Sequence record: OQ473815.1 | DNA: 30,153 bases | Direction: 5' to 3' (one strand) | Part shown: piece after piece, positions 1-30,153 of the stretch | How the letters are laid out: each line of letters begins with the position of its first letter | Position numbering within the stretch: the stretch's first letter is position 1 | Made by a program: the position numbers and the translations under genes | Notes under the pieces: model-generated | The model's database searches: none | What the model was told of the DNA's origin: nothing | The model's input: the letters and a program-made list of their open reading frames with translations, nothing else

Positions 1-77
1 CATCGTCTCCTCCTGAATCATTTTATCACTTGTGAGAATATGTAGCATCGTGGTATTTAAAGCTTTTGGTGACGCGC
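1..77. repeat. Left inverted terminal repeat (inner 77 bp only; truncated by window edge)
   Basis: Reverse complement matches 29324-29400 at 76/77 positions (only mismatch: 63 vs 29338); bases 1-3 (CAT) are the minus-strand ATG of the ITR gene. Confidence 0.95.
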
Positions 78-191
78 CATCTTTTCCATTATTGCTTCTC
101 TTATCCAGTCAGACCTTGTTATATTTCTTTCTGACGCTAGCTTGTCTATCTCTATCACGAGATCTGGGTCTAGCTTTATTGATATTATCAT
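57..191 (-). CDS. CopG-like ribbon-helix-helix transcription regulator, 44 aa (not in ORF track)
   Basis: Manual translation MIISIKLDPDLVIEIDKLASERNITRSDWIREAIMEKMARHQKL; classic RHH pattern; ATG overlaps upstream stop (TGATG). Confidence 0.88.
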   Translation of the reverse strand: MIISIKLDPDLVIEIDKLASERNITRSDWIREAIMEKMARHQKL

Positions 192-463
192 CAATCCTTT
201 AACACCTCGTTAAGTAACAATAACGCTAGTCTGTATTTTATCTCGTCCCTTATGTTTTTCCCAGACATCGAGTGGAACGTTCCTACATCATAAAGTTTTT
301 GTATTTCCTCTAACAGTATGTTTGGGTTCATCACTAGTTCCCCACCTCGGTATATTGTCCCATTTAACTCTTCTTTATCATCCACCTTTATTACAACGTT
401 TTGTGTTCTATCTTTTTGATCTCTTGTGTATATTATTTCAACTTTTCTTTTATCTTCGTTCAC
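191..463 (-). CDS. Hypothetical protein, 90 aa
   Basis: GTG start with GGTGA RBS 7 nt upstream and TTATATA box near 499-505; coupled to the RHH gene. Confidence 0.75.
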   Translation of the reverse strand: MNEDKRKVEIIYTRDQKDRTQNVVIKVDDKEELNGTIYRGGELVMNPNILLEEIQKLYDVGTFHSMSGKNIRDEIKYRLALLLLNEVLKD

Positions 464-557
464 TTTTATATCACCGGTATTATCTTTCTGACATGAGGTA
501 TATAAGTTTTTCTTTTATGTGGAAAACGATATAAACGTTTGTCTCTATTTATATTTT

Positions 558-1178
558 ATGAGTTCGTTTTATGAGATGATTAATAAGGCGATGAAGGAGA
601 GGGACAGTCAGTACGTTAGGAAGGAAGGTGAGGTCTACGTTACTGACATAGTTACATGCACTTTAAAGAGGAACGGTCAGTTTGACCTTGCGGTCCTTTT
701 CAGGGGCATAGCGCTACATGAGGGTACTCAGAAGTTCCTCTCCGATTACCTTAAGGGAAGTAAAGTTGAGGTTGAGAAGGAGGTCTCTAAGCGGTACGGT
801 GACCATTATCTAAAGGGTAGGGTTGACTTGGTGATTGATGGCGTTCCTTACGAGATTAAGACTGCGAACAAGTTACCGATCACTCCACGCATTGAACACC
901 TCTATCAACTCAGGATATACATGTACCTCCTTAACGTTGACGTGGGTAAGTTGGTGTACATAACTTTCAATGAGATTGATGAGTGGACTATAAATAAGGA
1001 TGAGGTGTACAACGAGAAGACTGGTCAGAAGCTCTTTCAACTCGTGTCTGTTGATGATAATAAGATACAGAAGTTGATTAATGACTTTGTTTCGAGAGAG
1101 TTGATAGCTCCTTTTCATGAATGTTTTGAATGTTATCTTGTTAACAAGTGTGAAAAAAGTTTAAAAGCTAGAAAGTAG
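558..1178 (+). CDS. cas4: Cas4-family (RecB-like) nuclease with Fe-S cysteines
   Basis: N-terminal Cys (VTDIVTC), GIALHE, GRVDLV, YEIKT, QLRIY, C-terminal CFECYLVNKC; ATG 558 preferred over 519. Confidence 0.9.
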   Translation: MSSFYEMINKAMKERDSQYVRKEGEVYVTDIVTCTLKRNGQFDLAVLFRGIALHEGTQKFLSDYLKGSKVEVEKEVSKRYGDHYLKGRVDLVIDGVPYEIKTANKLPITPRIEHLYQLRIYMYLLNVDVGKLVYITFNEIDEWTINKDEVYNEKTGQKLFQLVSVDDNKIQKLINDFVSRELIAPFHECFECYLVNKCEKSLKARK

Positions 1179-1188
1179 AATTAATGGT

Positions 1189-1515
1189 ATGTATGTCATA
1201 AGAATAGGTAGTGAAACAAGTAAAAAGTTAGAAATAATCAAGATACATTTTTTGGAAAAGAGTGGTAAGATGTTAAGAAAGAAGGAGATACTTAAAGGTA
1301 TAATAAGGGAGTACTTCAATGACGTTGACTTCAAGAGTAAGGTTGACGAATGCACCAAGGTTACTAATCTCAAGACTGAGAAGGGTGACGTTAACTTTAG
1401 CGTTGATGCGGAAATGAAGGTTATGCTCAGTAAGATCAAGGTAAACTTGGACGTTAGCGATAAGGTGGTGTCTCACTGTTTAGTTGAGAAGTACTACGAA
1501 CGTCTGCCCTTGTAA
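1189..1515 (+). CDS. Putative DNA-binding protein with two RHH-like repeats, 108 aa
   Basis: Two beta-alpha-alpha-like segments (YVIRIGSETSKKLE..KEILKGIIREY; VNFSVDAEMKVML..VVSHCLVEKY). Confidence 0.55.
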   Translation: MYVIRIGSETSKKLEIIKIHFLEKSGKMLRKKEILKGIIREYFNDVDFKSKVDECTKVTNLKTEKGDVNFSVDAEMKVMLSKIKVNLDVSDKVVSHCLVEKYYERLPL

Positions 1516-1519
1516 CCTT

Positions 1520-1750
1520 TCATTGATACCTTTTTTTTAGCTCTTCCCACTCTTCGTCAGTGAGTATGTTTATGAACTTAGTGTTCTTTACTCTAAATAT
1601 TAATGGGTTTCCTAGTATGTCAGTTGAGATCACGTTACCGTAATTGTCTATCTCATTAACTTCAAGTAAAAAAATTCGTATACCTATCATTACTCTAAGC
1701 TTTGATCCCTTAGTGATAACGTGTTCTCCATACCTTATCTCTTTTACCAT
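1520..1750 (-). CDS. Hypothetical protein, 76 aa
   Basis: ATG 1750 with GGTGA RBS upstream; follows the 1776-2132 gene. Confidence 0.7.
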   Translation of the reverse strand: MVKEIRYGEHVITKGSKLRVMIGIRIFLLEVNEIDNYGNVISTDILGNPLIFRVKNTKFINILTDEEWEELKKRYQ

Positions 1751-1775
1751 AAAAATCACCTTTAATTAAAAAAAA

Positions 1776-2132
1776 TTAACTAGAGTTCTTCTCACACATT
1801 GAGGGACTCGTTAGCATTAACATCTCAGTCTTGTACTTACTAGGTTGTTTCGTTACGCATACCCTGAAGCTCTTATCCTGTCCCAGTCCTCTCTCTAACA
1901 GTTGCCTCACTGTGTTCTCTACTGACTTTGATGTTGTGTATGCGGTAGCTTCCTTGAAGTATAGCCTAGTTACGTTATATGTATTTCCTTGGACTATCTC
2001 GGCGGACTCCAGTATTAGTACCTTCCCCACTAGGTCTCTTAGGTTCACCGCTTCCTCTAGGTCTACTATCTCCTTTGTGTCCCCTTTATCCTCGAGGTCC
2101 TCTAAGACCTCTGGTTTATCTTTCTTACTCAT
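1776..2132 (-). CDS. Hypothetical protein, 118 aa; possible OB-fold ssDNA-binding protein
   Basis: Acidic N-terminus, beta-rich core; own TATA box; divergent from helicase. Fold is a guess. Confidence 0.7.
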   Translation of the reverse strand: MSKKDKPEVLEDLEDKGDTKEIVDLEEAVNLRDLVGKVLILESAEIVQGNTYNVTRLYFKEATAYTTSKSVENTVRQLLERGLGQDKSFRVCVTKQPSKYKTEMLMLTSPSMCEKNSS

Positions 2133-2139
2133 GTTCTCT

Positions 2140-2245
2140 ACTATAGTGTATCCAAAAAATGCTATTTAAATTTATCGCATTAATCGAATGCATTAATGCT
2201 TACGTAAGAAAATGCTTAAATACATCTAGCTCTTAATATATATAT
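2140..2245. promoter_or_regulatory. Divergent promoter region with palindromic operator candidates
   Basis: TTTAAAT boxes near 2164-2171 and 2216-2222; perfect palindromes GCATTAATGC (2190-2199) and CTTACGTAAG (2199-2208); extra GCATTAAT at 2177-2184. Confidence 0.6.
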
Positions 2246-4120
2246 ATGTCCGAACTATCTGATCTTTTGCAAAAGTTTAACGTAACTAAGTTAAACACTT
2301 TTCAAGAGAAGGCTTTGATCGCCTTCTTAAAAAGTAAAAAGAACCTTATTTTATCCGCCCCTACAGGTACTGGTAAAACCCTTTTAATGGAGATGATGCT
2401 ATATTTAAACAATGGTAAAGGAGTCTACGTCTCACCGTTAAAGGCTTTGTGCGATCAGGTTGCTAACGAGCTAGGTAGAGTTACGAGCGTGCAAGAGTTG
2501 ACTGGTGACGTTTACTTAGATGACAGTTCTGACGTTAGCGCTAACGTTGTGGTCTCAACTTATGAAAAGATGGACTCTATACTGAGACGCCCTTACTCGT
2601 GGTTAGATGATATCTCACTTCTCATACTAGATGAAGTTCATAACATGCGTTATCAAAAACGTAGTGAAGCTATAGAACTTGTCTTAGCGTGGGCTTTAGA
2701 GCATGGAGTTAGGATAGTGGTAGGTAGTGCAACTATCGCTGGGCTTTCACGTGTAGAGAACTGGCTTAACGCTGAGATAATATCGCATGATACTAGGAGC
2801 ATTCCCTTATATGAGTTCGTAAAGTATGGTACAGTCTTGATTTCGTCTGATGGTAAGCGTTATCAGTTAGATCGTAGCGTGATTGACTTTATAATTGGAA
2901 AGGGTAAGAATTTGCTGATATTTGAAAGTACTAGGAAACTAGTGGAAAGCGTATACTACACGTTAAAGGGTAGATACGGCAATCAGGTAGAGATGTTTCA
3001 CGGCGGTATGGACTGGGATACTAGGAAAAAGATACTGAGTAAGATAGAGAGCGGTAACGCTAAGATAGTAGTGAGTACAACCGCATTAGGTCAGGGCGTT
3101 AACTTACCGTTCTATGCGGTATGGTTTAGATCAATGAAATTGCCGGAAATTGAAAATGGTAGATACAAAGGGTTTAGATATTTAGATGTTACAGAATATA
3201 AACAGATAGCGGGTAGGGCTGGTCGTCCCCGTTTTGATAAAGAGGGTATGGCGATAATTGAAGCTAAAAATGAGTGGGAAGCTAGATACTTTTTAGATAC
3301 ATATTTAAATGGTAGTATTGAACAAATTGATGGATATTTATCACTTTTCAAGTATATATTAGTACAATTGTCTAGGAGAGGTGTCGCCGATTTTAATCAA
3401 TTATATTCAGGGTTACGTTATACATTTTCACTTAAAGATGTTACACAGAAACAAATGTTAGATATGTTAGAAATAATGAGGTCGTTAGGATTGATATATT
3501 CAGACGGTGTTAATTACAGTATTGAAAAGTTTGGTACTGCGGTCGCATTTACATATTTAGATCTAGAAGATGTAAGATATTATAAAGATAAGTTTGAGAA
3601 AAAAGAATTTGACATATTAGAAGTAATTGCAAATTCGCCTAAAGTTAGAGAACAAAGTAAAAATAATGATGTATTGCCAATATTGGAATATTGGATAAAA
3701 GGTGATGATATTAATGCATTAACTAGATTTAGTAGTAATCTTATGGAAAAAGATATACAAAATATAATAGATATCGCCACATGGCAAGCATATTCAATTT
3801 ATTCACTTATGAAAGCATTAGATGATAATAGGCAATATATAGCGTTAAAAATGTGGTTGAGATTAGAACACGGTGTACCCGAAAATGCGTTAAATTTAGT
3901 TCAAGTTAGTGGAATTGGTCGTAAAATTGCTGTATTTTTAGCAAATAAAGGATATACTAAAAAATCTGAAGTGTGTAGTGATTTGTCAAAAGTAAAGGAA
4001 TTAATGCAAAATGATGAAGTAATGCAAAAACAATATTGGAGAGTACAACAGATTTGTGAAAAAACTACTAGAAAAGCAAAAAGGCAATTAAACGCTAAAA
4101 TAGAGAATTTTGATAAATAA
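2246..4120 (+). CDS. Superfamily 2 DExH helicase, Ski2/Hel308-like, with C-terminal HhH
   Basis: APTGTGKT, SPLKAL, STYEK, DEVH, SAT, FHGGM, STTALGQGVNLP, QIAGRAGR; VSGIGRKIA HhH. Confidence 0.95.
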   Translation: MSELSDLLQKFNVTKLNTFQEKALIAFLKSKKNLILSAPTGTGKTLLMEMMLYLNNGKGVYVSPLKALCDQVANELGRVTSVQELTGDVYLDDSSDVSANVVVSTYEKMDSILRRPYSWLDDISLLILDEVHNMRYQKRSEAIELVLAWALEHGVRIVVGSATIAGLSRVENWLNAEIISHDTRSIPLYEFVKYGTVLISSDGKRYQLDRSVIDFIIGKGKNLLIFESTRKLVESVYYTLKGRYGNQVEMFHGGMDWDTRKKILSKIESGNAKIVVSTTALGQGVNLPFYAVWFRSMKLPEIENGRYKGFRYLDVTEYKQIAGRAGRPRFDKEGMAIIEAKNEWEARYFLDTYLNGSIEQIDGYLSLFKYILVQLSRRGVADFNQLYSGLRYTFSLKDVTQKQMLDMLEIMRSLGLIYSDGVNYSIEKFGTAVAFTYLDLEDVRYYKDKFEKKEFDILEVIANSPKVREQSKNNDVLPILEYWIKGDDINALTRFSSNLMEKDIQNIIDIATWQAYSIYSLMKALDDNRQYIALKMWLRLEHGVPENALNLVQVSGIGRKIAVFLANKGYTKKSEVCSDLSKVKELMQNDEVMQKQYWRVQQICEKTTRKAKRQLNAKIENFDK

Positions 4121-4136
4121 TTTGTTTTGAGTGTAG

Positions 4137-4252
4137 TTATAAAGAGAGTTAATAATAAATGAAAGAAGCTATTTATCAATAGAGCTATTAATAAATGAAA
4201 GAATAAATTAAAGAAGCTATTTATAAAGAGAGTTATTAATAAATGAGAGAAG
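4137..4252. repeat. Degenerate purine-rich direct repeats
   Basis: TTATAAAGAGAGTTAwTAATAAATGArAGAAG at 4137-4168 and 4221-4252 (2 mismatches), third partial copy near 4188-4203; AAAGAAGCTATTTAT twice. Confidence 0.85.
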
Positions 4253-4312
4253 TGGGTATATACTTAAATAGTAATTTTTGGTAAATAATTTCTTTTGAGT
4301 ACACTTTTGTTA

Positions 4313-4501
4313 TAACGTTTTTATTTCTGTTTCGTTTTTAACTTTTTGATTTTGTCTAGTAGAGTAAAGGGGCGGGTAAGTAATAAAATAATTATAAAAG
4401 TAAGAAAATGACTACATATTTAAATAAATGATCACGATAAACACTTTTTTGTAACTTCACTTTTCTCTTAACGTTTTTATTTCTATTTCATTTTTAACTT
4501 T
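4313..4501. repeat. 33-bp T-rich direct repeat, two copies 156 bp apart
   Basis: TAACGTTTTTATTTCTrTTTCrTTTTTAACTTT at 4313-4345 and 4469-4501 (2 mismatches). Confidence 0.85.
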
Positions 4502-4851
4502 ATGTTTCTCTAAACTTATCTAATTTGTAACTTTTTGGCATATTTTATTATTAGATTATAATGCTATTTGTTCAGTAATAATATTACAAAATTTGAAAAA
4601 TTTTTTGTTTAGACTTTTTGAGTGATTTTTTAACAGATAAAGATTCCCTTAAAAAAATATTTCAAAAAATTTTTGATCTTTTTGGATAATAATTCAATAG
4701 GTATAATATTAAGTAGTAATCTTATTGTATTGTTTGTAGTTATTTTTGTTCTATTTTTAATATAATAGTGAGTTTATGATTGCGTTAAAGATATGGATAA
4801 TAACAAAGTTGAGATAAAAATAAGTTGAGAAATGAGAAAAAGGACAAAAAA

Positions 4852-4900
4852 GAGAAAAGTATATAAACGACAAAAGCAAAGAATATAGTAGTGGAAGTAT
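4852..4900 (+). promoter_or_regulatory. Conserved strong (probably early) promoter
   Basis: GAGAAAAG-TATATAAA ... AATATAGTAGTG; TATA begins 41 nt before ATG, same spacing as 7451-7499. Confidence 0.8.
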
Positions 4901-5509
4901 ATGTCAGAGCAGAATCAAGAAACAAATCAACAAAGATATGTTTTGGAAAACGGTTTTTTTATTCTGAGTGACGGGACTAGAGTCCCGGCTATTTCTCTCA
5001 GAAATATATGGAGCCAAATCCATAAAAGCTATGTAGAGTTAAATTACTTATACTCACTGAAAACGCAAAATTTCATAAAGGGAACTATAATTTATAATGA
5101 TGATAATGAGGACAATGACGGATATAACATAGGAATAAGATATAGATTAAGTTTAGGTGATTATATATGGTTCAAAACGAAAATATATAGGAATAGCAAA
5201 GCTATTGATGTTGAAGTATGTGACGCATATCTGAGGATTGATGACCCTGAGGCTTTAATGAGAGATGAATATGCGTCTTATGTCGAAAAAAGGGAATGTG
5301 TTAATTCACTTATTTACTATGAACAAATTAGTAAAATTGTTACCGACAATTTGGTTATCAAGAAGCTTTTGGATATCGCAAAGTCTTATATTGAAACTGA
5401 AAAAGACGATTTTGAAATACCGGAGATAAACTCTAGCGTCAACTACACATGGAGAGATTTTAAACAAGATATACTTTATTTACGACAACCTTATGACATG
5501 TTTGCTTAA
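4901..5509 (+). CDS. Paralogue 1 of uncharacterised ~190-aa family (candidate anti-defence protein)
   Basis: Shares VPAI, LYS..NF.KG, YR..LGDY, ECV.S..Y..QI, FEIP, W.DFKQ.IL.LRQP with the other three copies. Confidence 0.85.
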   Translation: MSEQNQETNQQRYVLENGFFILSDGTRVPAISLRNIWSQIHKSYVELNYLYSLKTQNFIKGTIIYNDDNEDNDGYNIGIRYRLSLGDYIWFKTKIYRNSKAIDVEVCDAYLRIDDPEALMRDEYASYVEKRECVNSLIYYEQISKIVTDNLVIKKLLDIAKSYIETEKDDFEIPEINSSVNYTWRDFKQDILYLRQPYDMFA

Positions 5510-5518
5510 AGTCAAACC

Positions 5519-5540
5519 TTTTTTTTATTTTTCTGTTTTC
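5519..5540 (+). terminator. Oligo-T terminator between convergent genes
   Basis: T8 run and further T tracts right after the 5509 stop. Confidence 0.55.
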
Positions 5541-5659
5541 TATTTTAGCTTTTAATTTTATCAGATAATATGATGATCTAACTATTTTTTAAAAATTAGC
5601 TTTATATTAAAAGACTAAATTAATACAGAAAATTAAGAAAATTATAAATAAAAAAAGAT

Positions 5660-6187
5660 TTAATCTAACTTTCTCAACTCCAATATTGCGTTTTTAATCC
5701 TTTGGTATGGTATGTATTCTTTGTATTCCAAAAAAGGAATTTGAAACTCAAAACTTTCACCCGCTAAAGCTCTCTTTACTATATTGATAATTTTTTGCAA
5801 TATCGGGTTTTCGCTATTCAATTTCCCTATTTCTTCTTTATAAAACACCGATACAGTTTCCTTAATTGTTATATCGTTTATCTTATAATATCTGTTTAAT
5901 ATCTCATCATAATCGTGAAGTTTAAACTCTGTTCTCTGTGCCACAAACCAATAATTCTTATATACACATTGGTATATCACTTTTAACTGTATGTATTCAC
6001 CGAATTGTATTCTATATTTTAATCTATATATTTTATTTTTTTCCTTTCTTATTATGGCATCAACGAAATCCCCCTTATCCTCAGAATAAAGAAGATCTAA
6101 AAAAAATCCGTAAGGATATAAATTAATTGTTGTTTCATAATCTCCCACTTTGGGGATTACGAAACCTTTATAGTGCATGCATTTCAT
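5660..6187 (-). CDS. Paralogue 2 of the ~190-aa family (most divergent)
   Basis: IPKVG, LLYSEDKGDFV, YRIQFGEY, SENPILQKI, FQIP, IKNAILELR; ATG 6187 matches promoter spacing. Confidence 0.82.
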   Translation of the reverse strand: MKCMHYKGFVIPKVGDYETTINLYPYGFFLDLLYSEDKGDFVDAIIRKEKNKIYRLKYRIQFGEYIQLKVIYQCVYKNYWFVAQRTEFKLHDYDEILNRYYKINDITIKETVSVFYKEEIGKLNSENPILQKIINIVKRALAGESFEFQIPFLEYKEYIPYQRIKNAILELRKLD

Positions 6188-6235
6188 TTTTTTCTCACTA
6201 CAATACATTACTTTTTATCTTTATAAGTCTTTTGT
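6188..6235 (-). promoter_or_regulatory. Conserved strong (probably early) promoter
   Basis: Minus strand AAAAGA-CTTATAAA-GATAAAAAGTAATGTATTGTAGTGAGAAAAAA-ATG. Confidence 0.75.
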
Positions 6236-6295
6236 TGTGCTTCAATTTTTAAACATGTTGATAAACTTAAGAATAAAGAAAAAATATAAGTTAAC

Positions 6296-6718
6296 TTACT
6301 GTATCTTTATTCCTTTTTCTTTTAGTTTCTCTATTATGTATTTATCTTCACAACACTCATTAAGATCTTCTTCATAACAATTTTCATTACAGTAATAGAA
6401 ATTTTCAGTGATTTCGTCTATTATTCTGTCAAGCATTTTTAATAATTCTCTTTCTTTCATATTTGTTTTAATATCAACGTCATATGTTGTATCGGGCATA
6501 TATGTTACGCCCTCACTTTGTATATTTTCACTGTACCTTATTGTAATTTCTAATAACGTTTCTTCATTATTTATAATATCTATACTAATATCAAGATCTT
6601 TATTATCTATATTGTATTTAATACTGTTTCTTATTAGTTTTAGAATATGTATAGTTTCTGAGAGTTGTAATACTGTATCTATCGTTATTTGATTTTCTTG
6701 AGTATTCACGTTTTCCAT
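6296..6718 (-). CDS. Acidic protein with C-terminal Cys cluster, 140 aa (candidate anti-defence protein)
   Basis: Own copy of the shared promoter; CNENCYEEDLNECCE motif; ATG 6718 preferred over GTG 6727. Confidence 0.8.
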   Translation of the reverse strand: MENVNTQENQITIDTVLQLSETIHILKLIRNSIKYNIDNKDLDISIDIINNEETLLEITIRYSENIQSEGVTYMPDTTYDVDIKTNMKERELLKMLDRIIDEITENFYYCNENCYEEDLNECCEDKYIIEKLKEKGIKIQ

Positions 6719-6766
6719 TTCTCTCACTATATTATTTTTCTCTTTTGTTACTTTTAAGCTTTTTGC
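6719..6766 (-). promoter_or_regulatory. Conserved strong (probably early) promoter
   Basis: Minus strand GCAAAAAG-CTTAAAAG-TAACAAAAGAGAAAAATAATATAGTGAGAGAA-ATG. Confidence 0.7.
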
Positions 6767-6821
6767 TTATTTCTTTATCTCACAATTGTGAATATAATCG
6801 AATGAAGCGAAAAGTAATAAT

Positions 6822-7388
6822 GTGAAAAAGAGCAAAATAGATTTTTTGATATCCAATAGCGGGTTAAAAGTACCCGCCATAGGTGTCGTTGAATACGATC
6901 AACACATATCTAAAAAATATCTAAAGTTACAATTCCTATACAGTGAAGAGAAAAATGACTTTGTTGAAGGACTAATAAGGAATGGTGAAGTTATTGGTGA
7001 CGTTGACAAAAAGATTAGATTTGATATATTGTATAGAATACCATTAGGCGAATATTTACTATTTGGTATAGAGAGTGCCGGAAACTATGACTATATGGTA
7101 TTTAGCATTTGCAAAATAAGAGTAAATGCCGATAATGTAGAACATTTGATATTTTCTGAGTTTAATGTTAGCGTTGAAAATGAGGAGTGTATAGCTTCTA
7201 ACGTTTATGCAAATCAGTTAGATAAGATAAGTTCTGAAAATAAACTTATTGATAAAATGTTGTATATAGCGAAATTTTACTATTATAATGACGTTGAGTA
7301 TCTTGAGATACCGAAAAATGAAAGCGGAGAGCATTACGAATGGAATGATCTGAAACAGTCTATCCTATACTTGAGACAACCTTTTTAA
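6822..7388 (+). CDS. Paralogue 3 of the ~190-aa family
   Basis: VPAIG, FLYSEEKNDFVEG, YRIPLGEY, ECIAS.VY..QL, LEIP, W.DLKQSILYLRQPF; GTG start; lacks the shared promoter. Confidence 0.85.
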   Translation: MKKSKIDFLISNSGLKVPAIGVVEYDQHISKKYLKLQFLYSEEKNDFVEGLIRNGEVIGDVDKKIRFDILYRIPLGEYLLFGIESAGNYDYMVFSICKIRVNADNVEHLIFSEFNVSVENEECIASNVYANQLDKISSENKLIDKMLYIAKFYYYNDVEYLEIPKNESGEHYEWNDLKQSILYLRQPF

Positions 7389-7450
7389 GCTTAGTTTATT
7401 TTTTTCCCTTTTATTCTTCTTCTTCTTTCGGTTTAACAGTGAAGTGAAAA

Positions 7451-7499
7451 GAGAAAGATATATAAACAATAAAAGAGTAAAGTATTATAGTGATAAGAT
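7451..7499 (+). promoter_or_regulatory. Conserved strong (probably early) promoter
   Basis: GAGAAAGA-TATATAAA-CAATAAAAGAGTAAAGTATTATAGTGATAAGAT-ATG. Confidence 0.8.
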
Positions 7500-8078
7500 A
7501 TGAGTCAACAAACACAACAAAACCAAATAGAAGAAACAGAATTTTTTAATGAATACGATAATTATCTTATTCCTAAAGTGGGGATTCTAGTTAGACAGAA
7601 TAAAATTTATGACGATAACTTTACTGTCTCACTATTGTACTCATTAGACAAAGGCGATTTTGTTAACGGTTACGTTATACCTTTCAAGAATGATGATAGC
7701 ACTATAACCTATAACGTGTTTTATAGAGTTCTATTAAAACAATACGCTCTATTTAATTTATATTATGTTAAACCATACGATTACTATACTGTAGAATTAT
7801 GTCTAATAAACGTGAAGACAGACGATATTAGAGACTTATATATTGATGAGGAAAAAGTTAATTATGAAACTATTGAATGCGTTAGCTCTAGAGTTTACGC
7901 ATATCAACTACATAATATAAAATCGGATAACACAACAATAGAGAAGATATTAGAGTTACTGAGATCTCACACGTTTACTTTTGAAATTCCTCACGTTCAA
8001 CAACCCACTAAAGTGGAATGGCATGATCTCAAGCAATCAGTCCTTAGATTAAGGATACCATTCGATCTAGAAGCTTAA
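7500..8078 (+). CDS. Paralogue 4 of the ~190-aa family
   Basis: IPKVG, LLYSLDKGDFVNG, YRVLLKQY, ECVSS.VY..QL, FEIP, WHDLKQSVLRLR.PF; Gln-rich N-terminus like paralogue 1. Confidence 0.87.
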   Translation: MSQQTQQNQIEETEFFNEYDNYLIPKVGILVRQNKIYDDNFTVSLLYSLDKGDFVNGYVIPFKNDDSTITYNVFYRVLLKQYALFNLYYVKPYDYYTVELCLINVKTDDIRDLYIDEEKVNYETIECVSSRVYAYQLHNIKSDNTTIEKILELLRSHTFTFEIPHVQQPTKVEWHDLKQSVLRLRIPFDLEA

Positions 8079-8110
8079 TTTTTTGTCTAGTCTTCATGAT
8101 GGTGATAGAT

Positions 8111-8458
8111 ATGTCCACACCTCAAGATAAAAAAACAAGAAGTTCCCCCGAATGTGTTTATTTTGAATTCGATCCTTTCAAAATACCTAAAGACGTACAA
8201 AAGGAAATAATTTTTAGTTTTCTTAATAAAAGCCGTGGTAGGGTCAGAGTGAACACAAGTTACGTTACCAATCCTAACGGCGTTTCTGAAGAGATAGCTT
8301 TAGTGAAAATGGTAGTGGGAAGAACTAGTCACTTGTTCGCTTACTTTAGTGCCAGTGCGATGAGAGAAGTGTTAAAGAACGCCGAATACTATCTAGAGAA
8401 AAAAGAGGAATGCGCCGATATCAGTTTTGAAGTGTGGAGAAGAAAGGTTAAAAGTTAA
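8111..8458 (+). CDS. Hypothetical protein, 115 aa
   Basis: ATG 8111 with GGTGA RBS at 8101-8105. Confidence 0.75.
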   Translation: MSTPQDKKTRSSPECVYFEFDPFKIPKDVQKEIIFSFLNKSRGRVRVNTSYVTNPNGVSEEIALVKMVVGRTSHLFAYFSASAMREVLKNAEYYLEKKEECADISFEVWRRKVKS

Positions 8459-8484
8459 CCCTTTTTCTTTAACATAAAAGTAAA

Positions 8485-8534
8485 AGAAAACTTTATAAGG
8501 TTTAAGTACAATAGTAAGATAGAGGTGAAAAAAG
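8485..8534 (+). promoter_or_regulatory. Promoter and RBS of acrIII-1 operon
   Basis: AGAAAAC-TTTATAAG ... ATAGTAAG ... GAGGTGA RBS; looser match to the shared early promoter. Confidence 0.65.
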
Positions 8535-8882
8535 GTGTCAAACCAAAAACAAAAATTGGTTTATTTAAGTAATGCCTTCAGTCCGGGCATGCTTTCAAGC
8601 TACCCCGTGACTGTGAGGATAGAACAAGTTAGCGAAAGCGAGTTCGCTAACGTTGTGAAGAGCGAGAACGTGGTGAACGCTATAGGGCATCAGGGTACTG
8701 TTGACTTCATTAACGCCAAGTTCAACGCCAAACTGATGATGAATAGGATAACGCTGAAGCTAGGGTCAGGTGATGTGCTTTACATAATACAGTTGCTAAC
8801 GCGTTTGCCAGAGGGTAAAGTGCTAACTAGTGAAGAAGTTGCTAACATTAAGAGCGTATACCTAAAGATAACTGTAATGTGA
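8535..8882 (+). CDS. acrIII-1: AcrIII-1 viral ring nuclease (DUF1874), degrades cyclic tetra-adenylate
   Basis: YLSNAFSPGML, IGHQGT (catalytic His), NRITLKL, QLLTRLPEGKVLTSEE match the recalled SIRV1 gp29 family motifs. Confidence 0.93.
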   Translation: MSNQKQKLVYLSNAFSPGMLSSYPVTVRIEQVSESEFANVVKSENVVNAIGHQGTVDFINAKFNAKLMMNRITLKLGSGDVLYIIQLLTRLPEGKVLTSEEVANIKSVYLKITVM

Positions 8883-8888
8883 CCAAAG

Positions 8889-9071
8889 ATGACAGGTAAG
8901 GTTTCCTACATTAGGAGGTGGGAGAGTGAGGGGAGACCTTACTCTCTATCACCTAGCGAGCGCCTAGTCTATGACTTCTTAGCTTATTTGCCGGGTTACG
9001 ACGATGAAACACTGAAAGAGATAAAAGAGGAGATTGAGAAGATAATGGAGAAGAGGAAGAACAAGAAATGA
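8889..9071 (+). CDS. Small protein, 60 aa, with C-terminal basic/coiled-coil segment
   Basis: Directly follows acrIII-1; overlaps next gene (ATGA). Confidence 0.7.
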   Translation: MTGKVSYIRRWESEGRPYSLSPSERLVYDFLAYLPGYDDETLKEIKEEIEKIMEKRKNKK

Positions 9072-9442
9072 AACCTTTTTATGATTATAATCTTCTTGTT
9101 GTTCACGATAATCGCTTCGTTTTAGCTTTCGTTTTTGACACGTTTGAGGAAGCTACAACTTTCATTAGAAGTTACGTTAAGTACGACACTAATCCCTTGA
9201 TCCTAGTTGACGAAATGGGTGACGTCATTTTCCAGTTAGGTCAAGTTGGTGACGTTAAGTCTTTGATAAAGTACTTCTTCAAAGCTCACGATTACTACAT
9301 TTACGTCACTAGAAACGAGAAAGTTATCATGATGACTTTCGCTAACGATGAGGATGAAGTTAACGAGTTGAAGTCAATACTTGGCGAGTTCTTCAAAGAC
9401 GCTGAGATCAAGGTAGTAAAGGGAGTCCCGAAAACTTTTTAG
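9068..9442 (+). CDS. Hypothetical protein, 124 aa, with apparent internal duplication
   Basis: Coupled start; two beta-beta-alpha-beta halves. Confidence 0.8.
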   Translation: MKPFYDYNLLVVHDNRFVLAFVFDTFEEATTFIRSYVKYDTNPLILVDEMGDVIFQLGQVGDVKSLIKYFFKAHDYYIYVTRNEKVIMMTFANDEDEVNELKSILGEFFKDAEIKVVKGVPKTF

Positions 9443-9465
9443 CTTATGTTTTACAACATTAAGTT

Positions 9466-9978
9466 ATGAGTTCCCCAAAAGTTCCCGTTTTCCTTTCTCT
9501 CTCAAGGAAGGCGTATAAGGCTTCCGACTTTTTAGAGTTCTATAATAACCTTCTCGAAAAGAACGTCATTGATGACCCGCTTATCAATCAGATAGGGAAG
9601 ACCGCTAGCGGTACTAGACTTCTCACCGTTAAGGTAGATAACGTGAACTACAACTTAGCTAGGTTCGCTCTCCTTTATTCCGTTCTATCAAAGGAGTCAA
9701 CTAGGGTCTACCCCTTACCTAATCGCAGGTTCGTTAAACACTTCACTGTGTCTGACACTTTCCTTAACGCTATACTTTACGTTAGGGAAAAGATAGGTAA
9801 CATTGATAAGATACTTGATGAGGTACCTTACTATGACGTTAGTGACACAGGTCTTATATTAACTAGGGCAACTAACGGCTCTAATCACGTTAGGTTTCGT
9901 GGGTATGAGGTTAAGACAACAGGAGTGAGGTGGTTGCTATTAAGGGCGTATTTATATGCGAGATACGGAATCCAATAG
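9466..9978 (+). CDS. Hypothetical protein, 170 aa (possibly multi-RHH-like)
   Basis: ORF with genome-typical codon use; repeated strand-helix segments. Confidence 0.75.
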   Translation: MSSPKVPVFLSLSRKAYKASDFLEFYNNLLEKNVIDDPLINQIGKTASGTRLLTVKVDNVNYNLARFALLYSVLSKESTRVYPLPNRRFVKHFTVSDTFLNAILYVREKIGNIDKILDEVPYYDVSDTGLILTRATNGSNHVRFRGYEVKTTGVRWLLLRAYLYARYGIQ

Positions 9979-9996
9979 CTTACGTTGACGTGAAAG

Positions 9997-10371
9997 GTGA
10001 TAAAGTTGAGTACTGTGCGTCACCGTTCGTCAGTGAAATCGGAGAGGAGAAGTGGGGAACCTACCTTGTGCCTGGAACTTTCATTCGATTACGCATCCCG
10101 CTCACATCCGCTCTTCGTGGAGGCTCAAGGTTGCGTAAAGTTGTCAAGACGATTGACAAGAAAAGAGGAGAAACAAGTGATATCCTACCTGAGGGACGAA
10201 CTTGTGGACAGGATTACGGAAATGTTTGGAATAGGTGTTCTTTCGACTTTTACCGATCAGGGGGTATACTACGGCGGGGAAGAAGGGATAAGGATCATGT
10301 GGAATCACGGATACTTATCAGGGATGAGATCGTGGGAGGATACGTTGACGCTAGACGAGTTCTTAAAGTAG
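9997..10371 (+). CDS. Hypothetical protein, 124 aa, overlapping a longer open frame
   Basis: Codon use typical of the genome, whereas the overlapping frame uses CGA/CGG here; amphipathic helix EEKQVISYLRDELVDRITEMFG. Confidence 0.6.
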   Translation: MIKLSTVRHRSSVKSERRSGEPTLCLELSFDYASRSHPLFVEAQGCVKLSRRLTRKEEKQVISYLRDELVDRITEMFGIGVLSTFTDQGVYYGGEEGIRIMWNHGYLSGMRSWEDTLTLDEFLK

Positions 10372-10715
10372 ACGTTGACATACCTACATCACTCTACTCA
10401 TACAGGGAGATGTTCGAGAAACGGACTTCGATGTTAAGAAAGCTTGGTTATCAGATCGAAGACGCTAGGCTTGAGTTCTCAAGTAGTGGCGAACACGTCC
10501 ATTACGTTATAGTGCTTAAAGAACCCCTAGCTAACGCAAAGGAGGTCTATGACTTACAAGTCCTTCTAGGAGATGACCAGAAGCGGGCTACGTTCAATTA
10601 CGTGAGGTATAAGGCGATAGGTGATAACTCGCTACACTTTAACGTCCTTTTCAAAAGGAAGATGAAGATAACGAGATGGCAAAAGATAAAGTTATACTTA
10701 AGTAAAATAGTGTGA
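10332..10715 (+). CDS. Small AEP primase-like (or HUH-like) catalytic domain; start uncertain
   Basis: LKVDVD (hhhDxD), SSSGEHVHYV, LLGDD; no in-frame ATG between 9930 and the DxD motif; GTG candidates at 10299 and 10332. Confidence 0.55.
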   Translation: MGGYVDARRVLKVDVDIPTSLYSYREMFEKRTSMLRKLGYQIEDARLEFSSSGEHVHYVIVLKEPLANAKEVYDLQVLLGDDQKRATFNYVRYKAIGDNSLHFNVLFKRKMKITRWQKIKLYLSKIV

Positions 10716-10721
10716 TAAACC

Positions 10722-10874
10722 ATGATTGAGTTTTACAAAGGTAGGGCATACGAGATAACACACAATCACATGGTTTACGTCCTATACGTCCCTAGCCTAA
10801 GGGTTAAACATTACTGTGACAAGATGGAGGCGTGCGTTGAGTTAGCTAAACGACTGATTGATGAGGTGGACTGA
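10722..10874 (+). CDS. Small protein, 50 aa (not in ORF track)
   Basis: MIEFYKGRAYEITHNHMVYVLYVPSLRVKHYCDKMEACVELAKRLIDEVD; fills the gap exactly and carries the GAGGTGG RBS of the next gene. Confidence 0.7.
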   Translation: MIEFYKGRAYEITHNHMVYVLYVPSLRVKHYCDKMEACVELAKRLIDEVD

Positions 10875-10877
10875 CCA

Positions 10878-11480
10878 ATGTTGACCGAGGACGACCTGAA
10901 AAGGCTACTTGAGATAGCTAAGACGAATGAGGCTACCAAACAGGGACCAGTGATCAAAGTTGACAACTACTTCCTAGTATCATGTTACGGCGAGGAAGAG
11001 CTAGACCTATGTTGGCTAGAGTTACGTGACCTTAAGGTTGTGGTTTATAAGGACCACAACTTCGGCGTCTATCGTGGTTACTACGAACCGCTTTTCAACG
11101 TTGTGAAAAACCCTCTCCTAGTTTTCAACTACTTGAAGAGGATATACCTGTCCGCTTCAGTTAACGTGATACAGAGACAAGAGACTCTCCCACTTGATGC
11201 GATAATGGCGTCACTACGTAAGTACCAGTTAGCTGTGACTGAGAAGCCTGACGTTGACGCCCTGAAGAGACTACCTAACTGTTTTCAGGTATATGAGTAC
11301 TTTAGCAAAAACGTTGACACCGCAAACTTAGCTAGAGAGTTAGCGTTAAACGTTAACGCTGGGAGACCTGAGGTAGCGATCGCGGTCCTTAACAACATCT
11401 CCTTCACTTCCGCTTACATGCGTGTGACTGAGGACTTAGTTAAACGGATTGAACAGTGTAAAAAGGAGCTTGAAAGATAA
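10878..11480 (+). CDS. Hypothetical protein, 200 aa
   Basis: GAGGTGG RBS; typical codon use; immediately upstream of MCPs. Confidence 0.85.
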   Translation: MLTEDDLKRLLEIAKTNEATKQGPVIKVDNYFLVSCYGEEELDLCWLELRDLKVVVYKDHNFGVYRGYYEPLFNVVKNPLLVFNYLKRIYLSASVNVIQRQETLPLDAIMASLRKYQLAVTEKPDVDALKRLPNCFQVYEYFSKNVDTANLARELALNVNAGRPEVAIAVLNNISFTSAYMRVTEDLVKRIEQCKKELER

Positions 11481-11483
11481 AGT

Positions 11484-11531
11484 GTATCCAATAATTTATA
11501 AATTCACTTCTACATTTTTCACTAGAGAAGT
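11484..11531 (+). promoter_or_regulatory. MCP operon promoter
   Basis: GTATCCA (11484-11490), then TTTATAAA (11495-11502) about 30 nt before ATG. Confidence 0.7.
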
Positions 11532-12188
11532 ATGGCAGGAAGACAAAAACACGTAAAGAGTTTCCTTAGCGAGAGGTCAGAGTACTCATATAAGAGTAAG
11601 CTGACTGGTATATTCTCGACCTACGCTGGAGCTAACAACGCTGAACGCTGGGTAAACTCGATGTATGAGAACTACAAGAAGGTTTTCGCTGACATCTATC
11701 ACAAGGTACACCAAGACCCTGGAGTACAGGACGTCATAAACACGTACTTCGGGAGAGCTTCAAGGTTCTTAGCGTACCAGATCATAAACGAGACCATCTT
11801 CGCAGTGCTTTTAACTAGGAGTGAGACTGGGACGGTTGTGAGTAGGAAGTACGAAAGACAGGGAGTTGATAGGACGGTGGTGAACAAACTCATGTACGCA
11901 ACAACTCTGGCAGTGATGAACATAGTACCGAGGGTTGCGGCAGGTATAATGAAAGCTAGCGGAGGGGTAGCGTTGAGTTCAGGTAACATAGCTGGAATGT
12001 TAACGACGTACGTGATGAGCGGACCACCACTACCCGCGAGCAGTGCAGGTATAGCAGGTGAGACCCAGACTCCAACTGTGCCTGAGACTTACGCCGGTAC
12101 AACGACCTTCTCAACGTCTAACGCCGGTCTCGCTGGGTTACAAGAGATAAGGTCACTCACGTTAAAGAAACAGTTAGAGGCAGTGTGA
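11532..12188 (+). CDS. Major capsid protein 1 (SIFV-like)
   Basis: MAGRQ.H..., K.KL.GIF..Y, Y.NYKKVF..IY.K.H, QIINE.I.AV.LT match the recalled SIFV MCP sequence. Confidence 0.9.
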   Translation: MAGRQKHVKSFLSERSEYSYKSKLTGIFSTYAGANNAERWVNSMYENYKKVFADIYHKVHQDPGVQDVINTYFGRASRFLAYQIINETIFAVLLTRSETGTVVSRKYERQGVDRTVVNKLMYATTLAVMNIVPRVAAGIMKASGGVALSSGNIAGMLTTYVMSGPPLPASSAGIAGETQTPTVPETYAGTTTFSTSNAGLAGLQEIRSLTLKKQLEAV

Positions 12189-12198
12189 GGTGATGTAA

Positions 12199-12687
12199 AT
12201 GGGTAAGAGGAATAGGAGGTTAAGTAAGGCTTCAGTACCTAGGTACGCCCTATCAAGGATCTCGATAAACCTAGGTAAGGCTGGACACATAGTGTCAAGT
12301 GAAGTAGCTAAGAACAGTGACGTGATGAAGCTAGTAGTAGACACCTCAGTGAACGAGGCTGAGAACTGGTATAACAACTACGACCTATATCATAAGGTAA
12401 AGCAGATCGTCAAGGACTACATGGACGAGATACAGTTGCCAACTAGGTTCCAAGGTCTTCTAATGTCTTACGGAGAGAAGATAGTTGCTAACGTTATCGT
12501 AGACTGGAAAGGCATTGACATAACTGACCTACAGGCTCAATACGTAAGGGACATGTCAACGTATCAAAACGGCATAGCTACGCCCACAATCTCTTACGTT
12601 ACTAGAGACGGAAAAAGCAAGAGCTACCAAATACCTGAAATCTTGTCTGAAGTTACGAAAAGGATACTTAGGACCTTCAAGCAATAA
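12199..12687 (+). CDS. Major capsid protein 2 (SIFV-like)
   Basis: RNRRLS.ASV.RY.L.RIS.N.G, FQGLLMSYGEKIVAN.I.DWKG, YVTRDGK match the recalled second SIFV MCP; GAGGTGA RBS. Confidence 0.92.
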   Translation: MGKRNRRLSKASVPRYALSRISINLGKAGHIVSSEVAKNSDVMKLVVDTSVNEAENWYNNYDLYHKVKQIVKDYMDEIQLPTRFQGLLMSYGEKIVANVIVDWKGIDITDLQAQYVRDMSTYQNGIATPTISYVTRDGKSKSYQIPEILSEVTKRILRTFKQ

Positions 12688-12690
12688 ATA

Positions 12691-12724
12691 AATTTTTTTA
12701 TATCTCTTTCTTCCTCTATTTATT
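12691..12724 (+). promoter_or_regulatory. Combined oligo-T terminator and leaderless promoter
   Basis: AATTTTTTTATATCTC, identical to 15985-16000; both copies begin 34 nt before an ATG. Confidence 0.65.
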
Positions 12725-13000
12725 ATGGACCTCTTTAAGAGTTCAGGATCTAGTAGGAAGGCTTCATTCTTTCAAGGTAACGTTGAGGTACCAGTGAAGT
12801 TGTTGATAGCTAAAGGTAAGCATCACGTGGTTGGGATAGTTGAGTTCGGTGACAAGTCTTACGCTGAGGAGAGGAGGATAACTTTCCTCTCAAGGACTGA
12901 CGTAACTAAGGAGGTTGCGACTTCGTTACTCAAAAAGGTTGGACTTAACGACCAACAGATATCTGAAATTTTAAATAAAGGTATAAACGAAATATTTTAA
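12725..13000 (+). CDS. Hypothetical protein, 91 aa
   Basis: ORF between MCP2 and glycosyltransferase; TAATG coupling. Confidence 0.8.
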   Translation: MDLFKSSGSSRKASFFQGNVEVPVKLLIAKGKHHVVGIVEFGDKSYAEERRITFLSRTDVTKEVATSLLKKVGLNDQQISEILNKGINEIF

Positions 13001-13992
13001 TGATGGCTAAAGTTCTTTTAGTTAAGGACTACATAAACAGTTCTTTTGGTCTTCAAGCTACAGTGTTGGAAAAAGGGTTGAGGGAGTTAGGTTATGAGGT
13101 CTCCACAATGGATAAGATGTCCGCAAATAAGAGGAACGTACCCCCAGGTTATGATTATTACATCTTTTACACCGTCTTCGGTTCTAGACTTTTCTGGAGC
13201 GGTCTTCCCAGATACGGTAAGAACGTTGTGTTCGAGGTGAGCGACACTGACCAACTCTCAGGCTTGGCTAACTCTTTCCTAAACAGGGAACCTATAGACG
13301 TGATTGTTACGCCTAGCCGTTGGAGCAAAGCCGGCTTCACTAACGTTAGGAAGAACGTAGTGGTAATCCCACATGCGTTAGACCCTGAAATCTTCAACCA
13401 GGATTTCAAGCCCGACCCTTCAGTCTCTCACGATTTCCCGTTCCTCTTCTGTTCCGCCCCACACTCACCTGACAGGAAGGGCGTTGATATAATATCCTAC
13501 GTGATCAGAAGACTACCTTCCGTTGACTACCTGATAGAGATAATGGATAACAAGATAAAGGAAGTTGAGGGGTTGAACACTACGGGTGGCGTGTTAAGTA
13601 AGCAGACGCATTACACGCTTTTCTCACAGGCTGACATCCTACTTTATCCCGCTAGGGGAGGAGCGTTCGAGATACCTATAATCGAGTCCTTAGCCTTTCA
13701 CGCTGACGTTATAGTACCGGAACAGGGACCGTGGACAGAGTACGTTGACCCAGAGGACGCAATATTCGTGAACGTGAACGGTAGGAGAAAGTACTGGTTC
13801 ACAAACGTCTACCACGTTGGTAACTTCATAGAGCCTGACAAGGAGGACGCGTATCGTAAGACCGTACTTGCGCTATCAATACAGGACGAGGAGAGGACTA
13901 AAATGAAGATGGAGAGAGGAAAGAAGTATAGGGAGAGGTTCCATTACCTGAAGATAGCCAAGTTCTGGGACAAGTTGCTCTCTTCATTATGA
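13000..13992 (+). CDS. GT-B (GT4-like) glycosyltransferase
   Basis: TPSRWSK, VIPHALD, DRKGVD, ADILLYPARGGAFEIPIIESLA. Confidence 0.9.
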   Translation: MMAKVLLVKDYINSSFGLQATVLEKGLRELGYEVSTMDKMSANKRNVPPGYDYYIFYTVFGSRLFWSGLPRYGKNVVFEVSDTDQLSGLANSFLNREPIDVIVTPSRWSKAGFTNVRKNVVVIPHALDPEIFNQDFKPDPSVSHDFPFLFCSAPHSPDRKGVDIISYVIRRLPSVDYLIEIMDNKIKEVEGLNTTGGVLSKQTHYTLFSQADILLYPARGGAFEIPIIESLAFHADVIVPEQGPWTEYVDPEDAIFVNVNGRRKYWFTNVYHVGNFIEPDKEDAYRKTVLALSIQDEERTKMKMERGKKYRERFHYLKIAKFWDKLLSSL

Positions 13993-13996
13993 CGTG

Positions 13997-14323
13997 TCAC
14001 CTACACATCTCACTGTTTTTCAACTCACGCATGTTAGTACAGAGTATCAGGACGAGCTTATCTATCTTCTTGCTCATGTCACTCTCATTTAACGTCCTGA
14101 TCAACTGAGTTTTGAACTCGTCACTCTCCATGTACTGGTGAATCAACATCTTAACCTTATCGTTGCCCTTATTCAATAGAAAGGAGCCTATCATTTCCTC
14201 CATCTCCTTCTTTCTCTCCTCTTGGCTAATGGTCAGGAACGACCTCCTTCTTATGATCAAGTCCGCCACGTTAACGAGGACTGTAACGCCCATCAAGATC
14301 AAATAAACGTCTGTTAACGTCAT
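13997..14323 (-). CDS. Single-pass membrane protein, 108 aa; candidate egress (virus-associated pyramid) protein
   Basis: N-terminal TM (VYLILMGVTVLVNVADLII) followed by RRR and a helical soluble domain; the VAP role is inference only. Confidence 0.7.
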   Translation of the reverse strand: MTLTDVYLILMGVTVLVNVADLIIRRRSFLTISQEERKKEMEEMIGSFLLNKGNDKVKMLIHQYMESDEFKTQLIRTLNESDMSKKIDKLVLILCTNMRELKNSEMCR

Positions 14324-14368
14324 GACATGATATAAGATATATTTGTTCGATATAAGTATTTTGTATAC

Positions 14369-15160
14369 ATGATATGTTGGTCACCCTGTGTTAAGTGTAG
14401 CTATGAGGACGTGGCTAAGCTAACGTGTGATAGTGTGACTCAAGACGTATATAAAGCTGACATCTGTGTGGACGACCAGTTCATGTTCCTCAGGAGGTTC
14501 ATGTTCTCCCCACCTAAGTGTAAGGCTATACTTGACAGTATGGCGGACCCACTTAACTACGCGTTAAGCAAAAGGATACCGTTCTACACAAGCTCAGAGT
14601 GGAACTACAGGTTATGGAAAAGCAAAGGGTTTAACGTACAGGGGATAGAGAAGAGACCGATAAAGGTGTACGAGGAGTTCCTTGACGTGAAGAAGGACAT
14701 AGAGTTCATCGTTGTTGGCGCGTCAAGGTTCTTTGATAGAAAGAACCTTTACCTAGCCCATGAGGTGATGACTGAACTTGGAGTGAGGAAGAAGTCAATA
14801 ATAGTTGGTAAAATAGATCCGAGTCCAGGGTTAAGGCTAGTTCACGGACAACTCAAGCCCATACCACCCTTCAGGGTAGACTACCTACCTTTCACCCAGT
14901 CACGAAAGGAGTTACACATGCTCATGGCTAGGGCTAAGTACTACCTAGCCTTATCAGTGGTTGAAGGGGTTGGTCTACCACCGATTGAGGCTATGCAATA
15001 CGGTACGATACCGATATACGTTGACGCCCACGGGTTCCATGAGAACCTACGTGGGATACCGGTTGAACCGTCAAGGCATTACGTGAAGGTAATAAGCGAT
15101 TACCCATTCCACATTTGGGAAGTGGAAAAGCAAGATATATTAAATGCAATAAAGAAATAA
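14369..15160 (+). CDS. GT-B glycosyltransferase
   Basis: DRKNL, AKYYLALSVVEGVGLPPIEAMQYG (E-x7-E motif). Confidence 0.88.
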   Translation: MICWSPCVKCSYEDVAKLTCDSVTQDVYKADICVDDQFMFLRRFMFSPPKCKAILDSMADPLNYALSKRIPFYTSSEWNYRLWKSKGFNVQGIEKRPIKVYEEFLDVKKDIEFIVVGASRFFDRKNLYLAHEVMTELGVRKKSIIVGKIDPSPGLRLVHGQLKPIPPFRVDYLPFTQSRKELHMLMARAKYYLALSVVEGVGLPPIEAMQYGTIPIYVDAHGFHENLRGIPVEPSRHYVKVISDYPFHIWEVEKQDILNAIKK

Positions 15161-15706
15161 ATGAACAGTATGGAGAGTACGATAAACCTCAAGGGGTCTT
15201 TGGCTTACATATACAAGGTGTTGGTTGACTCGCTGATTAAGATGAAGGTACAACCGATAGCTGGAGCGATAGATGAGAACAACCTAGTTATAGGAGTTAA
15301 GTTAGCGGACATAGCTGAGATAATAACGTCAGAGATAGATAAGGGAAAGTGGAAAATGAAGCTAAATGAGGGTAAGCTCTACCTGAAAAGTAACGAGAAG
15401 GCTAACGAGGAGGAACTAAGGGAAGTGAACAAGAACGTGTTGTCAAAAATAAGGAAGCTTGGCATAGACTCAGGGGCATACATAACTGACGATAACGAGA
15501 CCGTTATCCTGATAGACGTTGAGGGTATAGTGAGACAGGTCTTACAGAACGCGTTGATGGTAACTAGGGACAAGGTGGGTAGTCACATGAGGCTAGTACG
15601 TACAAGGTTTGGGACTCTTGAGGGTTACACTTACATCCTCCTTTACAAGAAGGGAAAGGAGACGAACGGAAGCGAACTTAGGAAGATGCTTGATGAAGTG
15701 AGTTAG
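15161..15706 (+). CDS. Hypothetical protein, 181 aa, internally duplicated
   Basis: Starts immediately after the GT stop; repeated DENNLVIGVKL / DDNETVILIDV. Confidence 0.85.
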   Translation: MNSMESTINLKGSLAYIYKVLVDSLIKMKVQPIAGAIDENNLVIGVKLADIAEIITSEIDKGKWKMKLNEGKLYLKSNEKANEEELREVNKNVLSKIRKLGIDSGAYITDDNETVILIDVEGIVRQVLQNALMVTRDKVGSHMRLVRTRFGTLEGYTYILLYKKGKETNGSELRKMLDEVS

Positions 15707-15756
15707 TATCCACATCACATATAAATATCTAAAACAATATTATCTCGGTGGGATAA

Positions 15757-15972
15757 ATGTCCTACTCAGATATAAGCTCCGCCCTAACGTCAGTAGCAAC
15801 CAACTTAGTAGGTGCAATATCGTCCTTCCTTTCAGGAATAGCGAACTTCATAGCTAACAACGCCGACCTCTTCGTAGGGATTGCAGTTGCTGGACTCGTT
15901 GTGGGTCTGATAGCGAAGTTCGGAACCTCGTTGCCCTTCATCGGTCAGTTCCTGAGCTACTTAGGGCTATAA
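15757..15972 (+). CDS. Small hydrophobic protein, 71 aa; probable virion envelope protein
   Basis: Amphipathic N-helix plus TM helix; own promoter (TATAAATA 15720-15727), GGTGGG RBS, own terminator. Confidence 0.8.
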   Translation: MSYSDISSALTSVATNLVGAISSFLSGIANFIANNADLFVGIAVAGLVVGLIAKFGTSLPFIGQFLSYLGL

Positions 15973-15984
15973 AATTAGTTGAGT

Positions 15985-16018
15985 AATTTTTTTATATCTC
16001 GTTTTCCTATTTTTGTTT
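15985..16018 (+). promoter_or_regulatory. Combined oligo-T terminator and leaderless promoter
   Basis: Second copy of AATTTTTTTATATCTC, beginning 34 nt before ATG 16019. Confidence 0.65.
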
Positions 16019-16432
16019 ATGTCAGAACAAAACAGAATAGATGAACTTGAAAGACAAGTTAAAGAGTTAAAAGCTAAGATAGAGGCGCTAAAGAACGTAA
16101 CGTCTAAGCTACTTGACATGTACGATAGTCACATACAAGGGAAGTGGACGTTAGAGGAGATAAAACTAGCGTTAGAGAACATACAGGAGTTGATATCGTT
16201 ATTGAGATCATCGGGGATGTTACAAGAGGGAGGGGACAACTCAAGTATGCTCCAGAGATTGATAGCTGAGGAGTACATGAGGAGCAGAAGGGTACCACAA
16301 CAGGGAGACGTAGAGGTGGAAAGGCTCAGTAAGAAGGAAATGAAGAAGTTAAAGAAAATAATGAAGGATGAAGATGAAGAAGATGAAGAGCAAGAGCAAG
16401 AAGATCAAGACCAAGAAGATGAAGAGGAATGA
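16019..16432 (+). CDS. Coiled-coil protein with basic patch and acidic C-terminal tail
   Basis: IDELERQVKELKAKIEAL heptads; KKEMKKLKK; EDEEDEEQEQEDQDQEDEEE. Confidence 0.85.
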   Translation: MSEQNRIDELERQVKELKAKIEALKNVTSKLLDMYDSHIQGKWTLEEIKLALENIQELISLLRSSGMLQEGGDNSSMLQRLIAEEYMRSRRVPQQGDVEVERLSKKEMKKLKKIMKDEDEEDEEQEQEDQDQEDEEE

Positions 16433-17070
16433 TAGGCGTTATCTTAGCTCAAGGTAAGGGTCTCAGGTTAAGACCTATAACTAGGGTCATACCTAAGAAC
16501 CTCATCGTCATTAACGGTAAACCCATAATAGAACACCAGATCGATTACCTTCACAAATACGGTATCAATAACGTTTACGTCATAACGTCAGGCTATGAGA
16601 AGGTGTGGGAGAACTTCAGAAAAAGCCATGACGTCACGATCTTGTCTTCACCTGAACCGTTAGGTACCGCAGGTTGTTTGACTTTGCTCAACGTGAGCGA
16701 TGACATGATAGTCATGAACGGGGACGTCCTGACCACGATTGACCTAAACCAGTTAATCAGGTGTGACCAACAGTTCATAGGGTGTATCTCACTAGTTAAG
16801 ATGAGGTCACCGTACGGTATAGTGAAGGTTGAGAAGAACTACGTTGTTAGCTTTGAGGAGAAACCCTTGCTCCCTCATCTGATCAACGCCGGGGTGTACT
16901 ATTTCAGACCAGACGTGTTAGATCTAGTGAGCGAAGGTGACATGTTTGAGGATAAGGTGTTACCCATGCTCGCCTCTCTCAGGTTGTTAGGTTTCGTCAA
17001 TTACGATAACGTTGAGTGGAGGTCAATAGACTCAACTAAGGATATAGAAAGTGGTACTAGACCTCAATAG
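16429..17070 (+). CDS. Sugar-phosphate nucleotidyltransferase (NTP_transferase family)
   Basis: LAQGKGLRLRPIT..IPK, EPLGTAG, NGDV, FEEKP, INAGVY; no C-terminal LbH domain. Confidence 0.92.
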   Translation: MIGVILAQGKGLRLRPITRVIPKNLIVINGKPIIEHQIDYLHKYGINNVYVITSGYEKVWENFRKSHDVTILSSPEPLGTAGCLTLLNVSDDMIVMNGDVLTTIDLNQLIRCDQQFIGCISLVKMRSPYGIVKVEKNYVVSFEEKPLLPHLINAGVYYFRPDVLDLVSEGDMFEDKVLPMLASLRLLGFVNYDNVEWRSIDSTKDIESGTRPQ

Positions 17071-17716
17071 TGAAAGAGAACGGAAAAGACGTGGCTATAG
17101 GTAGTGTGATAGCCTGAGGGAACGTGTAGGTGTAGTTAGTACTACTAGACCCAACCGTCACAGTAAAGGTCAGAGTAGGTTGGACGCTCTCAGGACTTGA
17201 ACCATTATTGGACACGATATCAAGTACAGTAAGGTAACCACCTAACTGGAGTACTTGAATTGTACCACTCGGATTACTTGATATCGATGAACTGGAGTAA
17301 GTACCTTCAATGCCAGAGGTGAGAAGAGCAGAGACGAGACCAATGTTGTCAACTATCTCTATCTCCCACGTTATGGTGTAGCTATTACCTAGAACGAAGG
17401 TTAAGTTCGTAGAGACACTAGAGAAGTTACCAGAGAACCCATATATAGTAGTGTAAAGTTGAATGTTAAGTACCTGTATTGTAGGTCCGGAGTAAGTACC
17501 AGTTATTGTAATGGTGTTGCCAGATACGGAAAAAGTTGTGGTAATAACTATCTCGCCATTGAGAAGAAACCAATTACCATAAGTTGAGGTACCCTTATTG
17601 TTCTCTAGCATGTTAAAGAGAACTGATGAGACGTATTGATAATTAACATTATTATTAATAACTACCTTCTTTTCACCATCATCTATTATTACCCTACCCT
17701 TTATCATGGACTTCAC
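17057..17716 (-). CDS. Ser/Thr-rich beta protein, terminal-fibre paralogue
   Basis: KGRVII..NNVNY..VSSVL N-terminal motif; IQLY; YTITWEIEI. Confidence 0.82.
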   Translation of the reverse strand: MKSMIKGRVIIDDGEKKVVINNNVNYQYVSSVLFNMLENNKGTSTYGNWFLLNGEIVITTTFSVSGNTITITGTYSGPTIQVLNIQLYTTIYGFSGNFSSVSTNLTFVLGNSYTITWEIEIVDNIGLVSALLTSGIEGTYSSSSISSNPSGTIQVLQLGGYLTVLDIVSNNGSSPESVQPTLTFTVTVGSSSTNYTYTFPQAITLPIATSFPFSFTIEV

Positions 17717-18783
17717 GTTTGAGGTGTGAACACGAACGTGATGACGTATGGTAACACTCCACTAGTTGAGACTGTGAATTGAGGAACTGGTACTGTAAAG
17801 TAATAAGTAGATAGAGGTATGATAGAAATTAAATCCGGAGTTCCAGGTTCCCATATTACGCCCTGATCAGATGATCCAGCACGGTAATAAGGCGGTGAAA
17901 ATATAAATCCGTTTATTATAGTTCCTGAAGAAACTGACACTGAACTTGACATAGCTAAATATGCAGAATTGGAGTCAAAATACACTGAAAAAAAAGACGT
18001 ACCTTCTAAACTATTCAATGTAGTTGTAGATGGACCACTTGGTGTTACATACCCAAATATAATGTTACTATTTACTCCATTAAATAATATAACAGCCATA
18101 CTACCCTGATATACCGCATTAGGAACATAACCTCCAAGAGGAGTTGTATTATAAACACTCCATGCAAAATTAAGTATTGCATTAGTACCTTGAGTTAATC
18201 CAGTTATGTTAAATGAGATAAACCACGATACAGATATGTAAGTATCGCTTGTTTTCGTTATAGAAATGTTAGCAGTAGCAAAGTTTGGAACAGCACCTAT
18301 TGGGACATAATACATATTACTATTAGATGTAATACTAAATAATGATATATCTAACTGTATCTGGTTTGCAGTGTAACTAGCAGTTGTATTATCTACAGCT
18401 ATGAATAACCACACCCAACCAGTTAGAGTCTGTTGAAGTATAACGTACGCGTTAGCATTTAATGTTGTGACCGCAGATCCATTATTTAATAAAGTTATAG
18501 TATTATTTGGAGGTGTTATGTTACTACTAGTATCAGCATATTGTTGCGCCTCACTTGAGTAAACCCATGACAAGTAAAGCCACTGAGCAAGACCCTGTAC
18601 GTTAACTTGATTATGCGTTTCCTTCTTTTCTATTACGTTTTTTATTTTTGGAATATACACTTTAGTCAATTTACCCAGTACGGGAATGAACATCTCTTCC
18701 TCTTCTAACCCATAACCTCTCTGTACAACAACGTTACTCTTAACGCCAACGTTCCTCTTGACAGTCAATGCCATATTATCCAT
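17713..18783 (-). CDS. Terminal-fibre paralogue with AT-rich divergent region; candidate receptor-binding protein
   Basis: HNQVNVQGLAQWL, DNTTASYTANQIQL, ITKTSDTYISVSWFISF; ATG 18783 (or 18774) preferred. Confidence 0.8.
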   Translation of the reverse strand: MDNMALTVKRNVGVKSNVVVQRGYGLEEEEMFIPVLGKLTKVYIPKIKNVIEKKETHNQVNVQGLAQWLYLSWVYSSEAQQYADTSSNITPPNNTITLLNNGSAVTTLNANAYVILQQTLTGWVWLFIAVDNTTASYTANQIQLDISLFSITSNSNMYYVPIGAVPNFATANISITKTSDTYISVSWFISFNITGLTQGTNAILNFAWSVYNTTPLGGYVPNAVYQGSMAVILFNGVNSNIIFGYVTPSGPSTTTLNSLEGTSFFSVYFDSNSAYLAMSSSVSVSSGTIINGFIFSPPYYRAGSSDQGVIWEPGTPDLISIIPLSTYYFTVPVPQFTVSTSGVLPYVITFVFTPQT

Positions 18784-18800
18784 ATAGATAAAAGACCCTT

Positions 18801-19451
18801 TTAAATGTTTATTGTGACTTGAGCGGTTGCGGTACAACTTGAGGTACACACTGACGAAGTCTGGTTAACGTCATAAGTGTAAGAGTTAGAATAATTATCA
18901 GATATCGTTAAACTGTTAAACGTTATGCTTTGACATGAGGATAGGGAGTAAGAGAGCGTTATGATAGTCTGTTGAGCGGTGTACGAGTAAGATATCGTTG
19001 GAGTTACAGAGCTAGTACTTGACACTGTTGACTCACAGGTACCTGAGCTACTATTATACGTAGTTAAGGTGGCGGACGCGCTAACTGTGTAGGAGTAACC
19101 AGACACCCCACCAAGTATTAACATTATCTCATAAGCTAACCAACTCGGATTTCCACTTACGCTCACTTCAACTAAATAAGACAGTGACGTGTTGCTCTGT
19201 TTAGTTGCACTGTATGGTATAACGACGAAGTTAGTCTGACTGTAACCTATCACCAAAGTTGTAGCAGTGTAGCTAGCGTTACTTGCATCAGCAACGAGTA
19301 TGCCTAAGGTAGTTGAATTGATAAAACCTACGCTCACTTGCGCGGTGTGTTGATTACCCTCATTATCTATGAAGTAAGCTTGATAACCTGATAAGTTATT
19401 CTGAATAGCGTAATAGAACACCTCACCTGGCAACACTTGAGAAGAGGACAT
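18801..19451 (-). CDS. Ser/Thr-rich beta protein, terminal-fibre paralogue
   Basis: DASNASYTATTL, ATKQSNTSLSYLVEV; operon position. Confidence 0.82.
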   Translation of the reverse strand: MSSSQVLPGEVFYYAIQNNLSGYQAYFIDNEGNQHTAQVSVGFINSTTLGILVADASNASYTATTLVIGYSQTNFVVIPYSATKQSNTSLSYLVEVSVSGNPSWLAYEIMLILGGVSGYSYTVSASATLTTYNSSSGTCESTVSSTSSVTPTISYSYTAQQTIITLSYSLSSCQSITFNSLTISDNYSNSYTYDVNQTSSVCTSSCTATAQVTINI

Positions 19452-19482
19452 ATAGTAATCTCTCGTTTTTAGTTAAAAAGAG

Positions 19483-21072
19483 TTAGGTAAATGACAAGGT
19501 AAACGGTAGGTTAAGGACATTAGTGTTTTGAGCGGGAACTGGACCTTGTGAGACTGTGACTGATACCGTATCCTGTTGTGTATCTTGAGAGGGAACGATG
19601 CCTTGTGTGACGGTAACTGATACAGTATCCTGTTGCGTACCTTCACTTGAAACAGGGTAAGGATATGTGTACACGTTAACCTGATCGAATGAACCACCAG
19701 ATAGTGGAAAACATGACTGATAATCTACGTTTAGGACGTCAGTGTAACTCGTACCTGACACGCTAGTTTGTTCAGGCGGTATGGTACCACATATGTAGAA
19801 ACCTTGAGGTAAGGTTATGCCAAAGGCGTTAAGTATGGCGCTTATCTGTACCTCGTCACTCAAGTTCTCACTTGATATGGCAGACTCAGCGGTACTTGTG
19901 GGACTTGTACTGTCCTGTATCAGGAGTTGATACAACCCTAACAGCTTTGGCACTATGACAGCGGAGACGTTAAGGTTATCAGTTAAGGACTGTTGTAAGT
20001 TAGACAGGATGACACCGCCGTAGTAGGAGTTAGTGATCTGTGTCAGCATGTTCATTGCGTCAGACACTGTGACAGCTATCACGGTACCGCCCTTAAGTTG
20101 ACCTGGAGTAGGTGGTACTGGTTCTGACGCGCTAGATAACGAACCAGATATGGAGACGGACTGTGATTGTTTTTGTGTTAAGGAAACGCTAGTGTTAAGT
20201 GGAGTTGTTGCGTTAGGTACAGTCTTGGATATGTTGTGTGTGGCAACGCTACTACTGGACACGTCAGGGTAGAACGACTGTAAAGCGGTCTCTGTCAATA
20301 TACCAGCTAACATGCTAACGAAAGGACCCAAGATACCCTTAGCTAACATTCCCTTTATGCCAGACGAGAAGGCGGTAGCCCTAGAGAAGTTCTTTAATGT
20401 CTCCAACGCAACGTTATACCCTACAACCCTAGGAAAGGCAGTACCTAACCTAGTTGCCTCCTGTTTCGCTATGTTAATCGGTAAGTTAGGTAGGTCAGCT
20501 AACTGTTGGTAGATGGAGTTGAAGAAGTTAGAGACGGGAGTAAAGTCACTTGCTAGACTAGAGAAGAAGTTGACGATGTCAGCCCCAAAACCAGCTAAAG
20601 CGTTATAGAGGGAGTAGCCAACCTCAACTATGTCATTGAACACTGGAGCTAAGGCTTGAGCTAAGGTGACCAAAGCGTTCCACACCAAGTTACCTAGGTC
20701 AAGTAGCCCTTTCCTAAACCACTGGACGCCCTCAACTAACTTTTCAGCCATGTACACTCCAACGTTGTACAAAGCCTTCCCAACGTATTGGAACGCGCTC
20801 TCAATCCTTTGTAACCCAGCGTATATCGCACTACTGAGGTCATGGAACGCAGTTGAGAAGAACGAACCTATTATACCTAGACCGTACACAATCCCCTGAC
20901 CAACAGAGGTTATCGCACTCAACAGCTCACTTGGGATCTTACTTATGAAGTTAGCAACGTTACCGGCTAAAGACTCTATGCTCTTCCCAACGTTAACTAT
21001 GTTGCCAGCAGTGTTAGAGAAAAAAGAAGCTACACCGCTCGCCGAGTTTAGTAAGTTAGATATGAAGCTCAT
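19483..21072 (-). CDS. 529-aa structural protein with tape-measure-like amphipathic helical N-terminal half
   Basis: Long Ala/Gly/Ser/aromatic periodic helices in residues ~1-260; S/T/Q-rich beta C-terminus. Confidence 0.85.
   Translation of the reverse strand: MSFISNLLNSASGVASFFSNTAGNIVNVGKSIESLAGNVANFISKIPSELLSAITSVGQGIVYGLGIIGSFFSTAFHDLSSAIYAGLQRIESAFQYVGKALYNVGVYMAEKLVEGVQWFRKGLLDLGNLVWNALVTLAQALAPVFNDIVEVGYSLYNALAGFGADIVNFFSSLASDFTPVSNFFNSIYQQLADLPNLPINIAKQEATRLGTAFPRVVGYNVALETLKNFSRATAFSSGIKGMLAKGILGPFVSMLAGILTETALQSFYPDVSSSSVATHNISKTVPNATTPLNTSVSLTQKQSQSVSISGSLSSASEPVPPTPGQLKGGTVIAVTVSDAMNMLTQITNSYYGGVILSNLQQSLTDNLNVSAVIVPKLLGLYQLLIQDSTSPTSTAESAISSENLSDEVQISAILNAFGITLPQGFYICGTIPPEQTSVSGTSYTDVLNVDYQSCFPLSGGSFDQVNVYTYPYPVSSEGTQQDTVSVTVTQGIVPSQDTQQDTVSVTVSQGPVPAQNTNVLNLPFTLSFT
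19525..19638 (-). repeat. 57-bp (19-aa) tandem duplication in the C-terminus of the 529-aa protein
   Basis: TQQDTVSVTVTQGIVPSQD / TQQDTVSVTVSQGPVPAQN. Confidence 0.9.
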
Positions 21073-21076
21073 AGTC

Positions 21077-21955
21077 TCACGGGTATGAAGAACTTGAACT
21101 CTGTATGTCTCCGGACATGTTGAAGTTAACAGTTAAGACAACTTCATTACTAGGTATGCTACCGTCAACCAAAGCGTATGGTACACCACCAATACCGTAA
21201 TAGGCTATAGCGTAATTGTAACCGGAGACGGGAAGAGTTGAATTGGATATGAACTGGAGTTTTTTATATGCAATCGGTTGATAATCATTAGTAACTATAA
21301 CGTACTGTAAACCTTGAAGATTGTATGGTGTACCACTACTCTGAAAGAGAGAATAAAACGGTGAGTTATTAGGGTAGCTAGATACAGGTATAACCAAAAG
21401 GTTAATTACATACTGTATGATGTTCTCATTACCTGAGTAACCAGTGAACAACCCGTTTATGCAAGAGTTAAGACCTAAACTTGTGTGTAAACATACCTCC
21501 TTATTATCGTTACACCATTTAGCACACATTAGCTTAACGTTGTTCTGTATCTGATTGGGAGAGTCACTAGTAACAACGTCAGAGAAAGACCACTCGATAG
21601 TTAACTCACCAGTGTTCTTACCGGACGTTGAGATGATAGAGATCATGTAGTTACCAGTACCTATCTCTATCGTGTCAAAAGAGTACCCAGTATTTGAGGT
21701 GGATGTACCTGTTGCAACAAGCTCAAGAGAGTTCCCGTTCTCGTTCACGTAAATTACGTTCATTGGTATCATGTCAACCTGTTGACCTTGATAATAGACG
21801 TAAGCGTAAAGGCTATGTACAGGTGTTACTGTACCACCGTTAAGTAAGTAGTTTAGAAGTAGAGATATGAACTCACCTGTGATGTCATTATGTCCAACCA
21901 CTATGTTTGAACCCATGTCTATCTCGTAATTACTTTTAGCTCTGATTAGTCCCAT
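21077..21955 (-). CDS. Terminal-fibre paralogue with internal Cys cluster
   Basis: GHNDITGEFISLLL, GYSFDTIEI, SGKNTGELTIEWSF; ATG 21955 with GGTG RBS. Confidence 0.82.
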   Translation of the reverse strand: MGLIRAKSNYEIDMGSNIVVGHNDITGEFISLLLNYLLNGGTVTPVHSLYAYVYYQGQQVDMIPMNVIYVNENGNSLELVATGTSTSNTGYSFDTIEIGTGNYMISIISTSGKNTGELTIEWSFSDVVTSDSPNQIQNNVKLMCAKWCNDNKEVCLHTSLGLNSCINGLFTGYSGNENIIQYVINLLVIPVSSYPNNSPFYSLFQSSGTPYNLQGLQYVIVTNDYQPIAYKKLQFISNSTLPVSGYNYAIAYYGIGGVPYALVDGSIPSNEVVLTVNFNMSGDIQSSSSSYP

Positions 21956-22967
21956 TTGAGACACCCAAGTTTTGTAAGGTTGTAGGTCCATAAGGTACCT
22001 TTAACGCTATTCCTATCTGGTTTAACCCAGTTATGGTAACCCCTGATATTGGGTAACCGGCAGATAAATAAACTGGATGTGATGACATTGGCATTAGGCT
22101 CAACACCGCTACATTATTTGGAGGTGAACTCGTGTTCACAAGGAAATTATATGACCCATAAACGTTATTCACACCCTGTGTAACCTGTCCTGAGACGTAT
22201 CCGTTGTAAGGTTGATATTGACCTAAAACGTTACCACAGTTATCAAGCGCTAGAATAACGTATATACCAGCAGGTGGATTATTGTTACCGGACGGTGGGG
22301 TAAGGAAACACCCTATTGGTGAGTTGCTCACGTTCGATTGAACGCTAGGTATCAAAAGCACCGCCCACACCGCATTAAGGAACGAACCTTGACAAGCTAC
22401 AGCGCTATACTTGGAAAGCGTTGATGAGAGGTTATTAGTTGAAGTACAGCTCTGTGTCAAAATGCCTGACGCGTTAACGAAGGGAGAACCTGTGGTTATT
22501 GACTCTGACCACGTCACGGTAACTATGTCACTCGTGTCCTTAGTTAAGGGTTGTTGTAGAGTGACCTGAGCGACTAAGAGAGAGAGCGAACCGTTGTTCA
22601 CAGTGTAGAGTTCAAGTTGATTGAAGGTGTAAGATGTGGGCGTTGCGTCACTACCAGAGAACTGGACCTGTGTAACGTGTGTTGTGGTAACGTTATCTGA
22701 AAACGATGACGTGGTCATCTGTATTTGGTTCACAACCGTACCGTTATTGAGGAAAACTACAGCTATCCCTGTAGGTTGTAAGTAGCTAGACTGGACTAGA
22801 CCCTGATACTGTGTTGTAGGAAGTGTAGGAGGAGAGGAGAAACCGTAAAGGTAGCCAACTATCAATGCGCTAGCGAATTCAGGTGACACGTCATTCTTCA
22901 CATCAACCTCCCTTTTCCCTATCTTGATGTTAACTTTACCGGAAAGCCGTATGTTATCCTTTTGCAT
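21936..22967 (-). CDS. Terminal-fibre paralogue, 343 aa
   Basis: LSGKVNIKI..KNDVSPEFASAL, DATPTSYTFNQLELY, LTKDTSDIVTVTWSESI. Confidence 0.87.
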   Translation of the reverse strand: MQKDNIRLSGKVNIKIGKREVDVKNDVSPEFASALIVGYLYGFSSPPTLPTTQYQGLVQSSYLQPTGIAVVFLNNGTVVNQIQMTTSSFSDNVTTTHVTQVQFSGSDATPTSYTFNQLELYTVNNGSLSLLVAQVTLQQPLTKDTSDIVTVTWSESITTGSPFVNASGILTQSCTSTNNLSSTLSKYSAVACQGSFLNAVWAVLLIPSVQSNVSNSPIGCFLTPPSGNNNPPAGIYVILALDNCGNVLGQYQPYNGYVSGQVTQGVNNVYGSYNFLVNTSSPPNNVAVLSLMPMSSHPVYLSAGYPISGVTITGLNQIGIALKVPYGPTTLQNLGVSNGTNQS

Positions 22968-23002
22968 AAATGTAAATAGATACGAGGATTAATAACCCTT
23001 TT

Positions 23003-23716
23003 TCATGACGAGAAAGCGAACCCTATCTGTACGTATTGTACTTCATTTGTACTAGAAGGAATAACGTTATTTGAATACGAGATCACATCGTAGTTATCAA
23101 AAGCCACACTTATGGATATCTGAGTTGGAGTACTTACCTGAAAGAAGAAAACTAATGGGTTGTTAACCTGTTGTACGGTAGGGGTTGGACTAGCGGTTAT
23201 TGAAGGTGAAGCCTGAGTAGGTGGGGTAGTAAGGGATATGGGAGCGGTGAAGTAACCCAACACGTTAAACAGATTCGTTACGTTAACGCTAAACTGAAAG
23301 GTACCAGAAGGAATACTACTCAGTTCATACTGTATAGTCCACACTACAGCAACCTGTCCAGTGAAGGAGACAGAGACCGTAGGCGTGTAAGTTGAGATGA
23401 GGGTTGAACCCTGACTGTTAACGGTATAAAGCTCAAGTGATGTAAACTGTTGGTTAACAACGTAAGTAACCTGTAGGGTAGCAACGTTGTTCTGTACGTT
23501 AAAAGTAACCTTCTGTGGGTTGTAAACAATGTTATTGGGTTGAGTTACCAAGGTCACGTTAGTTGCAGGAGGTACCTCACCTAAAAGTATACTGGACAGG
23601 TAAGATATGTAATCGTTAGATATGGTGTTGTGTTCCAACGACCTCAAAGCGTTACCGTCAGTTATAAGAACGTAACCTTTAACCTTGACTTTACCAATTG
23701 CTCTCACTAGGCTCAC
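23003..23716 (-). CDS. Terminal-fibre paralogue, 237 aa
   Basis: VKGYVLI..HNTISNDYISYLSSIL, FTSLELYTVN, VAVVWTIQY. Confidence 0.85.
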   Translation of the reverse strand: MSLVRAIGKVKVKGYVLITDGNALRSLEHNTISNDYISYLSSILLGEVPPATNVTLVTQPNNIVYNPQKVTFNVQNNVATLQVTYVVNQQFTSLELYTVNSQGSTLISTYTPTVSVSFTGQVAVVWTIQYELSSIPSGTFQFSVNVTNLFNVLGYFTAPISLTTPPTQASPSITASPTPTVQQVNNPLVFFFQVSTPTQISISVAFDNYDVISYSNNVIPSSTNEVQYVQIGFAFSS

Positions 23717-24050
23717 CGTTAATTAGCGCTATGCCCACCTTAACGTCACCGTTCTCGTTACGATAGCCCTTCACGACCATCTTATCGTTAGTGAAGTTCT
23801 TCTCCACCTCAAGTTGAGAGAAGACTACCCTCAACTCCATCTTCTTTATTGGGGGTTGGACGGGCAAAGGTTCACTGTAACATATTATGTCCTCCTTCAC
23901 CTTCTCGCACCTAGCGAACTTCACGTTAGTCTGACCAGTCTGAGCCAACCCGTTAAGGAAAGTGACCATACTGAGCCAATAGACGGGTTGTCCCTCACTC
24001 ATGTCAACGGTTGAGAACATCTTCTTTAATAGGTCCTGATTTACGCTCAT
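23691..24050 (-). CDS. Hypothetical protein, 119 aa
   Basis: ATGA-coupled within the structural operon. Confidence 0.78.
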   Translation of the reverse strand: MSVNQDLLKKMFSTVDMSEGQPVYWLSMVTFLNGLAQTGQTNVKFARCEKVKEDIICYSEPLPVQPPIKKMELRVVFSQLEVEKNFTNDKMVVKGYRNENGDVKVGIALINGEPSESNW

Positions 24051-24316
24051 AAGGCACCACCGTTAACTAATATAAGGAGAGAACCAGTGAACTGGAGGAC
24101 GCCGATCGGATCCTTCATGAAGTTGTTGTACAAAATCTGAACGTAACTTGACGCTAGCTTAAGGTACCTGTATATGTATTCGAAAGCCACCTTAATGTAA
24201 TGCATGAACCTCCTCACGAACTTACCAAGCTCATAGACTATCATGTCAAACGCAGAAGATATGGACGTAGCTATACCGCCTATTCCGTTAGCTACCTGGT
24301 TTATTATACCGGACAT
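24047..24316 (-). CDS. Amphipathic helical protein with C-terminal hydrophobic segment, 89 aa
   Basis: First gene of the minus-strand structural operon. Confidence 0.78.
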   Translation of the reverse strand: MSGIINQVANGIGGIATSISSAFDMIVYELGKFVRRFMHYIKVAFEYIYRYLKLASSYVQILYNNFMKDPIGVLQFTGSLLILVNGGAL

Positions 24317-24398
24317 AAGATATAGTGGTAAGGAGAATTATTATACTTTACTCATGAAGACCAAACATTATTTAAACTAGAGTAAACCACATAATGTT

Positions 24399-24605
24399 AT
24401 GGACTGGGAACTAGAGGAACTAAACGAAGAGGACCGCAAAAAGCTCGAACAACTGATAGAACAAAAGGGTTCCCTCGTTGAGGCTATCTCGTTCTTGCTC
24501 AAGTGTTGTGACGACAAAGAGTACGCGAAACAGATACTTTCCATGATGTTCTCAAACAAACCGTTACTTATGAACTTCTTAAAGACGAACTACAAGGAAC
24601 GGTAA
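24399..24605 (+). CDS. Small helical protein, 68 aa
   Basis: TATTTAAA at 24369-24376 before a leaderless ATG. Confidence 0.75.
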   Translation: MDWELEELNEEDRKKLEQLIEQKGSLVEAISFLLKCCDDKEYAKQILSMMFSNKPLLMNFLKTNYKER

Positions 24606-24889
24606 TTAAGGTATAGCCCCCAAGCCAAGTAGACGAGAAATGGAACTAACCAAAAGGGAGAGAATTGCCTCACAAGGAAATAGACTGAAAGCGAGAGGGA
24701 AGAGAGACACATAGACACTAGAAGGAGAGAGATAGAAACGCCTTGCCTTATTGAAAAGTAGACCTCATAAGCTATCCAAGGTATGAAAAAGAGGTAATAA
24801 GGGTAGTGATAATCACCAGCCATAACTAGAAACATGACTAGGACGAGACCGTAAGCGAACCTCAGCTCATGATTACCATACTTTGGCAT
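24590..24889 (-). CDS. Polytopic membrane protein, 99 aa (about 3 TM)
   Basis: Several long aromatic/hydrophobic segments; AAGGG RBS-like site. Confidence 0.72.
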   Translation of the reverse strand: MPKYGNHELRFAYGLVLVMFLVMAGDYHYPYYLFFIPWIAYEVYFSIRQGVSISLLLVSMCLSSLSLSVYFLVRQFSPFWLVPFLVYLAWGLYLNYRSL

Positions 24890-25161
24890 ACCCTTTTATT
24901 TAATAACTTAGCTATACTTATATTCCTTTTCCTAAGCTCAACCTCAACGTTATGAGGTAACGTAACGTTTACAGTAACGTAAGATGACCCGTTCCTAACC
25001 CAACCTATCGATTTCCTTCCCTTTCTACTACTAACCTTAGGTATGGGTAAACCTAGCTCCTTAGATATCTCCCTCCTTATCACCTCAGGTACTGACGTGT
25101 TGAGTTGGTCAGCCATGCCCTTAAGTTTCAGATATACGTCATACTTGATCGTTACTATCAT
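24862..25161 (-). CDS. Tandem RHH DNA-binding protein, 99 aa
   Basis: MIVTIKYDVYLKLKGMADQLNTSVPEVIRREI and VTVNVTLPHNVEVELRKRNISIAKLL. Confidence 0.8.
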   Translation of the reverse strand: MIVTIKYDVYLKLKGMADQLNTSVPEVIRREISKELGLPIPKVSSRKGRKSIGWVRNGSSYVTVNVTLPHNVEVELRKRNISIAKLLNKRVCQSMVIMS

Positions 25162-25242
25162 ATGTGACTTTATGAAAAACCAAAATAAATACATTTCTAC
25201 ATTAAGACAAAGTTTAAAACCATGTTCAACAGTAACAGTATT

Positions 25243-25659
25243 ATGTATCCACAAGTGTGTGTAACGCCAACTGGTAATACAGTGATCAAGGAAAGTTACG
25301 ATAAGTCTTTCCTGTTCTGTACTGACAACCTGGACGTGTTGGAGGCTTACAAAAAGATAAACAAGTATGACAACCTCACAAAGCTCCAGTTACTCGTTAG
25401 GTTAGCCTTCAATGCGGGTAAGTTCATAAACGTTGAGGGACCCGATCTCACACATAAGGAAAGCATCGCACTACTTTTAGGAAAGGCTTACGCGTCAGGA
25501 CAGAAAATCAAGGTCCACGATAATAACTACACGTATAAGATAGAGGAGATCTCAACGATACCTGAGGTAGAGATGTTCGTCTCATATTGCATAGGTCTAA
25601 TCTTAACTACAAACAAGACGTGTTACGAGTTCGGTTTGGTGAAGGAGGAAAGGAACTGA
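25243..25659 (+). CDS. Hypothetical protein, 138 aa
   Basis: TTTAAAA at 25213-25219; ATG 25243 preferred. Confidence 0.78.
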   Translation: MYPQVCVTPTGNTVIKESYDKSFLFCTDNLDVLEAYKKINKYDNLTKLQLLVRLAFNAGKFINVEGPDLTHKESIALLLGKAYASGQKIKVHDNNYTYKIEEISTIPEVEMFVSYCIGLILTTNKTCYEFGLVKEERN

Positions 25660-25973
25660 TGTTAAGGTGTGGTTACGCAGGGTCAAAGAAGGTGTTGTTC
25701 ATACCTAGGATAATACAAGACCAGTTCAATAAAGGTGACATATACTCAGTTATGGTAAGAGATGGTATAGTATCGCTCAAATGCATATCCGTAGCGGGGA
25801 GACTAGTACTGTACATACCAACAGCGTTAGAGGAGTTGTTTAAGGAGAACGAAAGGTACACGCTAGTCCCTTACGTATATAGGACTTACAACGTCAGATC
25901 CAGTAAGGAGGGCGAACTCACGAAGGGAGAAAACGTGAAAACCGCTAGAGTAAAGCGGATAAAACCTAAATAA
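25659..25973 (+). CDS. Tandem AbrB/SpoVT-like swapped-hairpin DNA-binding protein
   Basis: GSKKVLFIPRIIQDQFNKGD and GRLVLYIPTALEELFKENE repeats; TGATG coupling, GGAGG upstream. Confidence 0.7.
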   Translation: MLRCGYAGSKKVLFIPRIIQDQFNKGDIYSVMVRDGIVSLKCISVAGRLVLYIPTALEELFKENERYTLVPYVYRTYNVRSSKEGELTKGENVKTARVKRIKPK

Positions 25974-26189
25974 GGAGAGTATGAACTCCCTTTCGTCAAT
26001 CTCATCAGATAGGTAACGGTCAATCAGTATCAAGACCTCTTCCTTCCTCTTGCTCCTCACGCTCTCAAACGCTTCACGCAACATGAGGTTCCAAACCACC
26101 ACAAACTGAGCCTTTATCGATTCTCTCACGTACCCCTTAACGTTACCAAAAAACAAAAACGTTAACCTTATGAAGGTTATTAACTTCAA
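25863..26189 (-). CDS. Possible hypothetical protein; start uncertain
   Basis: Fills the gap downstream of 26195-26566 but overlaps the convergent gene by 111 nt; TTG start. Confidence 0.4.
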   Translation of the reverse strand: MKLITFIRLTFLFFGNVKGYVRESIKAQFVVVWNLMLREAFESVRSKRKEEVLILIDRYLSDEIDEREFILSLFRFYPLYSSGFHVFSLREFALLTGSDVVSPIYVRD

Positions 26190-26194
26190 AGAAC

Positions 26195-26566
26195 CTACCC
26201 AAGGATATCCTTCAAGACGTCCTCAGCGTCCTTACTCTCCTTCTTAGTCCACAACTCCACGTAACCTGGCAACATGCTCTTGAAGAGGAGAAGGGTGTTA
26301 TAGAGTGAAGTGACGTTATCGCCGTTCACGTACTCCTTAATAGGTTTGCAGTCATTAAGTGACTTACCAACCATAAGCTTACCGTTCTTTATTATTAAAA
26401 TGTCAAGGTCATTGTTGACGAAGAGGTTTATCTCATGTGAGACGGACGAAGGTATCATCTCCTCGATCGAGTGGACCAGAGATTCCAAGTAGTTACCGTT
26501 TCTCCTAGGTGACTTATCATCTAAAATTTCTCTTAACTGTTTAACCTCATCTTCATGTTCTGGCAT
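26195..26566 (-). CDS. Hypothetical protein, 123 aa
   Basis: ATG start, typical codon use, divergent from the protease operon. Confidence 0.8.
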   Translation of the reverse strand: MPEHEDEVKQLREILDDKSPRRNGNYLESLVHSIEEMIPSSVSHEINLFVNNDLDILIIKNGKLMVGKSLNDCKPIKEYVNGDNVTSLYNTLLLFKSMLPGYVELWTKKESKDAEDVLKDILG

Positions 26567-26658
26567 ATCTGTTCAAGTTACGATTGGATACAGAAAATAA
26601 AAAGATTTTTGTTGTAAAACATAGAAAGGAATATATCTGAGAGGTAAACAATAAACAT

Positions 26659-27486
26659 ATGATAGTCCAAATAAAGGCTTACCACAGGAAAAGGAAGACT
26701 GTGGTGTTTGACGATAAGATACCTGACACGTTGATAGAGGCGGTTTACCCTGGGTACGAAATAGAGAGAGAGGAACAAGGAATGATAGAGGTTGGGTCAA
26801 ACGTTGGATTAACTAAGTTCACCCCATCACTTATCAACCCACCTAACTGGTCAGACTATCACGTGGACGGACTGAAGTTGGTCTCAAACTTCTTCTCAGT
26901 ATCACAGTTCACGTTAAAGCCAAAACAGACCTTGGCAGTAGCCAGTTACGTGTTACCTAAAACCGTTGCGTTAAAGAGGACCGGAAAACCAAACGTCATA
27001 GTTACAGCCTATCACGTAGCTAACATGGGAGTGTTCTCAATAAATGAGACTAACGTTAGCGTACCAGCAGTCATCGTGAAGACAGACAACGCAAGGACGT
27101 CAATAATAAATTATAACCCTACAGTTAGGAAGGTTGAGGAGAGGACGCTAGTGATAAGTATACCAAGGGACATAGGATACCTTGAGTACGATAAGGTAAA
27201 AATAAGTGAAGGTGAGGAGTTGGCGGGTGTGGTGTCAGGTACTGATGGAAATCACGGGTTCGTTGCACCGTACCAGAACTTCTTTATTGAAGGAGAGAAA
27301 CTGGTAGCGTACACCCCATTACGTGGTGAGATCACGTTAACCGTAACTGACGCTAACGTTAGCTATGGGATAGTGACGAGTTACAATAACAGGATCATGT
27401 ACGTGGAAGTGGAGAAAGGAGTGGAAGTTAACAAACCGTTCATGCACGGAGAGAGCGGTAGCCCAGTGTTCAGGAGGTCTGGTTGA
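26659..27486 (+). CDS. Chymotrypsin-like (clan PA/S1) serine protease A
   Basis: VTAYHV (H119), RDIGYL (D171), GESGSPV (S266); ends 9 aa after the Ser. Confidence 0.8.
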   Translation: MIVQIKAYHRKRKTVVFDDKIPDTLIEAVYPGYEIEREEQGMIEVGSNVGLTKFTPSLINPPNWSDYHVDGLKLVSNFFSVSQFTLKPKQTLAVASYVLPKTVALKRTGKPNVIVTAYHVANMGVFSINETNVSVPAVIVKTDNARTSIINYNPTVRKVEERTLVISIPRDIGYLEYDKVKISEGEELAGVVSGTDGNHGFVAPYQNFFIEGEKLVAYTPLRGEITLTVTDANVSYGIVTSYNNRIMYVEVEKGVEVNKPFMHGESGSPVFRRSG

Positions 27487-27489
27487 GAG

Positions 27490-28392
27490 ATGCCAATAAG
27501 GATAGGTTACAAAGTTGACCATAACAATCACCTCATAGTTGTGTTCGACAGTATGATAACTGACGCTTTCATAAACAACTTATACCCAGGATACGACATC
27601 AAGAGGACGATAACGAAAACGTATGACGAACCTAAAGTTAACGACCAGCCTAACGTGGATCCATACTCAGGTAACTACCCAATAACCATGACCGCAATAA
27701 GGAACGTAACCAACCCATGGTTCACCTACCAACAGAACGGATATGAGATATTACAAAGGCACTTCAAGGTTAACACCCTCTTCCTAAATGAAAAGAAGAG
27801 CAAAGGAACGTTAGGTTTCGTACTGAACTCGGTGAGGGCTTTAGAGAGGACTGGGAAAACAAACGTGGCGTTAACCGCATATCACGTTTGCGCGATGCCG
27901 TCATTTGAGAGCATGACTGGGATAGCCATACCAATGAAAAGCGAGAACACGAAACTTAACTTCACCACGTCACCAATAAACAACAGCGTGTCAATAGTCA
28001 AGATAGCGCCCAACACGCTAGTCACGTCAATAGACTCAGACTTGGCAATACTGGAGTACGAGGGTAAACCCTACAACGGAAAGGAGAAGATATTCACAGG
28101 TAACGATTACATAGAGGACTTCAGGATAATAGGTGTGATATCCGCAACGTTCCCTGACGAGAGCGTAATAGCACCTTTCACTAATAACGTTGAGGTAGGA
28201 GATGAGGTAATAATGGGTGGCGTTATGAGCGGAATAAGGAAAGCGAGGGTGAAATCAAAGAACGTTGAGTACGCCCTACTGGACTCAAGGGACCAAAAGA
28301 AGATAATAGTTATGGTGAAGAACGGAATACTCGTTGACAAACCGTCAATACCTGGCGACAGTGGGGGACCCGTAATAAAGAAAACTATTTAA
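27490..28392 (+). CDS. Chymotrypsin-like (clan PA/S1) serine protease B
   Basis: GTLG, LTAYHV (H132), SDLAIL (D184), VGDEVIMGG..SG, PGDSGGPV (S291); ends 9 aa after the Ser. Confidence 0.88.
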   Translation: MPIRIGYKVDHNNHLIVVFDSMITDAFINNLYPGYDIKRTITKTYDEPKVNDQPNVDPYSGNYPITMTAIRNVTNPWFTYQQNGYEILQRHFKVNTLFLNEKKSKGTLGFVLNSVRALERTGKTNVALTAYHVCAMPSFESMTGIAIPMKSENTKLNFTTSPINNSVSIVKIAPNTLVTSIDSDLAILEYEGKPYNGKEKIFTGNDYIEDFRIIGVISATFPDESVIAPFTNNVEVGDEVIMGGVMSGIRKARVKSKNVEYALLDSRDQKKIIVMVKNGILVDKPSIPGDSGGPVIKKTI

Positions 28393-28414
28393 CCTTAAGT
28401 GAATAGGTTAAGGT

Positions 28415-28666
28415 ATGGCAAAAACTATATTCGACTACGTACACCTGATGTACGCGGTAGCGGGAGCGTTGTTTGGAGCGATAGTAGGATACCTAATTGG
28501 GACCGCCCTATACGCCATAACCCTGTCAGCGTCAATATACAACACAACACTGTTGGCACCAATGACACACTCAGCCACAGGATTCCCACTGATATTCGCG
28601 CTAGGTTTCGCAGGGGCAGGCTTCGGGTTCGGAATAATATACTCGTACCAAACAAACTCCCAATAA
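28415..28666 (+). CDS. Two-TM Gly/Ala-rich membrane protein, 83 aa
   Basis: Two hydrophobic helices with GxxxG motifs, NTT sequon in the loop; AGGT RBS; third gene of the protease operon. Confidence 0.8.
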   Translation: MAKTIFDYVHLMYAVAGALFGAIVGYLIGTALYAITLSASIYNTTLLAPMTHSATGFPLIFALGFAGAGFGFGIIYSYQTNSQ

Positions 28667-29266
28667 TCAACTATACTTTTTTATTGTAAATATCTTTCTT
28701 GTTGTAACTGGATAACCGATCTTACCACCGTAAAAGGTGTAAGTCTTAGTTACGTAAGGGTCAAAATAAGGTTTGACCAAGGTACCTAATTGCATGTCAT
28801 AGTTTATGATCTCAAACGGATCGTAGAAAACGAGGAACCAACCAATGCCCTGAACGGTGAGAGGAACAAGCTCGTAAGTCATCTCCTGTAGACCGATGAA
28901 ACCATACTCAGGAACAACAAGCCTCTTACCTGGGGGAACAAGGAAAACGAAAGCTACCTGACCATCAACTAAGGCTAAAGAGTAAACGGGTATGGAATTA
29001 AGGTTCTTCACAAACGAAGAGAGACCGTTAGCTAAGTAAACCTCAGCGTAAGCGTCACCAAAGAGGTAATCAGGGACCTGATAACCTTGAAGAGTGGCAC
29101 CCCTAAGTATTGAAGCGTAAAGGTTAGAACTAGTGGGATTGTCAATTATCCAACGAACTTCACCTTCACTTCCACCAACGTACTCATAAGAGAGGGTAGC
29201 CTGACCCGAACTCGTAGTGTCAGAGAAAACGTAATTCCCAGCCTTAACGTAAGGATGTACTTTCAT
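28667..29266 (-). CDS. Beta-rich hypothetical protein, 199 aa
   Basis: TTTATATA box at 29298-29291 places a leaderless ATG at 29266; stop abuts the stop of the 2-TM gene. Confidence 0.8.
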   Translation of the reverse strand: MKVHPYVKAGNYVFSDTTSSGQATLSYEYVGGSEGEVRWIIDNPTSSNLYASILRGATLQGYQVPDYLFGDAYAEVYLANGLSSFVKNLNSIPVYSLALVDGQVAFVFLVPPGKRLVVPEYGFIGLQEMTYELVPLTVQGIGWFLVFYDPFEIINYDMQLGTLVKPYFDPYVTKTYTFYGGKIGYPVTTRKIFTIKKYS

Positions 29267-29303
29267 TAAATTTATTAATGGGAAAACAGATATATAAACA
29301 CAT

Positions 29304-29323
29304 CCCCCCCTCGTTTCCCTCCC
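29304..29323 (-). other. Putative G-quadruplex-forming sequence at inner ITR boundary
   Basis: Minus strand GGG-A-GGG-AAACGA-GGGGGGG fits the G3N1-7 x4 pattern. Confidence 0.45.
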
Positions 29324-29397
29324 GCGCGTCACCAAAAACTTTAAATACCACGATGCTACATATTCTCACAAGTGATAAAATGATTCAGGAGGAGACG

Positions 29398-30153
29398 ATG
29401 AAGAGGTTCGTTGCGATGAATGATACCTCAGACGTCTCACTCCCGAATCTCATTCTGATTACGCCTGATGAATTGTCAAATGAATTGAAAGAAAACTTTT
29501 TGAATGCTCCTTTCAGGTGGTTCGTCGTCCACAACACCGAAATGTCGCTCGAGAGTCGCATCGTGGCAAGACGCATCATGTCACAAGATACCAGCATCAC
29601 GTCGCAAGACAACACGTCGCACCAAGTCACGTCGCACGAGAACCACACCAGAACGCACCAGAACCACGTCACACCAAGTCACAACGAAACGCAAGACAAC
29701 GCATCGCACGAGAACCACACCAAGTCGCACCAGAACGCGTCGCACCAAGTCACGTCGCAACGCAACGAAACGCACCAAGTCACGCCACTCAGCACCACGT
29801 CGCACCAGGACCAAGTCACACCGGACCACACCAGCACCAAGTCAGACCACGAAACGCAACCGAAAGATTTAAATATCCGCAATGAGATAGTCAACGTTTC
29901 TTTCTTTCCCACTACTCAACTACTACTACTACTCAAAGGAAATAAGAACCAACCAATCAACCAATCTACCAACATACCAATCTACAAAGATACCAAAAAA
30001 GAAACGTACCAAAACATCAACGAACCAAATAAGAAACGTATCAAAACAGAAACGAATCAAAACAGAAACAAATCTATCTATAATATAATATATAAAAACA
30101 AAAGAAGAACGAACGAATATTATATATATAATAATAACAAAAGAAAACAGAAT
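29398..30153 (+). CDS. ITR-encoded ORF open to window end (at least 252 codons; not in ORF track)
   Basis: TTTAAATA box at 29340-29347, GGAGGAG RBS; MKRFVAMNDTSDVSLPNLILITPDELSNELKENFLNAPFRWFVVHNTEMSLESRIVARRIM then a His/Thr/Gln-rich tail; no stop codon. Confidence 0.6.
   Translation, partial: MKRFVAMNDTSDVSLPNLILITPDELSNELKENFLNAPFRWFVVHNTEMSLESRIVARRIMSQDTSITSQDNTSHQVTSHENHTRTHQNHVTPSHNETQDNASHENHTKSHQNASHQVTSQRNETHQVTPLSTTSHQDQVTPDHTSTKSDHETQPKDLNIRNEIVNVSFFPTTQLLLLLKGNKNQPINQSTNIPIYKDTKKETYQNINEPNKKRIKTETNQNRNKSIYNIIYKNKRRTNEYYIYNNNKRKQN
29580..29870 (+). repeat. Degenerate 5-bp-periodic repeat tract
   Basis: Recurring GTCGC, GTCAC, ACCAA, ACCAG, AACGC, AGAAC units; very T-poor + strand. 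Confidence 0.85.
29940..30153 (+). repeat. A/C-rich low-complexity terminal tract (AACCA/AACAA/AACGA-like; TTGTT-like on minus strand)
   Basis: Seen directly; extreme strand skew. Confidence 0.7.

Follow-up and report, generated by a model that had tools for sequence, protein, structure and literature searches.

Does the sequence that several small genes near one end of a filamentous archaeal virus genome have in common upstream of their start codons mark them as a set expressed together, and are these genes directed against host defence? To our knowledge, few archaeal anti-defence proteins are known, and guilt by association through regulatory sequences is the main current way to find them. 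The window, that is the whole stretch of DNA analysed here (30,153 nt), is the entire deposited (partial) genome of the lipothrixvirus SSRV2/SSFV3 (OQ473815.1), whose host is Saccharolobus shibatae and whose major capsid protein is ~37% identical to that of SIFV, which makes it a distant lipothrixvirus. The gene cluster in question occupies 4.8-8.1 kb of the 30.2 kb, near the left end of the linear genome and adjoining a DUF1874 gene, and the GC content at 4-8 kb is 24-29% compared with 40-46% in the rest of the genome.

Results

The initial annotation had placed a shared element directly 5' of the genes starting at 4901 (+), 7500 (+), 6187 (-) and 6718 (-), with a TATA box about 40-41 nt before the start. 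Both statements were confirmed, the first by a sequence profile, a regular expression and pairwise identities, and the second by the TATA 8-mer, which begins 39-41 nt 5' of the ATG. The motif runs from a purine-rich BRE through a TATA box, ~21-22 nt, Y|AGTG and 5-7 nt to the ATG, ~50-60 nt in all, and it precedes exactly four genes, namely paralogues 1, 2 and 4 of one protein family and ORF12; TAGTGR lies 5-7 nt 5' of the ATG. The copy of paralogue 1 (4844..4903, +) comprises the BRE, TATATAAA at 4860-4867, TAGTGG at 4889-4894 and the ATG at 4901 (E 3.9e-11 with the 19-site profile), and that of paralogue 4 (7441..7502, +) has TATATAAA at 7459-7466, TAGTGA at 7488-7493 and the ATG at 7500 (E 7.8e-12); both match the regular expression. 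The ORF12 copy spans 6719..6774 (-; E 6.7e-8), and that of paralogue 2 (6188..6242, -; E 9.9e-5) is the most diverged, its spacing being shorter by 2 nt. In all four the purine-rich BRE stands directly 5' of the TATA box, which predicts a strong promoter, with weaker TATA boxes for ORF12 and paralogue 2 (TTAAAAGT, TTATAAAG). Each motif gene has a promoter of its own and T-rich tracts behind it; all are single genes, none internal to an operon.

The regular expression AAAG-N11-16-TAGTGR-N5-7-ATG gave 3 matches against 0.07 expected, and at least 3 were obtained in 0 of 100 shuffles. Six pairwise identities of 0.68-0.80 were found among the four 50-nt upstream regions, compared with a mean of 0.37 and a maximum of 0.62 for 23 other promoters of the same genome, and the motif pairs ranked top when 48 upstream regions were compared all against all. 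An nhmmer profile built on 19 sites, some of the window and others of variant contigs, and containing the four sites themselves (E 8e-12, 4e-11, 7e-8 and 1e-4), matched only these four places, at E 8e-12 to 1e-4, the next match being at E 1.7; in this genome scan the motif stood before none of the structural genes, where an equal occurrence had been named as grounds for refutation. The promoter of ORF12 was recovered at E 6.6e-5 by a held-out profile without any ORF12 site, and paralogue 2 was the best new match, at a marginal E of 0.12, when its own site was held out; leave-one-out models built from three sequences only were weak and underpowered (E 0.27-4.6). Some of the likeness is inherited, since paralogues account for three of the four sites. 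These results support the element as a shared promoter plus leader. A DNA pattern scan of IMG/VR with the TATA-proximal half gave 14 single matches, which we regard as chance, as the full motif was found in none of them by nhmmer (best E 0.06). Outside the BRE and TATA box the motif sequence is, as far as such scans tell, specific to this lineage, with nothing similar in IMG/VR. Relatives of SSRV2/SSFV3 were not found by protein pattern in IMG/VR and JGI metagenomes, and the sole tblastn match of paralogue 4 among GenBank phages up to E 10 was the virus itself. A single hot-spring metatranscriptome run (X22) had 0 reads on 4700-8900 and is uninformative on expression.

It had further been claimed that the motif links an unrelated 140-aa gene and acrIII-1 to the paralogues, and this held for the former but not for the latter. 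The former, ORF12 (6296..6718, -), encodes an acidic protein (pI 4.3) with a conserved C-terminal CxxxC...CC; it is unrelated to the paralogues (hhalign probability 0.2 against their profile), has no PHROG match and is blank in the protein atlas, and its AF2 model (pLDDT 72) has no Foldseek match in the PDB (best E 0.2). None of the motif genes, ORF12 included, has a Pfam match. A 154-aa motif gene in variant L008 was considered as a third family and rejected; it is not independent, because its C-terminal module is shared with the paralogues (hhalign probability 96%). The DUF1874/AcrIII-1 homologue (8482..8882, +; Pfam PF08960, 2.5e-21) has a BRE/TATA of its own (TTTATAAG, 8492-8499) and a canonical GAGGTGA, and starts at GTG 8535 or at TTG 8556, the latter being an ATG in variant L004. 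The loose match noted before 8535 scored E 15 and was absent from the 19-site scan, and membership of acrIII-1 in the motif regulon is not supported. A prevalence of only 0.13 has been given for the motif of acrIII-1 (Bhoobalan-Chitty et al., 2024; PMC11065993). Between paralogue 4 and this gene lies ORF16 (8101..8458, +; 115 aa), whose start at 8111 corresponds to the ATG at which the L004 gene call begins; it is preceded by the leader-like GGTGATAGAT, a TATA box of its own is absent, and it is probably co-transcribed with paralogue 4 by read-through.

That paralogue 3 lacks the motif is true of this isolate but does not reflect the original state, as the orthologues in variants keep the promoter. 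The gene (6822..7388, +) lacks the motif because a deletion of ~80 bp removed the TATA box and all that followed as far as approximately codon 11; compared with the variants, the TATA box, leader, ATG and ~11 codons are gone. The deletion, with its junction at ~6837/6838, is deduced from loose ends at 6834/6837, from the intact orthologue promoters in L004, L006 and L007 and from the alignment, and 6822-6837 is a remnant of the gene's own BRE. What now lies 5' of it (6780..6821, +) is a degenerate motif copy in which the palindrome TCACAATTGTGA (6780-6791) replaces the BRE and AATATAAT (6791-6798) is followed by 23 nt to GTG 6822. More generally, the motif is retained before the orthologues on variant metagenome contigs, and the cassettes are dispensable and variable among natural variants: paralogue 2 can be absent, paralogue 3 truncated, and one paralogue 4 orthologue is broken. 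In natural populations it is exactly these cassettes that were seen deleted, swapped and rearranged. By-products of the analysis are corrected gene starts and the explanation for the motif-less paralogue. For paralogue 2 (5660..6187, -; 175 aa), ATG 6187 is probably the true start rather than the annotated 6208, which falls downstream of the TATA box but upstream of the predicted start of transcription.

The position of that start was predicted from the spacing in this genome. Upstream of the genes at 1189, 2246, 12725 and 13000, which look leaderless, the TATA 8-mer lies 21-23 nt before the start codon, compared with 31-33 nt for the motif genes; therefore, transcription of the latter is predicted to begin at the A of TAGTGA. 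This would leave a 5' UTR of ~11 nt carrying a Shine-Dalgarno (SD)-like GUGA. AG does not vary among the 19 sites of the window and the variant contigs, and a pyrimidine (T or C) precedes it at every one; position 7488 changes from T to C in variants, and the pyrimidine is kept. Within operons of the same genome, starts are preceded at 4-6 nt by the canonical GGTGA(T), and the motif's GTGA(T) lies 5-7 nt before its own starts; GUGA represents a weak Shine-Dalgarno element of 4-5 bp. TRTAGTGA, which the initial annotation had singled out, appears better taken for an initiator (Y-1, A+1, G+2) combined with a GUGA of SD type than for an operator in its own right. The arrangement suggests a common grammar of early archaeal-virus promoters, made up of TATA, ~22 nt, a Y|AG start, a short SD-like leader and AUG.

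Discussion

We hypothesize, with a probability of about 0.62, that the element is a virus-specific strong core promoter with a short leader, which drives the coordinated, probably immediate-early expression of accessory cassettes, and that these are candidate anti-defence genes. Its parts would be a BRE rich in purines, a TATA box close to the consensus, an A-rich stretch, the initiator Y-A-G within TAGTGA and the ~11-nt 5' UTR, whose GUGA would stand in Shine-Dalgarno register 5-7 nt before the AUG. All copies would be fired together by the basal machinery of the host (TBP/TFB/RNAP), so that single-gene cassettes of the AT-rich island would be expressed in concert and probably as immediate-early genes; these cassettes are the three motif-bearing paralogues with the AFV1-ORF157 fold, ORF12 and, by read-through from paralogue 4, probably also ORF16. 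Since the motif is of the same kind as the virus-specific early/anti-defence sequences of SIRV2, SIFV and other viruses, its genes qualify as candidate anti-defence genes.

The identity of the paralogues raises the alternative that the genes are co-regulated but act outside defence, for example as nucleases or DNA-binding proteins in genome replication, host DNA handling or superinfection exclusion. Paralogue 1 (4901..5509, +; 202 aa) was assigned to the AFV1-ORF157-like fold family by alignments and a family model, and the AF2 model of paralogue 4 (7500..8078, +; 192 aa; pLDDT 84) has the fold of AFV1 ORF157 (PDB 3II2) over the whole domain, with Z 13.5-13.8 and an rmsd of 2.7-2.8 A over 142-146 aligned residues, the next entry reaching Z 4.3; Foldseek gave E 3e-6 and probability 1.0. 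By sequence, AFV1 ORF157 is the top PDB match of the profile, weakly (hmmsearch E 0.028; hhalign probability 48%, E 2e-4 over 60 columns). Goulet et al. in 2010 reportedly described in vitro nuclease activity of AFV1 ORF157, a 'novel class of nuclease' whose catalytic residues are said to be E86 and K57, and the BFVD relatives of the paralogues carry the annotation 'putative nuclease'. This fold match, the annotation and the reported activity all speak for such a role. However, K57 aligns with a non-conserved hydrophobic position in the paralogues (E86 falls outside the sequence alignment), and the dispensability and variability of the genes among variants fit accessory arms-race genes better than core functions, so that a role outside defence appears less likely. 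The two families are alike in lying in a terminal accessory region of a filamentous archaeal virus, and they differ in that the identity is ~19% only, that the paralogues are longer at the N terminus by ~25 residues, of which the first 13 have low confidence in the model (pLDDT <50), and that the SSRV2/SSFV3 family has four paralogues, each described with its own promoter. The operon that includes AFV1 ORF157 begins with ORF99, an AcrID1 homologue on the published anti-defence gene list, from which ORF157 itself is absent (Bhoobalan-Chitty et al., 2024; PMC11065993). AcrIIIB1 (SIRV2 ORF249) was tried as a homologue of the paralogues and rejected (hhalign probability 0.2 against their profile).

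If the conserved part behind the TATA box were mainly an operator, bound by a dedicated repressor or activator that the virus or the host encodes, an Aca-like shut-off after the early phase might be expected, and control of this kind has been proposed to involve Aca8 in SIRV2 and leucine-zipper proteins in SMV2 (PMC11065993). The conserved stretch that separates the TATA box from the predicted start, ~20 nt long, does exceed the needs of a minimal promoter. Nevertheless, several positions in this stretch vary freely and dyad symmetry was not seen in it by inspection; the palindrome at 6780-6791, the sole one nearby, was rejected as an operator because single changes break it in two variants. 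Moreover, neither HTH, RHH nor wHTH domains were found by Pfam among ten small ORFs, nor does Pfam match any motif gene, and we consider this explanation unlikely. Least probable is that the element is a historical footprint, with promoters copied along with their genes and kept alike by recombination or gene conversion, free of selection for co-regulation and of any link to defence, as might be argued from the paralogues behind three of the four sites, from promoter variants swapped between paralogues (the paralogue 3 promoter of L004 equals the paralogue 4 promoter of L003 over the aligned columns and differs from that of paralogue 4 in the window at only a few upstream positions) and from recombination joints in or near the modules, but the identity of the upstream 50 nt (0.72-0.80) exceeds that of the coding sequences (0.50-0.59), the paralogue proteins are only 22-35% identical, the unrelated ORF12 has the motif (E 6.6e-5), and the initiator and SD-register positions are invariant over the 19 sites while those between them vary.

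Beyond the promoter reading that we prefer, a bolder version may be put forward tentatively, although we would not yet bet on it: the cassette might be doubly used, as an early signal and as a portable recombination module that permits in-frame swap, deletion or duplication, and the ORF157-fold paralogues and ORF12 might be new anti-defence families. Two cases were cited as examples of such a module. One is a natural deletion of paralogue 4, joined from 7489 to 8102 over 6 shared letters, within the GTGATA common to two leaders; the other is a variant in which a motif copy upstream of paralogue 1 drives only a 10-codon mini-ORF. With regard to gene discovery, the approach nominates two protein families in a distant lipothrixvirus, the AFV1-ORF157 fold and an acidic Cys-bearing 140-aa protein; the former, so far an orphan 'nuclease', becomes a candidate anti-defence family by promoter association.

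The bacterial phage acr operons are comparable in concept (PMC11065993), with a shared strong promoter, immediate expression, which here is a predicted feature, and small, fast-evolving accessory genes. They differ from SSRV2/SSFV3 in that the promoter grammar of the latter is archaeal (BRE/TATA), that Aca repressors act there and neither a repressor nor an operator was identified here, and that the SSRV2/SSFV3 genes are monocistronic cassettes, not one operon. A closer precedent had been invoked in the initial annotation, correctly so: in rudiviruses and lipothrixviruses, virus-specific conserved sequences with strong BRE/TATA precede early anti-defence genes, the criterion being a regulatory sequence around the promoter common to several genes with MEME p or RSAT E <1e-8 (Bhoobalan-Chitty et al., 2024, Nat Commun; PMC11065993). 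As in those viruses, a purine-rich BRE and a consensus TATA box are accompanied by extra conserved flanks common to several single genes of one genome, the encoded proteins are unrelated or weakly related, and the genes lie together towards one terminus of a linear genome of lipothrixvirus type. The promoters of SIRV2 gp48, gp52, gp53 and gp54 and of SIFV0013, 0015, 0019 and 0020 have the same layout as the motif, with the TATA box ~40 nt before the ATG and an SD-type element 5-8 nt before the start, the latter being of the GGTGA type where SSRV2/SSFV3 has AGTGA. SSRV2/SSFV3 lies outside that data set and its gene families differ (ORF157 fold, ORF12); unlike in SIRV2, neither an Aca8 homologue nor another regulator was seen, ten of its small ORFs having been scanned with Pfam. 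The SSRV2/SSFV3 motif is thus a further example of the published pattern of early anti-defence markers and not a new principle.

Shared Promoter/Leader Module

The regions upstream of 4901, 7500, 6187(-) and 6718(-) could be aligned over about 55 nt, and each displayed, in the same order, a purine-rich BRE, a TATA 8-mer, an A-rich AAAAG block, TAGTGR, 5-7 nt and the ATG. They precede the paralogues P1 (4901-5509, +), P4 (7500-8078, +) and P2 (5660-6187, -), which together with P3 (6822-7388, +) show 22-35% protein identity, and ORF12 (6296-6718, -), an acidic protein (pI 4.3) with a conserved Cys cluster at the C-terminus that is unrelated to the paralogues (hhalign probability 0.2). A regular expression for the downstream half of the motif matched three times against 0.07 expected, and TAGTGR-N5-7-ATG alone six times against 1.7, four of these being starts of motif genes. 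Pairs of motif genes ranked at the top of 1,128 upstream-region pairs (scores 29-44; mean 15, SD 3.5), and identity over 50 nt upstream was 0.68-0.80 between them, versus a mean of 0.37 and a maximum of 0.62 against other promoters of the genome. Leave-one-out profiles of three sequences were underpowered (E 0.27-4.6). The four sites were joined by 15 from metagenome and MAG contigs of viral variants (L002-L008), where they precede orthologues of P1, P3, P4 and ORF12, a 154-aa gene and a 10-codon mini-ORF. The resulting 19-site profile recovered only the four motif sites in the window (E 8e-12 to 1e-4; next match E 1.7) and matched no structural gene in the window or in the 10.6-kb contig L004, which spans the structural module.

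The initial annotation had extended the motif from the paralogue family to ORF12 and, loosely, to acrIII-1 at 8535. A profile built without any ORF12 site found the ORF12 promoter at E 6.6e-5, so the motif does connect genes that are not related; the P2 site, when held out, reached only E 0.12. The stretch before 8535 was not significant (E 15) and was missing from the 19-site scan; acrIII-1 is not supported as a member of the group. The original observation is largely confirmed and its interpretation partly supported.

Predicted Initiator and Leader

In genes 1189, 2246, 12725 and 13000 the start codon follows a TATA 8-mer by 21-23 nt, as in leaderless archaeal mRNAs. By this rule, the 31-33 nt found in motif genes would make the A of TAGTGA their predicted first transcribed base. 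At all 19 sites the AG is unchanged and the base ahead of it is T or C, and a population variant at 7488 changes T to C, a pattern that fits an archaeal initiator. The leader of about 11 nt would carry GUGA(U) 5-7 nt ahead of AUG, in the register of the canonical GGTGA(T) that this virus has before its operon-internal genes, the host 16S rRNA being assumed to carry the usual anti-SD sequence. Because of the spacing, the conserved Y|AG, the GUGA register and published layouts, TRTAGTGA is best read as an initiator plus SD-like leader, and the entire element as a full core promoter with its 5' UTR.

Several annotation errors are probable in the GenBank record (6177-6377, 6658-6825, 6187/6208, 8096/8111 and 8535/8556). 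For ORF10, 6187 fits better than 6208, since the latter sits upstream of the predicted transcription start. For ORF16, a start at 8111, matching the gene call in L004, is more likely than one at 8096; this gene lacks its own TATA box and probably shares a transcript with P4. The start of the DUF1874/AcrIII-1 homologue downstream of P4 (PF08960, 2.5e-21) is ambiguous between GTG 8535, with a perfect SD, and TTG 8556 (ATG in L004). Lying antisense across real genes or promoters, ORF11 and ORF13 look spurious.

Other promoter-like stretches were also observed. Genes 12725 and 16013 share a promoter of another kind, AATTTTTTTATATCTC, T-rich upstream and with leaderless spacing (12680-12724, 15970-16012; local alignment score 40, mean 15), which looks like a second promoter class, of the structural module. 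A BRE/TATA closely resembling that of P4 (score 38) lies at 15120-15160, inside the end of a glycosyltransferase gene, without the TAGTGA leader and nearer to ATG 15161 than the usual spacing would allow; it might serve as an internal promoter. After the helicase gene, about 780 nt (4121-4900) hold no credible ORF. A 48-nt repeat occurs there in four overlapping copies at 4135-4266 (12/36-nt spacing, each with TTAATAAATGARAGAA), along with two 70-nt repeats at 4282 and 4438 that are 80% alike, a copy (4599-4621) of the P4-ORF16 spacer (8077-8099) and an orphan TAGTGA adjoining a TATA-like run (4757-4771). All these elements may be what remains of decayed cassettes, or may form an array of binding sites.

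Paralogue 3 and Population Variants

That P3 lacks the motif, as first described, is true of the isolate. Its orthologues in L004, L006 and L007 have a full N-terminus preceded by the complete module, and contig ends from three metagenomes at 6834/6837 agree on this arrangement. The isolate has undergone a deletion of about 80 bp between short A-runs (alignment A5), so that what is left of the BRE (6822-6837) now adjoins roughly codon 11. A degenerate upstream copy, AATATAAT, remains at 6791-6798, 23 nt before GTG 6822, and could give P3 a leaderless GUG transcript.

Several rearrangements were seen among contigs from three independent hot-spring studies: P2 is lost (joint 5542->6275), ORF12 has been replaced (6297->6762), the gene order is changed and a motif copy inserted (6803->4790), or P4 is deleted (7489->8102), the last with six shared letters within the GTGATA common to the P4 and ORF16 leaders. 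One P4 variant (L003, 398-751) has a mid-gene premature stop (117 aa vs 192) and CAGTGA in place of TAGTGA. At the place of P2, L008 (539-1003, -) and an ERZ1758400 contig carry the 154-aa gene with the motif; it shares with the paralogues only the C-terminal helical module (hhalign probability 96%), its N-terminal part being different, and is a case of domain shuffling within the family.

Protein Folds

The AF2 model of P4 (pLDDT 84, pTM 0.80) matched AFV1 ORF157 in Foldseek (E 3e-6); with VIA, Z was 13.5-13.8, and 142-146 residues aligned at an rmsd of 2.7-2.8 A (next entry Z 4.3). By sequence the relationship is weak (E 0.028; hhalign probability 48%), and K57 of ORF157 is not conserved. 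Relatives in BFVD belong to SBRV1, SBFV1, SBFV2 and ABV3. No relationship of the paralogues with AcrIIIB1 and no fold match for ORF12 were found.

The Virus and Known Anti-Defence Promoters

OQ473815.1 (30,153 bases, entire record) is the partial genome of Saccharolobus shibatae rod virus 2 (SSRV2), and 4700-8900 is 100% identical to OP999015 (SSFV3). The host is S. shibatae 1201-1, a Chinese hot-spring strain. The virus, a lipothrixvirus of filamentous form, was isolated at Tengchong (PMC10101205); in the text of that paper "promoter", "anti-CRISPR", "DUF1874" and "paralog" do not occur. Compared with the major capsid proteins of SIFV and AFV3/6/7/8/9, its own shows only about 37% identity, and GC content is 24-29% in the motif-gene island versus 40-46% elsewhere. 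The regions upstream of genes 92(+) and 29335(-) (1-100, 29336-29430) are nearly identical, which marks them as inverted terminal repeats of a linear genome. L004, L005 and L006 were binned in public MAGs named Metallosphaera sp., Saccharolobus sp. and Thermoplasmata archaeon, and about half of the words of the stretch also occur in several runs described as "manure metagenome"; in both cases an artefact of binning or labelling seems likely.

Shared early regulatory sequences of anti-defence genes, invoked from the outset, are exactly what Bhoobalan-Chitty et al. (2024; PMC11065993) define and use for anti-defence gene prediction. Since this virus is absent from their list, the motif constitutes a further example of an already described phenomenon. 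Novelty is modest, with useful by-products in the candidate families, the prediction of where transcription starts, the deletion at P3 and the corrected gene starts. For the motif genes, we infer early timing and anti-defence activity. In AFV1, ORF157 lies within an operon headed by ORF99, an AcrID1 homologue; ORF99 is on the published anti-defence list and ORF157 itself is absent (PMC11065993). The lack of the motif at acrIII-1 resembles its rarity there in other viruses (prevalence 0.13; PMC11065993). The layout itself, with a GGTGA/GAGG-type element at the corresponding place, recurs in the published anti-defence promoters of SIRV2 gp48, gp52, gp53 and gp54 and of SIFV0013, 0015, 0019 and 0020.

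Follow-up and report, generated by a model that had tools for sequence, protein, structure and literature searches.

The AT-rich island and its four paralogous genes

The window analysed here, 30,153 nt long, is a published lipothrixvirus genome, that of SSRV2/SIFV3 from Saccharolobus shibatae (OQ473815; PMC10101205). Near its left end lies a variable, AT-rich island, directly after a nuclease gene and a helicase gene, with a GC content of 0.24-0.29 over about 3500-8000, against 0.40-0.46 for most of the genome. We found there four related genes, ORF9, ORF10, ORF14 and ORF15 (Table 1). In pairwise BLASTP comparisons the four proteins share 24-36% identity, with E-values from 1.3e-8 to 5e-34, far beyond chance; they align over their full length, and the motifs IP.VG, LYS..K.DF, YR..L..Y, EC..S.VY..QL, FEIP and W.DLKQ.IL.LRQP are all present. 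A first-pass annotation had described a highly diverged four-copy family, in both orientations, in an AT-rich island next to an AcrIII-1 gene, and the coordinates, the motifs, the identities and the base composition all agree with this description. For ORF10, on the minus strand, we also retain the start proposed in that annotation: an alternative start exists (5660-6208), but 6187 is the better one because both the ortholog P0003 and the spacing to the promoter box agree with it. When all stop-to-stop pieces of the window were scanned with the family HMM, exactly four copies were retrieved, and no significant or colinear decayed copy was detected in the 720-bp spacer or in the rest of the window.

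Table 1. Features of the island and of its neighbourhood, in window positions
Feature	Position	Strand	Description
PD-(D/E)XK nuclease	558-1178		Cas4-like; upstream of the island
SF2 helicase	2246-4120		Hjm-type; the island comes directly after it
Spacer	4121..4845	n/a	AT-rich, non-coding, part of the island
Box of ORF9	4846..4900	+	Purine-rich BRE, TATATAAAC, then ATAGTAGTGG and ATG
ORF9 (paralog 1)	4901..5509	+	202 aa, pI 4.75
ORF10 (paralog 2)	5660..6187	-	175 aa from ATG at 6187, basic lineage, pI 8.8
Box of ORF10	6188..6245	-	AAAAGACTTATAAAG ... TTGTAGTGAG ... ATG
ORF12	6296..6718	-	Unrelated acidic 140-aa protein, four conserved Cys
Box of ORF12	6719..6771	-	Same architecture as the family boxes
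ORF14 (paralog 3)	6822..7388	+	188 aa from GTG at 6822, 5'-truncated
Box of ORF15	7445..7499	+	GAGAAAGATATATAAAC ... TATTATAGTGATAAGAT ATG
ORF15 (paralog 4)	7500..8078	+	192 aa, pI 4.8, copy used for modelling
ORF16	8096..8458	+	Conserved 115-120-aa gene, 17-32 nt after ORF15
AcrIII-1 / DUF1874 homolog	8535..8882	+	Context gene, outside the family

The spacer contains 36/48-nt tandem repeats at 4135-4266 and a 156-nt direct repeat (4282-4351 / 4438-4507). We considered whether the tandem repeats form a virus-borne mini-CRISPR array and rejected a canonical one, since the "spacers" would be just 12 and 24 nt; no Rfam match and no tRNA were obtained. Orphan promoter-like repeats are also found in this spacer. 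At the other end of the island, the AcrIII-1 homolog matches PF08960 (STIV_B116-like/DUF1874; E = 2.5e-21) and phrog_5063 (E = 6e-31), and a single gene, ORF16, separates it from ORF15. ORF16 is without a promoter box of its own, has a dN/dS of 0.03 and gave no match in PDB sequences or Pfam.

The family is very rare. An HMM search of 1.84 billion representative proteins returned 11 matches; the first-pass annotation had proposed such a search for archaeal viruses. The real matches all come from a few syntenic metagenome contigs, which differ in the number and orientation of their copies. Beyond these contigs, neither this search nor a word-indexed one of 5.8e9 proteins yielded anything except P0012, a false positive consisting of a repetitive 1548-aa protein, and tblastn against 50,697 phage and archaeal-virus records retrieved only the virus itself. 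Comparison of orthologs gave dN/dS values of 0.10-0.14 (dS 0.2-2.2), for example 0.11 for ORF10 with L004 and 0.10 for ORF15 with L002, indicating purifying selection. Positive selection as a driver of the divergence was not seen in these gene-wide ratios, computed from few sequences.

Regulatory boxes and cassette turnover

A near-identical box of ~55 nt, composed of a purine-rich BRE, TATATAA and AGTGAT, is located upstream of ORF9, ORF10, ORF15 and the unrelated ORF12, and is absent at ORF14. The same box precedes every family gene and every ORF12-like gene in the metagenome loci L002-L007, despite saturated synonymous divergence. We scored the 30-kb genome and shuffled sequences with a promoter PWM trained on the metagenome loci only. 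ORF9 obtained 31.8 bits, the best score in the window, followed by ORF15 (29.5) and ORF12 (18.0), while elsewhere in the genome scores were at most 13.2 and the shuffle maximum was 17.4; this PWM/regex test differs from the published MEME/RSAT pipeline and its thresholds, and the regex was written after the sites were seen. The promoter of the MCP gene is of another type.

If promoter and gene were duplicated together, this could explain part of the likeness between the boxes of the paralogs. The presence of the box at ORF12, which accompanies the family in all related contigs, argues against this being the whole story. A role of ORF12 as an Aca-like regulator was not upheld: the protein is very acidic, its AF2 model has a pLDDT of 60 and no fold or sequence match was obtained. 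We found no aca8-like HTH regulator among the genes of the island.

ORF14 lacks the box because of a deletion. When its DNA was aligned with that of L002, the deletion junction was mapped to 6834-6838; the event took away the TATA box together with 9 codons of the N-terminus, as well as an adjacent paralog of 199 aa that L002 has, about 780 bp being lost in the window. ORF14 thus shows at nucleotide resolution how cassettes vanish, that is by deletion between neighbouring cassettes of the island. Copy number and orientation also differ among the loci L002, L005-L007, L013 and L014.

Relationship to AFV1 ORF157

The first-pass annotation had left the protein type as unknown and had suggested structure prediction. 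This description does not hold, since profile searches and modelling both place the family in the fold of AFV1 ORF157 (PDB 3II2). The AF2 model of ORF15 (pLDDT 84.1, pTM 0.81) is beta-rich, with short soluble alpha/beta elements only, and has the same fold as AFV1 ORF157 over the whole protein. By Foldseek against the PDB it matches only 3ILE, 3II2 and 3ILD (E = 5e-6 to 1e-5, prob 1.00), with a TM(target) of 0.56-0.64 over 159-166 columns, and the next, unrelated match has an E-value of 0.22. In BFVD, the model matches proteins of SBRV1, SBFV1 and SBFV2, the last a "putative nuclease". At the sequence level, hmmsearch of PDB sequences with the family profile retrieved AFV1 ORF157 and a design based on it, and nothing else (E = 1.4e-3), and hhalign against AFV1-157 / SSV-RH A158 / SBFV2 gp08 gave 94.2% probability (E = 1.1e-7) over 64 columns. 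Single sequences matched phrog_25994, which is the AFV1-157 family, weakly and partially (E = 0.003-0.009); otherwise nothing significant was found in Pfam, PHROG or PADLOC for the four copies. No Acr structure is among the significant fold matches, in line with the earlier statement that the proteins do not resemble AcrID1, AcrIIIB1 or AcrIII-1. Judged from the model and the profiles, the four copies are a remote branch of the AFV1 ORF157 fold and not a new fold, with a sequence similarity that is superfamily-level rather than family-level.

AFV1 ORF157 (PDB 3II2, 3II3, 3ILD, 3ILE), SSV-RH A158 and SBFV2 gp08 share with the family the N-terminal signature L-[YF]-S..K..FV ... Y[KR]..(G).Y and, like it, occur in viruses of Sulfolobales, where their genes lie close to a genome end or in early operons. 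However, sequence likeness to AFV1-157 is found with profiles only, and the window family constitutes a separate clade (support 100/99). Its proteins are longer (175-208 aa, with an N-terminal extension, versus 157-162 aa), its genes are multi-copy whereas AFV1-157 is single-copy, and most of its members have a net charge of -8 to -12 whereas the AFV1-157 group is near-neutral or basic.

AFV1-157 has been described as a nuclease with catalytic Glu86 and in-vitro activity on DNA (PMC4187194). We looked at the corresponding positions. In ORF15 numbering, Y47, S48, Y75, an acidic residue at 126, K178 and R185 are near-invariant across at least eight paralog lineages, which points to a common biochemical site and not to freely evolving binding surfaces. 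Position 126 is E or D in 17 of the 19 members (position 123 is acidic in about half) and lies in the strand corresponding to the E86 strand. This strand falls outside the confident hhalign alignment, however, confidence being zero beyond residue 106 with mact 0.05, mact 0 and global mode; the family has an insertion (helix 111-115) before it, and SBFV2 gp08 is also without E at the column aligned to E86. Lys57, mutated in PDB 3ILD, is not kept: it aligns to position 84 of ORF15, occupied by L/W/Q/M/E/D/V/T/I and never by K or R.

Possible roles and comparison with known systems

In other viruses, candidate anti-defence genes (ADGs) were defined as single genes close to one terminus of the lipothrixvirus genome that each have a strong promoter and share a regulatory sequence (Bhoobalan-Chitty et al. 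2024, PMC11065993). The same study describes a strong TFB site in which positions -6 and -3 ahead of the TATA box are G and A. The boxes of ORF9 and ORF15 carry exactly these two bases; ORF9, ORF15, ORF10 and also ORF12, unlike ORF14, are single genes behind a predicted strong BRE/TATA promoter, and the alignment and the PWM show that the regulatory sequence is common to several genes of the genome. Three other members of the fold, one each from a fusellovirus, a rudivirus and AFV1, are located in predicted anti-defence loci. SSV-RH A158 is ADGSSV.016 (PMC11065993). SBRV1 gp53, to which the BFVD match was assigned by length as the sole 163-aa ORF and for which the hhalign signal is weak (E = 0.001, prob 21%), is ADG.11, two genes from Aca8 (PMC11065993). 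AFV1 ORF157 itself, according to the order of the overlapping ORFs, lies behind the AcrID1 homolog ORF99, among ADG.27-29. These published labels are predictions, and in fuselloviruses they extend over entire T6 operons, with Cas4-like and zinc-finger genes among them. The first-pass annotation had suggested a candidate anti-defence family that diversified against variant host targets. Such a diversification is conjectural: selection on the orthologs is of the ordinary purifying kind, and the near-invariant polar residues point to a common site. The common box and the three fold relatives lend the anti-defence proposal circumstantial support, whereas the adjacency to AcrIII-1 is weak evidence, since that gene has its own, different promoter and AcrIII-1 was reported as the Acr least tied to early regulatory motifs (PMC11065993).

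The four genes represent an expansion of the AFV1 ORF157 fold within one lineage, and with moderate confidence we propose that they are probably early, and most likely immediate-early non-structural candidates for anti-defence or host takeover. The fold is an alpha+beta scaffold that in-vitro work presented as a new class of nuclease. Its copies are encoded by independent single-gene cassettes and, apart from ORF14, are each preceded by the same strong BRE/TATA box. The copies would share one predicted biochemical site (Y47, S48, Y75, acidic 126, K178, R185); this site probably serves to bind a phosphodiester ligand, for instance DNA or a nucleotide, and may also cleave it, while the diverged, mostly acidic surfaces would set the host target handled by each copy. 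Closely related viruses gain, lose and invert the cassettes by recombination. A bolder extension, which we consider unlikely, is that the fold is a widespread enzymatic anti-defence scaffold of Sulfolobales viruses, diversified here into at least eight lineages, each destroying or sequestering a different immune nucleic acid or signalling nucleotide; it would then join the AcrIII-1 ring nuclease as a second family of enzymatic anti-defence proteins.

The proteins might instead be working nucleases of viral DNA metabolism, degrading host DNA or processing replication and recombination intermediates together with the Cas4-like nuclease and the Hjm-type helicase, and having no specific anti-defence role. 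The published activity of the fold, the acidic residue at 126, the invariant or nearly invariant K178 and R185, and the position of the island after these two genes fit this possibility, and in SBFV2, too, an AFV1-157-like "putative nuclease" comes after a helicase close to the left end. Replication genes, however, normally occur once per genome and are conserved throughout a virus family, whereas this family is multi-copy, confined to one small clade and variable in number between near-identical viruses. The strong acidity of most copies is a poor fit to a DNA nuclease, K57 has not been retained, and the registry of E86 is ambiguous. We give this role a rather low probability. Superinfection exclusion, in which early proteins would attack or block the incoming linear genomes of competing Sulfolobales viruses, each paralog being tuned to a different competitor, is less probable still. 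It would agree with the early-type promoters, the cassette turnover, the in-vitro activity on DNA (PMC4187194) and the spread of the fold over lipothrix-, rudi- and fuselloviruses with common hosts, but a function against host defence explains the same observations equally well or better because the fold relatives adjoin Acr and Aca genes.

That the proteins serve in virion structure or egress (at the virion end, in the envelope or in release) and vary for host-range reasons seems very improbable. Variable multi-copy families can be receptor-binding proteins and the model is beta-rich, yet the genes are placed apart from the structural module (MCPs at 11532-12687, plus glycosyltransferases), their promoters are unlike that of the MCP gene, the elements of the model are all short, soluble and alpha/beta, no Pfam, PHROG or PADLOC family gave a significant match, and the fold match is a non-structural protein. 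Least probable of all is that the copies are decaying or selfish duplicates without function. The loss of promoter and N-terminus in ORF14 and the orphan repeats of the spacer would be compatible with it, but all four ORFs are intact, residues are invariant across the lineages and the low ortholog dN/dS largely refutes it.

The family is a new candidate for inclusion among the archaeal anti-defence proteins, of which very few are listed. AFV1 ORF157 has been without an assigned biological role, although its structure and its activity in the test tube have been available for 15 years and it has figured as a "new class of nuclease" since 2010. The expansion of the fold, the common strong promoters and the three fold members in predicted anti-defence loci yield a testable hypothesis for the whole fold; the published ADG tables list two of these relatives without annotation of the structural link.

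The closest parallels in organisation are the ADGs themselves (PMC11065993), a study that left out this virus (no matches in its supplement). Like them, the window copies are single genes for poorly conserved proteins, grouped towards one terminus of a linear lipothrixvirus genome behind strong BRE/TATA promoters within a virus-specific conserved regulatory sequence; most ADGs are smaller, the island differs in that no aca8-like HTH gene was found there, and the window copies are predicted only. The AcrID1 family of rudiviruses (SIRV gp02/gp03) also comprises diverged paralogs with their own early promoters in a terminal variable region, but these proteins are of about 100 aa and have no sequence or fold similarity to the window family. 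The small SIFV gp15/gp18/gp20-like paralogs of betalipothrixviruses are likewise multi-copy and placed between the helicase/Cas4 module and the core genes, although they are unrelated and of about 90-100 aa.

Homology and fold of the four paralogs

The first-pass annotation had described four diverged paralogous ORFs, lying in both orientations, in an AT-rich island beside AcrIII-1, and this observation is confirmed; ORF9, ORF14 and ORF15 are plus-strand genes and ORF10 is a minus-strand gene. An end-to-end alignment of the four ORFs shows the ordered motifs reported there, and by pairwise BLASTP (24-36% identity, E = 1.3e-8 to 5e-34) they form one diverged family. A family HMM compared with all stop-to-stop pieces from the six frames of the window matched these four copies and gave no further significant match. 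GC content is 0.24-0.29 at about 3500-8000 versus 0.40-0.46 elsewhere, and the AcrIII-1 neighbour, with ORF16 in between, is a DUF1874/STIV_B116-like homolog (E = 2.5e-21). In GenBank, all four ORFs are labelled 'hypothetical protein'.

Features of the island and its surroundings
Feature	Coordinates	Strand	Description
Cas4-like nuclease	558-1178		PD-(D/E)XK
SF2 helicase	2246-4120		624 aa
ORF8	3901-4179	minus	GenBank call
Tandem repeats	4135-4266		36/48 nt, just past helicase stop codon
22-codon ORFs	4236-4304, 4392-4460	minus	one per direct-repeat copy
Direct repeat	4282-4351, 4438-4507		156 nt, 80% identity
ORF9	4901-5509	plus	family copy
ORF10	5660-6187	minus	family copy
ORF11	6177-6377	plus	GenBank call
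ORF12	6296-6718	minus	very acidic 140 aa; invariant C110, C114, C122, C123
ORF13	6658-6825	plus	GenBank call
ORF14	6822-7388	plus	family copy
ORF15	7500-8078	plus	family copy
ORF16	8096-8458	plus	
AcrIII-1	8535-8882

The record OQ473815.1, identical to the window (30,153 bases), is named 'Saccharolobus shibatae rod virus 2'; OP999015 is a second record for the same virus, there named 'filamentous virus 3'. The virus appears as SIFV3 in Feng et al. 2023 (PMC10101205), where it is a lipothrixvirus that has 56 ORFs and came from hot springs in Tengchong. GenBank's ORF8, ORF11 and ORF13 are probably spurious; they overlap either promoter DNA or a well-supported gene of the other strand. Preferable starts are 6187 for ORF10, 6718 for ORF12 and, for AcrIII-1, the GTG at 8535, preceded by GAGGTGA.

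Pfam, PHROG and PADLOC gave no significant family match for the four copies. Compared with all PDB sequences, the family profile returned only the entries of AFV1 ORF157 (AFV1-157; 3II2, 3II3, 3ILD, 3ILE) and the engineered protein 3VB8 (E = 1.4e-3), with the signature LL[YF]S.K..FV ... Y[KR]L..G.YI.F. common to the family and ORF157 in the aligned segment. Profile-profile comparison with ORF157, SSV-RH A158 (48% identical to ORF157) and SBFV2 gp08 (annotated 'putative nuclease') gave a probability of 94% and E = 1.1e-7. We also modelled ORF15 by AlphaFold2 with ten family members as input (pLDDT 84.1, pTM 0.81). In a Foldseek search of the PDB at E < 0.001, this model matched only ORF157 and, as in the sequence-profile search, the 3VB8 design (E = 5e-6 to 3e-5, prob 1.00, TM(target) 0.56-0.64, ~160 aligned columns); the next match had E = 0.22. 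Among the predicted viral structures of BFVD, its significant matches were in SBRV1, SBFV1 and SBFV2 ('putative nuclease') along with one unnamed entry, and weaker ones were in ARV2 and SIRV10. Weak PHROG matches to phrog_25994, which is the AFV1-157 family, were obtained from ORF15 and one metagenomic member.

Because of these profile, hhalign, model and Foldseek matches, we place the family within the AFV1-157 fold, as a distant branch with enlarged proteins. Structure prediction thus yielded a confident model and, since ORF157 was matched, no new fold, and the earlier description of the family as unknown no longer holds. ORF157 itself was characterised as a nuclease with catalytic Glu86 and resembles, distantly, a one-layer version of the integrase/nucleotidyltransferase sandwich (review, PMC4187194).

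A regulatory box shared by the family and ORF12

The most informative new result is a shared regulatory box. In the ~55 nt before ORF9, ORF15, ORF10 (ATG 6187) and the neighbouring ORF12 (from 6718), we observed one architecture, namely a purine-rich BRE, TATATAA(A/G)C or CTTA(T/A)AAAG, an A-rich run, (A/T)T(A/G)TAGTGA and the ATG after 6-9 nt. The metagenome loci carrying family relatives have the box as well, in front of all their family and ORF12-like genes, even though the encoded proteins are only 21-40% identical. A PWM of the box was trained on these metagenome loci only and then scanned over the window. It scored 31.8 bits at the ORF9 promoter, 29.5 at that of ORF15 and 18.0 at that of ORF12, with no other score above 13.2 in the rest of the 30 kb and a maximum of 17.4 in 50 shuffles. 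A regular expression matched four times in the window, only at the four promoter places, against 0.43 expected; this count is weak alone, since the expression was composed after the sites had been seen.

Relative to the TATA box, both ORF9 and ORF15 show G at -6 and A at -3, a combination that, according to PMC11065993, TFB prefers at strong promoters. That study, whose set does not include the present virus, shows that the archaeal Acr and Aca genes already known are expressed immediate-early and that, within each virus, they have in common a regulatory sequence surrounding a strong BRE/TATA promoter. Its predictions of anti-defence genes use this property, and in lipothrixviruses the predicted genes are near one genome end. 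The AcrIII-1 gene of the window has a promoter that differs from the family box, in agreement with PMC11065993, where association with the regulatory motif is weakest for AcrIII-1.

Turnover and distribution of the family

The family is rare. Among 5.8 billion proteins, a word-indexed search turned up four relatives; a full family HMM search, run over 1.84 billion cluster representatives, gave eleven proteins at E ≤ 0.001, of which one, a repetitive 1548-aa protein, is a false positive. The real matches are all from short metagenome/MAG contigs (L002-L007, L013, L014) syntenic with the island. In the tree, these contigs reveal at least eight paralog lineages. Five copies are present in L002, including 199-aa and 154-aa lineages missing from the window, and the slot left of ORF12 varies: the window, L002, L005, L007 and L014 each carry a different lineage there, on one strand or the other. 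L002 (ENA ERZ1758400, scaffold names 'HuN_forest') and L004 (ERZ1760229, 'GD_forest') are near-identical relatives of the virus; other contigs belong to MAG bins with the labels Saccharolobus sp. and Thermoplasmata archaeon. Both the provenance and the binning seem doubtful.

At the DNA level, the window is colinear with L002 until GAGCAAAA (6837), where a jump of ~780 bp occurs. Relative to L002, the window lacks a TATA box, the whole 199-aa paralog and, from the ORF14 ortholog, the promoter together with the nine initial codons. The breakpoint falls within AAAA microhomology (6834-6838), and at 6822-6838 the deletion joined the BRE region of the lost paralog to ORF14 codon 10. Because of this deletion, ORF14 is a truncated cassette that lacks the box, and its GTG start codon derives from what was promoter sequence.

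ORF12 is unrelated to the family, yet in related contigs it is always among the copies, with the family box. We found no fold or family match for it (model pLDDT only 60), no match for ORF16 in a search against PDB sequences, and no Rfam families or tRNAs in the window.

To the left of the island, the SF2 helicase is 34-39% identical to the betalipothrixvirus 'Holliday junction branch migration helicase', and its gene drops in GC toward the 3' end; the order and orientation of the Cas4-like nuclease and helicase are unlike SIFV2. The tandem repeats that follow, in the 4121-4845 spacer, have a core of ~20-24 nt, GAG(T/C)TA(A/T)TAATAAATGA(A/G)AG, whose end resembles the 3' terminus of Sulfolobales CRISPR repeats; a canonical virus-borne mini-array was ruled out, the 'spacers' being only 12 and 24 nt. 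Each direct-repeat copy carries, on the minus strand, an ORF12-type promoter-like box (PWM 13.2 and 12.6, under the shuffle maximum) and then a short ORF; orphan promoters, micro-genes and small RNAs are possible interpretations.

Possible role and comparison with known systems

The dN/dS of orthologous family pairs is 0.10-0.14 (dS 0.2-2.2), in comparison to 0.03 for ORF16, 0.03 for AcrIII-1 and 0.29-0.41 for ORF12, the highest in the island. From these family values the genes are real and each lineage is maintained, and junk is hardly credible; gene-wide positive selection was not seen in the orthologous family pairs. We put at about even the chance that the family is a lineage-specific expansion of the AFV1-157 fold, independently transcribed, probably as immediate-early cassettes, with a role in anti-defence or host takeover. 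In this reading, a phosphodiester ligand would be bound, and perhaps cut, at a conserved site, while the target would depend on the diverged surfaces of the copies. Homology and fold, the common box, purifying selection, turnover and rarity are shown by the data; the timing, role and chemistry are inferred. A housekeeping nuclease of viral DNA metabolism, to which the nuclease assignment of ORF157 would also be suited, is an unlikely alternative; inter-virus exclusion is quite improbable, and a structural role is very improbable.

In ORF15 numbering, Y75, K178, F54 and L184 are invariant in all family lineages, L46, Y47, S48, L182 and R185 each vary in only one or two cases, and N144 and P164 are conserved in most; this pattern suggests that the copies share a functional site while their surface varies. 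Position 126 is acidic in 17 of 19 members and position 123 in about half of them, and one of the two could correspond to AFV1-157 E86. The AFV1-157 E86 strand is beyond reliable alignment; judging from the model, the long strand behind an inserted helix should match it. AFV1-157 K57, mutated in 3ILD, aligns with a family position that is never basic. In the tree, the family is a clade of its own apart from the AFV1-157 group (support 100/99). Its proteins have 175-208 aa, except one 154-aa lineage, against 157-162 aa, and carry an N-terminal extension and the inserted helix ahead of the long strand, which the AFV1-157 group lacks. Most copies have a pI of 4.6-5.2 and a net charge of -8 to -12, whereas the AFV1-157 group is near-neutral to basic; the ORF10 lineage, unlike most copies, is basic.

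The genome and its ORFs, the AFV1-157 fold and the idea of promoter-defined anti-defence cassettes were already known. What is new is the recognition of an expanded subfamily, its tie to the AFV1-157 fold and the recurrence of this fold in predicted anti-defence loci. In AFV1, ORF157 (2164-2637) comes after ORF99 and ORF72 with overlapping stop/start codons; ORF99 is listed as an AcrID1 homolog and a predicted anti-defence gene (ADG), and the nearby ORF150, ORF90 and ORF95 are ADG.28, ADG.29 and ADG.27 (PMC11065993). SSV-RH A158, at 2462-2938 of the SSV-RH sequence, is SSVRHp20, or ADGSSV.016, of the early T6 operon, labelled only 'hypothetical protein' in PMC11065993 Supplementary Data 1, which seems to give no annotation of its relation to the AFV1-157 'nuclease' fold. 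SBRV1 gp53 is very probably the top BFVD match, being the sole 163-aa ORF of SBRV1, and shows a weak signature against the AFV1-157 profile (hhalign, E = 0.001); it is ADG.11, of type 'ADG/Acr', near the right end and two genes from Aca8 (gp55) (PMC11065993). The ADG and ADGSSV labels are predictions and the T6 label spans whole operons; still, the AFV1-157 fold is found in the same kind of locus in three independent virus families.

Follow-up and report, generated by a model that had tools for sequence, protein, structure and literature searches.

The window analyzed here is the whole of sequence record OQ473815 (30,153 nt), the lipothrixvirus SSRV2/SIFV3, which belongs to a group of filamentous viruses of hot-spring archaea. 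Within it, a long reading frame (f0) is open across the entire length of a shorter open reading frame (ORF) that lies in the +1 frame relative to it (f1). The features of this locus are listed in Table 1, in which the gene in f1 is called M and the f0 gene is divided into an N segment, a linker, and a C domain. OP999015 carries the identical stretch.

Table 1. Coordinates of the features at the f0/M locus of SSRV2
Feature	Position	Strand	Remarks
Long frame f0	GTG 9930 to stop 10713-10715	+	261 codons without a stop
+1-frame ORF inside f0	9997-10371	+	124 codons; likely start TTG 10006
f0 gene, 261 aa: N segment, freely drifting linker, C domain	9930-10715	+	
AGGAG, Shine-Dalgarno-like, 4 nt 5' of GTG 9930	9921-9925	+	Sequence reading; putative function
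N segment of f0, ~44 codons, ending IGEEKWGT	9930-10061	+	Selected in f0
GGTGA, Shine-Dalgarno of gene M, 5 nt 5' of TTG 10006	9996-10000	+	
Gene M (f1), 121 aa, GenBank SSRV2_ORF21	10006-10371	+	Embedded, +1 frame
f0 linker, ~90 codons, Arg and Gly rich	10062-10331	+	Stop-free; no amino-acid-level selection in f0
In-frame GTG over a conserved Trp codon of M	10332-10334	+	Possible second start; putative use
C domain, ~125 aa	10332-10715	+	Ferredoxin-like beta-alpha-beta-beta-alpha in model
TTA AAG TAG, end of M and proposed -1 slip site	10363-10371	+	SSRV2 specific, not conserved

A first-pass annotation had described f0 as a 261-codon frame spanning the whole 124-codon ORF, had noted LKVDVD, SSSGEHVH, and LGDD (here within LLGDD) in it, and had placed the end of the 124-codon ORF (TTC TTA AAG TAG) over the f0 L-K-V-D codons, all of which is borne out by reading the sequence. 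It had also held that f0 lacks a proper start. On this point we disagree, because GTG 9930 has an AGGAG upstream of it and because f0, from the N segment onward, aligns with the ~260-aa single ORFs of AFV3, AFV6, AFV7, AFV8, AFV9, SIFV, and SIFV2 (for AFV3 ORF267a, 40% identity over 251 aa with an E value of 7e-47). GenBank ORF22 (10131-10715) is this same frame, called too short. The f0 orthologues AFV3 ORF267a, SIFV0030, and SIFV2 gp27 (PHROG 12608), designated "conserved lipothrixviral protein," have the same length as f0 and the same place 5' of the capsid genes, but their records differ in that the long frame alone is annotated.

A possible indel, which the first-pass annotation had wanted checked, finds no backing in public data: in contigs from four public runs, belonging to four studies, positions 9900 to 10750 are intact, with no insertion or deletion. 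Contigs from RNA libraries also span the stretch, which speaks to RNA and not to translation.

Selection in two frames and the start of gene M

Amino-acid-level selection in f0 is limited, among 16 related virus genomes, to the first ~44 and the last ~125 codons, and over the middle ~95 codons the comparison of related viruses finds selection in f1 only. The f0 motifs do lie in the C-terminal part, as had been noted, but conservation extends beyond the last ~120 aa, since the first ~44 codons are also conserved and under selection. In a codon alignment of eight viruses, variability is highest at the f0 wobble position over alignment codons 1 to 45 and 140 to the end. At codons ~46 to 140 the f1 wobble position is the most variable phase and the f0 wobble position is the most conserved, with a mean pairwise difference of 0.03 to 0.1. 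Variation in population contigs includes two single-nucleotide polymorphisms (SNPs), at 10152 and 10159, that are synonymous in f1 and nonsynonymous in f0, and six C-region SNPs (10388 to 10566), all of which are synonymous in f0.

The part of f0 that crosses M has no stop codon in any of the 16 genomes that share this arrangement, where 1 to 6 would be expected over ~90 to 100 f0 codons. For SSRV2, synonymous shuffles of the +1-frame codons produced a mean of 3.9 f0 stops, with a probability of 0.0017 that f0 would be open, and f0 was open in 0 of 3,000 resamplings that used the codon usage of the virus's own genome. The same shuffles predict 2.2 to 6.1 stops in 11 close relatives (probability of an open f0, 0.0003 to 0.04 per virus), and five distant genomes also have no f0 stops (probability, 0.0014 to 0.23). 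L027, which encodes M and C in two genes of their own, served as a control, and its C frame contains 2 stops. Because the middle region is selected only in f1 and yet is free of f0 stops in comparison with the shuffles, we conclude from these sequence comparisons that both frames are genuinely coding across the M region, which is true dual coding.

The nucleotides around the start of M were compared in the same way. Among the 41 N-segment codons aligned in 11 genomes, the only codons besides the start in which the wobble position is invariant are codons 14, 16, 17, and 20. Codons 16, 17, and 20 of f0 spell AAG GTG ... CTT, and codon 21 specifies D, E, G, or V, with a first base that is always G. 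The pattern at codons 16, 17, 20, and 21 therefore points to a constraint on nucleotides, imposed by a Shine-Dalgarno sequence and a TTG start, rather than on amino acids. Read in f1, AAGGTG(A/G) followed by 6 nt and TTG, the Shine-Dalgarno and start of M, is invariant in 11 relatives, and the SSRV2 counterpart is GGTGA followed by 5 nt and TTG 10006. The genomes L019 to L021 have instead ATGTATG, in which two ATGs lie 4 nt apart, one in each frame, and L029 has an ATG of its own in f1. Based on this conservation, we conclude that M has its own translation start. Upstream of the point at which selection switches frames, f1 is open for 22 to 58 codons, a measure with some circularity, as it is the last stop that delimits the region; this openness is consistent with overlapping genes.

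Gene M and the C domain in related viruses

Residues 20 to 114 of M form a conserved alpha/beta domain, and the first ~20 residues are a low-complexity tail that overlaps N. The AlphaFold2 model of M has a pLDDT of 78.7 and a pTM of 0.71. By tblastn, M is found in AFV3, AFV6, AFV7, AFV8, AFV9, SIFV, and SIFV2 (E values of 1e-16 to 5e-19), in all seven of which it is unannotated. A search of 1.84 billion proteins with the M profile gave nine matches, eight of which are 76 to 130 aa long and one of which is an 895-aa protein with repeated partial matches. The first-pass annotation had asked whether homologues of C are fused to the 124-aa domain; in none of the nine do M and C share a single frame. 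One metagenomic protein, P0011, changes from f0 to f1 midway in M. Neither M nor C has a meaningful NCBIfam match, their PHROGs matches are to families of unknown function only, and the comparison of M with PDB sequences returned only a Strep-tag artefact (WSHPQF).

The C domain has 257 relatives. About half of the 120 listed are stand-alone proteins of ~100 to 150 aa, and the remainder are full-length lipothrixviral ORFs. The stand-alone proteins with sequences that were read begin 2 to 7 residues before LK.D.D. An IMG/VR scan with a single protein gave no match; an alignment-based scan did find relatives. In L027/L028 the homologue of M is 153 aa long (hhalign probability, 96.5%; E value, 9e-10), and a 123-aa C gene follows it. 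These two genes overlap by 14 nt, the C frame is closed upstream, and in L027 the genes stand in a relative frame different from that of the SSRV2-type locus. C is present without M in L024 and L025.

Overlapping genes and frameshift readings

Taken as a whole, these results are best explained, and in our judgment probably explained, by a pair of overlapping genes that are translated independently, with no need for a frameshift. Gene 1 (f0, GTG 9930 to 10715) would encode the N segment, an Arg/Gly-rich open linker, and the C domain, and gene 2 (M, TTG 10006 to 10371), with a Shine-Dalgarno sequence of its own, would encode a well-folded ~100-aa alpha/beta domain with a short disordered tail. 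M and C probably derive from an old adjacent gene pair that was translationally coupled. In lipothrixviruses, an upstream extension of the C frame probably then overprinted the whole of M and gave the frame a new start together with the N segment. Initiation at the in-frame GTG 10332, the counterpart of an ATG or GTG that overlaps or adjoins the M stop in relatives, may additionally yield C by itself. A ~90-aa linker that is free of sequence constraint is unusual, and it counts against this model. Modeled in full with AlphaFold2, the f0 protein gives a poor result (pLDDT of 43), with a linker pLDDT of 20 to 35 and no confident fold for the N segment.

In all of the genomes, selection in f0 ends (..GT) within 1 to 2 codons of the onset of selection in f1 (P/Q-T-..C). 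Such a sharp switch in the sequences would be predicted directly by a programmed +1 frameshift near 10062-10068, whereas overlapping genes would tolerate it rather than predict it. Shifted ribosomes would then make an N-M protein and unshifted ribosomes an N-linker-C protein, so that both products would share an N-terminal module, as do dnaX tau/gamma or the phage tail chaperones G/GT. This reading likewise requires an open f0, and L027-type M homologues have a ~50-aa N-terminal extension in the M frame with a hairpin-like h-h-basic-basic-G-h-h pattern that loosely resembles N. However, N and this extension of the distant M family have no homology detectable by hhalign (probability, 5.6%). There is also no conserved slippery or hungry-codon context at the switch, which reads GGN ACA RAC in most relatives and GGA ACC TAC in SSRV2, and the only constraints visible there are coding constraints. 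Moreover, a +1 frameshift leaves unpredicted the nucleotide-level conservation of the Shine-Dalgarno and TTG in f1, the alternative f1 ATGs of L019 to L021 and L029, and the openness of f1 over 22 to 58 codons 5' of the switch. We consider such a frameshift unlikely.

The frameshift that the first-pass annotation proposed is a different one, at A_AAG, in which tRNA-Lys would slip by -1 from AAG to AAA at 10366-10368, before TAG 10369, and produce an M-C fusion (..DEFLK-VDVD..). A slip from AAG to AAA before a stop is mechanistically plausible, -1 slippage is known on A-rich sites, and the M stop falls exactly over the LKVD codons. But the site occurs only in SSRV2: ten relatives end M 11 codons earlier, with TGG plus TAG, TGA, or TAA, and in L029, the closest relative, M finishes with CCG TGA. 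The slip would also replace the f0-conserved YVDARRVLK with f1 residues, and the fused product would have no single-frame M-C counterpart among the 1.84 billion proteins. Stand-alone C homologues with their own start at the equivalent position had been named in advance as refuting the fusion, and it is just before LK.D.D that the stand-alone proteins begin; in L027, two distinct genes encode M and C, in another relative frame. With a site that is not conserved and an M gene that has a conserved Shine-Dalgarno and start of its own, we regard this slip as highly improbable. A double frameshift, N(f0)-M(f1)-C(f0), was also considered and was dropped, since f0 is selected to be open, M has its own Shine-Dalgarno and start, and L027 encodes M and C separately.

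It could also be that only M and a short C, starting at GTG 10332 and coupled to the termination of M, are functional, with the long f0 hardly read and the N segment a short upstream peptide or regulatory ORF. This is consistent with the presence of an f0 start codon at or near the M stop in most relatives: ten of them have ATGGTAG, ATGGTGA, or ATGGTAA, and L029 has GTGA. Metagenome gene calls often begin C at that start (131 to 151 aa), and the stand-alone family indicates that C needs no N-terminal addition. On the other hand, GTG 10332 of SSRV2 lies 36 nt before the M stop, which makes termination-reinitiation less obvious, N is under clear purifying selection in f0 with no stop after it, and the absence of the 1 to 6 expected f0 stops from 16 genomes is left unaccounted for. 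A short C as the sole product of f0 therefore seems to us improbable, marginally more so than the +1 frameshift. The least credible reading, with a negligible probability, is that the locus is a pseudogene in decay or reflects an indel introduced in sequencing or assembly. P0011, with its f0-to-f1 switch, shows that metagenomic data do contain indel variants or misassemblies, but the same frame structure is present in 16 genomes, from isolate sequencing as well as metagenome assemblies; the four runs from four studies have no indels; and both frames are under purifying selection.

An independently translated pair would make this locus a further case of overprinted genes, a known kind, of which phiX174 A/B and D/E and the MS2 lysis gene are viral examples. 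As in those cases, two proteins are specified in different frames of one stretch of DNA from separate starts, and one frame is constrained while the other is tolerant and disorder promoting. The locus differs from phiX174 and MS2 in that the tolerant frame of SSRV2 is a ~90-codon linker between conserved ends and not a small new protein, and in that it belongs to an archaeal filamentous virus (Lipothrixviridae), in which the overlap has been kept across very divergent relatives. With programmed frameshift pairs, such as dnaX tau/gamma, the phage tail chaperones G/GT, and the -1 frameshift of Saccharolobus solfataricus fucA1, the locus shares a region that is open in two frames and a sharp selection switch. 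It differs from these pairs in having no conserved slippery sequence at either switch, in the conserved Shine-Dalgarno and start of the embedded M, and in that the partners are separate genes in a distant relative. Full-text literature searches found no description of the overlap at this locus.

Candidate function of the C domain and its putative partner

The residues invariant in the C family are K (10365), D (10371), D (10377), H (10500), Q (10557), G-D-D (10569-10577), R (10584), and R (10605). In the 81-sequence family alignment, K146, D148, D150, G187, H191, D215, and D216 (f0 numbering) are invariant or near-invariant. As a pattern match only, C agrees with the archaeo-eukaryotic primase (AEP) superfamily in having motif I (hhhDhD), motif II (sxH), and motif III (hD) in the right order. 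It resembles the small PF24387 "primase 1D family" and the pRN1 ORF904 PrimPol in the order and spacing of hhhDhD, G.H, and hDD, and in hhalign its His motif falls on ORF904 residues 141 to 159, which we take, from the motif pattern, to be the expected AEP motif II. The nearest named ESM-Atlas clusters of C are AEP families throughout. By shared features its neighbors are PF24387 AEP-like (0.91, with 172 shared features; 0.83 for P0031), PF22548 AEP-TOTE, and PF23162 AEP_C962R (AEP families, 0.76 to 0.91).

Compared with the AEP superfamily, C lacks a significant sequence or fold match, and its conserved ~110 aa are small for a canonical AEP core. The C model, of moderate confidence (pLDDT of 63 to 81), has a ferredoxin-like fold, for which a fold search puts generic ACT/RRM ferredoxin-like domains on top, and the Atlas shape search with C gives AEP-TOTE at a TM score of 0.33/0.37. 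P0030 matches the PriS model TIGR00335 on motif II with an E value of 0.039 and 13 bits versus a cutoff of 143. The C family matches the pRN1 ORF904 PrimPol domain in hhalign on motif II only and not significantly (E values of 0.19 and 0.031); the plasmid homologues of ORF904 are too few and too alike for a useful profile. The sequence comparison of C with PDB gave chance rows only, and no profile match of C to a curated AEP family was significant among TIGR00335, pRN1 ORF904, and PDB. The AEP reading in the first-pass annotation thus stands as to the invariant D.D, G.H, and GDD in 81 sequences but is without a significant profile or fold match. An AEP-like primase or nucleotidyltransferase would be the most likely kind of protein for C, as an unproven lead. 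The HUH endonuclease that had been offered as the alternative is rejected: stand-alone relatives have Y, L, or some other residue in place of the first His, leaving only H191 invariant, and no invariant Tyr (YxxK) follows the His motif, where the invariant residues are Q, G, D, D, R, R, and L. The first His and the catalytic Tyr are thus both unconserved.

With its invariant K.D.D, G.H, and Q..GDD..R, C would probably be a small metal-dependent phosphotransfer enzyme, and M would probably be its partner subunit. Complex predictions for M with N+C gave, in three runs, ipSAE values of 0.58, 0.77, and 0.00 (median, 0.58), compared with 0.00 for the best control, at a partner pLDDT of at least 65 and a contact agreement of at least 9%. 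At the mark used, 58 of 80 complexes with solved structures pass, as do 2 of 110 mismatched pairs; a score counts as weak up to and including 0.60. These models are a weak hint that M may bind N+C.

The findings correct the SSRV2 long-gene call, which is too short in GenBank, and add a strongly conserved gene of ~110 to 120 aa that has been missed in AFV3, AFV6, AFV7, AFV8, AFV9, SIFV, and SIFV2. The overprinting is deep, since ~100 codons are used in two frames by relatives with M proteins that are only ~30 to 45% identical. Motifs restricted to the end of a 261-codon open frame do not necessarily point to a frameshift, and gene callers that forbid long overlaps will go on missing such genes. 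To our knowledge, lipothrixviruses have no recognized replication enzymes. Because C has an invariant acidic/His center and its nearest named neighbors are AEP families, the M and C pair is a concrete replication candidate, open to bench experiments. A tentative proposal, which we think possible but rather less likely than its negation, is that M and C are the two subunits of a minimal AEP-like primase, which would be the replication-initiation enzyme so far missing from lipothrixviruses. If this is true, the virus would set the ratio of catalytic to accessory subunit, both encoded in one piece of DNA, through the overlap and possibly through one further product, either C by itself or an N-M protein made by a +1 shift.

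The dual-frame locus and its relatives

The window is the complete record OQ473815 (30,153 bp), a virus that GenBank names Saccharolobus shibatae rod virus 2 (SSRV2). The paper that published the genome, which does not discuss the overlap locus, describes it as a filamentous lipothrixvirus, SIFV3 (PMC10101205). OP999015 holds an identical copy of the stretch studied, and full-text literature searches found no prior description of the overlap. The first-pass annotation correctly described two open frames: a 124-codon ORF in the +1 frame (f1) lies inside a 261-codon frame (f0), and its 3' end, TTC TTA AAG TAG, overlies the LKVD codons of f0. Both open frames are genuine, and they depart strongly from chance. 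Below, M is the gene embedded in f1, and f0 consists of an N segment, a linker, and a C-terminal domain, C. The first-pass annotation had seen f0 motifs only in the last ~120 residues, but conservation also covers the first ~44, ending IGEEKWGT.

Coordinates of the two frames, of their GenBank annotations, and of corresponding features in relatives
Feature	Position	Description
f0	GTG 9930 to 10715	261 codons, open
f1 ORF	9997-10371	124 codons, +1 frame, inside f0
ORF21	10006-10371	GenBank annotation, partly overlaps ORF22
ORF22	10131-10715	GenBank annotation, partly overlaps ORF21
Unannotated M	L003:2471-2812 (AFV3)	Equivalent places in L004-L009 (other classic lipothrixviruses)
ATGTATG	L019:566-572, L020:2877-2883, L021:181-187	First ATG long frame, second M frame

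A tblastn search with the f0 protein found a collinear ORF of ~252 to 267 aa in AFV3, AFV6, AFV7, AFV8, AFV9, SIFV, and SIFV2, annotated in all seven as a single gene (ORF267a, ORF252, SIFV0030, gp27). The f1 protein matches the same genomes in the alternate frame (tblastn, E = 1e-16 to 5e-19); there M (~111 aa, TTG start) is unannotated in GenBank, and the long overlapping frame alone is annotated. Further genomes with this layout came from IMG/VR (L011, L013, and L014) and from contigs behind matches to an M profile (L019 to L023), and L029, the closest relative of SSRV2, also shares it. The N segment is in f0, M in f1, and C in f0 in 16 of 16 distinct genomes, with f0 free of stops throughout.

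The upstream neighbour, ORF20 (9466 to 9978), encodes 170 aa of unknown function and extends 49 nt past the f0 start. At this position L029 carries a homologue of 197 aa with a matching tail (YLFLKYGIH versus YLYARYGIQ), and in AFV and SIFV its place is taken by a 96-aa putative regulator.

Frame-specific selection and the start of M

A codon alignment was built in f0, and variability was compared by codon phase. The f0 wobble is the most variable phase at alignment codons 1 to 45 and from 140 to the end. Across codons ~46 to 140 the most variable phase is the f1 wobble, and the f0 wobble is the most conserved position (mean pairwise difference, 0.03 to 0.1). By this phase switch, amino acid selection on the middle ~95 codons is confined to f1. 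Translated in f0, this part is rich in Arg, Gly, Ser, and Pro (38 to 47% of residues) and differs freely among viruses. It contains 0 stops, versus 2.2 to 6.1 expected when synonymous f1 codons are shuffled; the probability that f0 is open is 0.0003 to 0.04 per virus with this shuffle and 0 to 0.003 when codons are resampled by the genome's codon usage. In five genomes that are more distant, f0 likewise has 0 stops (P = 0.0014 to 0.23 with a conservative within-region shuffle), and the third frame has 8 to 13. Dual coding is thus kept by selection, for sequence in f1 and for openness in f0.

Variation in public metagenomes agrees with frame-specific selection, since the two SNPs that fall in M (10152 and 10159) leave Arg unchanged in f1 but change Ile to Val and Lys to Thr in f0, and all 6 SNPs in 10388 to 10566 are synonymous in f0. 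No insertions or deletions occur over the locus in any public run examined. Sequences near-identical to 9900 to 10750 are present in hot-spring metagenomes and also in runs whose labels are manure metagenome and seawater metagenome (poly-A RNA-Seq); the latter labels are odd for a Sulfolobales virus, and cross-contamination or mislabelling is possible.

The initiation signal of M is conserved. Among 41 N-segment codons of 11 genomes, only four wobble positions besides that of the start codon are invariant, those of codons 14, 16, 17, and 20, of which the last three read AAG GTG ... CTT. Codon 21 encodes Asp, Glu, Gly, or Val, yet its first base is always G. The combined signal is AAGGTG(A/G), 6 nt, and TTG in f1; in Sulfolobales the Shine-Dalgarno core is usually GGTGA. 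The constraint acts on nucleotides rather than on f0 amino acids, as expected of a signal for translating the other frame. In SSRV2, GGTGA (9996 to 10000) is followed after 5 nt by the TTG at 10006, the exact GenBank start of ORF21, and L029 has its own f1 ATG. In three divergent genomes the locus starts with ATGTATG, one ATG per frame 4 nt apart, possibly two starts served by a single ribosome landing site. No slippery or rare-codon context is conserved among the genomes compared at the switch of selection from f0 to f1, which reads GGN ACA RAC in most relatives and GGA ACC TAC in SSRV2.

M and C as separate genes

The first-pass annotation had described C as lacking a proper start and had proposed a possible fusion to M by a -1 slip at A_AAG before the TAG. 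When the M profile was searched against 1.84 billion proteins, none of the nine matches (eight of 76 to 130 aa and one of 895 aa) has M followed by C in one frame. The 895-aa metagenomic protein P0010 has six separate stretches that match the W.H strands, which are the final ~28 residues of the profile (E = 5e-9), and it may consist of repeats of a similar beta unit. Another of the nine, the metagenomic chimera P0011 (130 aa), begins with the N segment and linker of f0 and enters the M frame mid-M; this reflects either natural indel variation or a misassembly in a relative of P0004. In the distant relatives L027 and L028, a 153-aa M homologue (hhalign probability 96.5%, E = 9e-10) precedes a separate 123-aa C gene. 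The two share 14 nt and stand in another relative frame than in SSRV2; upstream of C its frame closes after 39 codons, with 2 stops across M. Of 257 C-domain relatives, 120 were listed, and among these about half are stand-alone proteins of ~100 to 150 aa from archaeal or viral metagenomic contigs, the remainder being full-length lipothrixviral ORFs. Those stand-alone proteins whose sequences were inspected begin 2 to 7 residues before LK.D.D, and M is absent near stand-alone C in L024 and L025. Stand-alone homologues of C with their own start are the result that the first-pass annotation had named as refuting the fusion.

The junction itself also speaks against a slip. In ten relatives M ends in (E/S)Y(T/E)W directly followed by TAG, TGA, or TAA, and within this (A/G)TGG-stop lies an f0 ATG or GTG with which the conserved MV(D/S) start of C begins (in L029 the overlap is GTGA). 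SSRV2 retains the equivalent GTG at 10332, where it overlaps M's Trp codon. Because its M runs 11 codons further than that of the relatives, the A_AAG TAG site is specific to SSRV2, and slippage there would overwrite the f0-conserved YVDARRVLK. The locus is best explained as an overprinted pair of independently initiated genes and not as one gene without a start that depends on a -1 slip.

Candidate functions and probable history of the pair

M is modelled with good confidence (pLDDT 78.7, pTM 0.71) as 14 disordered residues followed by a beta-hairpin, a long helix, and three strands; no solved fold matching it was found. The model of the whole f0 protein is poor (pLDDT 43; N segment and linker, <50), and within it C forms a beta-alpha-beta-beta-alpha unit (pLDDT 63 to 81). 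Complex prediction of M with N plus C gave ipSAE values of 0.58, 0.77, and 0.00 (median, 0.58; best control, 0.00), with partner pLDDT of at least 65 and contact agreement among runs of at least 9%. Of 80 solved complexes 58 reach the mark applied, as do 2 of 110 mismatched pairs, and with scores of ≤0.60 rated weak, the prediction lends weak support to a complex in which M would bind C.

For the activity of C, the first-pass annotation had offered an HUH endonuclease or an archaeo-eukaryotic primase (AEP). Invariant in an 81-sequence alignment are K146, D148, D150, H191, Q210, G214, D215, D216, R219, and R226 (f0 numbering); the first His of HVH is not conserved, nor is any downstream Tyr, and HUH is rejected. 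The order and spacing of the motifs fit AEP, and among named ESM-Atlas clusters those nearest to C belong to AEP families (PF24387, at 0.91 and 0.83; PF22548; PF23162). However, AEP membership is not established, because no lead reaches significance: AEP-TOTE is listed in a shape search at TM 0.33/0.37, one relative touches PriS motif II (E = 0.039), and hhalign places the C His motif on residues 141 to 159 of pRN1 ORF904 (E = 0.19 and 0.031). C remains a candidate AEP-like nucleotidyltransferase.

Glycosyltransferase genes lie near the M-C pair in distant relatives (L027:1-713, L020:146-2233) and likewise in SSRV2 (13000 to 15160), which suggests that these relatives belong with it to one broad group of filamentous viruses. 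Since M and C are separate elsewhere and C stands alone, their distribution suggests that they were once adjacent, coupled genes and that the lipothrixviral C frame was later extended upstream over M; this extension would have reached a new start and the N segment. The long N-linker-C protein is probably functional, and C may also be made alone.

What the first reader, a model, noticed from the sequence alone, without database searches (positions are those of the whole stretch)
26659..28392. Tandem pair of chymotrypsin-like serine proteases in a filamentous archaeal virus
Seen: two paralogous ORFs, each with a His/Asp/Ser triad in the correct order (TAYHV; DIGYL/DLAIL; GESGSP/GDSGGP). Protease B also has the GTLG and VGDEV..GG..SG motifs of alpha-lytic/Nal1-like S1 proteases. 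Neither has a signal peptide. Knowledge: lipothrixvirus MCPs are not known to need maturation proteases, and I know of no characterised S1 protease in Ligamenvirales. Inference: the pair may process virion, envelope or egress proteins, cleave host defence proteins, or act as a competition toxin. Protein toxins of chronic fuselloviruses are a conceptual precedent, but homology cannot be checked here.
Basis: partly seen in the sequence, partly recalled or inferred. Interest (0 to 1): 0.85.

Follow-up and report, generated by a model that had tools for sequence, protein, structure and literature searches.

The report
Paired serine proteases in archaeal virus
Two adjacent genes of the hot-spring archaeal filamentous virus SIFV3 encode diverged copies of a trypsin/alpha-lytic-like serine protease; related viruses are annotated as carrying this protein in their particles, but no annotation or paper I could search calls it a protease.

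Summary
The window is the SIFV3 genome record (OQ473815). ORF51 (26659-27486, 275 aa) and ORF53 (27490-28392, 300 aa) are real paralogues (30% identity, E 4e-36). They lie in the same frame, separated by TGA-GAG, and both are under purifying selection.

They belong to a tiny family: 16 hits among 1.84 billion representative proteins. Every located member lies on a lipothrixvirus or a lipothrixvirus-like contig. AFV3 ORF267b and AFV9 ORF269 are members and are annotated "virion structural protein".

His and Ser of the triad are invariant in 14 diverse members, and Asp is kept in 13 of 14. The family profile hits streptogrisin B (E 3e-4). An AlphaFold model (pLDDT 89.7) matches rice NAL1 and alpha-lytic-type proteases (Foldseek E 2e-6 to 1e-3).

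Two features are non-canonical. There is an extra N-terminal domain of about 100 aa. The protein also ends 9 residues after the catalytic Ser, and the "Ser214" strand appears to sit before the second barrel. An in-silico permutation test supports this permuted strand order.

Best reading: active, virion-associated S1-like proteases. The substrate is unknown; host envelope at entry or virion maturation are the main candidates. SIFV lacks the family, so it is accessory. I rate this a new variant of a known kind. No biochemistry exists.

The parts
26630..26636 (+). AATATAT, a TATA-box-like element about 26 nt upstream of the ORF51 ATG; candidate archaeal promoter for a near-leaderless ORF51-ORF53-ORF54 transcript
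   Evidence: Read by eye from the sequence. The 92-nt intergenic region 26567-26658 is identical in an independent assembly that is 98.2% identical overall. Not tested; the promoter-scanning tool covers only sigma-70 promoters.
26659..27486 (+). ORF51 (275 aa): the more diverged paralogue of the S1-like protease family. H119 (27013-27015), D171 (27169-27171), S193 of GVVSG (27235-27237, Ser214-like), S266 of GESGS (27454-27456).
   Evidence: Purifying selection: 20 nt differences but only 5 conservative aa changes versus assembly L013. No Pfam hit on its own.
27484..27489 (+). TGA GAG spacer. ORF51 and ORF53 are in the same reading frame, separated by one stop codon and one sense codon. GGTTGAGAG just before the ORF53 ATG resembles a Shine-Dalgarno site.
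   Evidence: The stop codon is present in two independent assemblies, L013 and L014, so it is not a sequencing error. The Shine-Dalgarno reading is by eye only.
27490..28392 (+). ORF53 (300 aa): S1-like serine protease paralogue. H132 (27883-27885), D184 (28039-28041), S291 of GDSGG (28360-28362).
   Evidence: Sixteen nt differences but only 1 aa change versus L013.
27490..27789 (+). N-terminal extra domain of ORF53 (about residues 1-100; 4 strands and 3 helices in the model; invariant W77 at 27718-27720). It precedes the protease barrels and its function is unknown (pro-domain-like, oligomerisation or virion-anchoring).
   Evidence: Secondary structure of the model. W77 is invariant. No sequence match in the PDB.
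28114..28188 (+). Residues 209-233 of ORF53 (EDFRIIGVISATFPDESVIAPFTNN): a beta-hairpin carrying invariant G215 and S218 (28141-28143). Inferred equivalent of the canonical Ser214 strand plus the last barrel strand, here placed before the first strand of barrel 2 (permuted order).
   Evidence: Permutation test versus native and deletion controls (40, 57, 61). Strand count of the model.
28415..28666 (+). ORF54 (83 aa): small protein with two hydrophobic segments, 23 nt downstream on the same strand; likely co-transcribed membrane or envelope protein.
   Evidence: AFV3, AFV6, AFV8, AFV9 and L012 have an unrelated 71-72 aa hydrophobic protein next to their family member. There is no sequence similarity between ORF54 and AFV3 ORF71.
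28677..28682 (+). TTTTTT run 11 nt after the ORF54 stop codon; candidate archaeal terminator at the end of the ORF51-53-54 unit.
   Evidence: Read by eye; not tested.

Best explanation
ORF51 and ORF53 are two old, in-frame tandem paralogues of a small family found here only in lipothrixviruses and lipothrixvirus-like contigs (AFV3 ORF267b / AFV9 ORF269 / PHROG 18698). The family adopts a chymotrypsin-type double beta-barrel closest to the streptogrisin/alpha-lytic (S1E) proteases and rice NAL1, and keeps an intact His-Asp-Ser triad. I therefore read both as catalytically active serine endopeptidases. They are made in the cytoplasm without a signal peptide, probably from one ORF51-ORF53-ORF54 transcript. 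Like their AFV3 and AFV9 homologues, they are probably incorporated into the enveloped virion. Each protein has an extra N-terminal domain of about 100 aa. Each also has a rearranged C-terminal barrel: the Ser214-type substrate-binding strand and the last strand precede the rest of the barrel, and the chain ends 9 residues after the nucleophile. The substrate is not known. My preferred mechanism is that the virion-borne enzymes cut host cell-envelope proteins (S-layer or pili) or virion surface proteins during adsorption and entry, with the paralogues differing in specificity. Shown: gene structure, paralogy, family membership, conservation of the triad residues, S1 homology by profile and by predicted fold, purifying selection, and accessory distribution. 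Inferred: catalytic activity, virion incorporation in SIFV3, the permuted topology (about 70% sure) and the entry-related substrate (about 30% sure).
For: Paralogy: E 4e-36. Family: only 16 proteins at E<=1e-3 among 1.84e9 representatives. Every member whose contig carries informative genes lies on a lipothrixvirus genome or a contig with lipothrixvirus MCP or glycosyltransferase genes. Annotation: homologues in AFV3, AFV6, AFV8 and AFV9 are annotated virion (viral) structural protein, and PHROG 18698 'virion structural protein' matches at E 1e-12. Conservation: H132, S291, G289, G292, G215 and S218 are invariant and D184 is kept in 13 of 14 members, at 15-33% pairwise identity. The triad is also kept in all three paralogues of contig L012. 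Sequence homology: the profile hits streptogrisin B at E 3.2e-4, SGPA at 0.023 and the S. fradiae protease at 0.049. Residue mapping: H132 to His57; D184 to Asp102, S291 to Ser195 and S218 to Ser214. Structure: the AF2 model has pLDDT 89.7 and pTM 0.90. Foldseek gives NAL1 at E 2e-6 and NAPase, Lysobacter L1/L5, alpha-lytic protease and SGPB at 1e-4 to 5e-3, all probability 1.00. Permutation test: moving the GVISA hairpin to the C-terminus raises the SGPB score to 29.2 bits (E 5e-6; 115 PDB hits at E<=10, overwhelmingly S1-type proteases). The native order gives 23.4 bits and 9 hits; a deletion-only control gives 21.6 bits and 9 hits. The same move raises Pfam Trypsin matches from 1 to 8 of 14 members, and ORF53 reaches 24.2 bits, above the 20.6 gathering cut-off. 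Selection: ORF53 shows 16 nt differences and 1 aa change, ORF51 shows 20 nt differences and 5 aa changes, against a 98% identical independent assembly that keeps the TGA between them. Accessory, multi-copy and fast-diverging: absent from SIFV even with an unfiltered HMM search, no AFV7 record among the tblastn hits, and 1-3 copies per genome. This pattern is more typical of host-interaction proteins than of core morphogenesis enzymes. The nearest solved relatives include alpha-lytic protease and the Lysobacter L1/L5 enzymes (L1 is deposited as a 'lytic endopeptidase'). From general knowledge, these are extracellular, cell-wall-lytic and kinetically very stable enzymes.
Against: No biochemical or proteomic data exist for SIFV3. 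The SIFV3 paper does not mention these genes. Virion association is transferred from database annotations of 24-29% identical homologues, and I could not read the primary AFV3 and AFV9 papers. Single-sequence Pfam scores are below the curated cut-offs, and ORF51 has no hit at all. Foldseek TM-scores are modest (0.3-0.5) with large rmsd. I had no access to model coordinates, so triad geometry and the packing of the 211-229 hairpin were not measured. In native order HMMER offers an alternative alignment, GVISA to a barrel-1 strand of SGPB, only about 6 bits worse than the permuted solution. ORF51 has GESGS instead of GDSGG, and AFV9 has Glu for the triad Asp. With no signal peptide or TM segment it is unclear how the enzyme would reach the outside of the envelope. 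In SIFV3 the genes lie about 15 kb from the MCP genes, unlike in the AFVs.
Confidence: 0.55

Rival explanations
1. Virion maturation or autoprocessing protease. The enzymes are packaged or act during cytoplasmic assembly to trim virion proteins (terminal claw proteins, envelope proteins or minor capsid proteins). Alternatively they only remove their own N-terminal domain of about 100 aa, as S1E pro-enzymes do, and then stay in the particle as passengers or structural components.
For: The virion structural annotation of homologues. Packaged maturation proteases are common in viruses (general knowledge). An N-terminal extra domain sits where S1E enzymes carry a pro-region. ORF47 nearby is a homologue of another 'virion structural protein' family. 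The Foldseek-similar PFV1 VP3 entry is 230 aa, while the virion protein is described as 18 kDa (PMC12662031). That would fit processing, but it is an inference.
Against: SIFV has related MCP and glycosyltransferase genes in the syntenic region but has no family member, and no AFV7 record was among the tblastn hits. The enzyme therefore cannot be required for core capsid maturation. Copy number varies from 1 to 3. I know of no evidence for processed lipothrixvirus MCPs. The N-terminal domain has no detectable similarity to known pro-regions.
Confidence: 0.22
2. Non-catalytic structural protein. The protease fold has been exapted as a matrix, sheath or envelope-associated building block, like the VP3 sheath protein of tristromaviruses. 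The triad residues would be kept for structural reasons or for a single cis-cleavage, as in the alphavirus capsid protein.
For: Homologues are annotated only as structural proteins. Foldseek links the model to PFV1 structural protein VP3 (E 3e-4) and to a TTV1 20.2 kDa protein (E 2e-3). VP3 is an abundant sheath or membrane-associated protein (PMC12662031; PMC7189273). The topology is non-canonical and lacks the usual C-terminal strands. ORF51 has GESGS and AFV9 has Glu for Asp.
Against: The most conserved columns of the whole family are exactly the catalytic ones: TA[YW]H, D[VIL][AG] and G[DE]SG, plus the Ser214-like GV[IV]S. They are kept across 15-30% identity and across three paralogues in one genome. 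Pseudo-proteases normally lose at least one triad residue (general knowledge). The VP3 link is a low-TM structural hit (0.38/0.47), and I could not inspect the sequence.
Confidence: 0.13
3. Intracellular effector. The proteases act in the infected cytoplasm on host proteins (defence systems, ESCRT or cell-division proteins, transcription factors), or act as a competition toxin.
For: No signal peptide or TM segment. No cysteines are available for disulfides: 0 in ORF51 and 1 in ORF53, which fits folding in the cytoplasm. The top structural hit, NAL1, is an intracellular regulatory protease that degrades specific regulators inside a hexameric cage (PMC12012508). The accessory, fast-evolving and multi-copy pattern also fits counter-defence genes.
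Against: No similarity to any PADLOC defence-related model. Homologues are reported in virions. The genes are not in the terminal regions, which from general knowledge are where lipothrixvirus and rudivirus anti-defence genes cluster; in the AFVs they sit among MCP and glycosyltransferase genes. There is no precedent or direct evidence for toxin activity.
Confidence: 0.08

Closest known systems
Streptogrisin A/B, alpha-lytic protease, NAPase, Lysobacter L1/L5 (MEROPS S1, subfamily S1E; PA clan)
   Same: These are the best sequence-profile hits (SGPB E 3.2e-4 native, 5e-6 after permutation) and they also score by Foldseek (E 1e-4 to 5e-3, probability 1.00). Shared features: the His57, Asp102, Ser195 and Ser214 equivalents; the GDSGG motif; 'VG..V...G..sG...G.V...n..v.y' in barrel 2; a compact catalytic region of about 190 aa; and an N-terminal extension where S1E enzymes have a pro-region.
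   Different: No signal peptide and no disulfide cysteines. The strand order of barrel 2 is permuted and the chain ends 9 residues after Ser195. The N-terminal domain is unrelated in sequence to known pro-regions. Native-order Pfam scores are below the gathering cut-off. The proteins are encoded by an archaeal virus and are annotated as virion components.
Rice NARROW LEAF 1 (NAL1) serine protease (PDB 8HAU, 8PML, 7Y77)
   Same: Top Foldseek hits (E 2e-6, about 350 aligned columns). Both are cytoplasmic trypsin-like proteases without a signal peptide. In both, an N-terminal beta-rich domain precedes the protease domain (NAL1 NTD and ATP-binding domain; PMC12012508).
   Different: 15% identity, TM 0.33-0.38, rmsd 10-15 A. 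No sequence-profile hit to NAL1. NAL1 has the canonical order, with about 70 residues after Ser385. ATP binding and the hexameric cage were not testable here.
AFV3 ORF267b (gp43), AFV6 and AFV8 orthologues, AFV9 ORF269 (gp40); PHROG 18698 'virion structural protein'
   Same: True family members: tblastn E 3e-11 to 8e-3, PHROG E 1e-12, BFVD Foldseek E 6.6e-18 with TM 0.68/0.75. They share the same length class, N-terminal domain, triad, GVISA hairpin and short C-terminus.
   Different: 23-29% identity. The AFVs have a single copy placed between glycosyltransferase and MCP genes. SIFV3 has a tandem pair near the right genome end, with an insertion of about 11 residues (helix 114-121) before the His strand. 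None of these proteins has been annotated as a protease.
Alphavirus capsid protein (togavirin, MEROPS S3) (from general knowledge; not fetched)
   Same: It is a precedent for a virion structural protein that is also a chymotrypsin-fold serine protease.
   Different: Togavirin cleaves itself once out of a polyprotein and is then auto-inhibited by its own C-terminus. The SIFV3 genes are separate ORFs with a conserved stop codon between them. There is no detectable sequence relationship.
Tristromavirus VP3 sheath protein (PFV1 A0A140F3K9) and TTV1 20.2 kDa protein
   Same: Foldseek hits from the ORF53 model (E 3e-4 and 2e-3). Both are virion proteins of enveloped filamentous archaeal viruses. VP3 is associated with the membrane or sheath.
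   Different: Low TM (0.38/0.47) and 10-13% identity. The sequences were not retrievable here, so presence of a triad and true homology are untested.

Membership tests
PA-clan / MEROPS S1 chymotrypsin-like serine peptidases | Two six-stranded beta-barrels (chymotrypsin fold) | tested here: met
   The AF2 model (pLDDT 89.7, pTM 0.90) has about 7 plus 6-7 strands after residue 104. All 36 Foldseek PDB hits with E<=1e-3 are S1 proteases, at probability 0.99-1.00. TM-scores are only 0.3-0.5.
PA-clan / MEROPS S1 chymotrypsin-like serine peptidases | Catalytic triad in the order His, Asp, Ser, with TAxH, D[IVL][AG] and GDSGG contexts | tested here: met
   H132 and S291 are invariant and D184 is kept in 13 of 14 members. 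HMMER maps them to His57 and to Asp102 and Ser195 of streptogrisins. ORF51 has H119, D171 and S266, with GESGS.
PA-clan / MEROPS S1 chymotrypsin-like serine peptidases | Triad residues within hydrogen-bonding distance in three dimensions; oxyanion hole formed | not testable with these tools
   Model coordinates are not exposed. Only the secondary structure and fold-search scores are available.
PA-clan / MEROPS S1 chymotrypsin-like serine peptidases | Canonical strand order, with the Ser214 strand and last barrel strand (plus C-terminal helix) following Ser195 | tested here: not met
   The protein ends 9 residues after S291, with one strand after it. The invariant GV[IV]S hairpin lies upstream at 211-229. 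Moving it to the C-terminus raises the SGPB score from 23.4 to 29.2 bits and Pfam Trypsin matches from 1 to 8 of 14 members. Deleting it gives 21.6 bits and 1 member.
PA-clan / MEROPS S1 chymotrypsin-like serine peptidases | Score above the Pfam Trypsin (PF00089) or Trypsin_2 gathering threshold | tested here: not met
   Native ORF53 scores 14.9 bits (cut-off 20.6) and 14.6 bits (cut-off 27.6). ORF51 has no hit. ORF53 passes PF00089 only after in-silico permutation (24.2 bits).
PA-clan / MEROPS S1 chymotrypsin-like serine peptidases | Peptidase activity dependent on the nucleophilic Ser | not testable with these tools
   This needs expression of wild type versus S266A and S291A, and activity or probe assays.
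Subfamily S1E (streptogrisin / alpha-lytic) | Secreted pre-pro-enzyme: signal peptide, N-terminal pro-region acting as foldase, conserved disulfides | tested here: not met
   No signal peptide or TM segment. ORF51 has 0 Cys and ORF53 has 1. The N-terminal domain of about 100 aa has no similarity to any PDB chain, so a pro-region role is undecided.
Lipothrixvirus AFV3-ORF267b family (PHROG 18698) | Significant full-length sequence homology to AFV3, AFV6, AFV8 and AFV9 members | tested here: met
   PHROG E 1.1e-12. tblastn E 3e-11 over 98% of ORF53. The family HMM scores ORF53 at 267 bits and ORF51 at 227 bits. ORF51 alone finds only itself by tblastn and is linked to the family through ORF53 and the profile.
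Lipothrixvirus AFV3-ORF267b family (PHROG 18698) | Physical presence in purified virions | not testable with these tools
   Only annotations are available: 'virion structural protein' in RefSeq for AFV3, AFV6, AFV8 and AFV9, and 'viral structural protein' in the AFV9 GenBank record. The primary papers are not held. No virion proteomics is reported for SIFV3.
Lipothrixvirus AFV3-ORF267b family (PHROG 18698) | Position in the MCP/glycosyltransferase module, next to a 71-72 aa hydrophobic protein | tested here: inconclusive
   This holds for AFV3, AFV6, AFV8, AFV9 and L012. In SIFV3 the pair lies about 15 kb from the MCP genes. It is followed by an unrelated 83-aa protein with two hydrophobic segments.
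NAL1-like proteases | N-terminal domain plus ATP-binding domain plus protease domain, assembling into a hexameric cage | not tested
   NAL1 is the top Foldseek hit, but no residue-level alignment or oligomer prediction was available. There is no sequence-profile hit to NAL1.
Tristromavirus VP3 sheath protein | Homology to PFV1/PFV2 VP3 | tested here: inconclusive
   Foldseek E 3.1e-4, TM 0.38/0.47. The sequences were not retrievable.

The most novel reading that the evidence does not exclude
The AFV3-ORF267b/SIFV3-ORF51/53 family could be a previously unrecognised class of virion-borne serine proteases with a permuted barrel and high kinetic stability. Enveloped filamentous archaeal viruses would use them to cut through the proteinaceous S-layer or pili at entry, making them the archaeal-virus counterpart of phage virion-associated cell-wall hydrolases. 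The family could also be homologous to the VP3 sheath protein of tristromaviruses. That would add a third shared virion protein linking Lipothrixviridae and Tristromaviridae, and would show a protease being exapted into a matrix protein.
Probability: 0.15. Interest if true: 0.8.

Novelty: new variant of a known kind. Interest (0 to 1): 0.6.

Why it matters
How enveloped filamentous archaeal viruses cross the S-layer, and whether their particles carry enzymes, are open questions. Most lipothrixvirus genes have no assigned function. This work assigns a testable enzymatic function, with clear Ser-to-Ala controls, to a protein annotated as a virion component in AFV3 and AFV9. That gives a direct experimental handle on entry or maturation. 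The apparent permutation of the second beta-barrel, in a protease fold I know only in its canonical strand order, would also interest protein-evolution and thermostable-enzyme researchers. The enzymes come from a virus infecting a thermoacidophilic Saccharolobus from an acidic hot spring and have no disulfides. The weak structural link to tristromavirus VP3, if confirmed, bears on the deep relationships within Adnaviria.

Tried and rejected
1. Single-sequence Pfam, NCBIfam and PADLOC scans. Pfam gave only sub-threshold Trypsin hits for ORF53 and nothing for ORF51. NCBIfam and PADLOC gave nothing.

2. Single-sequence phmmer of ORF53 against PDB sequences gave 0 hits. A 6-sequence profile gave only E about 0.7-0.9.

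3. The first AlphaFold run, with a 6-sequence alignment, gave pLDDT 45.5 and was discarded.

4. The word-indexed protein searches recovered almost nothing. One hit, P0002, is a chimera of the first 42 residues of ORF53 fused to an MFS transporter in a Thermoplasmatales MAG. This is most likely an assembly artefact.

5. The apparent deletion in ORF51 in the older record OP999015.1 is a run of 100 N replacing window 27114-27304. It is not biology.

6. I considered the idea that ORF51 and ORF53 are one gene broken by a sequencing error, or are joined by read-through. The TGA is conserved in two independent assemblies that are about 98% identical. Nothing supports read-through, and the proteins were analysed separately.

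7. The N-terminal 100-aa profile against the PDB gave no meaningful hit.

8. I tried to fetch PFV1, PFV2 and TTV1 records to test the VP3 link. The accessions are not in the collection.

9. I tried to read the AFV3 (PMC2224351), PFV1 (PMC4780613) and Virus Research review (PMC5801132) papers. None is held.

10. An alternative catalytic Asp (D222/E223 in 'FPDES', suggested by the native-order HMMER alignment) was rejected. That position is not conserved, and D184 aligns to Asp102 once the hairpin is moved or removed.

11. Annotated ORF52 (26573-26800, minus strand), which overlaps the ORF51 start, was treated as spurious. The overlapped ORF51 is a conserved family member under purifying selection, and ORF52 was not examined further.
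Full report
IDENTITY OF THE WINDOW. The 30,153-nt window is identical to GenBank OQ473815.1. [quoted passage not shown] SIFV3 is an enveloped, roughly 927-nm filamentous virus with claw-like ends, isolated from a Tengchong acidic hot spring (PMC10101205). The paper places it in Lipothrixviridae and says nothing about proteases. ORF51 and ORF53 are annotated as hypothetical proteins.

OBSERVATION. Both ORFs exist exactly as described: 26659-27486 (275 aa) and 27490-28392 (300 aa). They are paralogues with 30% identity over nearly their full length, E 4e-36. ORF51 has H119, D171 and S266. ORF53 has H132, D184 and S291, plus GTLGF and VGDEV..GG..SG. Neither protein has a signal peptide or a TM segment. 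ORF51 has no cysteine and ORF53 has one.

GENE ARCHITECTURE. The two ORFs are in the same reading frame, separated only by TGA GAG. Two independent metagenome or read-archive assemblies, 98.2% and 98.9% identical, keep this stop codon. The two-gene architecture is therefore real. Against the 98.2% assembly, ORF53 has 16 nucleotide differences but one amino-acid change. ORF51 has 20 differences and five conservative changes. Both genes are under purifying selection.

OPERON SIGNALS. An AATATAT element lies about 26 nt upstream of the ORF51 ATG. A T6 run follows ORF54, an 83-aa protein with two hydrophobic segments that starts 23 nt downstream of ORF53. Together these suggest one ORF51-ORF53-ORF54 transcription unit. 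This was read by eye and not tested.

THE FAMILY. An exhaustive HMMER profile search of 1.84 billion representative proteins found only 16 proteins at E<=1e-3. Among cultured viruses, tblastn finds homologues only in AFV3 (ORF267b/gp43), AFV6, AFV8 and AFV9 (ORF269/gp40). RefSeq labels all four 'virion structural protein', and the AFV9 GenBank record says 'viral structural protein'. ORF53 also matches PHROG 18698 'virion structural protein' at E 1e-12.

GENOMIC CONTEXT OF FAMILY MEMBERS. The metagenomic members I could place lie on contigs with lipothrixvirus MCP (PF25654, PF21660) and/or glycosyltransferase genes; a fourth contig (L011, 1.1 kb) carries no informative neighbours. SIFV, the best-studied betalipothrixvirus, has no member even in an unfiltered HMM search of all six frames. 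One metagenomic contig (L012) has three paralogues. A maximum-likelihood tree puts ORF53, ORF51 and one metagenomic protein in one clade (support 94/93) with long branches. The SIFV3 pair is therefore an old duplication, not a recent one. Overall the family is accessory, variable in copy number and fast-evolving.

CONSERVATION. In a 14-member alignment with mean column identity of 31%, the invariant positions are W77, H132, P148, G215, S218, G248, G289, S291 and G292. D184, G204 and D290 are nearly invariant. In other words, the best-conserved columns are the TA[YW]H, D[VIL][AG] and G[DE]SGG motifs and a GV[IV]S motif. AFV9 has Glu for the Asp, and ORF51 has GESGS. All three L012 paralogues keep His, Asp and Ser.

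HOMOLOGY TO S1 PROTEASES. Single-sequence Pfam scores are sub-threshold: ORF53 gives Trypsin E 0.024 and Trypsin_2 E 0.055, and ORF51 gives nothing. The 14-sequence profile hits streptogrisin B (E 3.2e-4), streptogrisin A (0.023) and the S. fradiae protease (0.049) among 177,635 PDB sequences.

PREDICTED STRUCTURE. AlphaFold2 with the 14-sequence alignment gave a confident model, with pLDDT 89.7 and pTM 0.90. An earlier 6-sequence run was useless, with pLDDT 45.5. Foldseek against the PDB returns only S1 proteases at E<=1e-3. These are rice NAL1 (E 2e-6), NAPase (1.2e-4), Lysobacter L5 and L1, the S. fradiae protease, alpha-lytic protease and SGPB, all at probability 0.99-1.00. TM-scores are modest (0.3-0.5). 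HMMER alignments map H132 to His57, and D184 to Asp102 and S291 to Ser195.

NON-CANONICAL ANATOMY. Two features depart from a standard S1 domain.

(i) Residues 1 to about 100 form an extra domain of four strands and three helices. It has no detectable sequence relative in the PDB.

(ii) The chain ends nine residues after the catalytic Ser, with one strand after it. In ordinary S1 enzymes about 50 residues follow, including the Ser214-Trp215-Gly216 substrate-binding strand and the last barrel strand. The family instead has an invariant G-V-[IV]-S hairpin (ORF53 211-229) between the Asp strand and the first strand of barrel 2.

PERMUTATION TEST. I tested whether this hairpin is the displaced Ser214 strand. 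The aligned segment was moved to the C-terminus in all 14 sequences, for search purposes only.
- Against PDB sequences, the SGPB score rose from 23.4 bits (E 3.2e-4, 9 hits) to 29.2 bits (E 5.2e-6). There were 115 hits at E<=10, overwhelmingly S1-type proteases. The alignment now runs Asp102 ... GDSGG ... 'AIGLTSGG' against 'iyGVvSa'.
- A deletion-only control gave 21.6 bits and 9 hits.
- In Pfam, members matching PF00089 went from 1 (native) and 1 (deletion) to 8 of 14 (permuted). ORF53 then passed the gathering threshold, 24.2 versus 20.6 bits.
- The model has enough strands for two complete barrels only if the hairpin belongs to barrel 2.

I therefore infer a domain-level circular permutation of the second barrel, at about 70% confidence. 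I could not inspect coordinates. Native-order HMMER offers a weaker alternative alignment of the hairpin to a barrel-1 strand. A limited literature search found no report of a permuted chymotrypsin fold.

LINKS TO OTHER VIRAL PROTEINS. Foldseek against predicted viral structures gives the AFV6 orthologue (E 6.6e-18, TM 0.68/0.75). It then gives an unnamed 318-aa protein (5e-6), PFV1 structural protein VP3 (3e-4), another unnamed protein, and a TTV1 20.2-kDa protein (2e-3). VP3 is the sheath, or membrane-associated, protein of tristromaviruses. This is a lead only. TM-scores are low and I could not retrieve the sequences.

FUNCTION. Shown: these are real, selected genes of a lipothrixvirus-specific family with an S1-type fold and a conserved triad, and homologues are annotated as virion proteins. 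Inferred: they are active endopeptidases carried in the SIFV3 particle.

The accessory distribution (absent from SIFV), the variable copy number and the fast divergence argue against an essential capsid-maturation enzyme. They fit a host-interaction role better. From general knowledge, the nearest solved relatives include extracellular, cell-wall-lytic, kinetically stable enzymes. My preferred mechanism, at about 0.3, is cleavage of host envelope proteins (S-layer or pili) or virion surface proteins at entry.

The alternatives are:
- a maturation or autoprocessing protease (0.22);
- a non-catalytic structural protein with a protease fold, like VP3 or a single-turnover alphavirus-capsid-type enzyme (0.13);
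- a cytoplasmic effector against host proteins (0.08), a role for which no PADLOC similarity was found.

LITERATURE. Four full-text searches pairing lipothrixvirus or archaeal-virus terms with protease terms returned nothing that describes such an enzyme. Subscription papers, including the AFV3 and AFV9 descriptions, could not be read.

VERDICT. The finding is real and correctly interpreted at the level of fold and family. It is a new variant of a known kind: an S1/PA-clan protease with a permuted barrel and an extra domain, in a family so far labelled only 'virion structural protein'. The functional proposals remain hypotheses. Interest 0.6.

Noticed in passing
window 1-77 and 29324-29400; 29401-30153: A 77-nt, 99% complementary inverted repeat pairs the left end with a site 753 nt inside the right end. 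Beyond it the record continues with C/A-rich degenerate tandem repeats (periods 16, 32, 36 and 71), which are annotated as the partial ORF56. The older record OP999015.1 ends exactly at the repeat (window position 29400). The true right terminus and terminal inverted repeat structure of SIFV3 may differ from the deposited record.
   Followed up: partly
OP999015.1 (L002) 26693-26792 versus window 27114-27304: The earlier SIFV3 record has 100 N in place of 191 nt inside ORF51. This explains why ORF51 is not annotated there. It is an assembly gap, not a deletion.
   Followed up: yes
L012 (JGI 3300045872 Ga0496375_000553) 3395-4369 (+), 7145-7990 (-), 8046-8849 (+): An uncultured lipothrixvirus-like contig carries three paralogues of the protease family, all with His, Asp and Ser. 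They sit next to ThyX, a dUTPase/dCTP-deaminase-like gene, a glycosyltransferase and both MCP genes.
   Followed up: partly
P0002 (NCBI MAG, Thermoplasmatales archaeon, 190 aa): This protein's first 42 residues are identical to ORF53 and are fused to an MFS-transporter-like sequence. It is most likely a chimeric assembly in a MAG. Alternatively it could be a trace of virus-host DNA joining.
   Followed up: no
L013 (ENA ERZ1758400, scaffold named 'HuN_forest_Scaff6454631'): A 4.5-kb contig 98.2% identical to window 24050-28522 occurs in an assembly whose scaffold name suggests a forest sample. This is an odd source for a virus of a thermoacidophile. Possible explanations are sample naming, cross-contamination or a geothermal soil.
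   Followed up: no
window 26573-26800 (-), annotated SSRV2_ORF52: A 75-aa ORF is annotated on the opposite strand, overlapping the promoter region and the first 142 nt of ORF51. It is probably a spurious call.
   Followed up: no
window 25222-25659 (+), ORF47: This ORF matches PHROG 14289 'virion structural protein' (E 2e-8). The right-hand part of the genome therefore holds at least one more homologue of a lipothrixvirus virion protein that is annotated only as hypothetical.
   Followed up: no
window about 4000-8000: This stretch has markedly low G+C (24-29%, versus about 40-46% elsewhere). It includes a gene-poor gap at 4180-4900.
   Followed up: no
BFVD hits A0A140F3K9 (PFV1 VP3) and P19300 (TTV1 20.2 kDa): The ORF53 model gives weak but high-probability Foldseek matches to tristromavirus virion and uncharacterised proteins. 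The PFV1 VP3 entry is 230 aa, while the virion protein is reported as 18 kDa.
   Followed up: partly

Follow-up and report, generated by a model that had tools for sequence, protein, structure and literature searches.

The window, the whole analysed stretch of 30,153 nucleotides from record OQ473815.1, derives from the lipothrixvirus SSRV2/SIFV3, a filamentous archaeal virus. Two adjacent open reading frames, SSRV2_ORF51 (A) and SSRV2_ORF53 (B), lie there in the same frame (Table 1), near the right genome end of SSRV2. The encoded proteins are paralogs over their full length with 30% identity (E 4e-36). Their first ~38 residues form a shared segment of ~50% identity in the alignment, and the strings which the sequence-only reading had quoted for it are correct. 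Only TGA GAG separates the two frames, and the junction TGA GAG ATG is identical in a second record of SSRV2/SIFV3. A Shine-Dalgarno-like GGAGGT is located 11 nt upstream of the ATG of B, and a GAGGT motif 13 nt upstream of that of A. B is able to start independently, and A and B are probably translated separately. A branches with a protein of another genome (P0005) and not with B, so that the duplication looks old, with the caveat of long branches.

Table 1. Positions of genes and protein segments of the A/B locus within the window
Feature	Positions	Strand	Remarks
ORF A (SSRV2_ORF51)	26659..27486	+	275 aa; GESGSP motif; stop TGA 27484-27486
A residues 1-38, N-terminal segment	26659..26772	+	strand-turn-strand-helix-strand assumed from alignment with B
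A linker (equivalent of B 41-74)	26773..26841	+	alignment
A equivalent of NxW..(H)xxG..L motif	26842..26883	+	alignment with B 75-88
A His119 (TAYHV), putative catalytic His	27013..27015	+	invariant column
A Asp171 (RDIGYLEY), putative catalytic Asp	27169..27171	+	alignment
A residues 185-207 (GEELAGVVSGTDGNHGFVAPYQN), hairpin, proposed relocated strands 11-12	27211..27279	+	G190 27226-27228, S193 27235-27237
A residues 208-275, second-barrel strands 7-10	27280..27483	+	aligned with B 233-300
A Ser266, putative catalytic Ser	27454..27456	+	within A 208-275
A-B junction TGA GAG ATG	27484..27492	+	only TGA GAG between the frames
ORF B (SSRV2_ORF53)	27490..28392	+	300 aa; GDSGGP motif; in frame with A
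B residues 1-40, N-terminal segment	27490..27609	+	AF2 DSSP E4-10, E15-18, H25-31, E36-39; pLDDT 69-87
B residues 41-74, linker, variable in length and sequence	27610..27711	+	between-lineage score -1.23; pLDDT <50
B residues 75-88, NxW..(H)xxG..L motif, invariant W77	27712..27753	+	alignments
B His132 (TAYHV), putative catalytic His	27883..27885	+	invariant column
B Asp184 (SDLAILEY), putative catalytic Asp	28039..28041	+	invariant in 9-sequence alignment
B residues 204-232 (GNDYIEDFRIIGVISATFPDESVIAPFTN), hairpin, proposed relocated strands 11-12	28099..28185	+	G215 28132-28134, S218 28141-28143
B residues 233-300, second-barrel strands 7-10	28186..28389	+	hhalign to streptogrisin B
B Ser291, putative catalytic Ser	28360..28362	+	within B 233-300

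Both proteins carry His, Asp and Ser in this order within TAxH, D-hydrophobic-A and GDSGG-type motifs. In A a Glu replaces the Asp preceding the putative catalytic Ser. The His, the Ser and the glycines on either side of it do not vary among 36 sequences, and the column of Asp184 (B numbering), invariant in a 9-sequence alignment, contains a Glu in AFV9. Across six divergent lineages only ten columns are invariant, namely W77, H132, P148, D184, G215, S218, G248, G289, S291 and G292. An alternative Asp within B 204-225, a stretch matching strands 5-6 of streptogrisin, was rejected, as its column is unconserved and D184 is conserved. Alignment with hhalign matched B to residues 88-148 of streptogrisin B, i.e. 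strands 7-10, with a probability of 89-92%. By this profile comparison, strands 7-10 of A and B are shown to be homologous to strands 7-10 of streptogrisin B, which bears out the chymotrypsin-fold protease homology assumed in the sequence-only reading. B scored 14.9 bits against Pfam Trypsin (gathering cut-off 20.6) and 14.6 bits against Trypsin_2 (gathering cut-off 27.6). No Pfam match was obtained for A and no NCBIfam match for either protein. A signal peptide is absent from both, and they possess a 90-residue N-terminal extension.

The polypeptides end as ...GESGSPVFRRSG (A) and ...GDSGGPVIKKTI (B), in each case 9 residues beyond the putative catalytic Ser, exactly as noted previously. This distance amounts to 7-12 residues in 38/38 members of the family (36 relatives in the alignment together with AFV3 ORF267b and AFV9 ORF269), compared with 44 residues in streptogrisin B, the closest relative with a solved structure. 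Beyond the end of the match, 34 positions of the Pfam Trypsin profile remain. In the canonical order of the fold, strands 1-6 with His and Asp are followed by strands 7-10 with Ser195, strands 11-12 with Ser214 and the substrate-binding edge, and a C-terminal helix. The A/B family does not have strands 11-12 and a C-terminal helix after the Ser. Hence the earlier observation that two strands and a helix are missing from their usual place was right. Since 38/38 members end alike and the second record has the same junction, the early stop is real and is due neither to chance nor to truncation or a sequencing artefact. In all members a related strand-turn-strand segment opens the chain.

The family is small. 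B matched PHROG 18698 with an E-value of 1.1e-12 and showed full-length homology to its members AFV3 ORF267b and AFV9 ORF269. In tblastn searches B was aligned over 98% of its length in AFV3, AFV7 and AFV8 and over 68% in AFV9; A reached the AFV proteins only via B (E 4e-36) and the family profile. One copy each was found in AFV3, AFV7, AFV8, AFV9 and the short metagenome contigs L007 and L008, and the L005/L006 virus carries two paralogs on opposite strands. Searches of IMG/VR and GTDB genomes yielded no additional relatives, and an exhaustive HMMER search retrieved 7 proteins only. So far, all members of the family that have been found come from lipothrixvirus genomes or metagenome contigs.

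The structure of B was predicted twice with AF2, using alignments of 5 and of 36 sequences. The mean pLDDT was ~50 both times, and barrel 1 remained at 25-30 in both runs. Residues 207-300 were modelled confidently, with DSSP strands at 211-220, 225-229, 239-244, 248-267, 270-282 and 294-298. According to the model, these six strands would be enough for a barrel without the N-terminus. The N-terminal segment (pLDDT 69-87) was confident together with this second barrel. Foldseek searches of the PDB and BFVD returned weak matches to barrels, to NAL1 and to SGPA; among viral folds, strong similarity was seen only to the AFV8 homolog, as modelled in BFVD (A7WKJ8; E 2.9e-9). Rice NAL1, the top PDB match of the first B model, was weak (E 4e-3, TM ~0.25), and by this model comparison the match is too insignificant to claim kinship. 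The protease domain of NAL1 comprises residues 184-458 with 73 residues beyond Ser385 (PMC12012508), which we take to mean that NAL1 has the usual strand order.

A candidate for the missing strands is found inside the chain. Both proteins contain a hairpin that follows the Asp strand and precedes strand 7 (B 211-229, A 186-204); its strands (E211-220 and E225-229 in B) were predicted with a pLDDT of 73-79. G215 and S218 of B form the sole invariant non-catalytic Gly-x-x-Ser, with the same spacing as the canonical Gly211-x-x-Ser214. The hairpin strand is also the best conserved non-catalytic strand with a between-lineage BLOSUM mean of +1.06; those of the N-terminal strands (-0.38 and -0.77) lie below every core strand. 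When the hairpin was placed after the Ser, the match to Pfam Trypsin or Trypsin_2 was raised or created in 8/10 members, and the matches extended past GDSGGP to positions 198-201 of 220 in Trypsin and 144 of 144 in Trypsin_2. Five kinds of control (deletion only, reversed hairpin, N-terminal hairpin, unrelated window and whole-chain N-terminal permutation) produced no comparable gain against Pfam. For instance, P0017 reached 19.1 bits with the moved hairpin versus 12.4-12.5 bits in the controls, and L005-, which had no match, reached 18.8 bits. In a set of 14 members the rearrangement increased the Trypsin_2 matches from 3 to 7 and the Trypsin matches from 1 to 3. All profile scores, including those of the rearranged sequences, stayed below the Pfam gathering cut-offs, and the gains amount to a few bits.

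Profile searches of the PDB at E<=10 gave 2 matches for the native order, 4 for the N-terminal permutation, 10 for the reversed control and 97 for the moved hairpin; nearly all of those listed for the latter are PA proteases. The E-value for streptogrisin B changed from 0.63 (native) to 0.023 (hairpin moved), with two controls at 0.11-0.15, and the rearranged alignment passes the Ser (GDSGgpvyl..ggdllGvvSat). With the moved hairpin the hhalign score increased to no more than 51.4, from 49-50.7. Other comparisons were less discriminating. When windows were copied and appended along the chain and scored against 121 streptogrisins, the hairpin gained +1.0 bit and unrelated windows up to +4.2 bits. 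Consequently, the hairpin is not special in this streptogrisin-only control, and the effect of moving it is small altogether. The streptogrisin comparison profile is narrow, because its listed matches are 84-99% identical. The Gly- and Ser-rich composition of the streptogrisin strand 11-12 segment made its Smith-Waterman comparison with native members uninformative. With the rearranged P0005 as a single sequence, phmmer found 0 matches in the PDB.

We put it at an even chance that A and B are PA-clan chymotrypsin-fold Ser endopeptidases with the strand order 1-6, 11-12, 7-10, i.e. with a permuted second barrel. In such a protein the strand 11-12 hairpin would precede strand 7, and the chain would end just after strand 10 because the hairpin lies upstream. 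His132, Asp184 and Ser291 of B and His119, Asp171 and Ser266 of A would form the triad, and the G-D/E-S-G backbone would provide the oxyanion hole by analogy with Gly193/Ser195. Ser218 of B and Ser193 of A may act in the role of Ser214, and B 218-220 would be the edge strand pairing with the backbone of the substrate. Residues 1-40 would be a strand-strand-helix-strand accessory which packs on the second barrel and is connected to barrel 1 by the variable linker. This unit perhaps substitutes for the lost C-terminal helix, or is similar to a pro-region. Trypsin has a disulfide between Cys128 and Cys232. For this reason the end of strand 12 should adjoin the segment entering strand 7, which would make the new join geometrically easy. 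Three points are our inference: what the hairpin represents, how the N-terminal unit packs, and that A and B are catalytically active.

Slightly more tentative, just short of an even chance, is the wider statement that this is a natural chymotrypsin-fold Ser protease in which the C-terminal barrel alone is permuted (11-12-7-8-9-10), which ends with the strand that follows the nucleophile, and which has gained a new N-terminal mini-domain that replaces the lost C-terminal helix or aids folding. It would also represent a protease family of filamentous archaeal viruses that has not yet been annotated as one, possibly packaged in the virion, a location suggested by the database labels of the AFV homologs. 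A literature search found no report of a permuted second barrel in a chymotrypsin-fold protease, nor of such a protease family in filamentous archaeal viruses.

The sequence-only reading had likewise postulated a permuted architecture as the reason for the early stop, which we consider likely, but had named the N-terminal segment as the source of the strands, which the sequence tests do not support. In a circular permutation of the whole chain in cis, the N-terminus would consist of strand 11, strand 12, the C-terminal helix and the last strand, the linker 41-74 would join the old termini, and the hairpin 211-229 would be a family-specific insertion between the barrels. Streptogrisins end with strand, strand, helix and strand, and the same E-E-H-E order is predicted for the N-terminus of B. 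The N-terminus and residues 207-300 were modelled, the rest of B was not, and a pTM of 0.55 suggests, as a rough inference, one rigid unit. The segment of ~40 aa is also similar in length to the missing 44 aa of streptogrisin B. Every lineage begins its first strand at residue 2-4 and has 1-4 residues left after the last one. Both ends thus stop right at strand ends, as for a cut in the turn between strands 10 and 11, which speaks against a permutation of the second barrel alone. Tandem in-frame copies such as A and B are, moreover, the classic intermediate of circular permutation. On the other hand, no rearrangement with residues 1-40 behind the Ser, whether the hairpin was kept or deleted, improved the match: no longer or better alignment was obtained with Pfam Trypsin or Trypsin_2, PDB proteases or, in hhalign, streptogrisin B. 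Searched by itself as a profile, the N-terminal segment retrieved from the PDB only a chance match to WASP. None of the residues in the segment is invariant, and its strands rank lowest in conservation within the protein, which would be odd for a strand meant to line the active site. Finally, the invariant G215/S218 hairpin would be left unexplained. We therefore regard a permutation of the whole chain as unlikely.

Still less probable, in our estimate, are pseudoproteases, i.e. non-catalytic virion components with a decayed fold that has lost part of the barrel. RefSeq and PHROG label the homologs of AFV3, AFV7, AFV8 and AFV9 'virion structural protein', every Pfam score is below threshold, and Glu occurs before the Ser in A and at the triad Asp in AFV9. 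However, both Asp-to-Glu exchanges are conservative, and lineages with only 20-30% identity share without exception the His, the Ser, the glycines of GxSG and the strand with Gly-x-x-Ser, which points to selection for catalysis.

A completion of the barrel of A in trans by the N-terminus of B, through an obligate heterodimer (or switch, as had also been proposed) or a TGA read-through fusion, has the adjacent in-frame arrangement in its favour, the precedent of the viral PA proteases NS2B-NS3 and NS3-NS4A with their cofactor strands, and a read-through sequence (...GESGSPVFRRSG-x-E-MPIRIGYKV...) whose spacing by eye resembles GDSGGPLV..G.lvGI, but it is highly improbable given the single copies in AFV3, AFV7, AFV8, AFV9, L007 and L008, the opposite-strand paralogs of L005/L006, an A protein nearer to P0005 than to B after an apparently old duplication (long branches), a B gene with its own ATG and GGAGGT, and a C-terminus of B that would still be without a partner. 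Thus, a second polypeptide supplying strands is not consistently co-encoded in the A/B family.

Few enzyme folds have been studied as much as the chymotrypsin fold, and to our knowledge its strand order is regarded as invariable. If the second barrel of A and B is indeed permuted, it shows how far this fold tolerates rewiring with its catalytic residues kept, and it offers protein engineering a naturally occurring site, close to the catalytic residues, at which the chain can be split. The tandem in-frame pair plausibly captures the duplication stage that precedes permuted proteins. Such proteins would escape annotation because every standard profile scores below threshold. Furthermore, a conserved lipothrixvirus gene now labelled hypothetical or structural would receive an enzymatic function, with capsid or terminal-claw proteins, the host surface layer and pili as candidate substrates.

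Among known proteins, AFV3 ORF267b and AFV9 ORF269 are full-length homologs of B (24-25% identity) that likewise stop early and begin with the same N-terminal segment. Unlike A and B they are encoded as a single copy inside a capsid/glycosyltransferase module, and they are annotated 'virion structural protein' without a protease annotation. The best sequence and profile matches of A and B are streptogrisin A/B and alpha-lytic protease (MEROPS S1). Proteases of the streptogrisin type were the first PDB matches in every profile search, and SGPA was among the Foldseek matches. They have in common with A and B the triad and the Ser214-type strand, both of which are proposed in A and B. In contrast to A and B, streptogrisin B has strands 11-12, the helix and the last strand after the Ser. 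Streptogrisin homologs also have the pro-region PF02983 (Pro_Al_protease), for which 0 matches were found among the members at E up to 10.

HtrA/DegP/DegQ (S1C) and Trypsin_2 have the Asp motif D-[LIV]-A-[IVF]-L in common with the A/B family. With the hairpin moved, the pattern behind the Ser (GDSGgpv..g.llGvvSa) matches the HtrA-type GNSGGALVN-AKGELIGINTA, and the second hairpin strand (xVAPx/YLAIP) resembles gFAIP of HtrA, judged by eye. Unlike the HtrA-type enzymes, A and B have no PDZ domains, another strand order and scores below the cut-off. In NS2B-NS3 and NS3-NS4A the strands that complete a chymotrypsin-fold barrel are not located behind the catalytic domain in the sequence. The dependence of the flavivirus protease on NS2B has been described (PMC4530887). 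In these viral enzymes, unlike in A and B, a second polypeptide contributes the strands and the canonical order of the core is retained; as most genomes with the A/B family show a single gene, completion of the barrel must occur in cis.

Both open reading frames that the sequence-only reading had called proteases, ORF A and ORF B, are present (table), and their early stop was confirmed: each chain ends 9 residues past the catalytic Ser, compared with 44 in streptogrisin B, the nearest solved relative (sequence identical to 1sgd_E). The two proteins are paralogs from end to end (30% identity, E = 4e-36) and have in common TAYHV, a D-hydrophobic-A/G motif and G[DE]SG[SG]P. In ORF A the last motif is GESGSP, with Glu instead of Asp immediately before the catalytic Ser. 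Pfam matches of B to Trypsin and Trypsin_2 were weak and sub-threshold, and went no further than profile position 186 of 220. The match of B to PHROG 18698 ("virion structural protein") was clear (E = 1.1e-12). None of the neighbouring genes has a known function.

Coordinates of ORFs A and B and of other features of the window
Feature	Position	Size	Annotation	Remark
ORF3	558-1178		CRISPR/Cas system associated protein	in a viral genome; may serve anti-defence or be a hijacked Cas-related gene
Largest ORF	2246-4120
Tandem repeat	4139-4251	48-base unit, 2 copies		90% match; inner period 16 bases; directly after largest ORF
SSRV2_ORF52	26573-26800, minus strand	75 aa	CDS	antisense to the promoter and the initial 142 bases of ORF A; probably not a genuine gene
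ORF A (SSRV2_ORF51)	26659-27486	275 aa	hypothetical protein
ORF B (SSRV2_ORF53)	27490-28392	300 aa	hypothetical protein
ORF56	29278-30153			probably non-coding, like the long Arg/Thr-rich ORFs of the right end
Right-end repeats	29628-30069			multiple tandem arrays, periods 71, 36, 32 and 16 bases; probably terminal repeats of the linear genome

The window (30153 bases) is the complete GenBank record OQ473815.1, Saccharolobus shibatae rod virus 2. The record is titled "rod virus 2" and gives the taxonomy only as Viruses; the placement in Lipothrixviridae comes from gene content and the describing paper, which names the virus SIFV3, a lipothrixvirus of hot-spring origin (Tengchong), and makes no mention of a protease. 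The virus has a second record, SIFV3_1 (OP999015.1), which contains a run of N at about 1940-2130, within ORF A (window 27119-27311), and ORF A is therefore unannotated there. The flanks of this run are near-identical to the window, including the TGA GAG ATG junction.

Using tblastn one homolog each was found in AFV3, AFV7, AFV8 and AFV9, and only seven proteins emerged when 1.84 billion representatives were searched exhaustively with HMMER. The family set comprised 36 aligned sequences, collected by profile search and metagenome scan, plus the AFV proteins. A related strand-turn-strand segment opens every member. Since all members end 7-12 residues after the Ser, the early stop is a fixed family trait. 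Invariant across six deep lineages are, in B numbering, W77, H132, P148, D184, G215, S218, G248, G289, S291 and G292. At the position of the triad Asp (D184) ORF269 of AFV9 has Glu (EYEVAIMY), while all other members have Asp. Two public chimeras carry stretches seemingly identical to B: P0002 (190 aa), from a Thermoplasmatales MAG, has B residues 1-42, the entire N-terminal segment, joined with an MFS-like membrane protein, and P0006 (92 aa) has an epimerase N-terminus followed by B residues 49-79. These are either assembly chimeras or true recombination at module borders.

The invariant G215 and S218 (G-x-x-S) lie within RIIGVISAT of B; at this site A has LAGVVSGT and most relatives have KLLGVVSM. 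This strand resembles the strand 11 motif found across the clan (lvGIvSwG, aIGLTSGG), which bears Ser214. In the AlphaFold2 (AF2) model it is part of a confident internal hairpin (strands 211-220 and 225-229) placed after the Asp strand and before strand 7. Conservation of its first strand (+1.06) nearly equals that of the Asp strand (+1.35) and exceeds that of strands 7-10 (0.2-0.6). When the aligned hairpin (B 204-232) was relocated behind the Ser, Pfam matches increased or newly appeared in 8 of 10 members and reached Trypsin positions 198-201 and Trypsin_2 position 144 of 144. Controls in the same background (deletion alone, reversed hairpin, N-terminal hairpin, unrelated window) gave no extension. 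The Trypsin score of B was 14.9 bits natively, 16.8-17.3 in the controls and 19.5 after the transfer; Trypsin_2 scores of the family member P0017 were 12.4-12.5 in the controls and 19.1 after it, and the member L005- went from no match to 18.8. PDB profile searches yielded 2 matches for the native form, 4 with the N-terminal segment permuted, 10 for the reversed control and 97 with the hairpin moved; nearly all of the latter, among the matches listed, were streptogrisins, DegQ/HtrA and trypsins, with alignments crossing the junction.

These gains amount to a few bits, and every score lies below the curated cut-offs. With hhalign the score increased from about 50 to no more than 51.4. As a further control, windows sliding along the chain were copied and appended, and scored against 121 closely related streptogrisins; here the hairpin added only 1.0 bit and unrelated windows as much as 4.2, through chance similarity. 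Pairwise alignment and single-sequence search were uninformative, and Foldseek matches were no more than weak: in PDB to six-stranded barrels, NAL1 and SGPA, and in BFVD to the AFV8 homolog.

That the N-terminal segment itself supplies in cis the strands missing after the Ser, as first proposed, is rather unlikely. The C-terminus of streptogrisin has the same element order (strand, strand, helix, strand) as this segment, for which AF2 gave strands 4-10, 15-18 and 36-39 and helix 25-31 at pLDDT 69-87; the second-barrel region was modelled along with it and residues 43-206 were not. When each protein's own first ~40 residues were shifted to its C-terminus, a Trypsin_2 match (12.5 bits) newly appeared for A, and the Pfam match of B was unchanged. 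Across 14 members 3 matched Trypsin_2 and 1 Trypsin, equal to the reversed-hairpin control. The streptogrisin B alignment still stopped at residue 148 in the PDB profile search and at 148-149 in hhalign. Searched alone, the segment gave no relevant match, and between-lineage conservation of its strands (-0.38 and -0.77) is lower than that of all core strands.

The triad, the GxSG glycines and the Ser214-type strand persist at an overall identity of 20-30%, which favours an active endopeptidase; a non-catalytic remnant is improbable. RefSeq and PHROGs list the AFV homologs as "virion structural protein". One may guess at a putative virion-carried protease that processes virion proteins or attacks the host envelope at entry. 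A literature search, incomplete in coverage and yielding absence of evidence only, returned no named protease in lipothrixviruses, no discussion of ORFs A and B and no circularly permuted trypsin-like protease.

Completion of the barrel by a partner protein, also suggested from the sequence, is very improbable: the gene is single-copy in AFV3, AFV7, AFV8, AFV9 and the short contigs L007 and L008, where glycosyltransferase genes usually adjoin, contigs L005 and L006 carry two divergent paralogs on opposite strands, head to head, and B, although in frame with A across TGA GAG, starts at an ATG of its own with GGAGGT upstream, so that an obligate A-B pair or read-through fusion is not the general family mechanism. 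A rough, long-branched tree places A with the metagenomic protein P0005, not with B. After the paralogs, L006 (2045-3794) has a ThyX-like ORF (RHRIASYTQMSHRF motif) and, beyond it, two ORFs resembling NADH dehydrogenase subunits A and C; this contig is either a virus fragment beside host genes (integrated element) or chimeric.

Of the originally proposed permuted protease, the permutation is still favoured, with the internal hairpin instead of the N-terminal segment as the relocated strands. The reading we favour, with about even confidence, is a permutation restricted to the second barrel. The chain would run from strands 1-6 through 11-12 to 7-10 and stop, and the N-terminal 40 residues would form an accessory unit packing on the second barrel. 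Such an order would result from tandem duplication of the second barrel and subsequent loss of both ends. The new join from strand 12 to strand 7 would be geometrically easy: trypsin residues 128 and 232, which directly precede strand 7 and follow strand 12, respectively, are joined by a disulfide.
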